IMG/VR virus record: IMGVR_UViG_3300028043_000002 | Location: 1-57,880 of that record | Length of the DNA: 57,880 bases | Direction: 5' to 3' (one strand) | From: a virus | Lineage: Duplodnaviria > Caudoviricetes | Shown: positions 1 through 57,880 of the stretch, piece after piece | How the letters are laid out: the number at the start of each line of letters is the position of its first letter | How positions within the stretch are numbered: the stretch's first letter is position 1 | Position numbers and translations under genes: made by a program | Notes under the pieces: generated by a model | Seen by the model: only the letters and a program-made list of their open reading frames with translations | What the model was told of the DNA's origin: nothing | Database searches by the model: none

Positions 1-2
1 GG

Positions 3-635
3 GGCGCTGGGGTCGGGAGCGGATTAGGGGGAGGAGGGGGAGGAGGGCTTGGAGGAGGGTTTGGCATCTTTGGGATTATACGATCCATATTTAGTATCAT
101 AATGATGCTCATAGGAATGTTTGGGAGAGGCAAGAAAAAAGAGCCCGAAAAGACTTCTTATCTAGTCTATCAATGGCAACCTGGAACTCCTTATTTAGGC
201 CCACGTGCAGGTCCAGGTGAAGAGAAGTACTTGAAAAGTCAAGCCGGCGGCACGGTGCCAGGATCTGGAAGTGGCGACATCATTCCTGCGATGCTAGAAC
301 CCGGAGAATTTGTAGTGAACAGGGGGACTGTTGAGATGTTCGGACCTCGGTTCTTCTATGAGCTACAAGCTCTGGCTAAATATGGAGTAAGTGGCTTCGG
401 GGGGCTAGGCGGGGCTATGAACACCTTGAAAATGTATGGGGGGCGCTCTCATTTTCAAGGAGGAGGCTTTGTGCCTTCGGGTGGAGCAGACGAGATGAAA
501 ATCACTGTGGTAAATGTTGTGGACGAAAAATCATTGGAAGAGTTTCTGAATACTAAGAAATATGGCAATGTAATTGTAAATCGTGTTGGTCCTAGGATTA
601 TTCGTAGAAGGAGTTCCGGAGGTTTTTATGCTTAA
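3..635 (+). CDS. Tape measure protein, C-terminal part (5' truncated by the window)
   Basis: Frame is open from position 3 (Gly-rich). It contains GGTVPGSGSGDIIPAMLEPGEFVVN, typical of tape measure C-termini, and lies upstream of tail-tip genes. Confidence 0.75.
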   Translation, partial: GAGVGSGLGGGGGGGLGGGFGIFGIIRSIFSIIMMLIGMFGRGKKKEPEKTSYLVYQWQPGTPYLGPRAGPGEEKYLKSQAGGTVPGSGSGDIIPAMLEPGEFVVNRGTVEMFGPRFFYELQALAKYGVSGFGGLGGAMNTLKMYGGRSHFQGGGFVPSGGADEMKITVVNVVDEKSLEEFLNTKKYGNVIVNRVGPRIIRRRSSGGFYA

Positions 636-846
636 TCGCCGAGTTTTGTTTAGGGTTGTGGTTTTCGCTCCCTTCCTGATCGCGGGGTTCCAGTCAGTTG
701 CTTGGCTTATTGGTCAAGCAACTTTAGGTGAAGTTCTTTTGTCCACCCAAGTCGGTATCTTAACTCTCGAGCTCCGGCGCTACTTATGGTCAGAAAGGGA
801 TTTACACGATGCGGGGACTATGCTATTTAGGAATCGTAAGCCGTGA
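628..846 (+). CDS. Small membrane protein
   Basis: ATG at 628 after GGAGG; hydrophobic segments; overlaps neighbouring genes. Confidence 0.5.
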   Translation: MLNRRVLFRVVVFAPFLIAGFQSVAWLIGQATLGEVLLSTQVGILTLELRRYLWSERDLHDAGTMLFRNRKP

Positions 847-1682
847 AAGTCTATCTTTACCGCTTCACTTCAACTATTAATAACTACTATGTCACCAACG
901 ACAACTACTCTCATCTTGTTGGTGGAATAACGTATGTGGCCACTGCAATTGACAGCAAGGAGATTGTTTTTGATTTAAAAGAGATTGTTGGGGAGGTTAA
1001 TCTTTCTATTCCCTGGACCCAAGCGGGATTTTTAAAGGACCACCTCCAAACTCCTTTCGACGCTCCAGTTCAGCTAGAAATATGGACTTACAATGTAAAC
1101 GCAGGTACTACTTTACCAACGTTTACAGGCTTTGTCAACTCCTGTAAAGTTAATCAAAATACTTTGGAGTTAGGGGTTCTTTCCTTTATTGAGCAAGCAA
1201 GGGATAATTTTCCACGCGCCATCGTCACTCGATGTTGTAATCGACGCCTTTATCATTTGGCGTGCACCGTAAACATCAACTCCTTTACTGACGCAGTAAC
1301 CTTACTCGATTGGGGAAATGAACGAACGAGACTCTACGTCAGTGGGGCCACCCAAGAAAAAAACTGGTATCGATTCGGCTACGTTGTTGCAGGCTACACT
1401 CAGCGACACATTGTCTGGGACGAAAATTTTCAATATGTTGTTAATGGCACTACAATCGATGCCCACCTCGTTGATATTCTCCATCCCTTCCCCGTTGAGT
1501 GGACCGTGAATATGTCTTTGAATCTAGTTGCGGGATGTGATAAGACCATGAGAACGTGCCACAACAAGTTTGGTGCTTTCCCTTGGAGTTATTTAGGGTT
1601 TCCCCACGCACCGTATGAAGCGATTCGGCTCACAGGGCTACGTTCAACTGAGGTTGAGGTTGAAGGAGGTGGTAAAAAGTGA
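843..1682 (+). CDS. Baseplate hub / tail tip protein, DUF2163-BR0599 family (gpL-like)
   Basis: C-terminal GCDKTMRTCHNKFG...YLGFPHAP plus an upstream CCNRRLYHLAC Cys cluster; located between the tape measure and NlpC genes. Confidence 0.85.
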   Translation: MKVYLYRFTSTINNYYVTNDNYSHLVGGITYVATAIDSKEIVFDLKEIVGEVNLSIPWTQAGFLKDHLQTPFDAPVQLEIWTYNVNAGTTLPTFTGFVNSCKVNQNTLELGVLSFIEQARDNFPRAIVTRCCNRRLYHLACTVNINSFTDAVTLLDWGNERTRLYVSGATQEKNWYRFGYVVAGYTQRHIVWDENFQYVVNGTTIDAHLVDILHPFPVEWTVNMSLNLVAGCDKTMRTCHNKFGAFPWSYLGFPHAPYEAIRLTGLRSTEVEVEGGGKK

Positions 1683-2110
1683 CGATAAAAGAACAATTTA
1701 TCACTGAAGCTCGGACATGGATTGGAACTCCCTACATGCGAGACGCGGGAGTCAAAAGGGGCGGTACGAATTGCAGCCGTTTTGTCCTAGCAGTCATTGA
1801 ACAGGTTTTAAAAGTAGATGGAAGTTTTTTGAGGGCGAAGCCTCACCCCCGCCTTTTCCAAGATAGTCCTGAAGCCGTCACTAGATTCCTTAGTTCTTTC
1901 TGTGTCCTTGTAGAAAAGGAGGATTTGCAAACGGGTGACATTGTGGTTGTTACTCTACGGGGGATTCCTTGCCAAACAGCCATTTATACGGGAGGGGAAA
2001 ATTTTATTTTTGTTACCCGTTTTTCGCATGTGATTGAGGCCCCCCTTCCACCAAATCTTTGGAAACGCGTGTCTCATGTGTTTCGTGCTAGAGTATTTGA
2101 GGAGGAGTAG
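1679..2110 (+). CDS. NlpC/P60-family tail assembly protein (possibly inactive)
   Basis: EARTWIGTPY...GTNCS...LQTGDIV motifs; the catalytic His position reads Q (CQTAIY). Confidence 0.8.
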   Translation: MTIKEQFITEARTWIGTPYMRDAGVKRGGTNCSRFVLAVIEQVLKVDGSFLRAKPHPRLFQDSPEAVTRFLSSFCVLVEKEDLQTGDIVVVTLRGIPCQTAIYTGGENFIFVTRFSHVIEAPLPPNLWKRVSHVFRARVFEEE

Positions 2111-2112
2111 GT

Positions 2113-2388
2113 ATGACAATTCTAGGTATTATTTCGTTGGTGCTGTTTGTCGCTCAAGTTGCGATCTACACAGTTGCAGCATTGATGTATAAGCCCCCGA
2201 GAGGGCAAAAACAAGACCCCACTTTTGTGGAATTTCGTTTGTCAGCTACAAAAATCGGAATGGGAATTCCTGCAACTTTTGGGCAAGTCCGTCTAGGTGG
2301 GAACCTTGTTGAGTGGGGAGATTGGCAGGTATGGCGACAATCGGAACATGCCCCAGGAGGTGGAGGAGGAGGCAAGGGGCTAAGCTAA
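2113..2388 (+). CDS. Tail assembly protein (N-terminal module of the tail-tip protein)
   Basis: N-terminal TM segment and GIPATFGQVRLGGNLVEWGD motif; ends in GGGGGKG. Confidence 0.7.
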   Translation: MTILGIISLVLFVAQVAIYTVAALMYKPPRGQKQDPTFVEFRLSATKIGMGIPATFGQVRLGGNLVEWGDWQVWRQSEHAPGGGGGGKGLS

Positions 2389-2415
2389 TATCCAAAAAGA
2401 GTTTGGAGGTTGTAG

Positions 2416-5400
2416 ATGGGGGGAGGTAAAGGAGGCGCTCCCGATGTTCATATTATAACGTATACTTATAACGTACGTTCAGCTATCGTTTTTGCTTGGG
2501 GTCCCATCGATGTTTTCCTGAGACTTGATCTTAACAGCGATTTTACAATACATAATAAGTATCGTGCCTCGGCCGCAGGGCTTGTACACGAAATGCTCAA
2601 TGATGGAGTATGGACCCTTCCTACAGGGTCGGCTTATGCGCCCATTCCTATCGCGAGCGACTATTTTAGCCTCAGCACAGGAGGACCTATATGGGCTGGA
2701 AATATTTATTTTGGCACCAGTACTCAACCTGTAGACAATGGATTAAACACTTACATGGGGCACTCAGAATGGACCCCCGCATATCGAGATACTGCTTATC
2801 TTGCCGCGCAATGGAACTTAGGCTCTAATCCCTCAGTTCCGGCAGTTTCTTTTACTTTCGCGAGATACTATGCACCCTGTAACCTAATCTTGAGAAACGT
2901 CATCGATGACCCCGACGGGGGGCGCGGAATCAATCCTGCGCAGGCTCTTTACGATATACTCACCAACCAAAATTACGGTTTTGGTTTAGACGTTGAATTG
3001 TTGGCTGTTGAGTCGTTTGTCGAGGTCGGCGAGACTCTGTATCTTGAGGGTCTCGGGTTGGGTCACGCTATTGTAGGTGGTGAAATTTTTAATTCTGTAA
3101 GGACAATGCTTGATTGGATCGACGGTGAACTTGTGTACGTGAGAGGCAAAATTTTCCTTAAGTTGCGCCGCTTCGATTACATCATTGCGAATTTGCCGCT
3201 GATTACTGACGTTGATATTAAAGCTCGTTCTTTCGTCTTTACTCGTCCGTCATGGTATGCCACGAAAAACGTAGTTTATGTAAATTTTAACGACATTCAT
3301 CGCGAGCACGACCAAAACACTGTTTATGCTGAGAACCTCGCAAACCAGAATCTATCTGGCACGGTACGCGTACAGGAGTTTAACTTTGACGTGCACACTA
3401 ACGTGGTAACCGCCCAGAAAGTTTGTAACCGGCTTCTCCATCGCCAGTCTTATCCATGGACAGTTGTTGAATTTGAGTGCTTCACAGCTGGCGATGTCTT
3501 AGAAGTTTATGAGTGTTTTCGGCTCAAACATGATTATTACAATTTATCAGGCGTTTTTCGAGTCGTTGAAAAGGTCAAGCAGGGGCCTAATGTGTGGAAG
3601 ATCCAAGCCATTGAAGACCTTCACGCCCCTGAAACTGCTTTTGTGGGGTTTGAATTTGAAGTTGATCACCCACAATATTGGGATCCAGGTAACGTTGAAT
3701 GGGACGTCAGATTTTATGAGAGCTATTATAGAGGTTTGCTAGCTCTTCCCTACTCACTAACGCCCATTACTTTTCGTGCAGGTGCATCTTTTAACTGGAA
3801 CTTGATCAATAATAAACCTGGCATGGAGTGGTATGAAGTGCCCCCTCTTGACGCCGTTTTGTATCAAATAGATCTTGATGGAGACGGTGTTTATGACTGG
3901 GCTGATGAAACCCTATATGCCTGTATTGGCACAGTTTCACCCCTTAATGGGCCCGCGATTTCCGGGATGGATTTTATAATGGAGCCTGATTTCCATTATC
4001 GATGGGATGTTACTGCAGTTAAAACAATTCTTGTGGGCGATGAAATGATGAAGGTTGCCAGCATTGAACCTTATGAGGAAGACACTACTAAGTGGCTTGT
4101 TACAATTGAAGAGCGTTATATTGAGTCATCACCAAAGGCTTACTGGACATTTCTCGATCCCCCTGCGTCACCGCCTGCAAATTCCCGAGTTTTTAACCCC
4201 GACTGTCGAGCCCTAAACACCGAGATTCCACGACTTTACACTGGGACCTATGATTTCCATATGACTCCTCACTACCTTTTACCTAGACCCCACTACGATA
4301 GTGACGGCATAAAAATAAAGCGGCAGTCGTTTTTCGAGTTAATTAAACGGCCAATGGATGTCTATCGCGGGGGTCTTGTTTGGAATCCTAATGTTTGGGA
4401 AACGACTCACACTCATTACATTTACTACGCGTCACGAGAGCAACCAATTCCAATACCATGTGCTCCGCTATCCAAATATCCTCAAGCAGATATTAAATTT
4501 TGTCCTTACGCATCTATGACTCCTTATTCAGCTAGTTGTAACTATGATCAAGACTGGATTGATCAAGCTCATACCGACAAGCGAACTGGAACAAAAGGCT
4601 ATTTTTGGGCTTGGGATGGATATTACGAACGTGATGGTGAACCGTTTATTTGTGACGCACATATTAGTGAACCTTATGACCCCTTTGGAGTATGGTCAAA
4701 CGACGCCTGGGCTTTTGAATCAAACACGGCAAACGTTGCGTACTGCCAGACATGTGGTAGCGAAACCGAAAATTACTTAAGTGGGCGGGGGGTAAGCATC
4801 GGCTCACTCTCCTCGTTTGAGGGCGGCGTTACAGAAGTTAAGGCTAGAATCTACGGCGTTAGCTCGCAGTCTGGAATTACATATAGCAGCATAGCAGCAA
4901 AGGTTACGTCGGCGGGTGGCGTTTCGGTTTTAGGCACCCTCAATTGGTCCGTTAATTCCCTTTTCGATTTTGACAATGTGCCCTATAGCGATGCCTCAAA
5001 TGAGGGATTCGGGCCTTACACTACGTTGGCCGTACCGCTTGGGGGGTGGACTTTATCAAATATTCAAAACCTTGGTGTTAAGGCTTGGATTCAGGGTTCA
5101 GAGGGGCAAACAGTTGGGGTCGAAGCCGGAATTGGCCAAATTGAAGTTTTTGTGTGCAATGATTGGTATCGTAATCCCCACCTCGGAATTGTGGGTGATG
5201 CAATTTGGGTGGTGGATTTGGATGTTGAACAAGGTGACAACGTGTGGGCTTGGACAACTTCAGACTTAACCACCCGTGGTATGACATTTGGCTATAGGTA
5301 TGTATGGTCACCCCAGGGCGCAGTTGATGGGCTGCCAGGGATTTGGACTGATTTAAAATCGGGAGCTACCTACTTACAGGACAACTACGTTTGGTATGAT

Positions 5401-5502
5401 GCAGGGTGGCACATCTTACAATATACTCATATCGATACTTGGCCACACGGATTCTCATACGATTACAAAGCCGTATACGCAAAAGATACGCCTGGGGGTT
5501 AA
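2416..5502 (+). CDS. Central tail tip / host specificity protein (Phage-tail_3/gpJ-like)
   Basis: MGGGKGG start; PAYRDTAY and INPAQALYDILTN..YGFG motifs; 1028 aa in the tail module. Confidence 0.8.
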   Translation: MGGGKGGAPDVHIITYTYNVRSAIVFAWGPIDVFLRLDLNSDFTIHNKYRASAAGLVHEMLNDGVWTLPTGSAYAPIPIASDYFSLSTGGPIWAGNIYFGTSTQPVDNGLNTYMGHSEWTPAYRDTAYLAAQWNLGSNPSVPAVSFTFARYYAPCNLILRNVIDDPDGGRGINPAQALYDILTNQNYGFGLDVELLAVESFVEVGETLYLEGLGLGHAIVGGEIFNSVRTMLDWIDGELVYVRGKIFLKLRRFDYIIANLPLITDVDIKARSFVFTRPSWYATKNVVYVNFNDIHREHDQNTVYAENLANQNLSGTVRVQEFNFDVHTNVVTAQKVCNRLLHRQSYPWTVVEFECFTAGDVLEVYECFRLKHDYYNLSGVFRVVEKVKQGPNVWKIQAIEDLHAPETAFVGFEFEVDHPQYWDPGNVEWDVRFYESYYRGLLALPYSLTPITFRAGASFNWNLINNKPGMEWYEVPPLDAVLYQIDLDGDGVYDWADETLYACIGTVSPLNGPAISGMDFIMEPDFHYRWDVTAVKTILVGDEMMKVASIEPYEEDTTKWLVTIEERYIESSPKAYWTFLDPPASPPANSRVFNPDCRALNTEIPRLYTGTYDFHMTPHYLLPRPHYDSDGIKIKRQSFFELIKRPMDVYRGGLVWNPNVWETTHTHYIYYASREQPIPIPCAPLSKYPQADIKFCPYASMTPYSASCNYDQDWIDQAHTDKRTGTKGYFWAWDGYYERDGEPFICDAHISEPYDPFGVWSNDAWAFESNTANVAYCQTCGSETENYLSGRGVSIGSLSSFEGGVTEVKARIYGVSSQSGITYSSIAAKVTSAGGVSVLGTLNWSVNSLFDFDNVPYSDASNEGFGPYTTLAVPLGGWTLSNIQNLGVKAWIQGSEGQTVGVEAGIGQIEVFVCNDWYRNPHLGIVGDAIWVVDLDVEQGDNVWAWTTSDLTTRGMTFGYRYVWSPQGAVDGLPGIWTDLKSGATYLQDNYVWYDAGWHILQYTHIDTWPHGFSYDYKAVYAKDTPGG

Positions 5503-5505
5503 CTG

Positions 5506-6045
5506 ATGCCTTACAATTTACCCAATTTTGACGTCCAACGAATTTCTATAGGTCCGGCGATAATTTATGTTGGTGCCGCTGGGCAAACGCCAACCATCGA
5601 CCTCGGTGCAGTTTATGAGGCTGATTTGAAGATCACTGCAGAGGATGCTAAATTTTTTGCAGGATCCCCTGCAGGCTTACAGTGGCGACAAACTAAGAAA
5701 GTTGAGGCTACTTTAACAGTAAAGGGTCTCGAGTGGAATCTTTCAACTTGGCAAAAAACTTTAGGAGGTTATTTTGGAGAGGAGGGTAACGTTGAAACGC
5801 TTTATGCTACAGGTGACATTGTCGACTCAATGTCGTTACGAGCAGTCCACCAAACTCCGTCTGGTGGTACAATTATAATTGACTTTTTTAAGGCCCTACC
5901 TTCAAGTGCCCCTGAAGTTACTTTTGGGTTCTCTCCCCACCAAATTCCTTTCACTTTTTCGGCGGTAGTTGCTAAGTACGATTTTGCTGGCAACGCCCTT
6001 CCTGCTAATACAATGTTCAAGATTGTCTTCCAGAAACCTGCCTAA
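5506..6045 (+). CDS. Tail tube-like protein
   Basis: ISIGPAIIYVG...DLGA...ATLTVKGLEWN pattern and size resemble siphovirus tube proteins. Confidence 0.55.
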   Translation: MPYNLPNFDVQRISIGPAIIYVGAAGQTPTIDLGAVYEADLKITAEDAKFFAGSPAGLQWRQTKKVEATLTVKGLEWNLSTWQKTLGGYFGEEGNVETLYATGDIVDSMSLRAVHQTPSGGTIIIDFFKALPSSAPEVTFGFSPHQIPFTFSAVVAKYDFAGNALPANTMFKIVFQKPA

Positions 6046-6118
6046 CCCTGTCTTTCCCGTAAGTAAGGCGTGCACCGGAGACAAATTTTCAATAGATGTG
6101 AAATTTGGACTCCAATAA

Positions 6119-9100
6119 ATGGGTGATTCTTTAAAGTATTGGTCTCGAGGCAAACCTCTTCTCAAGCCATCTCTTAACACTTCAGGGCTGCTCTATTGGA
6201 ATAGGGGCACCCCTTTCACGGTCTTGCCTATGTCCTCGGGAGGGGTCGAGGTTTCTCTTGAGACTATCAGTGCCTCTCTCTCCGCTCAAGAACCAACAAT
6301 ACTGGCGTATGCAGGTGCAGTAGTCTCTATTGATGCTGCACTTCAAGTTTCCTGCAGCTTAGAAAGTCCTAACGTCTTTTTCGGTCAAGTCTTTGCGGTT
6401 GAAGGGCTCACAATTTCAGGCACTTTACAAGCGCCCACCGTCGGAGTGTTCGCTTCCTGCCTCCCAGAATCGTTAACAGTAAATATGAGCTTGTTAGGAG
6501 CTGCGGTTCAAGGCGGTGCAACTGCAACTGCAAGTGGCCTTACTATATCGTGCTCACTACTTAATCCTGCTCTCGAATATGACTTCATGGTCAGCATGCC
6601 ACCGGGATTGACAATTAGTGCAAACCAACCCTCACTTAACATTAACCTAGACTTACAGTTTGAAGTTTGGGGACTTAATCTTAGCGCTTCGCAGCCTGCC
6701 CCCGAGATTCACCCTGGCATGAGCATCACTCAAGTTGGACCTGTTACAGGTGTCTTCTCCCTTCCTACACCCTCAGTTGCTGGTGAACTCGAAACAATTT
6801 TTACAACTGTCGGCGTAACCGTCAGTTCAAATATGGTGGGCAATGCCTTGTATCGCGTTTGGGAGGATGGCACAACTCCCCAAGCTAGTGGCTGGGTCTT
6901 CCAAGATCCCCGACTTGTTGACCCCTCACGTTACAATAATCTTCTTGATCAGTGGGCTAACTGCGATTTAGTTACTGATTACCCTCCAGATACAACGATG
7001 CTTTTAATCCAAGTTACTAACACTGCGAGCAATAAGGACTACACTTTTGGTTTAAGGGCAGATGCCTGTTCTGAAACGAGAACGGCAACCGTTTACCGTA
7101 ACACCTCAGAGTGGCTTCTTGTGCCGGTGGAATTTTACAACGGAACGTTAATTTTTGAGGTTTATGTTGACCATGCAAGTTTAAGTTTTTATGTGGTTGG
7201 ACGTTGTCGTTATACGAATTGGCCTGGCCCTGATGGTTCAACCTACAGCGCAGATAAATCACTTTCAACGACGGGCAGTTATCAGCCTATCAATCTTTCT
7301 TGGCGCAACGATGCTCAACCAAACTATAAGTGGCTAATTTCGAACCCCTCTGCTAAAGCTGCATTACTTGCGGTGAATAACACTGGCAACTCCAGTTATC
7401 AGTATGCTGTAAGGAGACCAGATTTTAGCTACGATTACTATTACGATATTTACCAAAACACCTGTCAACTTGCAGTGGTTGGTTTGTCAACCAACCACAG
7501 TTTTGACATGAAAATTGAAAACGCCAATGTTGACTGCTACTATATTGGGCAAGGAGGTTCCGACTTTCGAATTTTAAGTTCAGGTCCTCAATTGTTGCCC
7601 GCCACGATTACCTATAGTGCCTGGGTTGATTTTGATATTTCTACCTATATCGAATCTGGGTCGCCCCCTGTTGTCGGCGCAATTCTACAAGTGTACAACA
7701 GTTCGGGAAGCTCTGTAAAATACAACGCCAGGAAGAACAGTTCCACAACCGCAATAACAAGTCCCATTGACTTTTATGCTGGCTGCCAAAAGTTCATAAT
7801 GGTGGGAGTAGATAGCAACAAAATCTTTGAAATTTATCAATCAGCTACCGGCATAAATGCATATCTCGTTGGCTACATCACCGCACCAGTTTTCGCGCCA
7901 GGATATTTTTTGCTTGAGTGTACTCAGGGGGTTCCCTCCCCTCAGCCCGTACCTCCAGGAACTGGGTGGGTGTTCCCAAAGACCCCAATTCCTAACGCAG
8001 GCTTAGCTCGGACACAGCGGTTTTGTTCATATACCGAAAGACGGGACCTCTCTGGCTGGCAGGATGGCTATAACTGGTTTGAGTACAGACCGGTTCGTGC
8101 ACAAAAGGTTTCCCGAAATTGTAAGAGCTTGATTACCAAGTGGTCGGGGCCTGATGAGGAAGGAACCCAACAAGCGGGCCACCGCCCTATAGATGGATCT
8201 GACGATTTTGTAAGCGGCGGTTTAAATTGTGCAAACGTTCAGTACACCCCGCTAAACGCAGATGGAAAGTGTGAGTACTCTGATGCAGAAACTTGGGGAC
8301 CACAGATTCATCCGGGACATTGGATTCTTTGCTATCAGCAAAACAATGATTATGGATTGCAAACATATGTAGAAAAATCTAACACTGCGACGGGGTGGCA
8401 AACAAAGACAGCTTCCGAGGTGGCGGATGGAGCTGACACAGCTTTTCTCATGTTCCGTAATATCGCGCCCGCAACGACCTGGTGTGCGTATTTTGCGGAA
8501 CATGCTGACTGCACCGAATACTTGGGACCTTTCTATGGAGTCCAAAGCTGCGCGTGGATGTGGGTAACAGGCATTAACCCTTCCAAGCAGTACGATCAAT
8601 TTGTCAGCGACCTAATGATGGATACCTACCTACAGGGGTATGGTAAAGGAGATGTGCACGCCTTTGCGGGAACTGCGACAGATCCCCGATACGAGCTGGC
8701 GATCACCACAGTAAACATTGACACATGGAAAACTTACTCTGCAGATGGAATAGTTCCTGATGGTGCAAGTGGGCTTCTCTTATATGCAAGATATGATGAT
8801 GACTACTACGGACGTTTTAGGGTTCGGATTGATGAAGAAGACGTGAGTCCTCCCAAGTATGGATGTTATGGTGGGATAGGACATCAGCTGGCTGTAGGCT
8901 TAGATTATAACATGGAATTTCAGGTGTTCATAGATTCTGCGTTTTATATCACAGGTGAAATTTATGTTATGGGTTATTTTATGGGGAGCAAAAGAGCAAC
9001 CCTCTGGACAAATCCACAACCTTTGCAGTTAGGCGTCTTCCCACCTTCTCCTATTGAGGTCCAACAAAGTGAAACCCTGTCGTGGGATGGCTGGGTGTTT

Positions 9101-12100
9101 CCTACAAACCCCATTAACATTACTGCCGGATTGACGATTACGAATGTTTGGGCAACGTTTGACTTAGGAACAAACAATTTTGTTCCTGTGAATACAACTG
9201 CAATTATTTTTTACATGGATCACTTGACAACCCACGAAGAAATTAGGGTCGTACGTCCTACCGGATCAACTTACAACACCCTTTGCAAAACTGACTACGT
9301 GGACTTTTTCCCAAATTTGGTGAAACTGGATTCAAATAGATGCTTTCAAGCCTACGTGGAAAACCTTTCACACCAAAATTTCTACGTCGTTGCCTACACA
9401 AATCGTCCTGTCAATACGGTTGACCCGTGGCAAACCGAGTATATCGCTTACAACCCTGGGAGGGTTTTGGAGGTCGATACATCATCGTACACATCTAGTA
9501 GTGCAAAGTTTCTCGTTCTTGACGTCATGGTCATGACAGCAGGGACTATTTTTGGATCTTGCCTCCCCAACGAGGTTATATCGTGGAGCTCCGCTTTTAC
9601 AAACTATCCGGGGTGGCAAGGCACCTTTGGAGGAGTTACGGGCCAATCGTATCATGCCAATGTTTTCGCCCCCTCTGAAGGAGGTAAATTTGAGGCTTAC
9701 ATTGGACTGGGAGCAGGGACGACTTTTAACGTTTTATATTGGCTCGACAACGAAAAATTTTATGCGTTTAGGACCCCCCCTGCGATTACAGCACCCAAAT
9801 TTAATGGTTGGCAAGATGTTGACGTGAGCCAGTGGCTACCTGGAGATGCTACTGGAGTACTTTTGGAAAGCTCCTACTTTGGGCCAAATGCCGAATTCAG
9901 AAAAAACGGCGCAACCGCAAGTTACTTTGACTACAACTCCTCGCCTCAAGTTGTGGTAGGTGTTGATCGGTATGGAATTTTTGAATATAACAACAAGAAT
10001 TCTGCTAATGTTCCTCATTTTTACCTTTTAGGGTATTTTCGTGGTTATACAGCTGGTGGGGTTGATGCCTTCGCAGATTATCTTACCCTCCAAGCGAGCC
10101 TCCCTGCACTAACGATCAACACTGTCACAAAAGTGTATGCCGAGTGGCCTGGGGTGCAAATCTCAATTCCAAGTGCAAGTGTTAGGTATGGAGTGTCGCA
10201 CGACCCCAATATTGTAACTGCACACCTCCAAAACCTTGAGCCCGATATTATATTAGAAACTCTTCTTGAACCGGCGGCTTTTACCCTCAATATTTCGTTG
10301 TACGATCCCCTAATTTTTGAGGGGATGGTCACACAAGATCTTGCCTTGGCCGTTCTTGATCCTTTAGTTGAGGAGGGGGTGGGAGTTGATGTTGCAGCCC
10401 TTACTTTGAACTTAAGCATGTTGGACGCAACCATCTTCCAGGCTATTCCAGTTGATTTGCAGTTAGCGACCCTTTTAATCCAAGAGCCCCTCATAGTAAT
10501 TCCCAAACTTTACGAGATTCCTGACGCCCTTCAGGTGACTTCTTCACTAGAAACGCCCAATGTTTATGGTAAAGCGGTTGAGACTCCTAGCGTTCTAGAT
10601 TTTACGCTTACATTACCTCAACCGTATTTGCCCGATCAAATAATCGGGTTATCTTGCTTTGAGAACTCTCTAAATTTACAGGCTCCTGACATTATGGCAG
10701 ATGCAATTTTTGAAGTTGTTGGGTTAACAGTTAATTCGACCCTTTACACACCCAATGTTGCCATTATTTTCCCTATGTCGTCAGCTCTTACAGTAAGTTC
10801 AAGTTTGCAGTCCCCTACAACTTACACTGAAGCATCGTCGTGGGTCTTCCCAACAACGTGGACTCCTTTGATAGGTTCATGGAGCTGGACAGAGTGGAAC
10901 GACGTGCAACTGGGTTCATCCTTCGAAAACGTTAAAGGGGTTATTCTGCACGCAAGAAACTCATCCTCATTGGAGCATACGCTCACTTTCAGGCGCACCT
11001 TTTCTTCTGCGGCGCGCCAAGCAACTTCACAAATTCAACCTGGAACTCACCTCTGGTATTTCGTACCAGTTGACTCCAATCGAAAGTTTGACATGTATTG
11101 TTCAAGTCAAGATATTGGGCCCAATGAGGACATTGACATTCGAATTGTTGGATACTGTTTTTCTAATATTTTTCTTGCCGACGACATTGACAAGTCAGTC
11201 TCTACTGCAGGGACTTATCAAACCGTCACTTTCGACGACTCCGGCATTTTAGCTGACGCAACTGGAGTGTTTCTCGAACTGCACAATTCTGGGACTTCTG
11301 GAGTCAATCAGTGGGCAATTCGTAAATTCGGAACTACATATGACAGCTATTACCGCGGCCAGGGGCATAACGCTCAAATGATTGTTGCACCTGTCGACTC
11401 ACAACGACGTAGTGAGATGAAAGTTTCAAGCACCGACATTGACATCTGGGCTTGGGGTAGTCTTGCCACCGACTGCAGTTTTTTCAGTAGTCCCATTGCG
11501 TTAAACTTGTCAAACACCTCAACTTGGACTGATGTAGATGTTAGCTCCTATGTACCCTCGGATACCATTGCGGTGCTACTTGAACTGATTAATTCCTCAA
11601 CTGATAGCGTAACCATGCACGTAAGGAAAAAAGGTAGTGCTGATTTTTCTTCAGACACTAGCGCTTTACAAATTCCACCCTCTAATCACATTCACGCGTT
11701 TGTGGGTTTAAATAGTTCGAAAGTTTTCCAAATTATTAGGCCGTCAACTGCGTATACCATTTATCTTCTAGGCTACGTCTTAGGGGGCTCCAGACAGTAC
11801 TTACCCATGCCTCTTGAATTGGGCTTTTCGCAGCCAGTGCTTAGTTTCGTGGGCCCGCCAAGCTTGACTGTGATGGTTGATACTAACTACGTTTCCTTCT
11901 ACGGAGCTGGAGTTACTTCAGGGATTTCACGCACGTTAGACGCTGCCTACCCTCCAGTAGATCCCACAATTTATGTAGAGTACATCGGTGCAGATACCGC
12001 GGTGCTTCATTCATTCGGTGCAGGATCAGACTTTTCGGAGGGGGGCGATACTTTTGCCTGCGAGATTACCTATAGCTTTTCCAGTGATGTAGCCGTCACC

Positions 12101-13174
12101 GATATAGGGATTGAGCACCGTTTTAGCGCTTTTTCACACCCAAAAAGGGAAGTTTCGGTTTCTTTGGGGGTTGTTGATAGTGCTGCATACAACGAGCTGC
12201 AGCGAACCCTTATTCTGGGCTCCTCCCTTTCTGCGGTGCCGCTATGGGCCTTTAGTACTCCCCTTACAAGTGGCGCAACTGTGGGGGCCTCTCAAGTTTC
12301 TGTGGCAGACGTGTCAGAGTTCAGTGTTGATGACATTATTTTAATTGTTAGAGACTTGGATATTAACGCCTTTGACAACGCTGTTGTCACATCAATTTCT
12401 GGGACGACAAGTGGTACCTTATTTTTGAATGTCGAGCTAGAAAATGAATACCACGCACCTTCAGTGACAGATTTCATATATGACTCCTTAAGCACTCATG
12501 TGGCCCCCTGTGTTGTGGGTTCTGTAGAATTGGAAGAAGAAGATTTGTACGGCAACGCCTCCCTATTTTTAGTTAAAGCGCGGGTTGATGGCGGGGCGTG
12601 GCGGGGCGCAGTAATTCCAACCTCAATCTCAGACTTTTTGGAAAAACCTGCTGAACCGAAATATGCCAGCCCCAAAATTGAAAGGGACTTATTAGGTGAC
12701 ACTACTGGGGTCTTAGCACTACGTGCTTATGAAAGTTCATCAAGACTAAGTTTTACCCTAGATTGGCACTTTATTGATGATACGTGGAAAACGTTGCGGG
12801 ATGTTTTCTTTTATTCTCGAGGACGTTCAGCCACTTTCCGGATGCCCACTTGGAAATCTGAACTAAGAGTCAGAGCACAATCAGCTCAAGGCTCCTCTAC
12901 AATTACAGTAGACCCAGGCTTCGACAGGATTTGGCAAAGATTCAACACCCTTATGGTTGTACCTCGTTATGGTGATCCATTTATTGTTACCCTTGTTAGC
13001 TATACGGGCAACGAAACTTTTACCTTGAATGCCAGTCTACCAGTAACTATATACCCCGGAGATCAAGTCAGCATATGCCCCACAGTAAGGTTTTCAGAGG
13101 ACAACTTGGAGTTTGCCTTTAAAGGCAAAGATAAATGCACGGTTAGTGCAACCTTTTTAGAGGTGAGAAATTAA
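6119..13174 (+). CDS. Giant tail protein: internal repeated modules plus C-terminal distal-tail (Dit/DUF2460-like) domain
   Basis: 2351 aa; repeated W.D.D[IV]S..[IV]P modules and L.[IV]S.SL..P spacers; C-terminal FF..RGR...F..P.W...VRF..D.L.F. Confidence 0.7.
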   Translation: MGDSLKYWSRGKPLLKPSLNTSGLLYWNRGTPFTVLPMSSGGVEVSLETISASLSAQEPTILAYAGAVVSIDAALQVSCSLESPNVFFGQVFAVEGLTISGTLQAPTVGVFASCLPESLTVNMSLLGAAVQGGATATASGLTISCSLLNPALEYDFMVSMPPGLTISANQPSLNINLDLQFEVWGLNLSASQPAPEIHPGMSITQVGPVTGVFSLPTPSVAGELETIFTTVGVTVSSNMVGNALYRVWEDGTTPQASGWVFQDPRLVDPSRYNNLLDQWANCDLVTDYPPDTTMLLIQVTNTASNKDYTFGLRADACSETRTATVYRNTSEWLLVPVEFYNGTLIFEVYVDHASLSFYVVGRCRYTNWPGPDGSTYSADKSLSTTGSYQPINLSWRNDAQPNYKWLISNPSAKAALLAVNNTGNSSYQYAVRRPDFSYDYYYDIYQNTCQLAVVGLSTNHSFDMKIENANVDCYYIGQGGSDFRILSSGPQLLPATITYSAWVDFDISTYIESGSPPVVGAILQVYNSSGSSVKYNARKNSSTTAITSPIDFYAGCQKFIMVGVDSNKIFEIYQSATGINAYLVGYITAPVFAPGYFLLECTQGVPSPQPVPPGTGWVFPKTPIPNAGLARTQRFCSYTERRDLSGWQDGYNWFEYRPVRAQKVSRNCKSLITKWSGPDEEGTQQAGHRPIDGSDDFVSGGLNCANVQYTPLNADGKCEYSDAETWGPQIHPGHWILCYQQNNDYGLQTYVEKSNTATGWQTKTASEVADGADTAFLMFRNIAPATTWCAYFAEHADCTEYLGPFYGVQSCAWMWVTGINPSKQYDQFVSDLMMDTYLQGYGKGDVHAFAGTATDPRYELAITTVNIDTWKTYSADGIVPDGASGLLLYARYDDDYYGRFRVRIDEEDVSPPKYGCYGGIGHQLAVGLDYNMEFQVFIDSAFYITGEIYVMGYFMGSKRATLWTNPQPLQLGVFPPSPIEVQQSETLSWDGWVFPTNPINITAGLTITNVWATFDLGTNNFVPVNTTAIIFYMDHLTTHEEIRVVRPTGSTYNTLCKTDYVDFFPNLVKLDSNRCFQAYVENLSHQNFYVVAYTNRPVNTVDPWQTEYIAYNPGRVLEVDTSSYTSSSAKFLVLDVMVMTAGTIFGSCLPNEVISWSSAFTNYPGWQGTFGGVTGQSYHANVFAPSEGGKFEAYIGLGAGTTFNVLYWLDNEKFYAFRTPPAITAPKFNGWQDVDVSQWLPGDATGVLLESSYFGPNAEFRKNGATASYFDYNSSPQVVVGVDRYGIFEYNNKNSANVPHFYLLGYFRGYTAGGVDAFADYLTLQASLPALTINTVTKVYAEWPGVQISIPSASVRYGVSHDPNIVTAHLQNLEPDIILETLLEPAAFTLNISLYDPLIFEGMVTQDLALAVLDPLVEEGVGVDVAALTLNLSMLDATIFQAIPVDLQLATLLIQEPLIVIPKLYEIPDALQVTSSLETPNVYGKAVETPSVLDFTLTLPQPYLPDQIIGLSCFENSLNLQAPDIMADAIFEVVGLTVNSTLYTPNVAIIFPMSSALTVSSSLQSPTTYTEASSWVFPTTWTPLIGSWSWTEWNDVQLGSSFENVKGVILHARNSSSLEHTLTFRRTFSSAARQATSQIQPGTHLWYFVPVDSNRKFDMYCSSQDIGPNEDIDIRIVGYCFSNIFLADDIDKSVSTAGTYQTVTFDDSGILADATGVFLELHNSGTSGVNQWAIRKFGTTYDSYYRGQGHNAQMIVAPVDSQRRSEMKVSSTDIDIWAWGSLATDCSFFSSPIALNLSNTSTWTDVDVSSYVPSDTIAVLLELINSSTDSVTMHVRKKGSADFSSDTSALQIPPSNHIHAFVGLNSSKVFQIIRPSTAYTIYLLGYVLGGSRQYLPMPLELGFSQPVLSFVGPPSLTVMVDTNYVSFYGAGVTSGISRTLDAAYPPVDPTIYVEYIGADTAVLHSFGAGSDFSEGGDTFACEITYSFSSDVAVTDIGIEHRFSAFSHPKREVSVSLGVVDSAAYNELQRTLILGSSLSAVPLWAFSTPLTSGATVGASQVSVADVSEFSVDDIILIVRDLDINAFDNAVVTSISGTTSGTLFLNVELENEYHAPSVTDFIYDSLSTHVAPCVVGSVELEEEDLYGNASLFLVKARVDGGAWRGAVIPTSISDFLEKPAEPKYASPKIERDLLGDTTGVLALRAYESSSRLSFTLDWHFIDDTWKTLRDVFFYSRGRSATFRMPTWKSELRVRAQSAQGSSTITVDPGFDRIWQRFNTLMVVPRYGDPFIVTLVSYTGNETFTLNASLPVTIYPGDQVSICPTVRFSEDNLEFAFKGKDKCTVSATFLEVRN

Positions 13175-13321
13175 ATGGAAAAAATGGTTCGCCGCAGAGG
13201 AGACAAATGGGTTGTTCTTGATTCAACCGGCAAACGAGTTCTCGGAACACATAACACCAAACAAGATGCTTTGCGTCAATTAAGGGCGATTGAGGCGCAC
13301 AAGCACGGAAAGAAGAGGTAA
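13175..13321 (+). CDS. Small basic phage protein (48 aa, not in the ORF track)
   Basis: MEKMVRRRGDKWVVLDSTGKRVLGTHNTKQDALRQLRAIEAHKHGKKR; GAGGTG RBS; G.H.T..A..QL.AIE motif seen in phage morphogenesis regions. Confidence 0.7.
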   Translation: MEKMVRRRGDKWVVLDSTGKRVLGTHNTKQDALRQLRAIEAHKHGKKR

Positions 13322-13324
13322 ATT

Positions 13325-13786
13325 ATGCCCCGGAAAAATGATTCTATCCAGCAAAGTGCGTTTGGTATTTTTGAACCCTTTATCATCACATCTTCAGACA
13401 AAACTCCAGTTCATGAGGAGGTCTTTACCCCCCTAGAACCTGAAGTAATCGTTTCTTCGGAGGATGAATCTTCCAAAGAATTTCTTGATAAGGAGTTTGT
13501 GAGCATTCATGACCGCATCACTGAGCTTTTCTATAAGCGCAAGACGATGACGACAGAGGAGTTTGAATCCTTACACTCTGCGTGTTGGCTTTATCACCAA
13601 AAAGCTTTGATTGAGCATGGCCACGAAAAAGACTATTCGGTGCAGGAGGAACTTTGGCACCCACCGAAAACCCGCTTGGATGAAATAAATGAAATGCTCG
13701 GCAACTTGAAGCTGCGCAAGGAGGATTGGCATAAACACGGATGCCATGATCCTAATAAATTCTTACCTCAAAAAGGCAAACCTTAA
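13325..13786 (+). CDS. Hypothetical protein
   Basis: 153-aa ORF with GAGG RBS, in operon. Confidence 0.6.
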   Translation: MPRKNDSIQQSAFGIFEPFIITSSDKTPVHEEVFTPLEPEVIVSSEDESSKEFLDKEFVSIHDRITELFYKRKTMTTEEFESLHSACWLYHQKALIEHGHEKDYSVQEELWHPPKTRLDEINEMLGNLKLRKEDWHKHGCHDPNKFLPQKGKP

Positions 13787-13810
13787 CATATCCCACCTCT
13801 TCAAAGAAAA

Positions 13811-13835
13811 AGGGGAGAGGTACTTCCTCTCCCCT
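13811..13835. terminator. Perfect 10-bp hairpin, probable terminator
   Basis: AGGGGAGAGG-TACTT-CCTCTCCCCT, intergenic; A-tract on the left gives a U-tract on the minus strand. Confidence 0.55.
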
Positions 13836-13954
13836 CCTACCCTTCTCAACTGCAGAAACCTTACAAATTACTAAAGAACCTCCCCTTGAAATGGGCAAAA
13901 TGGAAAGAGACTCATCAAAGTAAAAATAGATTATAAAATCTAGGAGGCCTTCTC

Positions 13955-14380
13955 ATGGCAAGTGTTGTTTACAACATCTTCAAGCAAAAAGTTATGACGG
14001 GTGAGGTCGACCTCGATACCAACTCACTAAAGTGTATGTTAGTCACCTCTTCGTATTCCCCTAACATTGACACTCACACTAGCTATCGTGATGTGACCAA
14101 CCAAGTTACTGGAACGGGGTATACTGAGGGGGGTGCGTCGTTAGCGGGAGTTACTGTTACTAGGGATCTCACGAACGATTTGGGCAAGTTCGATGCTAAT
14201 GATGTTACCTGGACCAACAGCACACTGACGGCGAGAGGAGCAATTCTCTACAGGTCAGACCCGTCGGATGAAACCACTCGGTGGTTGATTTGTTACTTTG
14301 ACTTCACGACTGATAAGTCAAGCTCGAATGGCGACTTCACTATTCAGTGGAATGCTAACGGCATCTTGAACTTGTCTTAA
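13955..14380 (+). CDS. Virion structural protein (tail/fibre-associated family)
   Basis: DLDT...KCMLVT..Y.P....H....DVT..VTGTGY..GG...DANDVTW...T.TARGA...LI.YFDF, a widespread phage structural pattern; AGGAGG RBS. Confidence 0.75.
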   Translation: MASVVYNIFKQKVMTGEVDLDTNSLKCMLVTSSYSPNIDTHTSYRDVTNQVTGTGYTEGGASLAGVTVTRDLTNDLGKFDANDVTWTNSTLTARGAILYRSDPSDETTRWLICYFDFTTDKSSSNGDFTIQWNANGILNLS

Positions 14381-14381
14381 A

Positions 14382-14660
14382 GTGAAGAGGAAGTACTATA
14401 ACTTTATGAACGCGGACAAGCGAGGTAATGGGCTGGTTTTTACTCAAGAAGAAAGTGAGCCCAGAAACCCCCGAGCTTTACGAAGAGCGCTTGAGAAAAT
14501 TGGAGTTGGCTGTTTCGCTTTTGAGGGCCAAAACCAAGGAGCAAGAAGCTCTTATTCAAGCGCTGCTAAATCGGGCAATTGCGTCAGAGGCAGCCTGGGG
14601 GGTTTGAAGAGGCACTATGAGGGCACCGAAAAAGAGGTGCAAGGTGTGAAGTCTCGCTAG
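14382..14660 (+). CDS. Hypothetical protein
   Basis: 92-aa ORF in operon; weak support. Confidence 0.35.
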   Translation: MKRKYYNFMNADKRGNGLVFTQEESEPRNPRALRRALEKIGVGCFAFEGQNQGARSSYSSAAKSGNCVRGSLGGLKRHYEGTEKEVQGVKSR

Positions 14661-14666
14661 AGGGAG

Positions 14667-14897
14667 ATGATCATGGAATCGAAGGAGTGGTACGAGTCAA
14701 AAGAGTTGTGGACTTTTGTGGTTTCATTCATTGCTGGAGCTCTACAAAAGTATTTTAATTACGAAGTAATTGATCCGGTGCTACAAGCCCAACTTACTGG
14801 ACTGATTATTGTACTGCTGCGGCTGTTTTTCACTGATTCACCAACGTCGCTCAATTTGAAGTTGCGTTACGGACCTGAGAATCGCGATGACTCTTGA
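14667..14897 (+). CDS. Holin-like membrane protein
   Basis: K.W..SK..W start and two TM segments. Confidence 0.6.
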   Translation: MIMESKEWYESKELWTFVVSFIAGALQKYFNYEVIDPVLQAQLTGLIIVLLRLFFTDSPTSLNLKLRYGPENRDDS

Positions 14898-15120
14898 AGG
14901 TGCGAAGCAGCACTTTTACTTGAGGGCGACATTTGGGTGTAAGGTGTGCGGAGTCCAATCTGCGAAGGTTTTCGCAGGTAGCGACTACTGCCTTTTGGTG
15001 GAGCAAATTGCAAAGTGCACTTGTGAAGTTTGCAAACGCCTTAAGGGGGGCGAGCTTGACGTTTTAAGTGTCGTTGAGCTACCAATTCAACATCTAGAGG
15101 AGTTTATGGTCTGGGCGTGA
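14887..15120 (+). CDS. Small Cys-rich (Zn-binding) protein
   Basis: CKVC and CTCEVC motifs; overlaps neighbours. Confidence 0.5.
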   Translation: MTLEGAKQHFYLRATFGCKVCGVQSAKVFAGSDYCLLVEQIAKCTCEVCKRLKGGELDVLSVVELPIQHLEEFMVWA

Positions 15121-15482
15121 CTAAACTGCAAAGGCGTGCGTTTCGGGGTCTTTCGGGGCTCCTTTTTCTCTCTGTTGTCCAACTAGTTTTGAACCTAGTG
15201 GTTTGGGCAGCAGAAGTGAAGCCCGTGATCTCTCCCTCCCCCACTGAAACTTTCAGTGTTCTTAACATCGTCCCTCTCGCAAACATGGGAATCGGCGCAA
15301 TTATTGCGATTTTATTGATCTGGTCTATTTATCCAGTTATCACCCGTAACACAGAAACTCTGCGTGAGATTGCAACGACTTTAAATGTGATGTCTAGCAA
15401 CAATTTATTGCTCGCCCAAAAGTTGTTAGACGTCATTGAAAGGCAATCATTTCTCATCCGGGGACAAGGAGGTGACCGATGA
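15117..15482 (+). CDS. Membrane protein (holin/antiholin-like)
   Basis: Two TM helices followed by a coiled-coil-like C-terminus. Confidence 0.55.
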   Translation: MTKLQRRAFRGLSGLLFLSVVQLVLNLVVWAAEVKPVISPSPTETFSVLNIVPLANMGIGAIIAILLIWSIYPVITRNTETLREIATTLNVMSSNNLLLAQKLLDVIERQSFLIRGQGGDR

Positions 15483-15889
15483 AAGTCGTTAACCTACACT
15501 ACCCACATAAGGACCTTGTACCGTCAATAGTACGCCAACGATGTATTGTGGAAGCTGCTGGCTGCAAACAGGACATTGATGACATGAATTCTATCCATCA
15601 CTTTTTGGAGCACTTGTGCTTAGTTTTGAATATGGTCCCCATGTCAGCGCCCATGGTCCTGAGAGTGCCTATCTTACGGCAGCATGGTAATAATCCTGAT
15701 GACTACGGAGTTTCTGCTGTCCAGATTTGGATGGAAAGCGGTGTTACTATGCACACATGGCCCGAGCTCGGCTTCATCGATATTAATGTTGAAACTTGCA
15801 AACCTTTCAATCCTGCAAAAATTGGTGAATTGGTTAACGCTTTTTTTGATGCTACTGACGTACAAATTACTAACATCCAAACGTCTTAG
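15479..15889 (+). CDS. speD: S-adenosylmethionine decarboxylase proenzyme family protein
   Basis: GVSAVQIWMESGVTMHTWPELGFIDINVETCK matches the class I AdoMetDC G.S.....ES...HTWPE....D..TC signature with the E/S self-cleavage site. Confidence 0.85.
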   Translation: MKVVNLHYPHKDLVPSIVRQRCIVEAAGCKQDIDDMNSIHHFLEHLCLVLNMVPMSAPMVLRVPILRQHGNNPDDYGVSAVQIWMESGVTMHTWPELGFIDINVETCKPFNPAKIGELVNAFFDATDVQITNIQTS

Positions 15890-15900
15890 AGGGACGTGAC

Positions 15901-17700
15901 GTGGCAAACAGATTTGATGATGATTCTTCATGTAAGGCACTGTGGCGGTTCGAATCCGCAGAGGCTCTGTTGGTTGACTCGAAAAGCACCAATACTTTAA
16001 CCGCAGTTGCAGGGGCTACAGTAAACACTAGTGACTACAGAGAGGGAGTTGGGGCAGCGGATTTAACTCGAGCTAGCAACCAATACTTCAATATTACTGA
16101 TGCTAACCTGGCCAGCGGCTTCCCATTCAAGTCATCCGAAAGTAATCGGGTAGCTACCTTCTGTTGCTGGGCAAAATGGGACTCGTTAGGTGTAGTGAAC
16201 CAAGGTATAATGGGGAAGTTGCAGGTGGCAAACTCTTGTGGCGCTTATATGTACAACAGCAAGATTTACTTAGATTGGAATGCGAGTTGGCAAGACACAG
16301 GAATCACCCTTTCTACCGGTATCTGGTACCATATTGCTTGCAGGATGGATGGGCCTAACGGTGACTCAGATGTGCGTATTTACCGCGCTAGTGATGGGCA
16401 GATCTTTACTTATGCCAAGACGAACTGGGCTGTTCTAGGTTCTTGCACTGCGGACTTTCGGGTAGGCACATTCAACACTGCCACAAATAACTGCTTCGAC
16501 GGCATCATTGATGAAGCTGTAGTCTTCAATCGTTTACTTACTGATGGTGAAATTGACTTGATCAGGCTGGGTGAGTTTGGGTGGCCCACTACGATTAACG
16601 CTTCGTTAATAAATGCAACAGCCTCCCTACCCTTCCAAAATTACGTAGGGCCTCATACACCCTCAATCTTGTTTATGTGTGGTTGGGAGCTAGGAGAACC
16701 CTGGTCTGGGTGGGACTCATATTCTCTGTCATCCACAGATATTTGTTCGTCAGCTCTATTTCGTAGTGGGCGGTTTTGTTTGTTGATGACCAACTCCACC
16801 TCTTATTTACGTAAATCAATTCATTGGCAGTCGGAATTGTACATTCAAGTTGCCCTCTTCTGGTCAGGAGCTACTCCTGCATCAGGTAAATATCTACGAT
16901 GGATGAAAGGTGCAACCGTTTTAGGGACCTTGAATGTTGATGCCAATGCAAAACTGTGTGTATACACGGGTGATGGTGCATCTTTGAAAGCTACTGGTAA
17001 TACCGTGTTACTGCGGGATATGTGGTATGTTGTGGAGTTGCACCTCACTATTTCGGATTCCGGAGTTTTTGAGGTACGCTTAGATGGGGTATCTGAAATT
17101 TCTTGGTCGGGAGATACTCAACCTGGTAGTGATACTGATATCGACACCGTCGAGTTGAATTGTCCTACAAATAATGACGTTTACTATGATGACTTTTTTA
17201 TAATCACTCCAAGTGGCTATACCGACCTCACATGGGCCGATAGAGCGCGGATTGCTTATTTGCCGCCAACTGGGGATGATACCACGAATTGGAGTAGTTC
17301 ATATGCTTTACCAAGTACGAAACATTTTTGGGGTATGCAAGATTTGATGGCCATGGACAGACGTTCATACTTATACACTACAACTGCCGATGTGGTGGAG
17401 AAGTTCAATTTGGCCAACTGTCCCGTAGGGGCTAATCAAAAAATTTTAGCAGTGCAGGCCAGCGCTCATTTCGTCAGCCCCTCTTCTACTCCAGGAGCAT
17501 CTGCACAGCTGTTTTTGATCAGTGGGGCTACCACACACACTGCGGACGCTAAATACGTCACCCCAGGAATTACTCCAGGAGTTTCAGAAGACTCGTCGAC
17601 CGTGCATTTATATACTTGGGAAGTTAATCCAGCGAGTAGCTCCGATTGGACGGCGGCAGAAATTGACGGCCTAGTTTTGGGGTTTAAGAAAGTTGGCTAA
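15901..17700 (+). CDS. LamG/concanavalin-domain tail fibre or virion protein
   Basis: ALWRFE, WYHIA and FDGIIDEAVVFNRLLT LamG motifs; GTG start. Confidence 0.8.
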   Translation: MANRFDDDSSCKALWRFESAEALLVDSKSTNTLTAVAGATVNTSDYREGVGAADLTRASNQYFNITDANLASGFPFKSSESNRVATFCCWAKWDSLGVVNQGIMGKLQVANSCGAYMYNSKIYLDWNASWQDTGITLSTGIWYHIACRMDGPNGDSDVRIYRASDGQIFTYAKTNWAVLGSCTADFRVGTFNTATNNCFDGIIDEAVVFNRLLTDGEIDLIRLGEFGWPTTINASLINATASLPFQNYVGPHTPSILFMCGWELGEPWSGWDSYSLSSTDICSSALFRSGRFCLLMTNSTSYLRKSIHWQSELYIQVALFWSGATPASGKYLRWMKGATVLGTLNVDANAKLCVYTGDGASLKATGNTVLLRDMWYVVELHLTISDSGVFEVRLDGVSEISWSGDTQPGSDTDIDTVELNCPTNNDVYYDDFFIITPSGYTDLTWADRARIAYLPPTGDDTTNWSSSYALPSTKHFWGMQDLMAMDRRSYLYTTTADVVEKFNLANCPVGANQKILAVQASAHFVSPSSTPGASAQLFLISGATTHTADAKYVTPGITPGVSEDSSTVHLYTWEVNPASSSDWTAAEIDGLVLGFKKVG

Positions 17701-20700
17701 CGATTTTTCTGGCGACAGCAACATTTATGCTCATTGGCGGTTCGAACCTGGTGGCTTAACCACCGACTCCAAAAGCACCAATCACTTAACTGCCTACAAC
17801 TCTCCCGCCGCAGAAACTAGTGATTACATGGAAGGCACAGGCTGTGCTCGGCTTAATATGCGCCAAACGCAATATTTTGGTATCACTGACGCCAACCTGG
17901 TTTCTGGCTTTCCCTTAAAATCTAACGACACCACAAAAACCATGTCACTATCTGCGTGGTTCAAATTTGAAAGTTTTCAAAACCAATCCTACCAAGACAT
18001 TATCAGTAAATGGTCTTCTACTCAATCACGCCAATGCTTTTTGCTGCGGATGTATTCCTTTGTCAGTTTGCAGCGTCTTTATTTTTACTGGAAATACAAC
18101 AATACGACAGGTAATTACGCCCTTGACACTGGAGCAACGGTTGACGTCGGTAAGTGGTATTGGGTAGGAATTCGTATCGATGGAGTTAATAGGTGGCTAC
18201 GGATTTATCTTTTTGACCGCGAAACCAAAACAATGACCTATTATAATACGCAACCTGGAACTGCACTATACATGGGAGCTGCAGATCTTTGTTTTGGGGC
18301 TCAAGAAGATAGTACAACATATGCTTTTCATGGCTTAATTGATGAGGTTGTGGTTTCTAATTACTATACCAACAGCTTTGACAAATTGCAGCTCATGCGC
18401 GAACAGCGTTATTCAGGTACAGGCACTGGCTTGATTGTCACCAATGACTACTCCGGAGATAGCCGCGTGAAGGCTCACTGGCGATTCGAGCCCGCGGGTT
18501 TGACCACGGATTCAATAAGCACTAACCACTTGACTGCAAGTGCAAGTAGCCCCACTGCAGCTAGTAGCTACCATGAAGGTTCAGGTGCCGCGGATTTTGA
18601 GGATAGTAATTCTCAGTGCTTCTATCGTTTGGATAGTGACCTTGCCGCTGGGTTTCCCCTTAAATCGGGTGACACTAAAAAACAATTTTCCGTGTGTTTC
18701 TGGATGAACCTCGAAACCCTTCCAGGATCTGGTAACTGGGATTGTATAATTTCAAAATATGATTCTACTGCAGGCAAGCGATCTTTTTGGGCGGGCATGT
18801 ACTACAACCGTTTTACAGTTCTGTGGGGCTACTCAAGCGGTGCTAGTCAATACCAGTATGACTACTTATACGGTGCTGCCTACTGGGGGGTTGGTCAGTG
18901 GTATCATGTAGGCATTACAATTGATGGAGTTGCAAAAATACTGTACGTGAAAATCTGGGATGAGGTTTTGCAAAAGGTCGTAGCTAATACGCTTAGTAAG
19001 CCTGCAAGTGAGTTATACATTAATGATGTGCCCTTAATGATTGGTGCGAGTTCGAATGTGTGGCCAACCGTTACCAATTACTTCGACGGCATTATCGATG
19101 ATGTGGTAGTTTTTGATCGAGTTTTAACTTCTGGTGAAATTGATGCCATCAGGGAAGGGCGCTTCGCTTCAACTCACCAAGCTCTCCAAGTGCAGAGAGT
19201 GGGAGCACAGGTTGCCTACAGATCAGCAAACCATCGCAACATTTTTTGTGTCCGACCGGAAAGAGGCTGCAACACCAATACCGGAGCTAGTTGGGATCAG
19301 GCCCTCACGTCCTGGAAAGTTCCTTTCAGTACCGATGATATTGTGCTATATGAAAAATGTGAAGAATCTAGTCAGTCAGGTACGGCAACAGCCACCAACA
19401 ATAGTCGTACAGTTAACACAACCGCGGACTTGACCAGCGCTTGTCCTCAACATACTGTCATCAGATTTGATGCAGATGATGACATACATTTAGTCAGGTC
19501 TGTAACTTCCAACACTATCTCCTTGTACAGACCTTATAGGGGAACGACTGGGTCCGGAAAAACTGTGAAAAAGCTGGCACGTTATAGGGCTACTGCTGAG
19601 ACGGCGATGACTCCAGGTTGGGGAAGTGCTAGACCTGGCCAGACAGTCGAGATAAGGGGGGGAGCAAATGTCAGTACCAGCCAAATTGATGGCTTTACAG
19701 TTTTCGACCTTTATACGGGCTCGGCGGGCTTAGATTCCCCATTCACCTTTTCAAACCTTAGTAACTTTAAGTTGTCACGGATGGGTATGTATGGGGGCCA
19801 ATACCCCTTCAATTTTTCTTCTTGTCGCAACGTTCATCTCGAGCGGTGTTATAACTTTCGAGGATACTTTATATATAGCCAATTTAATTTTTCTTCCGGT
19901 TGCACTGACTTCGTGCTTGACAGAGTTTTTGCGGAGGCCTTGACACATTCAAGCGACTATTCACACTTCACCTTCAGTGCTTGTGGCCGTTTTACTTTTT
20001 TTGATTGTGAGTCGTGGCATGGTGAAACCGGAAATTACTCTCTTAATTTTTCTGGTTTTTCAGCCGACTTTACTTTTACCCGTTTTCGGCAAGGGCATGC
20101 CCTTGCCGGCATAAAACCTGACTATATTCGCAACATCACGTTCATTGACAGTGAGTTCGGCGCTGATACAGGTAATTCCACCGGCGATATTTATTTTGTC
20201 GTGAACCCGTGCTCATACGTGGATCTCGCTTTTATAAACTCGAAGTTTTACTCTACTAACCTTTTCAACACCTCCTCTACCTACTTTAGCTATGGGACAG
20301 TTGCTTTTGAGAAATTCAACCAAGTTGACACTGATCACCGAGTTTATCACCTATCGGGCATCTATATACCACAGCGAGTAGCTACTGCCGATCATAGAGC
20401 TCTGGTAAGCGCGGACTACTCTACTTATAGGACGGCAGCCCCCGCCTCAAAAATTGCCTTCACTGCAGGCTGCCGATTCCCTATCCCACAGACTTTCCAG
20501 GTGCCCTGCGACGCTAACACTTATAGGACAATTTCGGTTTACATGCGAAAAAACAGTGCCTATGGTAGCCTTGCCGCACCCGGCAATTACTTACCGTTCA
20601 TGAAGTTGAGGTACCCCACACTGATTGCAGGGGTGACGACTTTCACCGAGACAACCGCAACTATGCCCGACACTATTGACACCTGGTCTCTTGTGTCGGC

Positions 20701-20803
20701 AGGTATCACGCCATGCTCAACGGGAGCTATTGAAGTGGAGATGTCGTTTTGGACCGTTAATCCAGGGGCGATTGTGTGGTATGACGACTTTAGCGTCGCG
20801 TAG
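17693..20803 (+). CDS. Tail fibre/spike with two LamG domains and a probable beta-helix
   Basis: Two AHWRFE...G.IDEV/DDV LamG units, then F.FS.C..F repeats typical of right-handed beta-helices. Confidence 0.8.
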   Translation: MANDFSGDSNIYAHWRFEPGGLTTDSKSTNHLTAYNSPAAETSDYMEGTGCARLNMRQTQYFGITDANLVSGFPLKSNDTTKTMSLSAWFKFESFQNQSYQDIISKWSSTQSRQCFLLRMYSFVSLQRLYFYWKYNNTTGNYALDTGATVDVGKWYWVGIRIDGVNRWLRIYLFDRETKTMTYYNTQPGTALYMGAADLCFGAQEDSTTYAFHGLIDEVVVSNYYTNSFDKLQLMREQRYSGTGTGLIVTNDYSGDSRVKAHWRFEPAGLTTDSISTNHLTASASSPTAASSYHEGSGAADFEDSNSQCFYRLDSDLAAGFPLKSGDTKKQFSVCFWMNLETLPGSGNWDCIISKYDSTAGKRSFWAGMYYNRFTVLWGYSSGASQYQYDYLYGAAYWGVGQWYHVGITIDGVAKILYVKIWDEVLQKVVANTLSKPASELYINDVPLMIGASSNVWPTVTNYFDGIIDDVVVFDRVLTSGEIDAIREGRFASTHQALQVQRVGAQVAYRSANHRNIFCVRPERGCNTNTGASWDQALTSWKVPFSTDDIVLYEKCEESSQSGTATATNNSRTVNTTADLTSACPQHTVIRFDADDDIHLVRSVTSNTISLYRPYRGTTGSGKTVKKLARYRATAETAMTPGWGSARPGQTVEIRGGANVSTSQIDGFTVFDLYTGSAGLDSPFTFSNLSNFKLSRMGMYGGQYPFNFSSCRNVHLERCYNFRGYFIYSQFNFSSGCTDFVLDRVFAEALTHSSDYSHFTFSACGRFTFFDCESWHGETGNYSLNFSGFSADFTFTRFRQGHALAGIKPDYIRNITFIDSEFGADTGNSTGDIYFVVNPCSYVDLAFINSKFYSTNLFNTSSTYFSYGTVAFEKFNQVDTDHRVYHLSGIYIPQRVATADHRALVSADYSTYRTAAPASKIAFTAGCRFPIPQTFQVPCDANTYRTISVYMRKNSAYGSLAAPGNYLPFMKLRYPTLIAGVTTFTETTATMPDTIDTWSLVSAGITPCSTGAIEVEMSFWTVNPGAIVWYDDFSVA

Positions 20804-20941
20804 TTTATTGACTCTTTTTTCACCCCTTTTTTATCTTTTGGGTCATAACTTAAGGGCGAAAAAAGCCTTGAAAAGCCTGGATATAACCCCCCGAAATTGT
20901 GACAAATGCGAGCCGTTTTTACCCAGGGTGAAGGTGAATTG

Positions 20942-23089
20942 CTATGAACACCGTGAAAACCCACAATCGAGGCATTCTGCACACCCTTCTTTGTGAATTA
21001 GGCGGCCATGTTTGCAGTGTGGACAATCATCATAAACGGCCTCTAGGGTATCCCTTTCCGGATTCAAGTACTGCTCCCAGAGAACTTTTGCTAGGGCATC
21101 ATAGATAGAGAACACCTGCTTACCTTCTGACCAGACAATATCCCGTCCAGCGATGCCAATCAGCTGCTCATAAACATGCTGCGAAGTACCCCCAAATTGC
21201 CAAATGCTACTCACCATGCGTCCCAAAGCTTCCGCATCAGCCTTTTTGTTACCCCCGCTTTTGCCAATCTCTACGAAGCACTCCATGGGTATATTGTTGT
21301 CTTCGTTGATCGTCACATACATGTTGCCCTGCCCCGTCTTCACTCTTTCAGTGAAGCCAGTTAAACGCTTGGGCCGCAACCAACGTCGTGCTTCAGCAGT
21401 TACCCCCCCAAACTTGATAGGTTGGTTAGTTTTGCTGCCGTCGCGGTAAACAGTGACTCCCTTCAATCCTTGTTCGTATGCAGTTTTGTAAATCTCCAAA
21501 ATAGTTTCAACTGTAGTGGTGTGGGGCAAATTGACCGTCGAACTAATCGAATTGGTAACCTGCTTTTGCAGCTCGGCTTGCATCATTATACGATCTAGCC
21601 AATGGATATCATGAGCAGTCTTCCATAAACGTTTCACGGGCTCCGGTACCCCATTAACTTTTTGTAGCGAACCACCTTGGCGTTTGATCTCGTTGATGAT
21701 GTCGGGCGTGAACCACTTTTCGTTGCGATATCTACGCTCAAACTCTGGATGAATGAAGGTCATAATATCGCCAGTATCCGAAATCTGCTTTTCATAGATG
21801 ATGGCGTATAAGGGTTCCATACCGCTGCTGCAGTCAGCCGATATGGACGTCGTACCCGTGGGCGCGATGGTTGTGGTTTGGGAGTTCCTAGTAGCACCTT
21901 CTACACCCCACAACTCCGTCAACTTCTCTGCACACTTACCATAGAGCGGGAATGGCCCAACTTCGGTGGCTATTAGTTGAGACTCGCGCCACGCTACTGT
22001 AGTAATCTTTTCCATGACACGACCACTAAGTTCTCGAGCTTCCGCCGAGTCATAAGGCAGATTTAACACCAACAAAGCATCTGCAAGGCCCATCAAGCCA
22101 ATACCGATGTTGCGAGTTTGTTGCGACACCTTAGCGAAATCGGCGGTAGGAAATGCTGAGGCGTCCAACATACCATCCAACATGCGCGTAGCAACCTTTA
22201 CCGTTTTTTCTAGCTCTAGCCAATCAATGGTATTCCCCTCAACGTGTGCACCAATGTTGATGCTGCCCAAATTGCAACTCCCATGTCCATGAAGGCCTTG
22301 TTCCCCGCATGGATTGCTAGCACGTATTGGCCCTAGTGAGGGAGAGGTATCAAACTTATTAAACCGATCTAGAAAAATTACCCCGGGATCGCCACAGGCA
22401 TGACTACATTCGGCAATCTGCTGTAGAATTTGCCTAGCTTTAACCTTGGTTTTCACCTTACCATCACAAACACCCTTCAATTCCCACATCTCATCATCCT
22501 GCACCGTTTGCATAAAAGCATCAGTAAGGTTAATCGAGATGTTGACGTTACTTAAATCCTCCCTAGTCTTTAAGCTAATAACCTCCAAGACATCAGGATG
22601 TCCTACATCAAAAACAATCATACAAGCTGCCCTTCTAGTCCTACCTCCCGACTTAATGGTGCCCCCCAAACTATTCAAGTGCCGAATAAAAGCGATAGGC
22701 CCCGAAGAAGTGCCACCACTCGAAAGGGCAGCGTCCTTCTCCCGCAACTCCGAAAAATTACCACCGATACCCGCACCTGCCAAGAAGATTTCGGTAGCTT
22801 CATCATAAAACTTTTTAATGGCGTTCATACTATCAGCAATAGGCGACACATAACACGCCGATGAAATTGGCCGCCTACGAGTACCCAAATTCATATAAGC
22901 CGGGGTGTTCACCCTAACTTTACGCTCGTGCTGCACCCGCACCATTTCTTCTTGCCAAGACTCTAAGTCAGGCCTCGCTTGCACGATAGCTTGTGCCACC
23001 CGCCGAAACACTTGGATGGGTTTGGTTTCGCCATCGTCGTAGTACAGTTTAGTGAAGACATAGTGAGCATTAGCACTTAACTTGGACAT
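20942..23089 (-). CDS. nrdJ: Adenosylcobalamin-dependent (class II) ribonucleotide reductase with C-terminal TSCPD/Zn-ribbon domain
   Basis: SACYV, GGRTRRAACM, NPCGEQ, CNLGSIN, TIAPTGTTS, ISSTVN and KGVTVYRDGS motifs; C-terminal EGC..C..CGFSRC. Confidence 0.95.
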   Translation of the reverse strand: MSKLSANAHYVFTKLYYDDGETKPIQVFRRVAQAIVQARPDLESWQEEMVRVQHERKVRVNTPAYMNLGTRRRPISSACYVSPIADSMNAIKKFYDEATEIFLAGAGIGGNFSELREKDAALSSGGTSSGPIAFIRHLNSLGGTIKSGGRTRRAACMIVFDVGHPDVLEVISLKTREDLSNVNISINLTDAFMQTVQDDEMWELKGVCDGKVKTKVKARQILQQIAECSHACGDPGVIFLDRFNKFDTSPSLGPIRASNPCGEQGLHGHGSCNLGSINIGAHVEGNTIDWLELEKTVKVATRMLDGMLDASAFPTADFAKVSQQTRNIGIGLMGLADALLVLNLPYDSAEARELSGRVMEKITTVAWRESQLIATEVGPFPLYGKCAEKLTELWGVEGATRNSQTTTIAPTGTTSISADCSSGMEPLYAIIYEKQISDTGDIMTFIHPEFERRYRNEKWFTPDIINEIKRQGGSLQKVNGVPEPVKRLWKTAHDIHWLDRIMMQAELQKQVTNSISSTVNLPHTTTVETILEIYKTAYEQGLKGVTVYRDGSKTNQPIKFGGVTAEARRWLRPKRLTGFTERVKTGQGNMYVTINEDNNIPMECFVEIGKSGGNKKADAEALGRMVSSIWQFGGTSQHVYEQLIGIAGRDIVWSEGKQVFSIYDALAKVLWEQYLNPERDTLEAVYDDCPHCKHGRLIHKEGCAECLDCGFSRCS

Positions 23090-23121
23090 CGTTACACCTC
23101 TAAGGAAGATTGGGGGAACTT

Positions 23122-23994
23122 CTAAGAAATTGGTTGAAACGCCTTAACCAAGTGGTGCCACTCCTTAAGAACGTTAAACCAACCTTGGGTAGCAGCATAA
23201 TTTCTAGCAGCCGCTACGTCGAATAATTTGATCGGCTGCTGCAACAAGTTTTCGGCAGCCTCTAAATCTGCGGTATTTACCAACTCTCCTAAACGCAGCA
23301 GCTGCCAATTCCGCTGCAAAACCGCTTTATCGGCGATCACTTGCTGCATCCAACGATCTTCGGTATCCATCCCGACAGGGGACCGATCACGCACCAAAAA
23401 AATTAAGTCGGCAGCAAACTTTGCCCACAACTCTTTAGCCCTAACTTCACCAACACCCACCACACCAGGCACTCCATCACTTTTATCACCCACCAAACAC
23501 TTTTGTATCACCATTGCAATCACACCACCAAACTGCTTATCTACCTCTCGCTGCGTGGTACATTTATTATGTCTAGGGGACCACGCCGCGATACCTTCCC
23601 TATCCAAACATTGCCACAGATCATGATCACCACTAACCAGCAAACCATAACGTCTCTGCTGCCAACACCACAACAAGTCATCAGCTTCCAAACCCGGCAC
23701 CTCACCTTGCACCAAAGGCAAATAAACTAATGACTCCCGTAGTCGTTGCCGCAGTTGTGGCTTCTCTTGCCGCCACTCAGGGGGCACCAAACGATTTCTT
23801 TTGTAAGGGTCCCAAAGTTGCCTTCTTCTATTTTTATCACTATCCCAAGCAACAGCCACTCTATCACTACCAAACTCGACCACCAAAGCAGCCAACTGCA
23901 ACCAAAACTGCTGCACCACTTCAGCACCCCGAAACCACAAATAGGTTAATAGATAGTCACCATCTACCCACAACCACTTAGAGTAGGCCGACAT
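23122..23994 (-). CDS. 5'-3' exonuclease / flap endonuclease (phage RNase H type)
   Basis: VDGD, AWD, YKRNR, EADD, SGDHDLWQ and GDKSDGVPGVVGVGEVRA (H3TH) motifs; start placed at MSAYSKW. Confidence 0.9.
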   Translation of the reverse strand: MSAYSKWLWVDGDYLLTYLWFRGAEVVQQFWLQLAALVVEFGSDRVAVAWDSDKNRRRQLWDPYKRNRLVPPEWRQEKPQLRQRLRESLVYLPLVQGEVPGLEADDLLWCWQQRRYGLLVSGDHDLWQCLDREGIAAWSPRHNKCTTQREVDKQFGGVIAMVIQKCLVGDKSDGVPGVVGVGEVRAKELWAKFAADLIFLVRDRSPVGMDTEDRWMQQVIADKAVLQRNWQLLRLGELVNTADLEAAENLLQQPIKLFDVAAARNYAATQGWFNVLKEWHHLVKAFQPIS

Positions 23995-24151
23995 CCTGAA
24001 AAATCCTTTTAAAGCGGTTAAAATTTTCAGGCGTAGAAGGTGACTGCTGCCACAACCCCCAGATTTCAGTTGCTCGAATAGCAATTATAGCATCACTAAT
24101 TGCCCGGGCATTCTGCACATCCTCATCAGTAAGGGGAACCAACTTTTTCAT
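23978..24151 (-). CDS. Small hypothetical protein (57 aa, not in the ORF track)
   Basis: MKKLVPLTDEDVQNARAISDAII...; AAGGAG RBS; ATGA overlap with the upstream gene. Confidence 0.55.
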   Translation of the reverse strand: MKKLVPLTDEDVQNARAISDAIIAIRATEIWGLWQQSPSTPENFNRFKRIFQDVGLL

Positions 24152-24384
24152 GGATGATACTCCTTCATCTTGCGTTCTAACTCCTGAGCTTGTTCTTGGG
24201 TTTGCTTAACCAGGGTAGATAATTGTTGCATACTTTGACGCCACTGGGTATCACTACGCTTAGTAAGGACCGCCATAGCGACCACTACACCCACCAAAAT
24301 TGCCAAAAGAATAATCTGCATCAATTCGATAGTATCATGACACCACTTTACGTGCCACAACCATTTAGACCAGGAGTTTATCAT
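24148..24384 (-). CDS. Small membrane/coiled-coil protein
   Basis: One TM segment plus Gln-rich coiled coil. Confidence 0.6.
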   Translation of the reverse strand: MINSWSKWLWHVKWCHDTIELMQIILLAILVGVVVAMAVLTKRSDTQWRQSMQQLSTLVKQTQEQAQELERKMKEYHP

Positions 24385-24625
24385 CTAAGCGGCGATTAAC
24401 GTCTTTAGCGAGTCTAGCAGCTTCTTCTACCAAAGCCGCCAACTTTTGATGCTTATGGTGGGCGTCCTTATTCATTCTCCGCATTTTAAAATACAACCAA
24501 GTCACCAACCCTAAAGTCACCAACCCTAAAATAGCATCTACACCTACCCACATCAACCGCAAATCTCTAAAATGATCTAACCAATAGAGAAGGGGGTGCT
24601 TAGTGGGATATAGAGGCTCCATCAA
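24365..24625 (-). CDS. Small membrane protein
   Basis: One TM segment with a basic tail; coupled to neighbours. Confidence 0.6.
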   Translation of the reverse strand: MMEPLYPTKHPLLYWLDHFRDLRLMWVGVDAILGLVTLGLVTWLYFKMRRMNKDAHHKHQKLAALVEEAARLAKDVNRRLDDKLLV

Positions 24626-24888
24626 TCATCCTCAGTAGTCATCTCACCGATTTCCAACAAAGGTTGGGATTGCACGATATGAGCTTGAGCTAAAGAAAGC
24701 ATTTGGTAGATTTTAGCGGGATGGCCCCAGAAGAAATATTCTTCTTCCTCTTCCCCCCGATGCACCACCAAACACACATGTTTAACGTCAGGAGCCTTTA
24801 TGGCATTCACGGTTTCCAGGAAAGCCCGCCGTGAACTATCTAACATAATAACTTTAGCTTTAGTCATACTCTTAATTTGTCTCTTCAT
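24622..24888 (-). CDS. Hypothetical protein
   Basis: First gene of the leftward operon; AAGGA RBS. Confidence 0.6.
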   Translation of the reverse strand: MKRQIKSMTKAKVIMLDSSRRAFLETVNAIKAPDVKHVCLVVHRGEEEEEYFFWGHPAKIYQMLSLAQAHIVQSQPLLEIGEMTTEDD

Positions 24889-25081
24889 TCACCAAATCCT
24901 TCAGTAAATCCTTCGCCTAAAAGTCTTCGATGAGTGGGCTAGTGTTTTCTTAAAAAGGTCTTTGGGACCGTTTAAAATGATTTACGGAGGGTCCAGAACA
25001 GTAAGGTCCTATTATCTATTTATTTGTGTAGTAATTTAATATATCTGTGATTTAAGTAACCATTATAAGGGGGTAATAACC

Positions 25082-25858
25082 ATGAAAAACGCGTATTTTG
25101 ACTATCTTAATATCCCGGTTATTTCCCTTGAAAACCTTGATGTTTCCTGGGTTGATACCCTTAGAAACCATGGTATTACCCCCCATAAAGAGGCCCGTAT
25201 TTGGTTGAATTCCATTGGTATGACCCCCAACGATAATCTCGAACTGTTCATAGAAAGGACTATTATAGGGTGTGCCCAACAGTTTAACTTCTGGCAGGAT
25301 AATCCTGGTATGAGGTCTGAAACTGTATGGGAATGGCTCCGTAGTGATTATAGATATATACCTGATAATTGGAATCTTTATAGTATTAGAACTATTATAC
25401 ATAACGAAGTTGGAAAGTTCATCCATGAGAATAGGCCCCTGTATAAGGCTATTAATAGGGCCGAATTCTGGCATGATATGAATAAAGTGTTTAATCCTAT
25501 ACCGGGTTTCTGGGATCCGGTATATAAGAAGGTCTTCTTGGTTCAATACATTCTTACCGACCTCGGTATATGTTTCCGGGGTTGGAAGAACACCGGTTAT
25601 GGTTGTATAGATTATAACCTCCTGATAGTGTTTAAGTATTTTGGCATCCTTGATTTCCCCGATCTTGAGTGGCATAACAAGATCGACCTGGATGCCTATA
25701 GACTGAAAGCTTATTCTATTTGTTATCATACTTGTAAGGTCCTTAATATGACCCCTTCGGAATTGGATGGTTATGCCTTCCTGGGTGGTAGGTACCTTAG
25801 GAAGAAGACCGAGTACCAGGTTAACATTCCTAAGGTTTATAATGAAACCAACTATTAA
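25082..25858 (+). CDS. Queuosine-salvage (QNG1/DUF2419)-like glycosylase-fold protein
   Basis: Ordered motifs QFNFW, DPVYKKVFL, CIDYNL..V.KYFGILDF, ELDGYAFLGGR and terminal ETNY parallel the family motifs NFCFW, DP..KRAQ, ADY.LP..L...G.L.Y, ID..LW..G and T..Y. Confidence 0.65.
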   Translation: MKNAYFDYLNIPVISLENLDVSWVDTLRNHGITPHKEARIWLNSIGMTPNDNLELFIERTIIGCAQQFNFWQDNPGMRSETVWEWLRSDYRYIPDNWNLYSIRTIIHNEVGKFIHENRPLYKAINRAEFWHDMNKVFNPIPGFWDPVYKKVFLVQYILTDLGICFRGWKNTGYGCIDYNLLIVFKYFGILDFPDLEWHNKIDLDAYRLKAYSICYHTCKVLNMTPSELDGYAFLGGRYLRKKTEYQVNIPKVYNETNY

Positions 25859-25872
25859 CAAGGAGGTGTGTT

Positions 25873-26175
25873 ATGGAAGCTTTCATGGAACTGGTGCGGT
25901 TCTTGGCTAAGGCTAAGCCGTGGGATCCGTTCGTTCCCGGCTATGTTCCGTCCATGGACAAGGAGAGGATTGCTGTCTTGGATCTTCTCTTAAATCAGAT
26001 CCATGAGTGGAATTGGGACGGCAGGATCAGCGGCATGGTGGCCGGAAAAGCCGCCATTGGTTTATTGCGTCTGTTCGAAGCAGACTTTCTGACCCCGCTT
26101 CAGAAGCGGGAGTTGGTGGAGTGGTTTGATGGAATTAAGTTGGGCGAAGCCTACCTGAAAAGGTTGGTTGAATAA
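25873..26175 (+). CDS. Hypothetical protein
   Basis: AAGGAGGTG RBS; 100 aa. Confidence 0.75.
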   Translation: MEAFMELVRFLAKAKPWDPFVPGYVPSMDKERIAVLDLLLNQIHEWNWDGRISGMVAGKAAIGLLRLFEADFLTPLQKRELVEWFDGIKLGEAYLKRLVE

Positions 26176-26186
26176 GGAGGTGTTTT

Positions 26187-26441
26187 ATGAAAGGAAAGGT
26201 TTGTGGCCTTTGGTGTGGTGGGGAATTAGTTGTGGAGTTGAATTATGGTTTGGGGGTAGTGTTGTTTGTAAGCGGGGGGTTTGTGGAGAAGTATTATGAG
26301 GAGCTAATAGATATGATGTTTAGTGATGTAGAGTTTGAAGTATTGAAAAAGGGGGAGAGTTTGTGGGTAGTGGAGTTATTTGGTATTAAGTTGATTGGCA
26401 GGGTTTATTTTGAAAGTTTGTTTGGAGGCTTGATTGAGTAA
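26187..26441 (+). CDS. Hypothetical protein encoded by a cytosine-depleted gene
   Basis: AAGGAGGTG RBS; 6 C in 255 nt; no A, P, H, Q or T residues. Confidence 0.75.
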   Translation: MKGKVCGLWCGGELVVELNYGLGVVLFVSGGFVEKYYEELIDMMFSDVEFEVLKKGESLWVVELFGIKLIGRVYFESLFGGLIE

Positions 26442-26458
26442 TTAAAAAAACTAAGGAG

Positions 26459-27808
26459 GTGATGGCCATGAACAGGAAAGCCCTTCGGCGGCAAGTCCTG
26501 GACTCCCTCCTCTTACCTCAGGAGTTCGGATTTCCTGGGCTGCGCTTTCCAGTTTTAGGTGGGCATCCCAACTCCTGGGAGGTGTTAACTCCGAAGCGTA
26601 GCTTCGATGGGAGGGAGGGCTCTTACCGAGCGTGGCATGGCCATGCGAGCCTCGAACTCCTCCCTGGCTACGATTCTTGTGACGAAGAAGACGAGGACTT
26701 TGACGTACCATTTGAAAATCGGGCGATGGCAGCTATGGCGTTGCTTCTTAGAGTAGAATACAGCGACGTCCTGCAATTCGTTAATGAAGCCATCGCCATA
26801 TTCCTAAAGAGGCTCGACCCGGAGGCTTTGCGGGTTGCTCGGTTGTTCAGTATTAGACGCCGCCTATTTGTCCTTCAGACGATTTATGAGAAGGGTAAAA
26901 GGTGTGCACAACTGTTTGAGTCCTTCCCAGTACTAGCCGCAACCATTTACAACGCGTCTGGTGACACGGGGTATCAAGAACTACATACCTTCGTGGAAGA
27001 GGGTTTGAAGGCTTCGGATATTGCCCATGTAATTGATTTACCGAAGTCTTATAAGAAGGTCCCTCACTCAGTAGCTTTCGTGGTAGGAAGACATTTCAAC
27101 ATTTTTAAAGACGTGGTTGAGTTCATGCCCACTCATCCACATGAAGCGGTTTTCTTTGTTAGGGGAGTTACCCACTTCCTTGGAGGGTTTAGTCGCTCCC
27201 CGGCTAAAAGGTGGCTTGCCCAGAACTGGACTAGAATCAGGGATGAAAGGTTTCTCTTTCAATTAGAATTAGAACACCCTCGGAGGATTAACATAGACAT
27301 GTGGGTAGAGGAGTTTTTTGACTTTGTACGTGCAGAAGAATTATACGGGGTTAGGCCATTCAACCCTGACATGTCGGTTACCACAGTGATGCGCCTAGTG
27401 GCAGAGTGGCATGATAGGGTAGCACATGCACGAAGGCTTGAGGAAGAGGAAAACTTTGACAAGGTACTTCGGTTGCCAAGGATGCCCACCTCCACTATGG
27501 AGGGGTTCACCTTTAAGCCTCTTACTACGAGGCGCGAGCTGGACGCAGAGGGTCGTGCCATGCACAATTGCGTCTATTCGTATGCCGAGAGAGTACGGGA
27601 TGGTGACTGTGACATCGTGTCCGTACGTAAGGGTGCTGACCACGTGGCTACTATGGAAGTAGTCCTTGGTGAAGGAGAGCTGCTCGAGGTTGCTCAATTA
27701 CGTGGTAAGCGCAACACAGAGGTGCCTGGCGATGTTCGGCGTGCGTGTAAATCCTGGCTCGACCTTTTAAATCTTAATAGGGAAGGAAAGGAGGATGGTG
27801 ATGGCTAG
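26459..27808 (+). CDS. PcfJ-domain protein
   Basis: C-terminal EWH...PLTT..EL.AEG..MHNCV.SY......AT.E......QL.G..N signature. Confidence 0.85.
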   Translation: MMAMNRKALRRQVLDSLLLPQEFGFPGLRFPVLGGHPNSWEVLTPKRSFDGREGSYRAWHGHASLELLPGYDSCDEEDEDFDVPFENRAMAAMALLLRVEYSDVLQFVNEAIAIFLKRLDPEALRVARLFSIRRRLFVLQTIYEKGKRCAQLFESFPVLAATIYNASGDTGYQELHTFVEEGLKASDIAHVIDLPKSYKKVPHSVAFVVGRHFNIFKDVVEFMPTHPHEAVFFVRGVTHFLGGFSRSPAKRWLAQNWTRIRDERFLFQLELEHPRRINIDMWVEEFFDFVRAEELYGVRPFNPDMSVTTVMRLVAEWHDRVAHARRLEEEENFDKVLRLPRMPTSTMEGFTFKPLTTRRELDAEGRAMHNCVYSYAERVRDGDCDIVSVRKGADHVATMEVVLGEGELLEVAQLRGKRNTEVPGDVRRACKSWLDLLNLNREGKEDGDG

Positions 27809-27992
27809 GAAGATTATCGCCCACAAGGTTTCCTCCCGCTTAGATCGAAAGATCAAAGCTCAAGGGTTTTGGTGGGGTTATGTTTTACTCCGACACCTGG
27901 GGAGGTCATGTAACAACTGCGTTGATATGAAAAGAAGAAGTTTTGGTGACCCTTGGAAGCGGTGCGATGATCATGATGGTGGAAACGTTTAA
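27795..27992 (+). CDS. Small hypothetical protein
   Basis: AGGAGG RBS; 65 aa. Confidence 0.55.
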   Translation: MVMARKIIAHKVSSRLDRKIKAQGFWWGYVLLRHLGRSCNNCVDMKRRSFGDPWKRCDDHDGGNV

Positions 27993-28011
27993 GTAGAAAG
28001 GAGGTGATGAA

Positions 28012-28329
28012 ATGAACCCCCTTCAATCCTTCACCTTAGGGGCTTTGTTCAATGGCAAACTGGAAGTAATAGAAGTTGGGGGCTTACGCTATCTCCGTCT
28101 TGGAAAAGGCATTGACGTGATTGAGGTAGGAGATGTCGATGCTTTGTTAATGAATGGCGTACAAGAGTCTAACCACTTTGGCTTGAAGTTAGACGATGTA
28201 GCTATTTATGACAACGGCCCCGAGATGGAGTTTCTGGGCTTCAATAAGTCTGTTGATGTTTGCTTAGGGGAGCCTCGTGACCTTGATAGCGCCGACCATG
28301 TTATCTATAAGGGAGTAATCCTAAAGTAG
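28012..28329 (+). CDS. Hypothetical protein
   Basis: AAGGAGGTG RBS; 105 aa. Confidence 0.7.
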   Translation: MNPLQSFTLGALFNGKLEVIEVGGLRYLRLGKGIDVIEVGDVDALLMNGVQESNHFGLKLDDVAIYDNGPEMEFLGFNKSVDVCLGEPRDLDSADHVIYKGVILK

Positions 28330-28341
28330 GGAGGGAAGGAT

Positions 28342-28503
28342 ATGACTAGGCTAAGAAAGATTTACGTGGATGGGGTAAAGGGGCACGAAGAGGTTCCTGG
28401 TGAGGTGGAGGAAAAGTTTGTAAAAGACTATAGCTTCGGGATGCGAGACCTTCGCTACGTCCCGGAAGTCAAACCTGAAGAGGAGGGGAAAGATGGTTTA
28501 TAA
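28342..28503 (+). CDS. Small acidic protein (53 aa, not in the ORF track)
   Basis: MTRLRKIYVDGVKGHEEVPGEVEEKFV...; GGAGGG RBS. Confidence 0.6.
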   Translation: MTRLRKIYVDGVKGHEEVPGEVEEKFVKDYSFGMRDLRYVPEVKPEEEGKDGL

Positions 28504-28552
28504 GATCATCTAGGGCTTGCGTCAACAGCCACAATTAAATTTAAATAACCCC

Positions 28553-28592
28553 GGTGGGAGGCTAATAACCGGAAAGGTGAAATAATACCACC
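28553..28592 (+). promoter_or_regulatory. Leader motif A, copy 1
   Basis: GGTGGGAGGCTAATAACCGGAAAGGT..AATACCACC just upstream of the 28614 RBS; repeated at 29245 and 31376. Confidence 0.7.
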
Positions 28593-28613
28593 AACGGGGA
28601 AAGGTGATCTGTT

Positions 28614-29054
28614 ATGGGGCATCCGAAGCAGGGAGATGTCTACATTGTCAAGCCTGGAGTGACAGTTGTCCTCCTTAGGCAACACATGGTGGACTTCTTC
28701 CTGTGTGCTCGGATCAACCCGTTCTTCGAGGGAATCAAACCCTTCGATCTCCTACTCGAAGGAGATGAGTGGAGCTTTCGGTTCCAGGCTCTGTTAGAGG
28801 CATGGAACGTAGTCTCGATTCATCGAGAGGATCTCGAGGTATCGGGTCTGAGCAAGCGGATCGGCCAGGTTAGCCCACAAGTGGTTATCTGGGGAAACGA
28901 GCTGGAGAGAGCTTCTAGGCTCTTCGACGAAGTCCCAGAGCACTTGAAGGAGCACACCGGTTCTCCTTATGAGAAGGTCGATCCGAGGTTGGACGAGATG
29001 TTCGAATCTGATGCTGTCATATGTCAGGTTCGACGTTTGTTCCACGAGCTCTAG
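28614..29054 (+). CDS. Hypothetical protein, possible PemK/MazF-like fold
   Basis: PKQGDVYIV...VVLL...PFDLLL...SIHREDL...KRIGQVS resembles the MazF pattern. Confidence 0.45.
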   Translation: MGHPKQGDVYIVKPGVTVVLLRQHMVDFFLCARINPFFEGIKPFDLLLEGDEWSFRFQALLEAWNVVSIHREDLEVSGLSKRIGQVSPQVVIWGNELERASRLFDEVPEHLKEHTGSPYEKVDPRLDEMFESDAVICQVRRLFHEL

Positions 29055-29159
29055 ATCCGGGGGCCAAACCTGACATCTTCGGGATGTCCGAGTCTAACCC
29101 AGCTTGGGAACAGAAATGGGTTTTTTGTTTTTAGGAAATCGAAGAGGGGGGGTATTGAT

Positions 29160-29237
29160 ATGTCAAGATGGCTCGCATACTTAGTTGCGGTGAGCCTTGG
29201 ATTGTGGGTTGCGTATTGGGTAGTCAAGGCATTTTAA
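29160..29237 (+). CDS. 25-aa single-TM peptide
   Basis: MSRWLAYLVAVSLGLWVAYWVVKAF; G-rich RBS. Confidence 0.5.
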   Translation: MSRWLAYLVAVSLGLWVAYWVVKAF

Positions 29238-29244
29238 TAACCCA

Positions 29245-29282
29245 GGTGGGAGCCTAATAAGCGGAAAGGTTAAAATACCACC
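29245..29282 (+). promoter_or_regulatory. Leader motif A, copy 2
   Basis: GGTGGGAGCCTAATAAGCGGAAAGGTTAAAATACCACC. Confidence 0.7.
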
Positions 29283-29303
29283 AAGGGGGAAAGAGGTGAG
29301 CTT

Positions 29304-29456
29304 ATGAAGCCCATCTGGCAGGTTTGCCCCAGCTGTCCAAAGTGGATGGCTGATGGGCATCTGTTCCTGATGAACCTTTATTGGTACATAAAGGATCGTC
29401 AGGTTCGCCGCTTCCTCTGGATCTACTTCGGTCGCCGTTTTGGTGGCCGTCCCTAG
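29304..29456 (+). CDS. Small protein (50 aa, CxxC; not in the ORF track)
   Basis: MKPIWQVCPSCPKWMADGHLFLMNLYWY...; GAGGTG RBS after motif A. Confidence 0.6.
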   Translation: MKPIWQVCPSCPKWMADGHLFLMNLYWYIKDRQVRRFLWIYFGRRFGGRP

Positions 29457-29487
29457 TTCAAGGAAGCTCTTGGTGATTAACCCTTAA

Positions 29488-29515
29488 GCCTTGTAGGTGG
29501 GTTGGTTAAACCTTC
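29488..29515 (+). promoter_or_regulatory. Leader motif B, copy 1
   Basis: GCCTTGTAGGTGGGTTGGTTAAACCTTC; five copies, each intergenic and upstream of an RBS. Confidence 0.75.
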
Positions 29516-29544
29516 ATTTGGTCTTTAGAAAGGAGGTGATATTT

Positions 29545-29739
29545 ATGGCGATAGAGGTTCTCGTGTCCCGTGAAGAGCAAGTTCCCGAGGGCTTCTGGTC
29601 TGAGGTGACTGAGGCTGGAATCATGGTCTTGGTCAAGACGTTAGAAGACCTAATGTTCCTCCTCATGCACAACCAGAAGTTGTTAGGGAAGCTGGAAGTG
29701 GTTCACCTAACTTCCACCCTCTTAGCAATCAACACCTAA
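29545..29739 (+). CDS. Small hypothetical protein, paralog of 31963..32160
   Basis: AAGGAGGTG RBS; G..V.V.TLE.L..L and LT..L.A.N shared with the paralog. Confidence 0.7.
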   Translation: MAIEVLVSREEQVPEGFWSEVTEAGIMVLVKTLEDLMFLLMHNQKLLGKLEVVHLTSTLLAINT

Positions 29740-29786
29740 CCTGAACATGAACTAAATAAACGCGGTGATGTCGACACCGTAAGGAG

Positions 29787-30194
29787 GTGATTAAAATGAC
29801 TTGTCGAACCCTTCGCATCCACGTCAACGAAGAGTATGGCTATCGCGATTGGATTATCTTCATGACCGAGAAAGAACTTCTTCACTTGGTCAATAATGGC
29901 GGTACGATTCCTGCCGCTCCAATCGATGGTACAACGCTCTTCTTCCTTAGGGATAACCACTACCTCGATGGTGTCCTTTACACGGAGCTTGGGAATGAAG
30001 ATCACGACAATCTTCTAGTCCTTGGCGACCCCCATAAGGACTCCCGACATAAGGTACGTCGTATCCCTTCACCGCCGTTGGTAGGCATTCATTGCTATCA
30101 ACCCCCTATTAAGGGGCGCAATCTTTGGAATCGCTGCGACGATACCCCCGACCGTTGGCAGTGGCATTGTTGCGACGAATTCCCTTGGGCATAA
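29787..30194 (+). CDS. Hypothetical protein
   Basis: AAGGAGGTG RBS (true start may be ATG 29796). Confidence 0.7.
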   Translation: MIKMTCRTLRIHVNEEYGYRDWIIFMTEKELLHLVNNGGTIPAAPIDGTTLFFLRDNHYLDGVLYTELGNEDHDNLLVLGDPHKDSRHKVRRIPSPPLVGIHCYQPPIKGRNLWNRCDDTPDRWQWHCCDEFPWA

Positions 30195-30400
30195 CCCTCC
30201 TATCTTAAAAGGGGGTGTGAAGTGTTGTGGGAACATTCGCACCAAGTTAGTCCTTTAAGTTTGAAGGGGTGCCCCTGGTTCCTTTCTATTCCCAAACCCC
30301 TATATCAAGATCCAACTACCTTATTAGTATTTCCCTGGCCTCTTTGGCGGCCCTCAATTTTTGCTTAGCCTATTGTTGATCACTATTAGCAGGAGGAGAT

Positions 30401-30565
30401 ATGAACTTCTTGTTAAGCAACATGATTTTGGCAGTTGGGCTTAGCTGGTACTTTAATACCAGCTACCTTCAAGCTTTTACCGTTGCGGTGGTCATTGGTG
30501 GAATCATGGCCACTCTAAACGTTGTCCTGTCTCGTTTTAGCAAGGTGTTCAGATATCCTTGGTAA
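30401..30565 (+). CDS. Small two-TM membrane protein (54 aa, not in the ORF track)
   Basis: MNFLLSNMILAVGLSWYF...AVVIGGIMATLNVVLSRF; AGGAGG RBS. Confidence 0.6.
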   Translation: MNFLLSNMILAVGLSWYFNTSYLQAFTVAVVIGGIMATLNVVLSRFSKVFRYPW

Positions 30566-30578
30566 AGGGGGGTCCACA

Positions 30579-30863
30579 ATGGATTGGATGTTAATGGTTA
30601 TGGATTGGATAATTGAAGAGGGGTTTAATTGGTTTGTGGAGGTGGATAATGTTTGGTTAAGAATTGAAAAGGGGGATGTGAAAAAGGAGGAGGTGGAGTT
30701 GTGGAAGAGGTTTAGGATTACAAGGAATAAATGGAGTGAAAGGTGGGGGAATGAGTTTGAGGATGGGGAGGTGGTATTTGTTGTAAGGAATGGGTTGGGG
30801 AGAATGAAGTATGTGAAAATGGAAAAGAAGGAGTTAATGAAGGTTTTGAAGTATGGAGTTTAG
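30579..30863 (+). CDS. Hypothetical protein encoded by an essentially cytosine-free gene
   Basis: ATG 30579 after AAAGGGGGG; 94 aa; a single C (30721) in the CDS. Confidence 0.75.
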   Translation: MDWMLMVMDWIIEEGFNWFVEVDNVWLRIEKGDVKKEEVELWKRFRITRNKWSERWGNEFEDGEVVFVVRNGLGRMKYVKMEKKELMKVLKYGV

Positions 30864-30888
30864 TTGGTTTAAATAAAGGAGGGAGGTC

Positions 30889-31113
30889 GTGATGGTAGCA
30901 TTAGTTCGAATGTACAAAGGTCAAATCCGGATTTCTTACATTAGGGAACCCAAGCTCCAAACCTCCCAAGAAGAAATTGATCTGAGGGATCGGGCGCGTA
31001 GGAAGAGGTTACTGAAAATTGAGTTCAACAACTTCAAGGCCACTCGTAGCTGGAAGTTTTGGTTTCGGGGCCGCTACCAGTGGCAAAAGAATTTGAGAAA
31101 GGAGGTGATATAG
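30889..31113 (+). CDS. Small basic protein
   Basis: AAGGAGGGAGG RBS. Confidence 0.6.
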   Translation: MMVALVRMYKGQIRISYIREPKLQTSQEEIDLRDRARRKRLLKIEFNNFKATRSWKFWFRGRYQWQKNLRKEVI

Positions 31114-31299
31114 TTGACCAAGGCAGAAGCTTCGAAGGTCTTTGGCTTCAAGAAGGGCAAGCTTTTGGTTGCCCGTGAAGCCGGTAGGGACCACATGAAG
31201 GAAGCGTATGCCCTCCAAAGCATGTTGAAGGAGGAGGGCATCGATTCCAAGCTGGACATGAATGCCAGCCCCTTAGGCCCTACTATTATTTTAGTCTAA
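31114..31299 (+). CDS. Small hypothetical protein
   Basis: TTG start after AAGGAGGTG. Confidence 0.6.
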   Translation: MTKAEASKVFGFKKGKLLVAREAGRDHMKEAYALQSMLKEEGIDSKLDMNASPLGPTIILV

Positions 31300-31351
31300 A
31301 CCTTCTGAGAACGTGCGGCCATAAAGTCCGTACGTTCAATTGAAGGCTTAG
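31296..31351 (+). other. Long imperfect RNA hairpin (RNase III-like processing site or terminator)
   Basis: CTAA.CCTTC...GAACGTGCGG / CCGTACGTTC...GAAGG.TTAG with a G-U pair; intergenic. Confidence 0.55.
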
Positions 31352-31375
31352 TCAAGTGTGAGTTAAATCTAATGG

Positions 31376-31414
31376 GGTGGGAGCCTAATAAGCGGAAAGG
31401 TAAAAAATACCACC
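31376..31414 (+). promoter_or_regulatory. Leader motif A, copy 3
   Basis: GGTGGGAGCCTAATAAGCGGAAAGGTAAAAAATACCACC. Confidence 0.7.
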
Positions 31415-31433
31415 CTGGGTCCCAGGTAGGGTC

Positions 31434-31886
31434 ATGAACAAGCTCTACGTTGTGAAGGCCTATAATGGGGAAACGTACGAGGACTACGACGTACGTCCCA
31501 TTATGGCATTCTCAACCGCGAAAGCTGCTTGGCAACTTAAGCGGGAGATGAATGCTAGGCTTAATAACGCGCGGCGCGTTCGCGATGCTTTCAGGGCTGA
31601 GTTTCGTGAGGTCAAGAAGATGATTGCTTCAGTCATCGGTCCTTGTCCTCGTCCGAATCGAAGCCCTTGGAGAGACGATCCAAGGCGTGAATGGTTGAAT
31701 CGCCTTGAGAGTCTCGCTTGGCGGAAAATGCCAAAAAGCTTCCATGGTCCGTCTTTATGTGGGTACGCCTCGGATGAATTTCCTGAGATTGACTTCTTCC
31801 ACTTCAGTGATGAAGGGGAATTTCAGGGGGGCATTCCCACACCCCGGGCGGTCTTCTTTATCACTACGCTTCCGTTTGGGGGCTAA
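31434..31886 (+). CDS. Hypothetical protein
   Basis: 150 aa; N-terminus LYVV....GE.YEDY....AFST...A is common in phage early proteins. Confidence 0.7.
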   Translation: MNKLYVVKAYNGETYEDYDVRPIMAFSTAKAAWQLKREMNARLNNARRVRDAFRAEFREVKKMIASVIGPCPRPNRSPWRDDPRREWLNRLESLAWRKMPKSFHGPSLCGYASDEFPEIDFFHFSDEGEFQGGIPTPRAVFFITTLPFGG

Positions 31887-31892
31887 TTAAGG

Positions 31893-31920
31893 GCCTTGTG
31901 GGTGGGTTGGTTAAACCCTC
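31893..31920 (+). promoter_or_regulatory. Leader motif B, copy 2
   Basis: GCCTTGTGGGTGGGTTGGTTAAACCCTC. Confidence 0.75.
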
Positions 31921-31962
31921 TCTTAGTCAAATAAAGCCTGTATGGGAAAGGAGGTGATGAAG

Positions 31963-32160
31963 ATGGGTGAGGCTTTAATTCCTAACGGTTATGCGCGTGA
32001 GGCCCTGTCAACAGGGTTACCACAAACCCAAGTTGATGTTGGAGTTTTTGTACAGGTCGATACTCTTGAGGAGCTTATCCTCCTGTACAATGCTCTCTCC
32101 GAAGCCGGGTATCGAGGGAAGCTTGTGCCCTTGACCGGGAGCTTGATTGCCTTTAACTAA
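31963..32160 (+). CDS. Small hypothetical protein, paralog of 29545..29739
   Basis: AAGGAGGTG RBS; shared motifs. Confidence 0.7.
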   Translation: MGEALIPNGYAREALSTGLPQTQVDVGVFVQVDTLEELILLYNALSEAGYRGKLVPLTGSLIAFN

Positions 32161-32173
32161 GAATTAATTAAGG

Positions 32174-32201
32174 GCCTTGTGGGTGGGTTGGTTAAACCCT
32201 C
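32174..32201 (+). promoter_or_regulatory. Leader motif B, copy 3
   Basis: GCCTTGTGGGTGGGTTGGTTAAACCCTC. Confidence 0.75.
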
Positions 32202-32231
32202 ATTTGGTCTTTAGAAAGGAGGTGAAACAGA

Positions 32232-32456
32232 ATGCCTATCACGCGGGAAGAATATGCCGAGATGTACACACCTGGTCATTGGGCCATCAAGGAGGAAGTT
32301 TTGTCGGCCCTTGAAAGCGGGGCCTGGCTTATCGACTACGGAGCCTACGACGAGCTGAACCATCAGTACCGTCTGTGCTTCGTCGACGGCGAATGCCTCG
32401 TCACCGTCCCCAACGAGGAGAAGGACTTCCTAGACTCGTTCTTGCAAAAGGAATAG
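32232..32456 (+). CDS. Small acidic hypothetical protein
   Basis: AAGGAGGTG RBS. Confidence 0.7.
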   Translation: MPITREEYAEMYTPGHWAIKEEVLSALESGAWLIDYGAYDELNHQYRLCFVDGECLVTVPNEEKDFLDSFLQKE

Positions 32457-32564
32457 GGTCTAGGTAGTTCCTCCTGGAAAAGAAAGGAGGTGAGATTGAT
32501 GAGGATACGTAGGTATTGGTAATGAATGGTTTGTAAGTTGCTGATCAAGGAAGTTAACCCCTAA

Positions 32565-32592
32565 GCCTTGTGGGTGGGTTGGTTAAACCCTC
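32565..32592 (+). promoter_or_regulatory. Leader motif B, copy 4
   Basis: GCCTTGTGGGTGGGTTGGTTAAACCCTC. Confidence 0.75.
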
Positions 32593-32635
32593 TCTTAGTC
32601 AAATAAAGCCGGTATGGGAAAGGAGGTGAAACAGA

Positions 32636-33016
32636 ATGTCTAAGAAGGCAATGTCCAAGCGGGCCCGGGTCCTGCAGGCTATTGGGATCTCTATGGATCC
32701 CAACAAGCCTCTCCGTCAACAAGCTGGAGGGGTGAAGCCGAAGAAAGCCGGGATTAGCATGGAGGGGCCTTATCGGACTTCCTCGTACGACATTGATCCC
32801 TGCAAATCCTGCAACTGCTTTAACTGCGGGAGTCGAGCGAAAGACGCCAAAGGGAACTTTGTCGTGTGTGTGGAATGTCCGCAAGGCAACCACCGCATCA
32901 AAGGGCGGCCCGTTGGCTGTACTGGATGCCCGAAGCGTGTTGAGCGCGTGTACGAAGCTCCGCACGCAAGGACTAACCTTGGCGACCTCATCATGGCCGC
33001 TCTCAGTAAAAAGTAA
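32636..33016 (+). CDS. Cys-rich Zn-binding protein
   Basis: CKSC, CFNC, CVEC and CTGC motifs; AAGGAGGTG RBS. Confidence 0.75.
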   Translation: MSKKAMSKRARVLQAIGISMDPNKPLRQQAGGVKPKKAGISMEGPYRTSSYDIDPCKSCNCFNCGSRAKDAKGNFVVCVECPQGNHRIKGRPVGCTGCPKRVERVYEAPHARTNLGDLIMAALSKK

Positions 33017-33025
33017 ACCCTTCTG

Positions 33026-33052
33026 GCCTTGTAGGTAGGTGGTTAAACCTTC
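33026..33052 (+). promoter_or_regulatory. Leader motif B, copy 5 (variant)
   Basis: GCCTTGTAGGTAGGTGGTTAAACCTTC. Confidence 0.7.
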
Positions 33053-33067
33053 AAAAGGAGAACTGCT

Positions 33068-33343
33068 ATGAAGAAAGAACGTAACCGCGGCGATTTATTG
33101 TCTCAACTACGAATCCACCTTGAAAGGTTTGCCCGTGAGGCTGAAAAGCTTTCTCACGAACTTGGTGAGACGGGCAGACCATTAACGCGGCCAGAGAGGA
33201 GGGTTGTCTATCAAACCATCGATGGACTCCTCAGGGATTGTATGGACGAAGCCACCCTCTTTGTCCTCAACGACTCCCCCGAAGACCTTGACTCTGCCAT
33301 AGATCACATCAAGGTCTGGATGCAGTTTAAGAGGGAATTCTAA
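33068..33343 (+). CDS. Hypothetical protein
   Basis: AAGGAG RBS. Confidence 0.7.
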   Translation: MKKERNRGDLLSQLRIHLERFAREAEKLSHELGETGRPLTRPERRVVYQTIDGLLRDCMDEATLFVLNDSPEDLDSAIDHIKVWMQFKREF

Positions 33344-33362
33344 ATCTAAAAAGGAGGTTCGG

Positions 33363-33653
33363 ATGAAGGCATTACTAATCTCAATCCCCGCTGAGCCTGC
33401 TCCTCAACGGTTTTGGACGAATCTCGGCCCCAAGACCATCGAGGAGATTTTGGCTGAACTCAACAAGAAGGGGTCGCGGCTCAACTACGGCATGCTGTGC
33501 CACGAGGCAAAGGATGCTGTTGAAGATGCCCTTATGGAACGAGACTCGGTAAAAGAAACCCGTGCTCGTCAGGCGAAGAAGGCCCGCGACAAGAAGAAGT
33601 GGGATGACAACAAAAGGGCAGCTGCCCAGCGGCAAGATCGGCGCCGCCGCTAA
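33363..33653 (+). CDS. Hypothetical protein with basic C-terminus
   Basis: AAGGAGG RBS. Confidence 0.7.
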   Translation: MKALLISIPAEPAPQRFWTNLGPKTIEEILAELNKKGSRLNYGMLCHEAKDAVEDALMERDSVKETRARQAKKARDKKKWDDNKRAAAQRQDRRRR

Positions 33654-33668
33654 ACAAGGGGTGAGACA

Positions 33669-33887
33669 ATGTACAAGTGCGCTTCATGTGGCAAGCAAGT
33701 TGGTCCTCGAGTTCCCCAAAGAAAGAAGGTTCTCGAGACGAGGATGGTCGATCACATAGACCCCGCTCCCAAGGGCTATCAAGGCTCGACGGAGTGGGAT
33801 GGCAAAAGCAAGGTGATCATCACCAAAGGTAAAACCCAAATCGTTCGAGAGGTTGGCGTGTGTCTCGCCTGCGCCGGCGTTGACTAA
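33669..33887 (+). CDS. Zn-ribbon protein
   Basis: CASC ... CLAC. Confidence 0.7.
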   Translation: MYKCASCGKQVGPRVPQRKKVLETRMVDHIDPAPKGYQGSTEWDGKSKVIITKGKTQIVREVGVCLACAGVD

Positions 33888-33913
33888 CCCTATTTCCAAA
33901 AGGAGGCAAAGTC

Positions 33914-34087
33914 ATGGAATTGAAAACTTTTCAAGACCTTTTGCACCTCCAGTCACCACCGAAGGTGCAAGAGGAGGCTAGGAAGCAGGTCCGTGAGTTC
34001 CATCGCATTTCTATCCGCCTATGGAAGGCATTCACCCGCAAGATGGAAAGGGAGGGTAGAAGGCAATGGATGGCTACTGCATCCTAG
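33914..34087 (+). CDS. Small protein (57 aa, not in the ORF track)
   Basis: MELKTFQDLLHLQSPPKVQEEARKQ...; AAGGAGG RBS. Confidence 0.55.
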   Translation: MELKTFQDLLHLQSPPKVQEEARKQVREFHRISIRLWKAFTRKMEREGRRQWMATAS

Positions 34088-34290
34088 TATTCCCGTGTTA
34101 TAAGTGCGGCGTTCTGTTCTCTTTTCACCCCCGCTACGTACCCAGCGTTCGCGATGGGCAAAACGTTAAGCAGCCCATTTGCCAGCCTTGCATTGAGACC
34201 GCGAATGGCATCAGGGCTAACAAAGGGCTACCTAAGCTTGAGGTTCACCCCCGAGCTTACGAGCCCTACTTCCCAGAAGGAGAACTTTAA
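34066..34290 (+). CDS. Zn-finger protein
   Basis: CYKC...F.F.P..VPS.......ICQPC. Confidence 0.7.
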   Translation: MDGYCILVFPCYKCGVLFSFHPRYVPSVRDGQNVKQPICQPCIETANGIRANKGLPKLEVHPRAYEPYFPEGEL

Positions 34291-34488
34291 TGGGGGTTAG
34301 CAATGGAAAGGAGGGCGGTAATTCGTGAACTGATTAGAAGTCAGGAGTCCACTTATTTCTCAGTGGGCCTTCGTCAACGCCTTAATATTATTAAACAAAT
34401 CCCAACCGGAACGTCCTTTCGGGGGACTATTGTCAAACTCCGTGGACTCTTTTGGATCAAGTCTGGGAGACATTAGGGAGGGTAAGCC

Positions 34489-34917
34489 ATGAAGGGATTG
34501 ACTGAGATTCTCGAGAAGATGGCAGCGAAGGAGGCTCAGTATGCAACTGTTGTCGAAGTTAGGGCAGCATACGACGCCCTCAACCAGGTTCACGCTTTTA
34601 AGCCTGGTGATCTCGTTATGTGGAAAGAAGGCCTGCGCAACAAATTAAGTCCCCTTAGGGGAGAGCCGGCGATCGTTTTGGAGGTCCTCGAGTCTCCTCT
34701 CTATGACGTTAACGCCCCAGCCGATAGCTCCGCCTTTCTGGAGCCCCTAGATATCTCCCTTGGTGTGATTAAGTATGAGGGTGATACTGGTTCACTTATA
34801 GTCTTTCACTTCGACTCCCGGAGGTTTCAACCGTATGACGGAAACCTCGCGCGGCAAATCCGGGAGGAGGACAAGGCGCGGAGAGAGTTGGAACAAAATT
34901 CCCAAATGGTTTCTTAG
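34489..34917 (+). CDS. Conserved-looking phage hypothetical protein
   Basis: FKPGDLV.WK.GL.NK..P....P.IVLEV...FDSRRF pattern; RBS. Confidence 0.75.
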   Translation: MKGLTEILEKMAAKEAQYATVVEVRAAYDALNQVHAFKPGDLVMWKEGLRNKLSPLRGEPAIVLEVLESPLYDVNAPADSSAFLEPLDISLGVIKYEGDTGSLIVFHFDSRRFQPYDGNLARQIREEDKARRELEQNSQMVS

Positions 34918-34947
34918 GAAGCCACAATCTAAAGGGAGGGAAGGCAG

Positions 34948-35235
34948 ATGGGACTTGTAGTGAGGAGTACCGCTGAGGGGGGAGCCCTTGCGTGTGACCC
35001 TGCGACAGTGGGAGATGTCATAAGGTTTCTTCAGGAGTTTCCACCTGAGATGGTCATCTTCTGGGACATCGAATGTGTTGTTGACCCTGAGGATGAAATT
35101 TTGCTGCTGCGAGACTCCAACACCAGCCACTTGCTATCTGTCATCAAACAGTGCCCCCAGTGTAGCCATGCTGTGACTGAGCGGGAAGCAACAAGGCCCG
35201 CTAGCATGCCCAAGTCAACGGACCACAAACACTAA
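34948..35235 (+). CDS. Hypothetical protein
   Basis: TVGDVIRFLQEFPPEM (TV..L...L..P.D type); RBS. Confidence 0.65.
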   Translation: MGLVVRSTAEGGALACDPATVGDVIRFLQEFPPEMVIFWDIECVVDPEDEILLLRDSNTSHLLSVIKQCPQCSHAVTEREATRPASMPKSTDHKH

Positions 35236-35250
35236 AAAGGAGGAGGACAC

Positions 35251-36366
35251 ATGATAAGGTTCCCTGTATCAATGGATGCCTGGACCAGGGCCTACCCGGA
35301 GTTCGCCGTCAAGGCTTCACACTTCCAGGAGCTTGAGGAGGTGGGCAAGAGCGTTACTCTAAGTGTTACTGGGAGGATGCGTTCGTCCCTATCACCCCCC
35401 TTGTTTGACAAAGTGACCCAGCTACTTCATCAGCAGTGGGGAGGCAAACTAATCGGTGGCTGGCACCAAAATGAACTGGTGCTCTTCACTAAGGGCCTTG
35501 TTGTGGTTATGGGGGTTTCACCTCCCCTCGTCGCCTATTCTATCTTCGCCAACTCCATTAATGAGTGTCGAACGTATGAGCAGGACCTGCTGCGCCTGTT
35601 AGATGGGACCTTTCAGCTGCGGGAGCCTGCCATTCGCGCACCCATCGACGTAGTGTGGTACACTAAAGTCGTGGATGGGGGAATCCTCCAATACCGCTTC
35701 TCTGAAATGATGGATGAAATGGTCTTTCCAGAATCCTACCCCTACATCGTTGATTTACACAAGTACATCCGGAGCTTTATCGAGGGTTCGGAGGCCGTTC
35801 TCGTATTATCAGGCCCCCCAGGAACAGGAAAGACGCGACTCATCCGTAGAATCTTGAGAGTGTTGGGAGATTTGCACGCAGAGGAGATGGAAAGGGAGTG
35901 GAAGAAGGGGAGACTCGTCGATGACATCGATGCTGATAATAATATCTTTTATCCCCCGGGGCTGAACGTGGGGTATACTACCCAAGCTGAAGTCCTGCAA
36001 GCGAGTGAAATCTATCTTGCCTTACTGTCAGGCCATATAGGGGCCCTAGTGCTTGAGGATATCGACTTCCACCTGAAGGCCAGGAAGGAAGGCAACGTGG
36101 CGATGTATCAACTACTCGCCGCGTCAGATGGCTTGGTGACGGGGTTGGGGGGTAAGAAGGTTATTGTGTCCACCAACCTTGAGGAGATAACCCACATTGA
36201 TGCGGCCCTCATTCGACCGGGTCGTTGCTTTGATACTCTGCATACCAGGCTCTTAAGCCCTGAAGAGGGTGAAGTGTTGTTGCAGAAGTTGGGGCATACG
36301 GTGCGAGTGTGTGAGAGCCTCTCGCTTGCCGACCTTTACAAGTACCACAACACCAAACAAACCTAA
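35251..36366 (+). CDS. AAA+ ATPase
   Basis: Walker A GPPGTGKT, Walker B LVLEDID, STN...IDAALIRPGR second region of homology. Confidence 0.9.
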   Translation: MIRFPVSMDAWTRAYPEFAVKASHFQELEEVGKSVTLSVTGRMRSSLSPPLFDKVTQLLHQQWGGKLIGGWHQNELVLFTKGLVVVMGVSPPLVAYSIFANSINECRTYEQDLLRLLDGTFQLREPAIRAPIDVVWYTKVVDGGILQYRFSEMMDEMVFPESYPYIVDLHKYIRSFIEGSEAVLVLSGPPGTGKTRLIRRILRVLGDLHAEEMEREWKKGRLVDDIDADNNIFYPPGLNVGYTTQAEVLQASEIYLALLSGHIGALVLEDIDFHLKARKEGNVAMYQLLAASDGLVTGLGGKKVIVSTNLEEITHIDAALIRPGRCFDTLHTRLLSPEEGEVLLQKLGHTVRVCESLSLADLYKYHNTKQT

Positions 36367-36380
36367 AGGAGGAGCAAGAA

Positions 36381-36644
36381 ATGAAGAAAGGGAAAAAGAA
36401 GGACGTGGCCATGAAGTGCATCAGGATTCATCACTACTATTCTGATGCAAAGGTTGAGGAGAAGGGTCAACTGGTTTCAGGCATTCCACTGCATCGCGCT
36501 GAAGCAGTAGTTAGTGAACAGCGTCGAGGTATTGTGGAAATCATCGCTGGTGAGATTACCGTTGTGCTTCGGGACATCTATCAGCGATTCACCAACCAGT
36601 CCTTCAGCCTATTTAAGGCAGAGGACATAGCAGAGGGCTTATAA
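36381..36644 (+). CDS. Hypothetical protein
   Basis: AAGGAGG RBS. Confidence 0.65.
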   Translation: MKKGKKKDVAMKCIRIHHYYSDAKVEEKGQLVSGIPLHRAEAVVSEQRRGIVEIIAGEITVVLRDIYQRFTNQSFSLFKAEDIAEGL

Positions 36645-36658
36645 GGAGGATTAAAGAC

Positions 36659-37039
36659 ATGTCAGAGGCAACAACCTTAAAGAGGCACTTGGAGAAGAGC
36701 GATTACTTCAAGTACCTCAAAAACCAGGAAGACCTGAGGCGGCTCATTGATGAAGAAATTCCATCACTTATGGTCGTCGATGGGTTAGTCGGCAATGGAG
36801 AGTACGCGGTTCTTCCATTGTATGACGTTATTGACTACTGGAACTCCAAGGGGCAAGGGTATGGTCTCAGCTGGGAGCGTATGTACGAGCTGGAAGACAA
36901 GTTCATGGTCGCTTGGCGCATCCGGCACCACTCCGCCCTTGGTATCCGCCAAATGAAGTATGGTGACAAGATACAGCCATGTATCTATGTCAAGACACCA
37001 AGACGCCGAAAGGAGAAGATGGACCGTGCGAACTCGTAG
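36659..37039 (+). CDS. Hypothetical protein
   Basis: AAGGAGG RBS; 126 aa. Confidence 0.7.
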   Translation: MSEATTLKRHLEKSDYFKYLKNQEDLRRLIDEEIPSLMVVDGLVGNGEYAVLPLYDVIDYWNSKGQGYGLSWERMYELEDKFMVAWRIRHHSALGIRQMKYGDKIQPCIYVKTPRRRKEKMDRANS

Positions 37040-37303
37040 AGCCATGAAAGAGAGGCCAAGAGTTTACACTACCACGTTCTTAGTGTTTCTCGACCGAATT
37101 ATGACATCGGCCGAGTCCCTTGATAACACCACCTCCGAGCGCATGGATTGGATGCGGAAACAAATCTGGATTCTCCAACTCATCTCCCCTTTCTTTGGGT
37201 TAATGATGGATAGGGCTGCTCAAGGAAAGGTTATGACAGGACATGAAAGTTTCATCTTCCACTCTTTTCCTAAGAGGGCAAAGGACTGGTCATCGTGGGA
37301 CGA

Positions 37304-37344
37304 AAAATTAAGGGGGTGAGCTTCTAAAATCACCCCTTAATTTT
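37304..37344 (+). terminator. Long inverted repeat at operon boundary
   Basis: AAAATTAAGGGGGTGA-loop-TCACCCCTTAATTTT. Confidence 0.55.
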
Positions 37345-37349
37345 AGCCA

Positions 37350-37378
37350 TTGATTTCGCCTAAATAATCCAATAAAAT
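37350..37378 (+). promoter_or_regulatory. Sigma70-type promoter
   Basis: TTGATT-17 bp-TAAAAT upstream of 37418. Confidence 0.7.
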
Positions 37379-37417
37379 AAAACAAGAAAAATGTAGCAAG
37401 AAAAAAGGAGGAGCAAG

Positions 37418-37702
37418 ATGAACACACTGGATTTAAGAATGGTTCCGAAGTCGATGTTGGATGCACTTCATGTTGAACTGGACAACGCCCTGGCCAACAT
37501 TTGTCGCAAGCTTGACGCTGCCGCAGGGCAAATTCCCGCAAGCATTGAACTGGAACTCGTGTACCCACGTTCGTTGAAGGAGGGAGACCTCAGCGTAATT
37601 GTTCACTACTTCTATGTTGCTGAGGTTAGCCAAAGCGGAAGGGTTGACAGTTCGTGTGACGGGCAGACTTTATACATCAACGGCGAAAAGTTTGACATTT
37701 AA
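37418..37702 (+). CDS. Hypothetical protein
   Basis: AAGGAGG RBS; first gene after the promoter. Confidence 0.7.
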   Translation: MNTLDLRMVPKSMLDALHVELDNALANICRKLDAAAGQIPASIELELVYPRSLKEGDLSVIVHYFYVAEVSQSGRVDSSCDGQTLYINGEKFDI

Positions 37703-37711
37703 GGAGGAGCT

Positions 37712-38854
37712 ATGGTAGACAAGATGTATGTGTCCATTCCTGACATGAAGAAGTTGTTCCCCATTATCTGGTCGGAAGGCCCCAGGAGAGTCACTATAAG
37801 ACTCGTAGGAGAAAGTGGCATTGGCAAAACCCAAGGCACGATCCAGTGTGCTGAGGAGTTGGGTTGCCCTTACATCCTCGTGAACGTCCCAGCTGAGATT
37901 CCGGAGCCTGCAGACCTTCAAGGTCAATGCCAAATTTACGAGGGAAAAACTGTTTACGTTCCCCCTTTCTGGGTGGTTGATGCCAACAACCTCGCAGAGA
38001 GCACGGACAGGCAGTATGTCATTCTCATTATCGACGAGCCTTCACGGGCACCGTTGCAGATCTTACAAGCTTTGATGCCTATGGCATTGGAGTACCGTGT
38101 AGGGTCTGCTCCTTTACATCCCAAGATAAGGCAGGTGTGGCTTGATAACCCCACAGAGAGTGCGCAATACAACGTGCGCTCTCTTGACTTCGCTCAAGAG
38201 GAGAGGGTGCAAACGTTCCATCTTCAGTACGACGAAGATGCATTCTTTGCACACGCCCTCGACACAATCAAGTTCCACCCGGAGCTCTTCACCTTCTTGA
38301 AGCAGTTTCCTGAGATGTTGTGGAACTTTGACAAGAAAATACAAGGCCCCCTTTCCCCCAGGACCGCAGAGTACGGCAGCCAAGCTTGCTATGCTCTCGA
38401 CAAGGCGAAGGTGTCTTTCGACAGTCACCTCGGGATCCTGAGGCTCAGTGCACGTCTGGGTATTGAGGTTACCCACACATTCGTTGCCAACCTGCGGGTG
38501 CAGAAGCATTGTATCCCGCCTCACGAGATCCTGGAGCGTACTTTCAGGAGGGAGAAGTTGAATGAAATTCTCGCTCCAGGCAACCACGATCTGTGTTGGA
38601 TGACACTGTGGAGGCTCGCAGCTGACATCTCGAGGAGGGAGAAACTGACGCGGACTCAGGTTGCTAACGTCAGGCTCTTCATCGAAGATAACCCCTCCGA
38701 TGAGATCAACTACGTGTTCCTTAAGACGATGCCAGCCAAGCACGGACACGAAATTTTGGACCCGAAGCTTCTCGCGCGCATCACGGACCGCATTAAAGAT
38801 CTGCCGCGCGACCACTACCTTACCAAGGCCAAAGAATTGAAGGAGGGAAAATGA
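37712..38854 (+). CDS. MoxR/AAA_5-like ATPase
   Basis: GESGIGKT, EPADLQG, PPFW, ILIIDEPSRA and SPRT motifs; paired with a DUF2201 gene. Confidence 0.85.
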   Translation: MVDKMYVSIPDMKKLFPIIWSEGPRRVTIRLVGESGIGKTQGTIQCAEELGCPYILVNVPAEIPEPADLQGQCQIYEGKTVYVPPFWVVDANNLAESTDRQYVILIIDEPSRAPLQILQALMPMALEYRVGSAPLHPKIRQVWLDNPTESAQYNVRSLDFAQEERVQTFHLQYDEDAFFAHALDTIKFHPELFTFLKQFPEMLWNFDKKIQGPLSPRTAEYGSQACYALDKAKVSFDSHLGILRLSARLGIEVTHTFVANLRVQKHCIPPHEILERTFRREKLNEILAPGNHDLCWMTLWRLAADISRREKLTRTQVANVRLFIEDNPSDEINYVFLKTMPAKHGHEILDPKLLARITDRIKDLPRDHYLTKAKELKEGK

Positions 38855-40095
38855 GCGACGTGTTTGGGGCTCTCCGACGATTGATTCTGAAACTTCTCGG
38901 TGAAAGTCCCTTCTATGGCCACGTCTTGGCGTGTACCATAAAAGAGGTCAGCACAGAAATTCCATTTGCTGCGGGGATGAGGGTCACTAAAGATAAATTG
39001 GTGATCATAGTTAATCCTCAACCCTTCTTCGAGTACAGTGCAACGGAGCAGCTGTGGGTATTACTCCACGAGCTACTCCACTTCCTTTTCAAACACCCCT
39101 GGCGGGGAAGTGCTATGTCCTCAAAGTTACCCGAAAACCCCACAGAGTGGACTACAATGCACCTTCGGCTGTTTGTGGAGAATGTTGGGTTTGATCTCGC
39201 GATTAATTCGTTCGCGAAGACCCACGTCCAATACTCTTCACCCAAGGGAGCACTTTCCCCTGACATGTTCGGATTTCCAGAACACAAGACAGCTGAATGG
39301 TATATTCACCACCTCACCAAAGCAGGGAAATGTCCCAAACATGGTATTTCCTTACTTGGTGGTGGAAAAGGGCAAGGAGAGTGTGGATGCGAGCACCCTA
39401 AAGCAGGAAAAGCTCTTAAGGACTTGGTGGGTTCCTACTTTGGGCATGAATGGACTATTGAGTGTGAACCGTCCCAGGCAAACGCTCTTGCAGCTAGGAT
39501 TTTTGCCAACGCGGTTAAAATTGTTGGTACGGAGCCTGCAGGAGCTTTGAGGGACGTTTACAAGGTTGAGGCTGTCGCCGACTTCCGCAACGTGCTCATG
39601 AGGCTTGCGCAGTCGTCAGAGCTGACCGACGAGCAGTACTTCCACAAACGCAGAATCTCTAGACGCTTCCATCGTCCTCCAGGTTCAAGGTATGAACCTG
39701 CCGGAGAGCTCCACGTCTTACAAGATACCTCTGGCTCAATGGGTCCCGAAGACATTGGTGCGTGTTACAGCGTCATAAACAAACTTTACAGGATGGGCTT
39801 CTCAATTTGGGTGTACGAGTTCGATGCTGCCTTCCAAGGACCTGAATACCTCTACCGTGGGACTCCCCCACAAGTTAAGGGAGGTGGAGGTACTAAGATG
39901 ATGTCCACCCTTGAGCACGTGCACAAAACTAGGCCCAACATAAAACAAGTTGTGGTCTTTACCGACGCTGGTATCTTCGACATCCCTGAAGAAATTCCCT
40001 TCGGATTCAAGAGTGTCGTCTTCTGCATCCCTGATTGGGTAGACGACGCTCTTCCTGATTGGATAACGGTGGTGAAGTACAAATCAGCTAGGTAG
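38851..40095 (+). CDS. DUF2201-type metallopeptidase-VWA protein
   Basis: HELLH..KH and D.AINS in the N-terminal domain; MIDAS DTSGSM, GGGGT and FTD in the VWA domain. Confidence 0.9.
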   Translation: MSDVFGALRRLILKLLGESPFYGHVLACTIKEVSTEIPFAAGMRVTKDKLVIIVNPQPFFEYSATEQLWVLLHELLHFLFKHPWRGSAMSSKLPENPTEWTTMHLRLFVENVGFDLAINSFAKTHVQYSSPKGALSPDMFGFPEHKTAEWYIHHLTKAGKCPKHGISLLGGGKGQGECGCEHPKAGKALKDLVGSYFGHEWTIECEPSQANALAARIFANAVKIVGTEPAGALRDVYKVEAVADFRNVLMRLAQSSELTDEQYFHKRRISRRFHRPPGSRYEPAGELHVLQDTSGSMGPEDIGACYSVINKLYRMGFSIWVYEFDAAFQGPEYLYRGTPPQVKGGGGTKMMSTLEHVHKTRPNIKQVVVFTDAGIFDIPEEIPFGFKSVVFCIPDWVDDALPDWITVVKYKSAR

Positions 40096-40109
40096 ATTGG
40101 AGGAGCAAA

Positions 40110-40532
40110 ATGACTCAAAGGGTCAAGTCTGAAACTAAGTTAACGTTCCGCTTCTATGTCCCAGCCTATGTGGAAATTGTTATGGCTGGTGAAGATCGTG
40201 TCTCTGCTGCTAAGAACCTCGCCTCAGATCTCGAGAGTGGCGCAGGTGTTCTTTATGTCCGGAAGATTTCCGACTTTACATTCCTCACTACCAACTCCGC
40301 AGATTGGCGTGCCGACTTGCAGTGGCGTTGCCCAGATTGTGGACTGCTCCAATGGTTTGGGTTAAATCAAAGGGACTGCTTTGGTTATTGTCCTTCGTGC
40401 AACCAGTCCTACGTCGTGGTTGAAGGTGTTGCTTTTCGCAACTACTCCAAAGGCTGTGGAATCTGTCCTAAGAAGTTAGAGTGCATGCTGATACCCCGCA
40501 TCGGACATACCGAGGTGGAATGTGAGCCATGA
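40110..40532 (+). CDS. Zn-ribbon protein with C-terminal CxxC-x5-C tag
   Basis: CPDC/CPSC plus CGICPKKLECML. Confidence 0.75.
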   Translation: MTQRVKSETKLTFRFYVPAYVEIVMAGEDRVSAAKNLASDLESGAGVLYVRKISDFTFLTTNSADWRADLQWRCPDCGLLQWFGLNQRDCFGYCPSCNQSYVVVEGVAFRNYSKGCGICPKKLECMLIPRIGHTEVECEP

Positions 40533-40873
40533 AACCTGGCAAGCCTTGTGACAAGTGTTACTTTAGGGTCGAGTGCCTTATTTATCCGCTCAATCAATGC
40601 TACCTTGAGTTAGGTAGCATTTCTCGTGTTGAGATTGTTAGGCGGATGGCAATCCTCATCTACGAGGAGTGGGTTGAGCGTGAACCAAATGAGCCTCTTC
40701 CCTTGATGCGTGTGGTAGGGTATATCCGCAGGTTCTTTGACAACTTCCGCAGCTTTCCCAGCCTATACTTTTTGGACTTCGCGATCGCTCACCGTTTTGT
40801 GGTGGCGTGTTTGCCTAAATTGTTCATCTTCACTAAAGTCAAAGGAGTGACCTATATTAGCAAAATCGCTTAA
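40529..40873 (+). CDS. Small protein with N-terminal CxxC-x5-C tag
   Basis: CDKCYFRVECLI. Confidence 0.75.
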   Translation: MKPGKPCDKCYFRVECLIYPLNQCYLELGSISRVEIVRRMAILIYEEWVEREPNEPLPLMRVVGYIRRFFDNFRSFPSLYFLDFAIAHRFVVACLPKLFIFTKVKGVTYISKIA

Positions 40874-40884
40874 AGGAGGAGCCC

Positions 40885-41463
40885 ATGACAACCGTTTGTG
40901 TGGAGTGCGACAAGGAAGTCTCTAGTAACTTAGACCTTTGTCCACGGTGTGAAAGCACCCTCTTGTTAACCGAGAAACTGTGCGACGACTTTTTCGCAAC
41001 ACTTAACCTTTCTTTCACGCAACCTTCTTCAGTCCCCAGATATCCCATCACCAAAATTTCCTCGTCGGAAATAAAGATCCCGATATGGCCTGAAGAGTTG
41101 CGCCGCATCTTGGGTCTTGACCGACAATGGAACCACGCCCCTTTGAACAGGAGTGAGTACATTTCGACAGTTCATGCGATATGCATTGACAAAAAGGTTG
41201 GCTTGTGGAATGCTTTGTGCATTGTCGTTTACCTTTATAAGAAGGAGTGGAGTGCCCATAGATATTGGGATGATGGGGATGCTGAGAGTGGGCGTTCTCG
41301 GGGTTGGAAGTTGGATATCTTTAATCCCATTGACTACATGGAGGTTGCCATGGTAGGCTTTAAGGTGTGGGTGAACACCATGAAGGGGAGAGGACTAACC
41401 CGTAAAAACTTAGTAACCCAAGCTGAAGGCATGGTCAATGAAACTCTAAAGACACTTTCATAA
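40885..41463 (+). CDS. Protein with N-terminal Zn ribbon
   Basis: CVEC...CPRC; AAGGAGG RBS. Confidence 0.75.
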   Translation: MTTVCVECDKEVSSNLDLCPRCESTLLLTEKLCDDFFATLNLSFTQPSSVPRYPITKISSSEIKIPIWPEELRRILGLDRQWNHAPLNRSEYISTVHAICIDKKVGLWNALCIVVYLYKKEWSAHRYWDDGDAESGRSRGWKLDIFNPIDYMEVAMVGFKVWVNTMKGRGLTRKNLVTQAEGMVNETLKTLS

Positions 41464-41471
41464 GGTGGAAC

Positions 41472-41744
41472 ATGAATGAAGTCTACGAGGCCCTCGAACA
41501 CGCGGGTGTTTTCTGGATCACTGTAAGATGTCCTAACTGTAAAAATTTTCAGGCCACCCCCGATAAAACGATTTCCCCAAAGGGTGAACGTTGCTATGGC
41601 AGCTGGTGCTTGGTATGCGATACTTTCTACGTGTATCCCGAAGGAGGTGTGTGTGGGTCTTGCTGCAGTCGGGTTGACTGTTTACTCTTTGTAAGAGCAA
41701 ACGAAGCTAGACCTTTACGAAGACCCTCGAAAGGAGAATCATGA
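41472..41744 (+). CDS. Zn-ribbon protein with C-terminal CxxC-x5-C tag
   Basis: CPNC/CLVC plus CGSCCSRVDCLL. Confidence 0.75.
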   Translation: MNEVYEALEHAGVFWITVRCPNCKNFQATPDKTISPKGERCYGSWCLVCDTFYVYPEGGVCGSCCSRVDCLLFVRANEARPLRRPSKGES

Positions 41745-42208
41745 CCCCTAAACAAATGTCCAAGTTGTGTGATGATTGTGGGAAGCGGATTGACTGCATC
41801 GTTTCCCGAAAGTGCCTTTTACCGTGGCAAAGGACTTGGGTGTGGAGGTATCTAGAGAGTGGCAGGTTCTCCATTTTAGAGGAGTCCCTTGCCCATCAAA
41901 CCCTCGAACATCTTAGTCAAGGTAAAGCTCAGTGGGGAGATATTGTAGGAGGCCGCCCATCCGCAATGTACGTGGCACAACTTTTGGTAACGGGCCTAAT
42001 TGAGAAGAGGCCCCCGGTTGTGCGGGAGTGGGGTTTTTACTTTATAACGAAGCTTGGTAGGGAGGCGTTGGCAAGGCTTGGACCACTTAAACCTCCCGAA
42101 TTTTTCATAGATCTTTGTCCCCCCTGCAAGTTCCGCCGCAAGCGAGTTAAGGTTAATGTGTGCACCTCACGGTATTGGGCAGATCACTTTAAACGCGTTT
42201 ACTGGTGA
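41741..42208 (+). CDS. Protein with N-terminal CxxC-x5-C tag and wHTH-like segment
   Basis: CDDCGKRIDCIV; L...GLIE...Y.IT..G..AL. Confidence 0.75.
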   Translation: MTPKQMSKLCDDCGKRIDCIVSRKCLLPWQRTWVWRYLESGRFSILEESLAHQTLEHLSQGKAQWGDIVGGRPSAMYVAQLLVTGLIEKRPPVVREWGFYFITKLGREALARLGPLKPPEFFIDLCPPCKFRRKRVKVNVCTSRYWADHFKRVYW

Positions 42209-42462
42209 GGAGGAATAAAATGAAGATTCATTGGCCATGGAAAAACCCTGGATGTTGGGGATTGACGTTTAAGCAGGGGCTTTACATTGACTTCTTTCGG
42301 CGCCCTTACTGGGGCATCTTCATCTTCAACCCTAACAGAAGGGCAGGAGCTTGGTCATGTAGGTGGTGCAAAGACAGAGTTACCTGCTTAGTAAAAGAGC
42401 GATGTCGATATCAGAGAACCTGGATTATAATCTCTAAACTAAAGGTGGTTGTAAAATGTTAA
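42205..42462 (+). CDS. Small protein with CxxC-x5-C tag
   Basis: CRWCKDRVTCLV. Confidence 0.7.
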   Translation: MRRNKMKIHWPWKNPGCWGLTFKQGLYIDFFRRPYWGIFIFNPNRRAGAWSCRWCKDRVTCLVKERCRYQRTWIIISKLKVVVKC

Positions 42463-42770
42463 AGTCGCTGCCTAACCTAACTTATTGTGAAAAGTGTTTA
42501 CGGCGTGTTGACTGCACAATTTCCCCTGAATGTGTTATTGTGAGGGAGTTATTGGAGTTTACGATTGAAAATCTCAGCTACTCAATTGAAAATGCTTGGG
42601 AGCTAACCCACGATGAGTGGAAAGACTCGGTAAGTGATTATGAGGGGGATTACCTTGCCTTACAAATTCTCTTTGACCAGTTTGGCGTTTCTTCCCTGGG
42701 TAAGGAAATCGAGGAGTTCCGAGGGCATCTAGATTGGCTCAAACAAAGAGATTCTGATGATGGAGGGTAG
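42456..42770 (+). CDS. Small acidic protein with N-terminal CxxC-x5-C tag
   Basis: CEKCLRRVDCTI. Confidence 0.75.
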   Translation: MLKSLPNLTYCEKCLRRVDCTISPECVIVRELLEFTIENLSYSIENAWELTHDEWKDSVSDYEGDYLALQILFDQFGVSSLGKEIEEFRGHLDWLKQRDSDDGG

Positions 42771-42776
42771 GAGGGA

Positions 42777-43016
42777 GTGATGAAAAAAGCTTGCAAGAAA
42801 TGTGAACAACGAATTGACTGTATTGTTGCTACTGACGTTCAGGTTTTGACGGTTCTCGTGGATGTATTTCATGATCTTGATCAAATCGACCACGCAGACT
42901 TCCGTTTCAGAAGTTGTGTTGGTGAGGTGGACAAGGTGTTAGACGGGATGTGGAGAACTCTCATTTCTTACTTTACTAAGGTCAACGAAAAATATGAGAG
43001 GAGGACTGACCTATGA
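42777..43016 (+). CDS. Small protein with N-terminal CxxC-x5-C tag
   Basis: CKKCEQRIDCIV. Confidence 0.75.
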   Translation: MMKKACKKCEQRIDCIVATDVQVLTVLVDVFHDLDQIDHADFRFRSCVGEVDKVLDGMWRTLISYFTKVNEKYERRTDL

Positions 43017-43393
43017 CCAAGAAGAAGAAAGTTTCACCCCCCACCGAAGTTACCTTGCTTGACAAGGTTGTTGGCTACAAAAGCCAACGCGGTAGAAAAC
43101 CCTCAGACCCATCCTCTGTGATGGCTAGGTTTCGGCAAAAGCTCCAAGAGATTCTCGTTGATGCCGTCTCGCGGCAGGTATATGAAGTTCCAGTAAAGGC
43201 AATTGCTGGAATTTTAAGCCGCGAAGGCTTCTTTGATGGCGTTGCACCAGAGAAACGGTATCGTCGGAGTTACAACTACGTTGATCAATCTTATGACCAC
43301 CTTCCTCAAGGGTGGGAGGTAAAGAGAACTGGCATGGGGATTAAACTGGTATACACTGACCCGAATTTTGAGAACTTGCAGACCGAAGAATAA
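43013..43393 (+). CDS. YxRSYxY-family protein, paralog 1
   Basis: SVMARFRQKL...RYRRSYNY shared with 48296 and 50951. Confidence 0.75.
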   Translation: MTKKKKVSPPTEVTLLDKVVGYKSQRGRKPSDPSSVMARFRQKLQEILVDAVSRQVYEVPVKAIAGILSREGFFDGVAPEKRYRRSYNYVDQSYDHLPQGWEVKRTGMGIKLVYTDPNFENLQTEE

Positions 43394-43408
43394 TAAAGGA
43401 GGTTCAAG

Positions 43409-43705
43409 ATGAGTAAACTAATGGATCAAATGGTTGTTAAGGAATGGTTTCAGGGAGCTTTTCATGGAGACTGTGAGCTACCCGTGACGGTCGAGATGGG
43501 TGTAGGGGAAGATGATCCATTCCTCTACTTGACAATAACGATTGACGAAGTTTCCAACCTTGAACTCTGCCTTGAAATTGGTGTTAGTCCCACCCGGGTT
43601 GGGGTTGAAGATGAAACTTATGACTCCTTCGTTCAACGCTTACAAAAGATCGTTGACGCCGTAAAACAAAACGCAATTAACTTTGTTAAGCAAAGAGGGT
43701 ATTAA
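43409..43705 (+). CDS. Acidic hypothetical protein
   Basis: AAGGAGG RBS. Confidence 0.7.
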   Translation: MSKLMDQMVVKEWFQGAFHGDCELPVTVEMGVGEDDPFLYLTITIDEVSNLELCLEIGVSPTRVGVEDETYDSFVQRLQKIVDAVKQNAINFVKQRGY

Positions 43706-43737
43706 GTACCCCCTTTGATTAAAGGAGGAACCAAAAA

Positions 43738-44028
43738 ATGCCTATGTGGATCCATGAGTATGTGGTAGAGGGGAAATACAACTTTCCGATCGACATGTTG
43801 AGGTACGATGGTTCTTATCCTGCTGACCAAGAGTCGGTCAGTCAAATTGGTCTGGCTGGTGACTTTAGGTATGCCAAGGTCTATGAGGAGGAACACGGTG
43901 CTAGCCCAGTCTTCAAAGTCCGCCTGAAACACATTACCGACTCTAAGCAGTGGGCCCCTACAGAAGGCAGGTGGAACTCGTTCGGCTGGAAGATCAAAGT
44001 AGGTAGTCTCGCCGCCAGAAAATATTAA
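43738..44028 (+). CDS. Conserved-looking phage hypothetical protein
   Basis: FPIDMLRYD...PT..RW.SFGW pattern; RBS. Confidence 0.75.
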   Translation: MPMWIHEYVVEGKYNFPIDMLRYDGSYPADQESVSQIGLAGDFRYAKVYEEEHGASPVFKVRLKHITDSKQWAPTEGRWNSFGWKIKVGSLAARKY

Positions 44029-44056
44029 AAGTCCCATCCAAAAAAGGAGGAGCCAC

Positions 44057-44269
44057 ATGTCACTACTTTGCGTGGAGTGTACTGCGAGGGAGGCCCATCT
44101 GATGGAGCATGTTTCAAAGAGGAGGTTGTGTTGGAGCTGTTTTCGAACAGCTGGAAAACCTCCAGCAACTATCATCCGCATCCCCCAGGTTTTCTCCGAC
44201 ATGGAAGAACCATCGTTCGTGGTGTCCGTCATTCCAGAGGGGATTAACATCAGGTTTGAACCGAAGTAA
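44057..44269 (+). CDS. Zn-finger protein
   Basis: CVEC...LCWSC; RBS. Confidence 0.7.
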   Translation: MSLLCVECTAREAHLMEHVSKRRLCWSCFRTAGKPPATIIRIPQVFSDMEEPSFVVSVIPEGINIRFEPK

Positions 44270-44280
44270 GGAGGCAGCAA

Positions 44281-44592
44281 ATGGCTGGCGTGGCAATTGT
44301 CCTTTTCTTTGATCGGGTGAGGTTTGAAAATCCCCGGGGGCGCGCTCCAAGGGAGATCAAAGATTTCATGGAGGCCTTTGTTAAGACCGTTGTAGAGCCC
44401 GCATTTAAGGAGGAGTTCGGTGAGGCCTTTGACTATGCGATGGTGGATGCCAGATACGATAGCGACCCTTGGGACGTTGACCTTCCCAACGAATGTGATA
44501 AGTTGAGGGAGATCTATGCCGAAGAGTACGTCAAGTGCGAAAACTGCATCCACCGGATCGATTGCATTGTCAGCCCCCACCGGTCTAAATGA
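44281..44592 (+). CDS. Small protein with C-terminal CxxC-x5-C tag
   Basis: CENCIHRIDCIV. Confidence 0.75.
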   Translation: MAGVAIVLFFDRVRFENPRGRAPREIKDFMEAFVKTVVEPAFKEEFGEAFDYAMVDARYDSDPWDVDLPNECDKLREIYAEEYVKCENCIHRIDCIVSPHRSK

Positions 44593-44613
44593 AAAAGGAA
44601 GGAGGTAGTTGGG

Positions 44614-44913
44614 GTGGAAATTCTAACTTGTCGAACCTGTGGAAAGGAGTTTGATCTGGATGCTAAACGAAAAATCATTAAAGCCGGTTATCGCGACCAA
44701 TGTGCATCTTGTTCTACAGCTTCTGGTGATCACCGACAGAAGTACCTTGGACGCCCTGGAGCAACTAATAAGGGCTCCAACATATCAATTTTCCGGACCT
44801 CACTCGACTTCGTCCGCCATGTACTACGTCTCGAGAACCGTCGCGGACGTACGGCTAATCTCGATTTCAAAAGCGTAGTTAAAGCTTCCGAGAAGGAGGA
44901 TGAACTGAAATGA
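44614..44913 (+). CDS. Zn-finger protein
   Basis: CRTC...CASC. Confidence 0.7.
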   Translation: MEILTCRTCGKEFDLDAKRKIIKAGYRDQCASCSTASGDHRQKYLGRPGATNKGSNISIFRTSLDFVRHVLRLENRRGRTANLDFKSVVKASEKEDELK

Positions 44914-45116
44914 TGAACCTAGTGGAAGTCCTCGCAAAGCAGCGTGTCAAGGAAGGACTGTGCGTCATTTGTGGCAAAGAGCCTTTCAAGGTGACAGCTA
45001 AGTGTGAAGAGGACACTTTTACCTTTTGCTTTACGTGCTGGGAGCTCCTCCGCGAGGAGCTTCGCAGACGTGGGGTGAGTGACGACGATTTTAAAGATAT
45101 TAAATTGTTGCAATAA
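44910..45116 (+). CDS. Zn-finger protein
   Basis: CVIC...CFTC. Confidence 0.7.
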   Translation: MMNLVEVLAKQRVKEGLCVICGKEPFKVTAKCEEDTFTFCFTCWELLREELRRRGVSDDDFKDIKLLQ

Positions 45117-45141
45117 AAGAGGAAAAGGAGGATGAGCTGAA

Positions 45142-45579
45142 ATGAAAAGACTTGCGTTCGAAGTACAGGTGTCCCGCACCTTTACAATCAAAGGTGGTGA
45201 CTACTGCGAGAATTGGGAGGCGTTTAAGAGGGAGCTCGGTCTCCTACATGACAATGGAAGGTGGGAAATACCCTCAAAGTTTGATAGGGGCCGCACTCCA
45301 GAGGGCCTCTTTGCCGACGAAGCTATCTCTGAACACGTCGAGCTTCGAGAGTTTACCCGACACCTTGGATGGGAGATCTATGCTGCTCATGAAGAGTGCC
45401 CCAATTGTTTTTGTGATGATACTTTTTATTTCTCTCTTACCCAAGATGGAACAGGGAATCTTGATCCCCTGGCGAAGTGTGGTAATTGTGGCCTCGAGAA
45501 ACTTTTTTGCAATTTAACCCCAGGCTCGTCGGCTAGGTGTGTCGCGTGCCTACACCGAGTTCGATGCATAGTGAAATAA
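45142..45579 (+). CDS. Zn-ribbon protein with C-terminal CxxC-x5-C tag
   Basis: CPNC/CGNC plus CVACLHRVRCIV. Confidence 0.75.
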   Translation: MKRLAFEVQVSRTFTIKGGDYCENWEAFKRELGLLHDNGRWEIPSKFDRGRTPEGLFADEAISEHVELREFTRHLGWEIYAAHEECPNCFCDDTFYFSLTQDGTGNLDPLAKCGNCGLEKLFCNLTPGSSARCVACLHRVRCIVK

Positions 45580-45591
45580 AGAGGAGGATGA

Positions 45592-46077
45592 ATGACTAAA
45601 ACCCTTGATGTAGGTTGTGGTTGGGAGGATGAGCTTTGGTTTCCAGGAGCTGATCTTTGTGATGGAGTCTTTTCGGAGCTTATCGAACCTATCGACACTA
45701 AAGGCCGGACTGTCTATCCCCAATATATTGACCACAGGAATCCGAGACTTCCCGTCGAGGATGGGACATACGATCTCATTTGGTGTGGATCAATGTGGGA
45801 GGGGATAGTTGATGAAGGTGATAAGGTAATTCTCGAAAAGGAGTTCTATCGCCTTCTCAAGCTCGGGGGACGCCTACTTCTTCGTGATACATTTTTCATC
45901 GAAGCTGGAACTCCTGAATGGGATCTTGATGTAAAAAGGGGGATCGTGCAAAGGGAAATGTCACACTTCCCCGAAGAGAGATGGCATGGAATGTCATACT
46001 TTGATGTTGATGTTGAAGTAGATGGAGCTGGTAAATGCGTCTACTTTTTCTTACACCTTGAGAAACGAGGAGGATGA
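45592..46077 (+). CDS. Class I SAM-dependent methyltransferase-like protein
   Basis: LDVGCG, LPVEDGTYDLI and EFYRLLKLGGRL motifs. Confidence 0.75.
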   Translation: MTKTLDVGCGWEDELWFPGADLCDGVFSELIEPIDTKGRTVYPQYIDHRNPRLPVEDGTYDLIWCGSMWEGIVDEGDKVILEKEFYRLLKLGGRLLLRDTFFIEAGTPEWDLDVKRGIVQREMSHFPEERWHGMSYFDVDVEVDGAGKCVYFFLHLEKRGG

Positions 46078-47033
46078 AAATGATTTTGGAGGTGGGGTGT
46101 GGTTTCGACTGCGGGGTTCAAAGCGATGTTTCGGTCGACAATGGAAGAGATTGGGACGGCAACTTTGATTTAATGATTCAGCAATTGAGGGAGGTAGAAT
46201 GTGACCTTTCAAAGCTTGTGATAGCTGATGTCAATAAACTTCCTTTCAAAGACCGGGTTTTTGATAAGGTTACCTCAAGTCGCTTTATTGGTCGAAACCC
46301 CAGAGCCGGAGCCTGGAAAGAGTTAAACAGGGTTCTTAAAGAGGGGGCGACGATCGAAGTGTTCTCGGCTCATAATGATGTGATCTTTCATCCTAATCGA
46401 CTAATCGGAATGTTAAAATACTTTCCTACGTTTCACTCCGAAGTCATCTATTTGCCTTCTAAGCAAGACTACAAACAGGGGGATCTAATTATGTTCGATT
46501 TGGTTTTATATAAAGAAAAGAAGTGGATCGATCCCCACATCGAAAATCCCGAAGCAATTAGAACTGCAATTCCTTATCAAGGAATTGTTGACATCCCTGA
46601 AGGTTTGTTGGATACAACCATTATTACTACGCCTCTATCTGAAGAGGGTTCCCATTTAACCTTTTATGGGGGGGTTTCACCTGCAACCATTGAAGCCGCT
46701 ATCGGTTCAAACCTTACGTGGGCCTGGATGGGAATTGCTCATGAAATTGGACATTTAATGCTTGAACAGATTGGGATCCAACCTCCTCCCCACGAACCTT
46801 TAATTCAAGTTTCAGAGTTGACCTGGATTGAGCCTCACCTCGATAAAGCGCGGGCAAGGCAGCTCCAAATTAATGAAGCTCTTGCTTGGGCTGTTGCAGC
46901 TAAGATTTATAAGGCAGCAGATTGGGACTGGAGGCGTGCCCAGGAGATGATAAAAACATATCACTGTGAAGATCCTGATGAGTATTACAGGGTGGCATTA
47001 AGAAGCTTGCTCCCTGAGGCCTTTAATAAATAA
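46074..47033 (+). CDS. Methyltransferase fused to a HEXXH metallopeptidase-like domain
   Basis: LEVGCG, ADVNKLPFKDRVFD and ELNRVLKEG motifs; C-terminal AHEIGH...EALAW. Confidence 0.75.
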   Translation: MKMILEVGCGFDCGVQSDVSVDNGRDWDGNFDLMIQQLREVECDLSKLVIADVNKLPFKDRVFDKVTSSRFIGRNPRAGAWKELNRVLKEGATIEVFSAHNDVIFHPNRLIGMLKYFPTFHSEVIYLPSKQDYKQGDLIMFDLVLYKEKKWIDPHIENPEAIRTAIPYQGIVDIPEGLLDTTIITTPLSEEGSHLTFYGGVSPATIEAAIGSNLTWAWMGIAHEIGHLMLEQIGIQPPPHEPLIQVSELTWIEPHLDKARARQLQINEALAWAVAAKIYKAADWDWRRAQEMIKTYHCEDPDEYYRVALRSLLPEAFNK

Positions 47034-47048
47034 GGAGGATGAACTGAA

Positions 47049-47327
47049 ATGGAAGAAATAGGGACTGAGTACTGTGAAATTTGTAGGAAGTTTGGAGAGG
47101 AAATTGATAACCCCATCACCATGGAAGTCCAGCACCTCGGAGATGGGAACATCCAGATCTATCTTGGGGGGTTACACATTCATGTAGGAAATCAAAAAGT
47201 AATGCTCGACCCATGTTGTGTGTGGGTAAACAATGTTAAACCATTTTATGAAGCTTTCAAGAGTTTCTTACCAGTCCAAGAGCTGAATGATTATGAGCAG
47301 CGCTTGGCTCAACTAACATCGCAGTAG
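47049..47327 (+). CDS. Hypothetical protein
   Basis: AAGGAGG RBS. Confidence 0.65.
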   Translation: MEEIGTEYCEICRKFGEEIDNPITMEVQHLGDGNIQIYLGGLHIHVGNQKVMLDPCCVWVNNVKPFYEAFKSFLPVQELNDYEQRLAQLTSQ

Positions 47328-47335
47328 GAGGGAAA

Positions 47336-47554
47336 GTGACAATTCATGATGCTTTACGTGCAGTGGTGGCTGAAGCCCCAACCCACAAGGGCTTCATAGG
47401 TTATGCTAAGGCTTATGCATTACGGGCGTTGACTGACCGTATGGAGGGCGAAGCCTTAGAAAGAAACATTTTGTACATCCTTGGCAACTTGGCAGCGTGG
47501 CGCGGTGGGCGAGCCAGAGAAGTGAAGAAAGTTTTAAAATCTTTCAAACCTTAA
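47336..47554 (+). CDS. Conserved-looking small phage protein
   Basis: YA.AYA...ILYIL.NL..WRG..ARE.K..LK pattern. Confidence 0.7.
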   Translation: MTIHDALRAVVAEAPTHKGFIGYAKAYALRALTDRMEGEALERNILYILGNLAAWRGGRAREVKKVLKSFKP

Positions 47555-47563
47555 GGAGGTGTC

Positions 47564-47788
47564 ATGGAAGACCTTGAAATTCATCCAATGGGAATTTGCT
47601 TCACAGAAACTGGTCCTATCATTACCGTTGCTCTCACCGAATTTATCTCCATCACCGACAGGTTTCCCAAATTCAAAATCCGGAAAAATCCCAATATTGC
47701 AAACCCAACCTGGAATCCCTTGGGATGGGAAGCTCATTGGGAGGATGGTGAAACCACAATCATGCTTGTGATTTACCAGGAACCCTAA
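47564..47788 (+). CDS. Hypothetical protein
   Basis: AAGGAGGTG RBS. Confidence 0.65.
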   Translation: MEDLEIHPMGICFTETGPIITVALTEFISITDRFPKFKIRKNPNIANPTWNPLGWEAHWEDGETTIMLVIYQEP

Positions 47789-47797
47789 GGAGGTGCT

Positions 47798-48025
47798 ATG
47801 AAAACCGAATTAATATTGGCAGCGCGGTACATTTTCGAAATGAGGCAGTATGGTATGGACGAGGAGGCCGCCTTGGAAGCCCTTGAGGGAGAGTTTCGTG
47901 TGCCTACCGGCGAGTTAAAGGAGATTGCTGATAAGTACCGCGTAATGGCAAAAGAGTGGTACGAGATTGGGGATGCCAAGGTCTGCGCACTTATCGCTTC
48001 CTGGCTCCTAGAGGAACACCTTTAA
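47798..48025 (+). CDS. Hypothetical protein
   Basis: AAGGAGGTG RBS. Confidence 0.65.
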   Translation: MKTELILAARYIFEMRQYGMDEEAALEALEGEFRVPTGELKEIADKYRVMAKEWYEIGDAKVCALIASWLLEEHL

Positions 48026-48057
48026 ACCGGTATAAATGTAAAAAGGAGGAGACACAA

Positions 48058-48267
48058 ATGAAAGAGTTGCTCGAAGTTACGTTTCATGACGGTACAGGTG
48101 GCAGGAAGAGTATTCAATTGGATACGACGCGTGAAGCATTTGCTAAGTTACTGGGTTACGCGTCGTATGAAGAGTTGCTCGAAGTCCACGGCTCTTGGGA
48201 TCAAGCTCTCGACTACTGGAAGTCACAGTGGGAAGGCATGGGTCTCGAGGTCAAGTTGAATCGCTAA
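48058..48267 (+). CDS. Hypothetical protein
   Basis: Start reassigned to ATG 48058 (MKELLEVTFHDG) after AAGGAGG. Confidence 0.65.
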   Translation: MKELLEVTFHDGTGGRKSIQLDTTREAFAKLLGYASYEELLEVHGSWDQALDYWKSQWEGMGLEVKLNR

Positions 48268-48295
48268 CCTTTAACCATAAAAAGGAGGAGCCACA

Positions 48296-48670
48296 ATGGA
48301 ACAGAAGCAGTTCGTGGATGTGGATTTTGACAATCTCTTAAGTGGAGTGAAGGACTACGAAAAAGGGATTGGCAAAGGTGGACGCGCTCGCGCGAGCGTG
48401 ATGTCCGCATATCGGGAAACCCTGATTCAGCTGTTCAAGCATGCTGAATCGGTGGGCGTCACCGAGATGGAAGCTTCTGCTATCGTGCGGAAGCTGGCGG
48501 ATGTCTTTCTCGGCGGCGATTACCGTCGTTCGTACAACTACCTCAACGATTGCGCCAAGAAGGGCCACATTCCGCCCCATTGGAAATCCGAGGGGAAGGA
48601 AGAAGGAAAGAAACTGAAGACCTTCATCTACGTGGGCGAGCAGCCCCCTGAAGATGAAGTTGAGGAGTAA
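48296..48670 (+). CDS. YxRSYxY-family protein, paralog 2
   Basis: SVMSAYRETL...DYRRSYNYL. Confidence 0.8.
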   Translation: MEQKQFVDVDFDNLLSGVKDYEKGIGKGGRARASVMSAYRETLIQLFKHAESVGVTEMEASAIVRKLADVFLGGDYRRSYNYLNDCAKKGHIPPHWKSEGKEEGKKLKTFIYVGEQPPEDEVEE

Positions 48671-48679
48671 ACCTTTAAC

Positions 48680-48709
48680 TGGGGGAGCTTCGGCTCCCCC
48701 AAACTTTTC
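48680..48709 (+). terminator. Rho-independent terminator
   Basis: GGGGGAGC-TTCG-GCTCCCCC followed by AACTTTT. Confidence 0.65.
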
Positions 48710-48713
48710 TCAC

Positions 48714-48977
48714 ATGACAACCACAACCTTCTCCTATAAATGTGTGGACTGTGGAACCGTCTTCTTCAAACCCCAACCACCTGACTGTGAGTTTTGTAAT
48801 CAACGCATTGAGTGCCTGATCTCCTTTGAAGAGGGACCACCATGTGAAGAGGCGCTGTGCTTTACTTGCAAAGAGTCTCTTGACCATTTGTGGGCTTTCC
48901 CCTGTAACCGTTGTGGCAAGCTCTGTCCTTCGGGTCAAGAGCTTTGTGATGACTGTTTAGCTGTGACATCTTTTTAA
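48714..48977 (+). CDS. Cys-rich protein with internal CxxC-x5-C tag
   Basis: CEFCNQRIECLI plus several CxxC pairs; start reassigned to MTTTTF. Confidence 0.7.
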   Translation: MTTTTFSYKCVDCGTVFFKPQPPDCEFCNQRIECLISFEEGPPCEEALCFTCKESLDHLWAFPCNRCGKLCPSGQELCDDCLAVTSF

Positions 48978-48989
48978 GAGGAGGAAAAA

Positions 48990-49325
48990 ATGGGAACTCC
49001 TGAAGAGGATTTTTTCAAGCGCCTGGAAAGGGGACCCGCTGAGGGTTCTGAAATCGAAGTTTCAATCCAAGGAGGTCCTTACGGTGTAATTGAGTGGGGC
49101 CACGATAGAAAGGAGTGGGATAATCGGGGCCTAGACGAAACCTGGATTCATCTTTACAACTTCGATGAGACAGAAGTTAAAACCGTGGTCATTGGAATTG
49201 CTGAGGCAATCAATATCGTCGAGAATGCATTTGAAAACTCCTTCCCTGAAGACTCTTACGAACTCTTCCGGGTACAGGAGATGTGTAATGACCTTCGCAA
49301 GTACCTTAAAGGAGAACGCCCATGA
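48990..49325 (+). CDS. Acidic hypothetical protein
   Basis: GAGGAGG RBS. Confidence 0.7.
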   Translation: MGTPEEDFFKRLERGPAEGSEIEVSIQGGPYGVIEWGHDRKEWDNRGLDETWIHLYNFDETEVKTVVIGIAEAINIVENAFENSFPEDSYELFRVQEMCNDLRKYLKGERP

Positions 49326-49600
49326 GTAAAACTATTGAAGAGCTTTTGCGGCAAGAACTCGAAATCTTAATGTCAACTATGATGACACACCTCAAAGACA
49401 GGGGACTGCCAGTTGACCTTAAGTTGGTCTTAACCGACTCCGTGAACGGCGACTTGCTGTTTTACACCTTCAGTACTGAGCTGCTCGCTGCTGCGGATGG
49501 TGAGTACTTTGTTGAAGAAAGGCGGTGTGTCTACCGAAAGTTTGATTTCAATAGTGTGCTCCTTGAGGAAAAGGAGTGGGACTTGGGAAGTAGGCCGTAG
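49322..49600 (+). CDS. Hypothetical protein
   Basis: AAGGAG RBS; coupled to the upstream gene. Confidence 0.65.
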   Translation: MSKTIEELLRQELEILMSTMMTHLKDRGLPVDLKLVLTDSVNGDLLFYTFSTELLAAADGEYFVEERRCVYRKFDFNSVLLEEKEWDLGSRP

Positions 49601-49629
49601 GCAACCTTAAACTTTAAAAGGAGAAGAGC

Positions 49630-49827
49630 ATGACCAAGAAAGCTGAAGTAATCATGGTACTGGACAAGAACGACAAAGATGGTGGTGAGAAGAGGGGATC
49701 GGCTCGCTATATTGCTGCAGCTGGGCAAGACTTCCCCGCGATGACAAATGCGTACATCATGAGATCCTTTATCGGACCTGCGCCCTCACCTGAGAAGGTC
49801 AGGATAACCTTGGAAACCATCGAATAA
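49630..49827 (+). CDS. Small hypothetical protein
   Basis: AAGGAG RBS; last gene before the non-coding region. Confidence 0.7.
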   Translation: MTKKAEVIMVLDKNDKDGGEKRGSARYIAAAGQDFPAMTNAYIMRSFIGPAPSPEKVRITLETIE

Positions 49828-50181
49828 CTTTTTTCCCCAAACTGTTTTAATTTCTCCTCGATGAAGGGGTTTCTCTAGATCGCTTTTGAGCCCCTAGATA
49901 CCAATTCACCGGTAATCTAATTCATCCATCTTCAACTTTCACCACCTTAACCCTTACTCTTTTTACTCTACTCTGCTTACTAGCAGGTCTAAATTTTTCC
50001 TGTACGTCTGCCATCACCCATTCCTCTTAAGTTCGCGCCGGGCGGGGGTGGTACTCGCCAGATATAGTTGGAGCCAAGTCTATAACTTTTACTGAGCATA
50101 AGGTGGTCATTTAAAAGATTTCTACCTAGGCGGTGCAGGTGTGAGCCATACAGGTACCCCCTCAAAATTTATTCTCATAAT

Positions 50182-50688
50182 GAAACTTCTAAACGAAAAG
50201 ATTATGGGGAGGACACATCGAAACTTCTAAACGAAAGGACTTATAGGGAGGCCTCAGAGAAACTTCTAAACGGAGAAATGAAAGGGCATGCCTTTCGAAA
50301 CTTCTAAACGAAAAGATTATGGGGAGGCCGCAGAGAAACTTCTAAACGGGGGAGGCGAGTCCGAAACTTCTAAACGAAGAATTTTAAAGGGGTGTCTCAC
50401 AACGAAACTTCTAAACGGAGAAATGAAAGGGATGACTACAATGAAGCTTCTAAACGAAAAATAGAGGGGCGGCCTTTTCGAAACTTCTAAACGAAAAGAT
50501 ATATGGGTTGTGGATGCAGCGAAACTTCTAAACGGAGAATTTTAATTGTGGTGTCTACAATGAAACTTCTAAACGAAGTTTTAGCCCGTTTAGAAGTTTA
50601 TTTTGAATTAGTCCGTTTAGAAGTTTATTTTTTTGAGATGCGGTTTCCCGAAACTTCTAAACGAAATTAAAGTCCGTTTCGAAGTTTC
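50182..50688. repeat. Array of 14-bp GAAACTTCTAAACG repeats (iteron-like; candidate origin or packaging region)
   Basis: Direct copies at 50182, 50220, 50259, 50297, 50335, 50363, 50404, 50443 (1 mismatch), 50480, 50521, 50562 and 50650; inverted copies at 50587, 50614 and 50675; AT-rich tract follows. Confidence 0.9.
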
Positions 50689-50750
50689 TCTTCTGGGGGC
50701 TCCATTTCGAAGTTTAGAAAATTTAAATTATTTTTTCATAAAAAAACGCC

Positions 50751-50780
50751 TTGAAAAATACCTTATCGCGCAAATAAAAT
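50751..50780 (+). promoter_or_regulatory. Sigma70-type promoter candidate
   Basis: TTGAAA-18 bp-TAAAAT. Confidence 0.5.
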
Positions 50781-50856
50781 TAAATAAAAAAAGATGTCAC
50801 GTTTTTACCGGAGCGGAGCGGACCTGCACTAAAAAATTTTAGCCATAGAAAAGACG

Positions 50857-50886
50857 TTGCTTTCAGCCAATTTGGGACATTAAAAT
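50857..50886 (+). promoter_or_regulatory. Sigma70-type promoter candidate
   Basis: TTGCTT-18 bp-TAAAAT upstream of 50951. Confidence 0.5.
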
Positions 50887-50950
50887 ATTTTTATAAAGTT
50901 GGAACTAAAAAGTTCTAACTTAACCCAACCCTTCACAGGAGGAGCACAAC

Positions 50951-51457
50951 ATGGAACAGGCAGTCAAACAGATTACATTGGATGAGGTGATGTCGAGTGG
51001 TGGACAACGTGGGGGCACTGGCGCGATGAGTGCCTTCAAAGCCAACCTGATTCACATCCTGAAGCAGGTTGCTGACCCGGCCAACAAGGGCAAAGTTCGT
51101 CAGCTGAAAATTGACGGAAAGGATTGCCCCGCGGTGCCGGTGGGGAAAGTGGTCAACTCTCTCAAGCAGCTGTTCGTTGGTGGCACGATGGACACCTGGA
51201 AAGACGGGCAGCGGTACAACCGCAGCTACCGTTACCTCAAGGGGTTCGCTGATCAGGGTACCCTCACGAAGTTGGGTGTGGTGATCCTGAGCAAGGACAA
51301 CCACGACCTGCCCGACAATGTCAACCACATCGTTATCGTGGATTCCAGCAAGCTTCTGGGCAAAACGGAGATCACCACCAAATCGGCTCCCAAGGCCGAG
51401 CCTCCCAAGGCTGAGACCCCCAAGGCGGCGCCGGAAAAGGCTTCTGATCTCGCCTAA
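50951..51457 (+). CDS. YxRSYxY-family protein, paralog 3 (candidate abundant DNA-binding protein)
   Basis: GAMSAFKANL...RYNRSYRYL; C-terminal PKAE repeats; own promoter and terminator. Confidence 0.8.
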   Translation: MEQAVKQITLDEVMSSGGQRGGTGAMSAFKANLIHILKQVADPANKGKVRQLKIDGKDCPAVPVGKVVNSLKQLFVGGTMDTWKDGQRYNRSYRYLKGFADQGTLTKLGVVILSKDNHDLPDNVNHIVIVDSSKLLGKTEITTKSAPKAEPPKAETPKAAPEKASDLA

Positions 51458-51468
51458 CCACTAACCAG

Positions 51469-51498
51469 AGGGGGGCACTTAGTGCCCCCCTTATTTTT
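51469..51498 (+). terminator. Rho-independent terminator
   Basis: GGGGGGCAC-TTA-GTGCCCCCC-TTATTTTT. Confidence 0.8.
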
Positions 51499-51565
51499 GA
51501 CCTTATAATTGGGCCAAATTTTGGTCCTTCAAAAAATGGTAGGGAACCTTTAGAACTGGAGAGCA

Positions 51566-51778
51566 GTGATGAGAACACTATCTGAGGAAGAAATTGAGGC
51601 ATATGTAGCCTCCCAGGGCAAAGAATGCCCCTGGTGTAAAAGCCGGAATATCGAAGAGACAGGCTTCTTGGACATGACCGACCAATGGACATCAAACGAA
51701 ATGAAGTGTCTGGAATGTAAAGCCCTTTGGCATGCCCTCTATGTTCTGATCCATGTCATCTACGAGCCAGATGAGTGA
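51566..51778 (+). CDS. Zn-ribbon protein
   Basis: CPWC...CLEC...W. Confidence 0.75.
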   Translation: MMRTLSEEEIEAYVASQGKECPWCKSRNIEETGFLDMTDQWTSNEMKCLECKALWHALYVLIHVIYEPDE

Positions 51779-51803
51779 TCGTATTAGCACTGGAGTGGGA
51801 CAA

Positions 51804-53048
51804 ATGATATTTTTTATTCTAACCCGGACTATCCAAAACATAGCTTTCATGGGAACTCCACACCCAAGTGCACGTTACGTTGTGGGTTGTGGTTACGCAG
51901 TGAGACTCTATAAACATGAAGGCACCATGGGTGAAAGTTTTCTATATTATTAGCCAAGAGGGAACTACCTTCTACAAGGGAATCATACCAACCAATTCTT
52001 GGCAGAACTTTCGGGAATTCTTTGTCATGTCCCAGAATATAATACACCTTAAGCGGCTAGATTCGATGTTCTTCAGGAAGTGGTGTGATGTTCCTTATTA
52101 AATGCAGCCCTGACCTCTATGGTAGGGCCTTTAAGTATATTGCCAAGTCGGGAAACTACAAACGACTTGGCCATCACTTTATCTACATAGTTGGAAGAGA
52201 TCCACGGTCACTAAAGGGAGTAGCTGAGATGAAAGCGATTGGATCAGCACTTGGATGGAGTAAGCCACCCCCCGGAACTATATACAATCACGGAGCAGCA
52301 TGGCATGGACCGGGATAGTCACTAAAATATTTGACCACCAAAAATCAGGGGGTGAATTTGAAACGTTTGTTCACAAGAAACTTGGTAATCTTCATTTTAA
52401 CCAAACATCCGTGTACCGGTAACCGAGTATACTACATTAGTTGCAATTGCTACTTCGTATCGATACCGAGTCTACAATGGTAACTCTTTTTATTTTAACC
52501 AGCCATCCAGGCACCGGCAACCAAGTATATTATATTACCCAACAAGGCGTGGTTTGCAATCGTTACTTCGTATACTCGTCTGGCACCCTTAAAAAACTTG
52601 CGGGTCTTGGTCGTTTCTTTGTGACGCAATGAAAACCTTTTACATTAGGATTTCGGAGTTCGCTTCCCTTTATGCCGTCGCGGACGCGATCTACCTTTTT
52701 GCTCACCCAAAAGTCTATCGTGCGGAGGGGAATCGTTGGCGAGAAATTGGCAAACAACCTTCTTCGTAGTTTGTGGTGTAGAGTCTAATTTCTATGATGC
52801 CGTCTTTACTATAAAGGGTTACACTTGGAGGACACTCTCCGCCTTGAGTGCTTGGCACGACGCACTGTTGATCCTTTATGTGTCAAATGACTAAGGTCTT
52901 TTACATCACCGCCAAAGTTATGCATATCTTTCTAAAAGCGGATCAGGTGTACAGGTTTGTGAACCCAACCTCAGAAAACCGTTACTTGTTGTTGGTTTAT
53001 GGAGGAGGAGTGCCAACTATTAGAATGGTGAATAATTATGGCCACTGA
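51804..53048 (+). CDS. Chain of overlapping micro-ORFs (51804-51953, 51916-52101, 52085-52318, 52352-52483, 52477-52632, 52629-52769, 52736-52894, 52887-53048)
   Basis: Hand-translated. They tile the region mostly with start/stop overlaps, and each has a hydrophobic strand near the N-terminus. Two are clear paralogs (FILT.HP.TGN.VYYI). Confidence 0.55.
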
Positions 53049-53397
53049 TTTTAGTCGTATTTGGGGTGTAGATAAGGTGCAGCTACATGAAAAGCACTTA
53101 GTGGTGATTACTAAACCTATCTATATGCAGCGCAAATTTTGGGGATTTCGGGGGGTGAGGTTAAAGTTGACACTTAGAAGAGATGGTGTAGATTTCTGCT
53201 CCCTGAAAAGCAACAAGCAACTGGGTAGTCATGATCACCCCTCTTTGTGGTCCGATATGGTCTGTCTGGGAAATCTGACCGATGGCTATTTGAGGGCTAC
53301 GCGGGAAGGAGATTGGCAACTCGCAGTTATCTTGGTTATGAAAATGCTTGATTGGGGCAGCTGCAAGCCACGGGAGAGCAGCCATTGGTATTGGTGA
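53038..53397 (+). CDS. Hypothetical protein, possible prokaryotic E2 (UBC-like) fold
   Basis: HDHPSLWSDMVCLGN followed by two helices resembles the E2 HP..x..[IV]CL motif. Confidence 0.5.
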   Translation: MATDFSRIWGVDKVQLHEKHLVVITKPIYMQRKFWGFRGVRLKLTLRRDGVDFCSLKSNKQLGSHDHPSLWSDMVCLGNLTDGYLRATREGDWQLAVILVMKMLDWGSCKPRESSHWYW

Positions 53398-53546
53398 TCA
53401 TGCTCGTTAAGTGGGAAACTTTTGTTGAACTGTTTCCTGTTCGAAGTATTTTTTGGTGGTACCGTATGAATGAGGTGCCATTTGGGAGTTGTTGGGGTGT
53501 AGCACTTGTCAACAATTTTAACCGACTTGAGGAGGTAGAGACATGA
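53394..53546 (+). CDS. Micro-ORF (50 aa)
   Basis: GTGA overlap; MIMLVKWETFVELF... Confidence 0.5.
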   Translation: MIMLVKWETFVELFPVRSIFWWYRMNEVPFGSCWGVALVNNFNRLEEVET

Positions 53547-54076
53547 AGTTGCGACAGTACATTCCGGAAGAACTTTGTGAGAAGTGTGAGAAGCGTATAG
53601 ACTGCATAACCGAGGTGGTTGACAGCATACCCACTCTGGTGAAAGTGGGCCCCGATACGTGCTGTGTCTTGGCTAAACCTTTGACGGTCTTTGTTCCTAG
53701 TGCTAACCTACCTTATGATATCCAGGTGCCTTCCGCAGTGGAGATTGGTTCACCAGGAACTCTAGAGTGTGCGGCCGCTTTGACCCAAGAGGAGCTCAAT
53801 GCTTTGATTGAGTGGGGCATTGAGAAGTATTTCGATATGGTCCTAGGTAGCCAAGACATTAAGATGCCCAAAACTGTTGCGGAGCTACGAACTGCAGGCG
53901 ACGGCACCAACCATATTGTGGGTATGATTGCTTTGATCGCGCGGGCGTTTATGGAGGGGAATTTCAAGATCTACCTGAAATTTCCGGAAACTCATTTGCA
54001 TCCTAAGGCGCAGCTGGGTTTGGTGGAGATGCTTCGTAGTTTGTTGGAGCCGCCACCAAAGAATGTGGCACTCTAA
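53543..54076 (+). CDS. CxxC-x5-C-tagged protein with a degenerate ABC-ATPase (AAA_21/OLD-like) C-terminal half
   Basis: CEKCEKRIDCIT; LRTAGDGT signature-like segment and IYLKFPETHLHPKAQ (Walker B/D-loop-like); no Walker A. Confidence 0.7.
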   Translation: MKLRQYIPEELCEKCEKRIDCITEVVDSIPTLVKVGPDTCCVLAKPLTVFVPSANLPYDIQVPSAVEIGSPGTLECAAALTQEELNALIEWGIEKYFDMVLGSQDIKMPKTVAELRTAGDGTNHIVGMIALIARAFMEGNFKIYLKFPETHLHPKAQLGLVEMLRSLLEPPPKNVAL

Positions 54077-54077
54077 A

Positions 54078-54239
54078 ATGCATGTCATTGTCGTCACTAA
54101 GGTTGAATCCGACCTTTATGGGGGGATCTTCCGAGTTCAAGACATTGTCAGTGGCAAATTTTGTGAGGTCTATATAAGTCATGATCGTGAGGGCATACTG
54201 GTATACCACGTCTTTCAGCGGCAAATGTTTATGAGATAG
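54078..54239 (+). CDS. Micro-ORF (53 aa)
   Basis: MHVIVVTKVESDLYGGIFRV...; shares DLYG with the 52085 ORF. Confidence 0.55.
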   Translation: MHVIVVTKVESDLYGGIFRVQDIVSGKFCEVYISHDREGILVYHVFQRQMFMR

Positions 54240-54277
54240 GGTAGTGAGATGGACAAAAAGAGTGGAGAGGGGCAAAC

Positions 54278-54499
54278 ATGAAACTGCGTTCAAGGTTTTT
54301 GGGTCAAGGGTTTTTTCTGGGGGTTTGGTTTGCGTGTCTGCTCTTGGCGACGATCCAGGATTGGCTGGGACTAGAAGGTTATATTTCACATATACGTGCT
54401 TATTGGATTCACGTGCCCTGGTGGTTTTGGCTGCCGATATGGGGCTTGTGGCTAGTTGTAATGTGTGGGGCAATTCGTTTGGCGAGAATGCCCGATTGA
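54278..54499 (+). CDS. Small Trp-rich membrane protein
   Basis: Two TM segments; GGAGAGGGG RBS. Confidence 0.6.
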   Translation: MKLRSRFLGQGFFLGVWFACLLLATIQDWLGLEGYISHIRAYWIHVPWWFWLPIWGLWLVVMCGAIRLARMPD

Positions 54500-54547
54500 G
54501 GCGGTGGACTCCATGAAAACAATTGTTAGTTTTCGGCTTTTAGAAGA

Positions 54548-54700
54548 ATGATAATATTCGTACTCACCAGCAAAGAGGTGTTCTTACGTTACAATGTTCG
54601 GTGGATGAGTGTTTTACCTTTTCATACCGCCGCGTTCCATGTTTCCTCAGACAAGGGAATTGTAGATTTGTTGTCAATTCTTCGGGAGGCTTGGAGGTAA
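54548..54700 (+). CDS. Micro-ORF (50 aa)
   Basis: MIIFVLTSKEVFLRYNV...; coupled to the 12-aa ORF 54513-54551. Confidence 0.5.
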   Translation: MIIFVLTSKEVFLRYNVRWMSVLPFHTAAFHVSSDKGIVDLLSILREAWR

Positions 54701-54701
54701 A

Positions 54702-55277
54702 ATGACCACCTTGCAGCAATTTTTGCAACATGACCCCTTGTTGGTGCGGCATTACTTGTCAGCACCAGAAACCAATCCTGATGACTACCCCTGGGAGGTG
54801 CACACAATTCAGCGGCAATACTCCCAAGGTCAACTGACTTTGTGTGTTGTCGCTGGCGTAGAATTTTCCCCACATCACGATGTGGAAGCCTTTGATGGTG
54901 AAACTTTAACTGTTATGGTGGGAGAACGTATCGTACAAATTCGCCGAAAGGGTGGGAGGGGAGCTAGAGGTTATGGCATTAGTGAAATTGCTAGGGAGCT
55001 TGGTGTGTCCAGGCAACGGGTACATCAGAAGGTTAAGAAGTGCCAAAATCCCTATGTGAAGTTAAAACGAGGCCCTCGAAGCCCCCACGGGAGTAAGACA
55101 CCGATAGTTAAAGTTAGTGAACAGCTAGTGCCTGTCAAGAGAATGTTGACTGTGACCGTGTTGCGGCTACGGTGGCAATGCCCACAATGTGGTCACCTCA
55201 ACGGAATCAGGAAAATGACTGATAATCAGCGGTTTTCTTGCCAAAAGTGCTTTAAGAGGGCTAGGTTAGTTAGATGA
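54702..55277 (+). CDS. HTH DNA-binding protein (sigma region 4-like HTH) with C-terminal Zn ribbon
   Basis: ISEIARELGVSRQRVHQ; CPQC...CQKC. Confidence 0.8.
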   Translation: MTTLQQFLQHDPLLVRHYLSAPETNPDDYPWEVHTIQRQYSQGQLTLCVVAGVEFSPHHDVEAFDGETLTVMVGERIVQIRRKGGRGARGYGISEIARELGVSRQRVHQKVKKCQNPYVKLKRGPRSPHGSKTPIVKVSEQLVPVKRMLTVTVLRLRWQCPQCGHLNGIRKMTDNQRFSCQKCFKRARLVR

Positions 55278-55515
55278 CATTCATTGTGGTAACTGGAGCT
55301 CCATTGCTAGTGAGGTTGGCTCGGGGGTTTCGTCTCTTTGAATCAGGCGGTAAAACTTTGCTGGCATGGGCTTTTTGGACAGTATGACCCCGATGATCAT
55401 CATACTCACTAAATCGGAGCGGATTTGGGCTCAACGTAACTTCGTTTTAGTCACTCATTTATGGGATGGACTCAGATTTTTGTTGTGCCCTCTTCAGGGT
55501 AGTGACATTTGGTAA
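55274..55515 (+). CDS. Two coupled micro-ORFs (55274-55387, 55384-55515)
   Basis: MTFIVVTG... and MTPMIIILTKSERIW...; ATGA overlaps. Confidence 0.5.
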
Positions 55516-55529
55516 GGGAGGGTTTTATA

Positions 55530-55835
55530 ATGGCTCTAATAAGAGAAGATTGCCACGGTATCTATGTGAAGGCGGATGGTAGTATCTTTCGCCCACAGGT
55601 TAACCGCTATCATGGCCACTTAAAAAATGTGGCCTCTAAGTATCGTGCTGGAGAAAAGGTGAGAGCTCGGCATATCCCCCAAACGACAAGAGCCAAAGTA
55701 GGAGACGAATTTTGGTTTGGTCACGGCAGTTATGATTTTTGGGACCCCGCAGTAGGGAAATTCATTCCCATTCCTTCAGAGAAGGTGTGGGATACTATAG
55801 GAGCTGAATACTGTGATGGTCATCATACTTACTAA
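55530..55835 (+). CDS. Hypothetical protein
   Basis: ATG 55530 after GGAGG; MALIREDCHGIYVK. Confidence 0.7.
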   Translation: MALIREDCHGIYVKADGSIFRPQVNRYHGHLKNVASKYRAGEKVRARHIPQTTRAKVGDEFWFGHGSYDFWDPAVGKFIPIPSEKVWDTIGAEYCDGHHTY

Positions 55836-56018
55836 ATCGGAGCGAATTTGGACTCAACGCAAATTCGTTTTAGTCACTCATTTATGGGATGGACTCAGAT
55901 TTTTGCAGTTGAGCCCCGATTGGGAACTTTTTCCTGCGTGGTGTGAATTACCAGATTGGGAGGATTAAAGATGTGGCTTCCAAGTATCGTGCTGGCAGAG
56001 AAGGTGTGGGATACTATA
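55815..56018 (+). repeat. Mosaic of four local duplications
   Basis: 55815-55905 matches 55392-55482; 55910-55973 matches 56172-56235; 55971-55995 matches 55627-55651; 55996-56018 equals 55777-55799. Confidence 0.85.
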
Positions 56019-56038
56019 TTGAACTACAGGAGGACAGA

Positions 56039-56230
56039 ATGAAAACTAAGAAGGCTGCTTTGGGGCCTCCAGGGAATCAGGTGGTGTTTGAAGTAGTGAG
56101 TTGTGAATCTTGCCCATATGGGCCGCTCATCCCCGATCAACAGTATTGTTTAAAATCCGATATGAGGCCTCTGAGCCCAGATTGGGAACTTTATCCTGAG
56201 TGGTGCGAATTACCAGATTGGGAGGATTAA
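56039..56230 (+). CDS. Small Cys-rich protein
   Basis: ATG 56039 after AGGAGG; SCESCPY...YC...P.WC.LP. Confidence 0.65.
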   Translation: MKTKKAALGPPGNQVVFEVVSCESCPYGPLIPDQQYCLKSDMRPLSPDWELYPEWCELPDWED

Positions 56231-56232
56231 AG

Positions 56233-56706
56233 ATGGATCCAGTTTGTGAAATTTGTCACCGAGAGTTTTTGTTAGACCAGCAGCTGCCCCAAGAGATCAA
56301 GAATGTTCTAGTTCTGGATCTTATAGGAGCTGCAGGTTTGGATTTCTACGACCATTGGGACAAAAGCTACCAACAAAATGGCGCTACTACTCTGGAGGTG
56401 GGCGAGGATGAGAAGTATGCCATAGCCAAAATTTCCCTCGACCTACTACCTAAGTTCGGTACTGTGTGTGGTGACGTCCCCAACAGCCCTTTCACTAAAG
56501 AGGTTATCGCTTTTCTGCGGCGGCGGGGCATTACTTTCGTGTTGGCCATTGTCTCCCAACTGCAGCCCGAAATTGCTTCATTGGCAGTCGCCATCGCTAA
56601 TGAGGATCATGGTATGAAGTTCGAAGACATGGTGAGTGGTAGGGGTGGCTCCCTTCGCTGGGATCCTAGCCGAGTGGTTGGCTGGGCGGTTTATGAAAGT
56701 GAATAG
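56233..56706 (+). CDS. Hypothetical protein
   Basis: ATG 56233 after GGAGG; MDPVCEIC. Confidence 0.7.
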   Translation: MDPVCEICHREFLLDQQLPQEIKNVLVLDLIGAAGLDFYDHWDKSYQQNGATTLEVGEDEKYAIAKISLDLLPKFGTVCGDVPNSPFTKEVIAFLRRRGITFVLAIVSQLQPEIASLAVAIANEDHGMKFEDMVSGRGGSLRWDPSRVVGWAVYESE

Positions 56707-56917
56707 CAAAGATACTAATTTTACATCACGGCTTGTAATAATCTTTTCGAACTCCTGCTCCCTATGGTGGCCTATTCGCTGTACTTCAAACCCCCATGTC
56801 TTATGGTGGTTTGTTGACGCCACCGTGCGACAGGAACGTAGTTTAGTTCTTTTCGTTGACGGCAGTGGAACGCTTTTACCCTTGGTAAAAAGGGATTAAA
56901 CAAACCGGAGGAATTGT

Positions 56918-57880
56918 ATGCGCTTTGACAATTTAACTCTGAAAGCCCAGGAAGCCTTACATGGAGCACAAGAGTTGGCCCGTCGTCTGAATAACCCTCA
57001 GATCGAGACGGCTCATCTGCTGCGCGAACTCTTGGCTCAGGAAAAGGGCCTCATCCGGCCCCTCCTGAAAAAACTCGAAGTTGATCCCCAGAGAATCATC
57101 CAGAAATTGGAAGATCGGCTTACCCGCCTTCCCAAAGTGAGCGGCGACGCCCAGGTCTATCTTTCCCCCAGTCTCAATAAAGTCCTGGATGAGGCCTTTA
57201 AGCAGGCTGGCGCTATGCGGGACGAGTACGTCTCCACTGAGCACCTCTTTTACGGGATGTCAGTGGATAAAAGGAGTGATACCGGCAAACTACTTGCAAA
57301 TGCTGGAATCACCTCCGAGACTATTCTTCAGGCTCTGGTAGAGCTTAGGGGCTCCACTCGTATCACTGACCAAGATCCTGAGGAAGAGGTTCGACCCTTA
57401 GAGGTGTTTGGCCGAGACCTTACGGAGGCAGCTCGAGATGACAAGCTCGATCCGGTCATTGGTCGAGATGGAGAAATTCGACGTATCATCCAGGTTCTCA
57501 GTCGGCGCACCAAGAACAATCCAGTCTTGATCGGTGAGGCGGGAGTAGGAAAAACTGCTATTGTGGAAGGATTAGCCCAGCGCATCGTCAACGGTGATGT
57601 GCCTGAGTCTCTGAAGGACAAGCGCTTAGTAGCCTTAGATCTGGGATCTTTGATAGCGGGTACCGCGTTTCGCGGGGAGTTCGAGGCCCGCTTGAAAGCA
57701 GTGCTGAAAGAAATCACCGAGTCAAAAGGTCAGATTATCATGTTCATCGACGAGCTCCACACCCTAGTAGGAGTGGGGGCTGCAGAAGGTTCTATGGATG
57801 GCAGCAACATGATCAAGCCCGCATTGGCACAAGGAGTACTCCGCTGCGTGGGGGCTACTACTTTAAATGAGTACCGCAAG
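56918..57880 (+). CDS. clpB: ATP-dependent chaperone ClpB (3' truncated by the window; missing from the ORF track)
   Basis: [14 protein letters not shown] Clp N-domain, [51 protein letters not shown] and [10 protein letters not shown]; GGAGG RBS. Confidence 0.93.

What the first reader, a model, noticed from the sequence alone, without database searches (positions are those of the whole stretch)
26187..26441. Cytosine-depleted early gene 1 (6 C in 255 nt)
Seen: the only Cs are at 26207, 26208, 26273, 26304, 26399 and 26429, all in codons with C-free synonyms. The 84-aa protein has no Ala, Pro, His, Gln or Thr, the residues that force a C. The flanking genes have normal C content and the gene has a perfect AAGGAGGTG RBS. 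Inference: nucleotide-level selection against C in the mRNA (or G in the template), matching the second gene at 30579.
Basis: partly seen in the sequence, partly recalled or inferred. Interest (0 to 1): 0.7.

Follow-up and report, generated by a model that had tools for sequence, protein, structure and literature searches.

The report
Phage genes written without cytosine
Two small genes of an uncultured freshwater-sediment phage are spelled almost entirely without the letter C; selection appears to keep them that way, probably so their messages still work when something in the infected cell attacks or withholds C.

Summary
ORF 26187..26441 (+, 84 aa) has 6 C in 255 nt, at exactly the stated positions. 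ORF 30579..30863 (+, 94 aa) has 1 C in 285 nt. The window averages 21.9% C, and no other ORF falls below 13.6%.

Both are real coding frames with a start codon and a ribosome-binding site. Shuffles of the same letters keep the frame open in only 43 and 3 of 100,000 tries.

The bias is at the nucleotide level. Given each protein and the phage's own codon usage, 27 and 25 C are expected (0 of 200,000 simulations reach the observed counts). The five residues that force a C (A, P, H, Q, T) are missing.

Gene 1 has no homolog anywhere. Gene 2 has two, at 74% and 59% identity, and they also hold 0 A/P/H/Q/T. So for gene 2 the constraint persists through divergence. Their DNA could not be seen.

The mechanism is unresolved. 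My best guess (0.4) is that each C in the translatable message is a liability, most likely to a C-dependent ribonuclease. Rivals are CTP-free or chain-terminator-proof transcription, a DNA-level ban, Rho blindness and R-loops.

Five literature searches found no description. Earlier unchecked notes of this scan report C-free genes in other phages. The "early" and "anti-defence" labels are untested.

The parts
26156..26450 (+). C-depleted tract 1: 6 C in 295 nt, GC skew +0.89. It runs from 17 nt before the ribosome-binding site to 9 nt after the stop codon.
   Evidence: C positions listed; skew.
26173..26181 (+). Shine-Dalgarno sequence AAGGAGGTG of gene 1. It overlaps the TAA stop of the preceding ORF.
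   Evidence: Sequence.
26187..26441 (+). Gene 1, 84 aa, an ORFan written in the 15-residue C-free alphabet. 6 C in 255 nt.
   Evidence: The frame stays open in only 43 of 100,000 shuffles. No homolog among 5.8 billion clusters or 1.84 billion representatives.
30564..30572 (+). Purine-rich Shine-Dalgarno-like stretch before gene 2. Three Cs (30574, 30575, 30577) lie between it and the ATG.
   Evidence: Sequence; C positions.
30578..30887 (+). C-free tract 2: 1 C (30721) in 310 nt, GC skew +0.98. It runs from one base before the ATG of gene 2 to one base before the start of the next ORF (30889).
30579..30863 (+). Gene 2, 94 aa, with 1 C. It has two homologs (74% and 59% identity) with the same restricted alphabet and 44 invariant columns, including six Trp.
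   Evidence: The frame stays open in only 3 of 100,000 shuffles.
25873..26175 (+). Upstream neighbour of gene 1, 100 aa, no family. Normal C (19.1%). Abuts gene 1, so co-transcription is likely.
26459..27808 (+). Downstream neighbour of gene 1, PcfJ-like, 449 aa. Normal C (22.0%).
   Evidence: Pfam PF14284, E 8e-17; composition.

Best explanation
Both ORFs are genuine, fast-evolving accessory phage genes. Selection keeps their sense strand free of cytosine, even at the price of giving up five amino acids.

The most likely reason (inferred, not shown) is that every C in the translatable message is a liability. Some activity in the infected cell acts on C in single-stranded RNA. The best candidate is an endoribonuclease (a host abortive-infection or toxin RNase, or the phage's own shut-off RNase) whose short recognition site needs a C.

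A stretch with its own ribosome-binding site, start and stop but no C would then survive as an intact, translatable piece while the rest of the operon's RNA is cut. The two proteins would still be made when other messages fail.

Shown: the bias, its significance, its nucleotide-level nature, the coding status, and persistence in the homologs of gene 2.

Inferred: that the target is the RNA, that the agent is a nuclease, and that the proteins act in takeover or counter-defence.
For: The bias is at the nucleotide level and indifferent to codon position. Third-position Cs, which are silent, are avoided as much as first- and second-position Cs: 4 and 0 third-position Cs remain, and expected total C is 27.1 and 25.3 against 6 and 1 observed (0 of 200,000 simulations).

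The tracts match translatable units, not larger regions. Tract 1 covers the ribosome-binding site, the ORF and the stop (26156-26450). Tract 2 covers the ORF and the spacer up to the next start (30578-30887). Neighbours in the same gene string have 18-22% C.

A few Cs are tolerated (6 and 1). That fits a graded per-C cost better than an absolute rule.

The constraint persists through 26-41% protein divergence in the gene 2 family: 1 C-forcing residue in 284, against 24.2% expected, P 6e-33.

The frames are real: open in 43 and 3 of 100,000 shuffles, with 7-13 stops in the other sense frames.

The residual Cs of gene 1 all follow G or C: 5 GC, 1 CC, 0 TC, 0 AC. This is a weak hint of context dependence.

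Precedents, recalled and not from any call here: ACA-less messages resist MazF, and T4 RegB cuts early messages at GGAG.
Against: No ribonuclease, host or phage, is identified. No RNase family appears among the roughly 90 window ORFs scanned against Pfam, the window is only 37% of the genome, and the host is unknown.

There are no expression data.

In gene 2, three Cs lie between the ribosome-binding site and the ATG. A cut there would strip the ribosome-binding site.

Gene 2 keeps one ACA and gene 1 keeps two GCT, so the classic MazF (ACA) and MqsR (GCU) specificities are not fully avoided.

Among C-free synonyms, G-ending codons are over-used: 67 observed against 48.7 expected, p 0.0025. So G may itself be favoured, which a plain ban on C does not predict.

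The one relative record found (RNR 69% identical, 41 kb) has no such gene.

Sequence alone cannot tell a ban on C in the RNA from a ban on C in the coding DNA strand or on G in the template.
Confidence: 0.4

Rival explanations
1. CTP-independent, chain-terminator-proof transcription. A message without C needs no CTP and cannot incorporate a CTP analogue. It would still be completed when CTP is scarce, or when a viperin-type defence supplies ddhCTP (background recalled, not from a call).
For: It explains a cost for every single C regardless of codon position, and the tolerance of a few Cs. Tract 1 starts 31 nt before the ATG, a plausible leader length.
Against: The whole transcript from its start would have to be C-poor. 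Gene 1 abuts an upstream ORF with 19.1% C. Gene 2 has Cs at -2, -4 and -5 from the ATG, after its ribosome-binding site. No sigma-70-like promoter is predicted just before either tract: 4 promoter-like sites in 24500-31500 against 9.0 expected, none adjacent. The phage's promoter type is unknown, so this evidence is weak.
Confidence: 0.15
2. The ban acts on DNA, not RNA. One version: C in the coding strand, exposed as single-stranded DNA during transcription, is attacked by a deaminase or a C-specific single-strand nuclease. The other: G in the template strand is the problem, for example a modified or damaged G that the polymerase cannot read.
For: Sequence cannot separate these from an RNA-level ban. 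It gives the same per-base, position-independent signature. The G-rich coding strand (37% G) with a G-free template fits a template-side reading. An earlier unchecked note of this scan (e1-3410014) reports a C-free strand spanning genes of both orientations in another phage.
Against: A purely mutational deamination footprint is excluded. C loss is matched by G gain (+12 points) at least as much as by T gain (+10 and +3 points), and the frames stay intact. No base-modification or deaminase genes appear among the Pfam hits of the window, though only 37% of the genome is held. The co-transcribed neighbours are not protected.
Confidence: 0.12
3. Rho-blind RNA. Rho loads on C-rich, G-poor RNA through YC dinucleotides (recalled). 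A G-rich message without C cannot recruit Rho, so transcription cannot be terminated within these genes.
For: YC dinucleotides: 1 in tract 1 and 0 in tract 2. G is favoured among the synonyms. GC skew is +0.89 and +0.98.
Against: Rho can load on the normal-C neighbours of the same operon. Both genes have strong ribosome-binding sites, and translated RNA is shielded from Rho anyway. Rho evasion does not need zero C.
Confidence: 0.08
4. A strand-asymmetric DNA element, with the G-rich non-template strand promoting a stable R-loop (for example a replication or recombination start) that happens to lie in a gene.
For: Extreme GC skew. Six runs of >=3 G in each gene. G-ending codons preferred.
Against: R-loop zones do not need zero C. 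No four-tract G3+ quadruplex motif is present. The tracts follow ORF borders. The protein is conserved, with 44 invariant columns. An iteron-like array that looks more like an origin lies elsewhere, at 50181-50700.
Confidence: 0.06
5. Structure-free message. Without C no G-C pair can form, so the mRNA stays open for fast translation or escapes sensors and nucleases of double-stranded RNA.
For: These are the least structured 255-nt stretches of 25000-57880: -35.1 and -16.6 kcal/mol, against a mean of -73.5 (sd 12.5) over 218 windows.
Against: The folding energy is just what the composition gives: z -0.79 and -0.83 against shuffles. The choice among C-free synonyms goes toward G, not A, which adds G-U pairing. 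That is the opposite of what minimising structure predicts.
Confidence: 0.06
6. No function: a local mutational accident, foreign DNA of odd composition, or an assembly artefact.
For: Gene 1 is an ORFan. Both genes are absent from the one relative found.
Against: The same DNA stands in contigs of three runs. The frames are open far beyond chance. The borders at gene edges are sharp. The gene 2 alphabet holds at 59% identity. Foreign origin would not remove one base only.
Confidence: 0.03

Closest known systems
Motif-free messages that resist sequence-specific mRNA interferases (ACA-less mRNAs versus MazF, GCU-poor mRNAs versus MqsR). Recalled, not from a call.
   Same: A message stays intact and translatable because it lacks what the nuclease needs. 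Selection acts on nucleotides, including synonymous sites.
   Different: Here the avoided 'motif' is a single base, at the cost of five amino acids. One ACA and two GCT remain. No nuclease is known for this phage or its host.
T4 RegB and early mRNAs (a phage endoribonuclease cutting GGAG in ribosome-binding sites). Recalled.
   Same: A phage setting in which the lifetime of an early message depends on whether it holds a short nuclease site.
   Different: These genes keep GGAGG ribosome-binding sites. The avoided letter is C. No RegB-like gene was seen in the window.
G-less and C-less cassettes of in-vitro transcription. Recalled.
   Same: A template that can be transcribed with only three NTPs.
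   Different: Those are laboratory constructs. Here it is a natural, translated, conserved gene.
Restriction-site avoidance in phage genomes. Recalled.
   Same: A C-free strand cannot hold any palindrome with a G-C pair. Only GGCC and AGCT remain in tract 1 and none in tract 2.
   Different: Avoidance covers two 0.3-kb genes, not the genome, so cutting elsewhere would still kill the phage.
C and CpG depletion of eukaryotic viruses under APOBEC or ZAP pressure. Recalled.
   Same: Host activities aimed at C shape viral composition.
   Different: That effect is genome-wide, mild and T-enriching. Here it is gene-specific, near total and G-enriching.
GC-skew R-loop zones (ColE1 RNA II, immunoglobulin switch regions, T4 oriF/oriG). 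Recalled.
   Same: G-rich non-template strand with G clusters.
   Different: Those tolerate C and are not bounded by an ORF.
Earlier notes of this scan on C-free genes in other phages (e1-6080161, e1-5345216, e1-5726458, e1-3410014). Unchecked AI notes.
   Same: Small phage ORFs of unknown function with almost no C on the coding strand, judged there to be selection-maintained and undescribed.
   Different: Other virus lineages (marine flavobacterial phage, archaeal virus, T4-like cyanophage). There is no sequence relation to this window. Here the tracts follow single ORFs inside an operon and no transcription signals bound them.

Membership tests
Interferase-resistant, motif-free mRNA (MazF/ACA type) | The message lacks the toxin's recognition motif. 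| tested here: not met
   Tract 1 has 0 ACA, but tract 2 keeps 1 ACA (30720-30722). Tract 1 keeps 2 GCT.
Interferase-resistant, motif-free mRNA (MazF/ACA type) | A cognate endoribonuclease is present in the host or the phage. | not testable with these tools
   The host is unknown. No RNase family appears among the Pfam hits of the window ORFs. Only 37% of the genome is held.
GC-skew R-loop-forming zone | Strong G>C skew and G clusters on the non-template strand. | tested here: met
   Skew +0.89 and +0.98. Six runs of >=3 G in each gene.
GC-skew R-loop-forming zone | A persistent RNA-DNA hybrid downstream of a promoter. | not testable with these tools
   No RNA or hybrid data exist. No promoter-like site is adjacent.
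G-quadruplex motif | Four G3+ tracts with loops of 1-7 nt. | tested here: not met
   0 hits on either strand of the whole window.
Diversity-generating retroelement variable region | A template repeat and a reverse transcriptase nearby, with adenine-specific variation. | tested here: not met
   The missing base is C, not A. There is no second copy of either gene in 24000-57880; the best match is a 25-nt stretch at 72%. No reverse transcriptase appears among the Pfam hits.
Deaminase (C-to-U) mutational footprint | C loss mirrored by T gain, with genes degraded or evolving neutrally. | tested here: not met
   G rises by 12 points in both genes; T rises by 10 and 3 points. The frames are intact. 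The alphabet is kept in homologs.
Purine loading of coding strands (Szybalski, Forsdyke) | Both pyrimidines are lowered on the sense strand. | tested here: not met
   Purines are 62% and 71% against 51% for the window. But T is raised to 36.5% in gene 1, so only C is removed.
Any curated protein family (Pfam-A, PHROGs v4) | A significant profile match. | tested here: not met
   0 families for either protein in Pfam and PHROGs. The AF2 models are too poor to search with (pLDDT 47.7 and 45.8).
C-free phage genes as noted earlier in this scan | Near-zero C on the coding strand of small phage ORFs, beyond what the protein requires. | tested here: met
C-free phage genes as noted earlier in this scan | The trait is kept in diverged relatives. 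| tested here: inconclusive
   Gene 2: met at protein level only, with 0 of 96 and 0 of 94 C-forcing residues; the DNA was not seen. Gene 1: no relatives exist.
C-free phage genes as noted earlier in this scan | The zone is bounded by transcription start and end signals. | tested here: inconclusive
   No promoter-like or terminator-like site lies at the borders. The borders follow ORF edges. The promoter type of this phage is unknown.

The most novel reading that the evidence does not exclude
Phages of unrelated lineages keep a few 'three-letter' genes whose messages contain no C and need no CTP. These genes act as an emergency channel of expression. It stays open under a host immunity aimed at cytosine: C-dependent RNases, ddhCTP-type chain terminators, CTP depletion or deaminases. 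The small ORFan proteins encoded this way would then be the counter-defence factors against that same immunity.
Probability: 0.3. Interest if true: 0.9.

Novelty: categorically new. Interest (0 to 1): 0.78.

Why it matters
A protein-coding gene kept free of one of the four bases, at the price of five amino acids, means something in the infected cell discriminates nucleic acids by a single base.

Finding that agent would reveal either a new layer of anti-phage immunity or a new phage trick for privileged expression.

The signature can be computed from sequence alone. It could therefore flag candidate counter-defence genes among the huge mass of phage ORFans, and it gives a clean experiment: wild type against a synonymous recoding.

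It also shows that natural, foldable proteins can be built from a 15-residue alphabet.

Tried and rejected
Collection-wide scan. I stopped that step. So how common such genes are across phages remains open.

Relatives of gene 1, gene 2 or the neighbours. None was found in viral contigs, metagenome contigs or genome contigs. There was no blastn match in GenBank phages.

Relatives of a virus record. They cannot be drawn by the genome search.

The one relative found, through the RNR. G001, 41,199 bp, was scanned whole. The lowest count is 14 C per 200 nt, and there is no C-free gene.

Other phage DNA. 44 further viral loci (673,379 bases), brought in by the Clp-like ATPase, hold only five marginal windows with 5 of one base in 150 nt. 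I inspected only the one in L016, which is an AT-rich spacer. The other four lie in loci whose overall C content is low (13-16%). Synechococcus phage Syn9, followed as a lead from earlier notes: 127,300 of 177,300 bases were scanned (50001-100000 not fetched) and no window has <=6 C or G per 150 nt.

Expression. No RNA holder is listed. The three holders are DNA contig sets from freshwater sediment. Laying them showed only identical contigs, plus short pieces of a relative that joins the gene 2 start to a different, also C-free, 16-nt leader.

Structure and function of the proteins. The AF2 models have low confidence (pLDDT 47.7 and 45.8), so no fold search was run. The protein atlas gave no usable hits. 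Gene 1 and gene 2 are unrelated to each other (E 0.16).

Other checks. Rfam and tRNA scans found nothing in the window. There is no G-quadruplex motif. No complex prediction was attempted.

Literature. Five full-text searches found no description of C-free phage genes. Only listings and abstracts were seen.

Full report
WHAT THE WINDOW IS. The window is a whole IMG/VR virus record of 57,880 bp, linear, estimated 37% complete. It carries tail genes at 1-20.8 kb. A ribonucleotide reductase and a 5'-3' exonuclease lie on the minus strand at 20.9-24.1 kb. From 25,082 onward there is a long plus-strand string of mostly small ORFs without known families. Identical DNA stands in contigs of three freshwater-sediment metagenome runs. 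The host is unknown, and no tRNA or Rfam family is present.

THE OBSERVATION. A second ORF, 30579..30863, holds one C (30721), and the tract 30578-30887 is otherwise C-free. Sliding 255-nt windows average 55.8 C (sd 10.7), and only these two places have 25 or fewer. No such low exists for A, G or T. Among 104 ORFs of at least 50 codons the median C fraction is 0.211. These two have 0.024 and 0.035, and the next lowest has 0.136. C-free runs of 88 nt occur only here, only on the plus strand, and in none of 100 shuffles. The binomial probability of 6 or fewer C in 255 nt is 8e-20.

ARE THEY GENES? Sequences without C are rich in stop codons. The other two sense frames hold 13 and 7 stops in gene 1, and 10 and 9 in gene 2. 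Yet the annotated frames are open from ATG to stop, which only 43 and 3 of 100,000 shuffles of the same letters achieve. Both frames have purine-rich ribosome-binding sites. Gene 2 has two homologs of the same length (96 and 94 aa; 74% and 59% identity) with 44 invariant columns, among them six tryptophans and the first and last residues. That is the pattern of a protein under purifying selection. I take both as real coding genes. Expression itself is not shown.

NUCLEOTIDE-LEVEL CONSTRAINT. I took each protein as given and drew codons from the usage of 34 reference genes of this phage (11,649 codons). This predicts 27.1 (sd 4.1) and 25.3 (sd 3.9) Cs, against 6 and 1 observed. None of 200,000 simulations came as low. 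Where both kinds of synonym exist, the genes use 56 C-free to 6 C-containing codons, and 55 to 0. The reference genes use C-containing codons 45.5% of the time. The five residues whose codons all contain C (Ala, Pro, His, Gln, Thr) make up 24.2% of the reference proteome but 0 of 84 and 1 of 94 residues here.

IS IT MAINTAINED? Gene 1 is an ORFan. It matches only itself among 5.8 billion clusters and 1.84 billion representatives read exhaustively by HMMER. Its history therefore cannot be read. Gene 2's two homologs contain 0 of 96 and 0 of 94 C-forcing residues. In the 52 variable columns, only 1 of 110 residue states is one, P 2e-12. The one Thr of the window's copy is Val in both relatives. 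The family has changed up to 41% of its residues without leaving the 15-letter alphabet. That argues for a continuing force rather than a single event. The homologs' DNA lies in short ENA contigs I could not fetch, so their silent sites remain unknown. A profile search added no further members.

WHAT THE ANATOMY SAYS ABOUT MECHANISM. (a) The tracts follow translatable units. Tract 1 spans 26156-26450: 17 nt of leader, the ribosome-binding site, the ORF and 9 nt beyond the stop. Tract 2 spans 30578-30887, from one base before the ATG to one base before the next start.

(b) Both genes sit inside gene strings whose other members have normal C, and gene 1 abuts the ORF before it. No promoter-like or terminator-like site bounds either tract.

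(c) Silent third-position Cs are avoided as much as others. A model in which only protein recoding by C-to-U editing matters therefore fails.

(d) The lost C is replaced by G (+12 points in both genes) at least as much as by T. The frames are intact. A simple deamination footprint therefore fails.

(e) The messages would be the least structured of the region, at -35.1 and -16.6 kcal/mol against a mean of -73.5. But this is exactly what their composition gives (z -0.8). Among C-free synonyms, G-ending codons are preferred: 67 observed against 48.7 expected, p 0.0025. That adds G-U pairing, so low structure looks like a by-product rather than the aim.

(f) There is no four-tract G-quadruplex motif.

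(g) The residual Cs of gene 1 all follow G or C: 5 GC, 1 CC, and no TC or AC. With six sites this is only a hint that context matters.

BEST READING AND RIVALS. The features fit best a cost attached to every C of a single-stranded message. My preferred form is a C-requiring endoribonuclease. A C-free stretch with its own ribosome-binding site would survive as a translatable fragment while the rest of the operon's RNA is cut. This explains why the tracts match ORFs rather than operons. I give it 0.4.

Against it: no nuclease is known; three Cs lie between the ribosome-binding site and the ATG of gene 2; one ACA and two GCT remain; and G is positively favoured.

The rivals are:
- CTP-free or chain-terminator-proof transcription, 0.15. 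It is weakened by the C-containing upstream sequence.
- A DNA-level ban, on C in the exposed coding strand or on G in the template, 0.12.
- Rho blindness, 0.08. YC dinucleotides number 1 and 0, but the neighbours offer loading sites.
- An R-loop or skew element, 0.06.
- A structure-free message, 0.06.
- No function, 0.03.

Sequence alone cannot separate RNA-level from DNA-level bans.

HOW COMMON IS IT? The only relative record I could find (reductase 69% identical; 41,199 bp, 26% complete) has no C-free gene; its lowest count is 14 C per 200 nt. Forty-four other viral loci (673,379 bases) hold only five marginal windows (5 of one base in 150 nt). I inspected one of them, and it is an AT-rich spacer. 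In Syn9, 127,300 of 177,300 bases hold none. So the trait is rare and looks like an accessory-gene property.

Earlier notes of this scan (unchecked AI notes) report C-free genes in a marine flavobacterial phage, an archaeal virus clade, T4-like cyanophages and a Prevotella sigma-factor family. One lineage there is said to use a G-poor version. They share no sequence with this window. I treat them as leads that the phenomenon recurs, not as support.

KNOWN COMPARISONS AND NOVELTY. Neither protein belongs to any Pfam or PHROG family. The structure models are too poor to search with, and the atlas gave nothing. The nearest known ideas come from my own recollection, not from a call. They are:
- motif-free messages resisting MazF or MqsR;
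- T4 RegB acting on early messages;
- laboratory G-less cassettes;
- restriction-site avoidance;
- APOBEC- or ZAP-driven C depletion in eukaryotic viruses;
- GC-skew R-loop zones.

Each shares one aspect and fails on others (see the membership rows). Five full-text searches found no description of phage genes lacking cytosine (listings and abstracts only). One abstract (PMC6526412, seen in the listing) states that most natural DNA and RNA lack long stretches missing one nucleotide. I therefore rate the phenomenon as lying outside described kinds, while its mechanism remains a hypothesis.

WHAT IS NOT SHOWN. These points remain open: that the genes are early; that they act against defence; that they are transcribed or translated; which strand or molecule is the target; and whether the homologs avoid C at silent sites.

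Noticed in passing
window 50181-50700: An array of at least 9 direct copies of a 14-nt unit (GAAACTTCTAAACG) spaced 38-76 nt apart, followed by inverted copies at about 50562-50692. It looks like iterons of a replication origin or a binding array for a phage regulator.
   Followed up: no
window 29488-29539, 31893-31957, 32174-32238, 32565-32629, 33026-33047: A repeat of about 52 nt (first 22 nt 82-100% alike in 5 copies), each lying just before a ribosome-binding site and a small ORF. Contigs of relatives in the same samples break or join at 29477-29539. It therefore looks like a regulatory element that also serves as a recombination joint between gene cassettes.
   Followed up: partly
window 28553-28583, 29245-29275, 31376-31406 (hairpin at 31410-31429): A 31-nt repeat in 3 copies (87-100% alike). 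The last copy is followed by a palindromic GC-rich hairpin. A relative's contig carries the same hairpin after the 29275 copy.
   Followed up: no
window 25052-25861: The first gene of the plus-strand string (25082..25858, 258 aa, no family, 39.5% GC) is fully overlapped by an open antisense frame of 269 codons. This is probably a chance effect of its AT-rich codons, but I did not check it.
   Followed up: no
window 55392-55482 / 55815-55905 and 55910-55973 / 56172-56235: Two pairs of near-identical direct repeats (91 nt at 93%, 64 nt at 94%), each ending at a start codon. This suggests tandemly duplicated small genes with conserved leaders.
   Followed up: no
L002 6930-7340 (relative record G001): The divergent intergenic region next to the RNR operon of the relative is filled with tandem repeats: a unit of about 30 nt x4 and a unit of about 59 nt x3. 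The window's counterpart (24889-25081) has none.
   Followed up: no
window 6119-13174: A single 2,351-aa ORF in the tail module. Only its last 140 residues match a tail assembly family (phrog_1082).
   Followed up: no
window 15479-15889 and 20942-23089: The phage carries an S-adenosylmethionine decarboxylase (PF02675, E 2e-16). It also carries a ribonucleotide reductase with a C-terminal TSCPD domain. Both are auxiliary metabolic genes.
   Followed up: no

Follow-up and report, generated by a model that had tools for sequence, protein, structure and literature searches.

A conserved phage gene almost free of cytosine and a second C-poor gene in the same accessory region

A large uncultured freshwater-sediment phage carries a genuine, conserved protein-coding gene which is almost devoid of cytosine, and this avoidance of C acts at the nucleotide level and is maintained by selection. 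The gene (30579-30863, + strand) is situated in an IMG/VR fragment of 57,880 nt, rated 37% complete, which was analysed over its whole length and is called the window here. It encodes a protein of 94 aa, P0001, and contains one C. A second C-poor gene, encoding the 84-aa protein P0002 (26187-26441, + strand), was found 4.4 kb away. In the explanation which we prefer, tentatively and with somewhat less than even confidence, selection keeps the messages of both cistrons free of C so that they survive a C-dependent attack on RNA.

The C-free zone extends over 310 nt (30578-30887, + strand) and comprises the ORF along with 24 untranslated nucleotides which hold the ribosome-binding site of the next gene. 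Its base counts are G 121, A 99, T 89 and C 1, against a C content of 21.9% in the whole window, and the lone C, at 30721, is inside the Thr codon ACA. The initial annotation had reported this single C and its codon, and the coordinates and counts hold. Finding one C or fewer in 310 nt has a probability of 5e-32, which becomes 3e-27 when corrected for the number of positions in the window. The longest C-free runs in the window (166, 143, 94, 64 and 51 nt) all fall within the two C-poor genes, the next longest being 45 nt, and the longest runs without A, G or T are 48, 62 and 32 nt, respectively. Among 107 mechanically called ORFs, the two C-poor genes have C fractions of 0.02 and 0.04 while the other 105 have at least 0.13. 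The Moorella phage MTATph1 (176.6 kb), taken as an outside control, showed a maximum run of 71 nt missing any one base.

The edges of the zone follow the cistron. It begins 1 nt before the ATG and ends 24 nt past the stop, one base before the next start codon, and the first C after it (30888) is the base preceding that downstream start codon. A C-free stretch of 24 nt after the stop was observed in 3 of 60 other genes. The upstream cistron (30401-30565, + strand), encoding a hydrophobic protein of 54 aa, has a C fraction of 0.20, and the downstream cistron (30889-31113, + strand; 74 aa) one of 0.18, which agrees with the earlier statement that the bias begins at the ATG and that the neighbours are normal. 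Taking both C-poor zones together, the flanking cistrons range from 0.18 to 0.22.

The gene of P0002, also named as C-poor in the initial annotation, has 6 C in 255 nt. Its C-poor zone (26156-26450, + strand; 6 C in 295 nt, P 1e-23) reaches over 31 C-free bases ahead of the gene, which include the ribosome-binding site, and 9 bases past its end; of 60 other genes, none is C-free over the 31 nt before its start. P0002 contains no Ala, Pro, His, Gln or Thr, and its frame was open in 10 of 20000 shuffles. Comparison of P0002 with P0001 by BLASTP gave an E value of 0.16; the two proteins are not homologous, and their C avoidance is convergent within the same phage. P0002 had no relatives in the databases searched, and the ESM Atlas gave only a poor model of it (pLDDT 0.41) whose neighbours are meaningless. 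As read by eye, 5 of the 7 C remaining in the two genes are at silent sites.

Several lines of evidence show that 30579-30863 is a real gene. The 94-codon frame was open in 3 of 20000 composition-preserving shuffles, while stops abound in the other two forward frames, C-free DNA being rich in stop codons. A G-rich ribosome-binding stretch with its spacer (30564-30578, + strand) precedes the ATG; it contains 3 C, including that of an ACA at 30576, and follows the upstream stop codon (30563-30565). A search of 5.8 billion clustered proteins and 1.84 billion representatives identified four relatives, namely P0003 (74% identity), P0004 and P0007 (59% each) and P0005 (49%), which align with P0001 without internal gaps. 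Their encoding contigs, of 596-1238 bp, come from ENA and Logan; searches of IMG/VR, JGI metagenomes and GTDB genomes, and of isolate phages by tblastn, found no homolog DNA. The protein sequence of P0001 is also present on a 175-kb contig. The gene is called real because its frame is open beyond chance and is accompanied by a ribosome-binding site, four homologs and a structure model.

No match to Pfam, PHROGs, NCBIfam or PADLOC was found for P0001 or P0002, the best E values of 0.04-0.06 being below the curated cut-offs. AlphaFold, supplied with a four-sequence alignment, gave a best P0001 model of pLDDT 81.7 and pTM 0.72 among five, the other four being near 60. In this best model the chain forms a helix, five strands and a helix, and the fold is predicted to be a generic two-layer alpha/beta sandwich. 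Foldseek found nothing at E <= 0.001 for the model in PDB or BFVD. The best VIA-align score was Z 7.8, with the C-terminal part of Mediator Med17, where the stated background of the tool is about 8; CyaY, of the frataxin type, and the TriTu immunity protein, which belongs to an Rhs toxin, were also below this background at Z 6.4 each. A PDB sequence search gave a best E value of only 0.75, and the ESM Atlas gave no usable neighbour. As the sandwich fold is common, no function follows from it, and the link of P0001 to defence is circumstantial.

To evaluate codon choice, 13,126 codons of 49 other window ORFs were used as reference. At 55 codons of P0001 the amino acid could be encoded either with or without C, and none of them contains C against 22.2 expected (log10 P -13.5); in P0002, C is present in 6 of 62 such codons against 24.9 expected. 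The description of P0001 as a protein without Ala, Pro, His and Gln, with Leu encoded only by TTA/TTG, Arg by AGA/AGG and Ser by AGT, was confirmed. The amino acids Ala, Pro, His, Gln and Thr, for which all codons contain C, make up 23.7% of the reference; in the five-member P0001 family (49-74% identity) they account for 1 of 194 residue states. This single state is Thr48 of the window copy, and the relatives have Val or Ser at this position. The initial annotation had proposed a check for homologs with normal C, and the five members were found to do without C-requiring amino acids except for this one Thr. Because just one of the 194 residue states across the relatives requires C, the avoidance is very probably a long-kept trait of the P0001 family and not an artefact. 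Such a family also shows that foldable proteins can be maintained with an alphabet of 15 amino acids, without Ala, Pro, His, Gln and Thr. The homolog DNA seen consists of two pieces from loose ends of variant contigs. A 30-nt piece from run X2, read by eye as P0004-type residues 21-30, contains no C, and neither does a 16-nt piece ahead of a P0003-type start codon.

Two causes at the level of decoding were rejected. The C-ending and T-ending codons of Asn, Asp, Phe, Tyr and Ile share a tRNA, so tRNA supply is not the cause; by the genetic code, C is avoided even where one tRNA reads both endings. Miscoding through C-to-U editing was ruled out likewise, as third positions, where a C-to-U change is silent, are also purged. 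Avoidance of restriction sites or of a PAM was dropped since the bottom strand keeps C.

The loss of C from one strand resembles the tracts left by hypermutation, and the zones could be a neutral by-product of strand-specific mutation, for example repeated deamination of C on an exposed strand. The mostly silent position of the remaining C agrees with this. However, the third letters of the C-free-choice codons in P0001 are G 37, A 16 and T 8, where G 26.9, A 22.2 and T 11.9 are expected from renormalised usage and G 25.5, A 21.0 and T 14.6 if every third-position C had become T. P0002 showed the same pattern, with 30 third-position G observed against 22.3 expected, and in each gene the C-to-T model fits less well, by about 3 log-likelihood units. 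Enrichment is thus in G and not in T, of which the tract holds 29%, and both C-to-T hypermutation and a bisulfite-like conversion were rejected; the check for a C-to-T artefact suggested in the initial annotation gave none by these synonymous third letters. The sharpness of the edges, exact to the base, and the persistence of the trait down to 49% identity also stand against a neutral origin, as does a low-depth variant contig which switches to a different downstream context exactly at 30887. A neutral origin is considered very unlikely.

As the record is metagenomic, the remaining doubt would be that the tract arose in assembly or through chemical change, or that the ORF is open by chance in non-coding DNA. 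Three public freshwater-sediment runs were compared with it, which are not independent because they are possibly the source samples of the record itself. Against an artefact, contigs from 3 of 3 of these runs carry the identical tract, the flanking DNA on the contig is normal, diverged homologs come from other ENA and Logan contigs, and the ORF is open far beyond chance. The variant summary of X1 has no changes towards C beyond those at 27435-27703, and that of X2 at most one more. The artefact reading is largely refuted and was given a negligible chance.

The composition affects the predicted properties of the message. A folding energy of -19.5 kcal/mol is predicted for the message of 285 nt, where 217 windows of the same length average -83.6 (sd 13.6), and the three weakest-folding windows all overlap the two C-poor genes. 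The antisense strand of the tract is G-free and C-rich. A physical property of the RNA could accordingly be the selected feature, in which the absence of G-C pairs and YC dinucleotides leaves the message unfolded and without Rho loading and gives efficient or unconditional translation. The weak folding and the G-free antisense strand agree with this. A partial depletion of C would suffice for such a benefit, though, and the near-total purge is left unexplained; lower G would help too, yet G is enriched. We give this explanation little credence.

A property of the DNA strand is another candidate. The displaced non-template strand would have no C to deaminate or excise during transcription, the template strand would have no G to damage or modify, or the G-rich RNA on its C-rich template would form an R-loop with a part in priming or regulation. 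The tract is 39% G and 71% G+A with a GC skew of about 0.98, third-position G is enriched in both genes, and the zones include untranslated bases, all of which suit a strand-level cause. Of the features associated with R-loops and G-quadruplexes, the high G skew is present, but no canonical G-quadruplex motif (four runs of G3+, loops of 1-7 nt) was found in either tract. Moreover, the edges of the zones track the cistron and not any visible DNA feature, the rest of the genome is transcribed likewise and is unpurged, and the window has no genes pointing to G or C modification. A strand-level cause appears improbable.

Short words were considered as well. ACA is present twice in or near the P0001 gene, at 30576 in the leader and at 30720 at the internal C, and is absent from P0002; the P0001 gene is therefore not proof against an ACA-cutting MazF, and the message is not of the ACA-less type which resists the E. 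coli MazF-type RNase. A CsrA sponge was dropped, with 24 GGA in the scanned stretch of the tract against about 15 expected by a hand estimate. Chi-like GGTGG words, of which 4 are present, are few more than the composition predicts.

Both C-poor genes appear, on a scan of the sequence, to be internal cistrons without a sigma-70-type promoter of their own. A gap of 13 nt separates the end of the upstream cistron from the ATG of P0001. A sigma-70 consensus scan, in which phage-specific promoters are outside the scope, found no promoter in the roughly 750 nt preceding either zone; the best of the weak matches seen by eye ahead of 26156 agrees at 6 of 12 positions and is below the scan threshold. 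No intrinsic terminator was found by the scan at the ends of either zone. The totals of promoter and terminator sites in the window do not exceed those of shuffles. Two families of repeats are present around the gene. One is an intergenic element (29488-29539, + strand) with five copies, at 29488, 31893, 32174, 32565 and 33026; the copies are 22-52 nt long, G/T-rich, end in a ribosome-binding site and each directly precede a small gene. The second family, an element of 31 nt, has three copies, at 28553, 29245 and 31376, the last followed by a hairpin at 31410-31429 (31376-31429 together). We infer that the element at 29488 heads, and the element at 31376 with its hairpin ends, the unit holding P0001; the repeats appear to frame a unit of six cistrons with P0001 as the fourth. 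Each family is a candidate signal specific to the phage, whether promoter, leader or terminator. Breaks in variant contigs are numerous at 29477-29540, which a repeat would be expected to cause.

This arrangement bears on the explanation offered by the initial annotation, namely that the genes are built to be transcribed when CTP is low or ddhCTP is present. The zone would then be a natural C-less cassette, copied with ATP, GTP and UTP and working under CTP scarcity or in the presence of ddhCTP. Every C would count in such a process, in keeping with a purge that is total and spares neither silent sites nor flanks, and C-less cassettes of 243-382 bp made in the laboratory are copied in the absence of CTP (PMC3388079). 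The benefit nevertheless needs transcription to start at the edge of the zone, where no sigma-70-type promoter was seen and where the window copy has 3 C within the 13 nt just before the zone. A polymerase arriving from upstream has already inserted many C, so the low-CTP idea is not supported as it was written. In addition, a gain for an internal cistron would be common to all downstream genes and would not single out one of them. Transcription independent of CTP is thus regarded as an improbable cause.

The position of the two genes in the genome is consistent with a role in conflict. The tail genes of the window (843-20803) are followed by a class II-like ribonucleotide reductase (RNR) and a 5'-3' exonuclease on the minus strand, and small + strand genes in a long array come next. 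The sole relative found, G001 (41.2 kb), has an RNR of 69% identity and shares the tail-fibre, RNR, exonuclease and MoxR/VWA modules with the window. The RNR/exonuclease and MoxR/VWA modules which flank 25082-37702 are syntenic between the two, while none of the tested window ORFs within 25082-37702 had a homolog in G001 at E <= 1e-4. On this basis both C-poor genes are placed in a hypervariable accessory region of small genes (25082-37702, + strand). Such regions are the usual seat of conflict genes, and the location of P0001 fits a conflict-related gene. G001 has no base-free tract over its 41.2 kb, its longest run missing one base being 55 nt. Close relatives of the neighbouring genes were searched and not found.

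Searches directed at the host pointed to no single one. The best tail-protein match is a Pseudanabaena phage at 28.5% identity, the RNR matches are scattered, and the cyanobacterial HIP1 word occurs once. Moorella phage MTATph1 has only the RNR and one ATPase in common with the window. No tRNA was found in the window, and an Rfam search gave no family at the gathering score.

Other features of the window were recorded as well. The intervals 6119-13174 and 15901-20803 encode a tail protein of 2351 aa along with a paralogous pair of fibre-like proteins (599 and 1036 aa), and diverged copies of this fibre module are numerous in G001. An S-adenosylmethionine decarboxylase-like gene (15479-15889) lies among the tail genes; CDS0021 of MTATph1, which otherwise has little in common with this phage, is annotated as S-adenosylmethionine decarboxylase and is likewise among structural genes. 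About 800 nt at 25052-25861 are open on both strands, with 258 aa on the + strand (25082-25858) and 269 aa on the - strand (25052-25861). This overlap is low in GC and located at the point where transcription diverges, and no family was matched by either product; the + frame is preferred in view of a promoter-like site at 24950-24978 and of a ribosome-binding site. At 37712-40095 a pair kept in G001 consists of a MoxR-like AAA ATPase and a VWA-like DUF2201 protein, and the MoxR-like ATPase is also found in MTATph1. At 50181-50700, at least 9 direct copies of the 14-nt core GAAACTTCTAAACG occur at a spacing of 38-41 or 66-76 nt, followed by inverted copies forming hairpins at about 50562-50692 (GC 0.395). 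The array looks like a set of iterons or operators; it may mark an origin of replication or be bound by a regulator. Direct repeats of 91 nt (93% identity, 423 nt apart) and 64 nt (94%, 262 nt apart) at 55392-56235 indicate a recent tandem duplication of small genes. The window ends inside the gene of a ClpC-like ATPase with Clp_N repeats and an AAA domain (56918-57880), a kind of cargo not usual in phages.

Escape of the message from a C-dependent attack on RNA would account for both the completeness and the confinement of the purge. The purge is total and includes silent sites, so something which acts at every C is called for. Its confinement to single cistrons argues against a benefit in elongation, unless a promoter which was not recognised is present at each edge. 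Damage to RNA is naturally cistron-specific, and this favours the escape of a message segment: a gene-specific purge within an operon is expected because damage to one cistron harms only that cistron. The C-poor zones extend into the untranslated flanks, and the flanking cistrons are normal. The selected property would lie in the transcript segment, with RNA as the proposed target. A C-less cistron would offer no site to an activity which cuts, modifies or otherwise acts at cytidine, and it would stay intact and translatable in the polycistronic message while the ordinary cistrons are destroyed. The agent directed at C might be a host defence, a toxin RNase or the shut-off of the phage itself.

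Known toxin RNases recognise motifs of 3-7 nt, and we know of no RNase with a specificity for a bare single C, which is the weak point of this explanation. Two observations also count against it, namely that P0002 tolerates 6 C and that 3 C are located between the ribosome-binding site of P0001 and its ATG. The interpretation made in the initial annotation is accordingly retained in part. The gene is real and the avoidance is conserved at the nucleotide level, while transcription at low CTP or with ddhCTP is not upheld in the form given. Of its proposal of counter-defence, the option that the genes survive when C-containing RNA is targeted suits the anatomy better, although no family or clear fold match accompanies it.

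Omission of one nucleotide from a whole cistron may be a general viral strategy, so far undescribed, by which phages would make the expression of a few first-line accessory genes immune to host immunity based on cytidine; we regard this as doubtful. A full-text literature search, covering journals outside subscription, found no description of natural cytosine-free genes. If the strategy is general, the immunity evaded would be viperins making ddhCTP, shortage of CTP, or RNases or deaminases dependent on C, and composition alone would flag counter-defence genes together with the defence they answer. If selection really removes a whole nucleotide from certain viral genes, viruses and hosts would also be in conflict over nucleotide chemistry, in a way that can be read from sequence. 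Such removal would provide a computational marker for genes needing expression under attack, would point to host activities acting on every cytidine and would give a design rule for messages surviving C-directed activities.

Some likeness to known systems is apparent. Prokaryotic viperins are a known defence and make the chain terminator ddhCTP, whose effect scales with the number of C per transcript; the internal-cistron anatomy of P0001 argues against a benefit at the level of transcription. The R-loop zones of ColE1 RNA II and of the immunoglobulin switch regions are marked by GC skew, their non-template strand being rich in G and poor in C for some hundreds of bases. These zones are non-coding and rich in G clusters, whereas the P0001 tract is a conserved ORF without the canonical quadruplex motif. 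The purine-rich sense strand of the tract recalls the purine loading of Szybalski's rule, which is, however, a mild and genome-wide skew in which T is not spared; here T is kept at 29% and only C is removed, in two genes. Selection is known to remove targets of host activities from phage genomes, restriction sites being one example. There, short words, most of them palindromes, are avoided on both strands throughout the genome, while here one base is avoided on one strand of two genes.

The closest parallels are engineered. The G-less cassette, like the C-less one, is a tool of in vitro transcription. Synthetic C-less cassettes are copied with three NTPs and the polymerase halts at the first C (PMC3388079). 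The P0001 tract resembles them in that a few hundred bases yield a transcript free of one nucleotide until a first C is reached. The cassettes are synthetic, non-coding and placed directly after a promoter, whereas the P0001 tract is a natural, conserved coding cistron with no visible promoter. In the ACA-less systems, a message recoded to lack the site of the RNase MazF is reported to leave only its own protein still being made (PMC9102682, PMC5408214). Those messages are engineered and lack a motif of 3-7 nt, while the message of P0001 is natural and conserved, keeps ACA twice and is missing a whole nucleotide.
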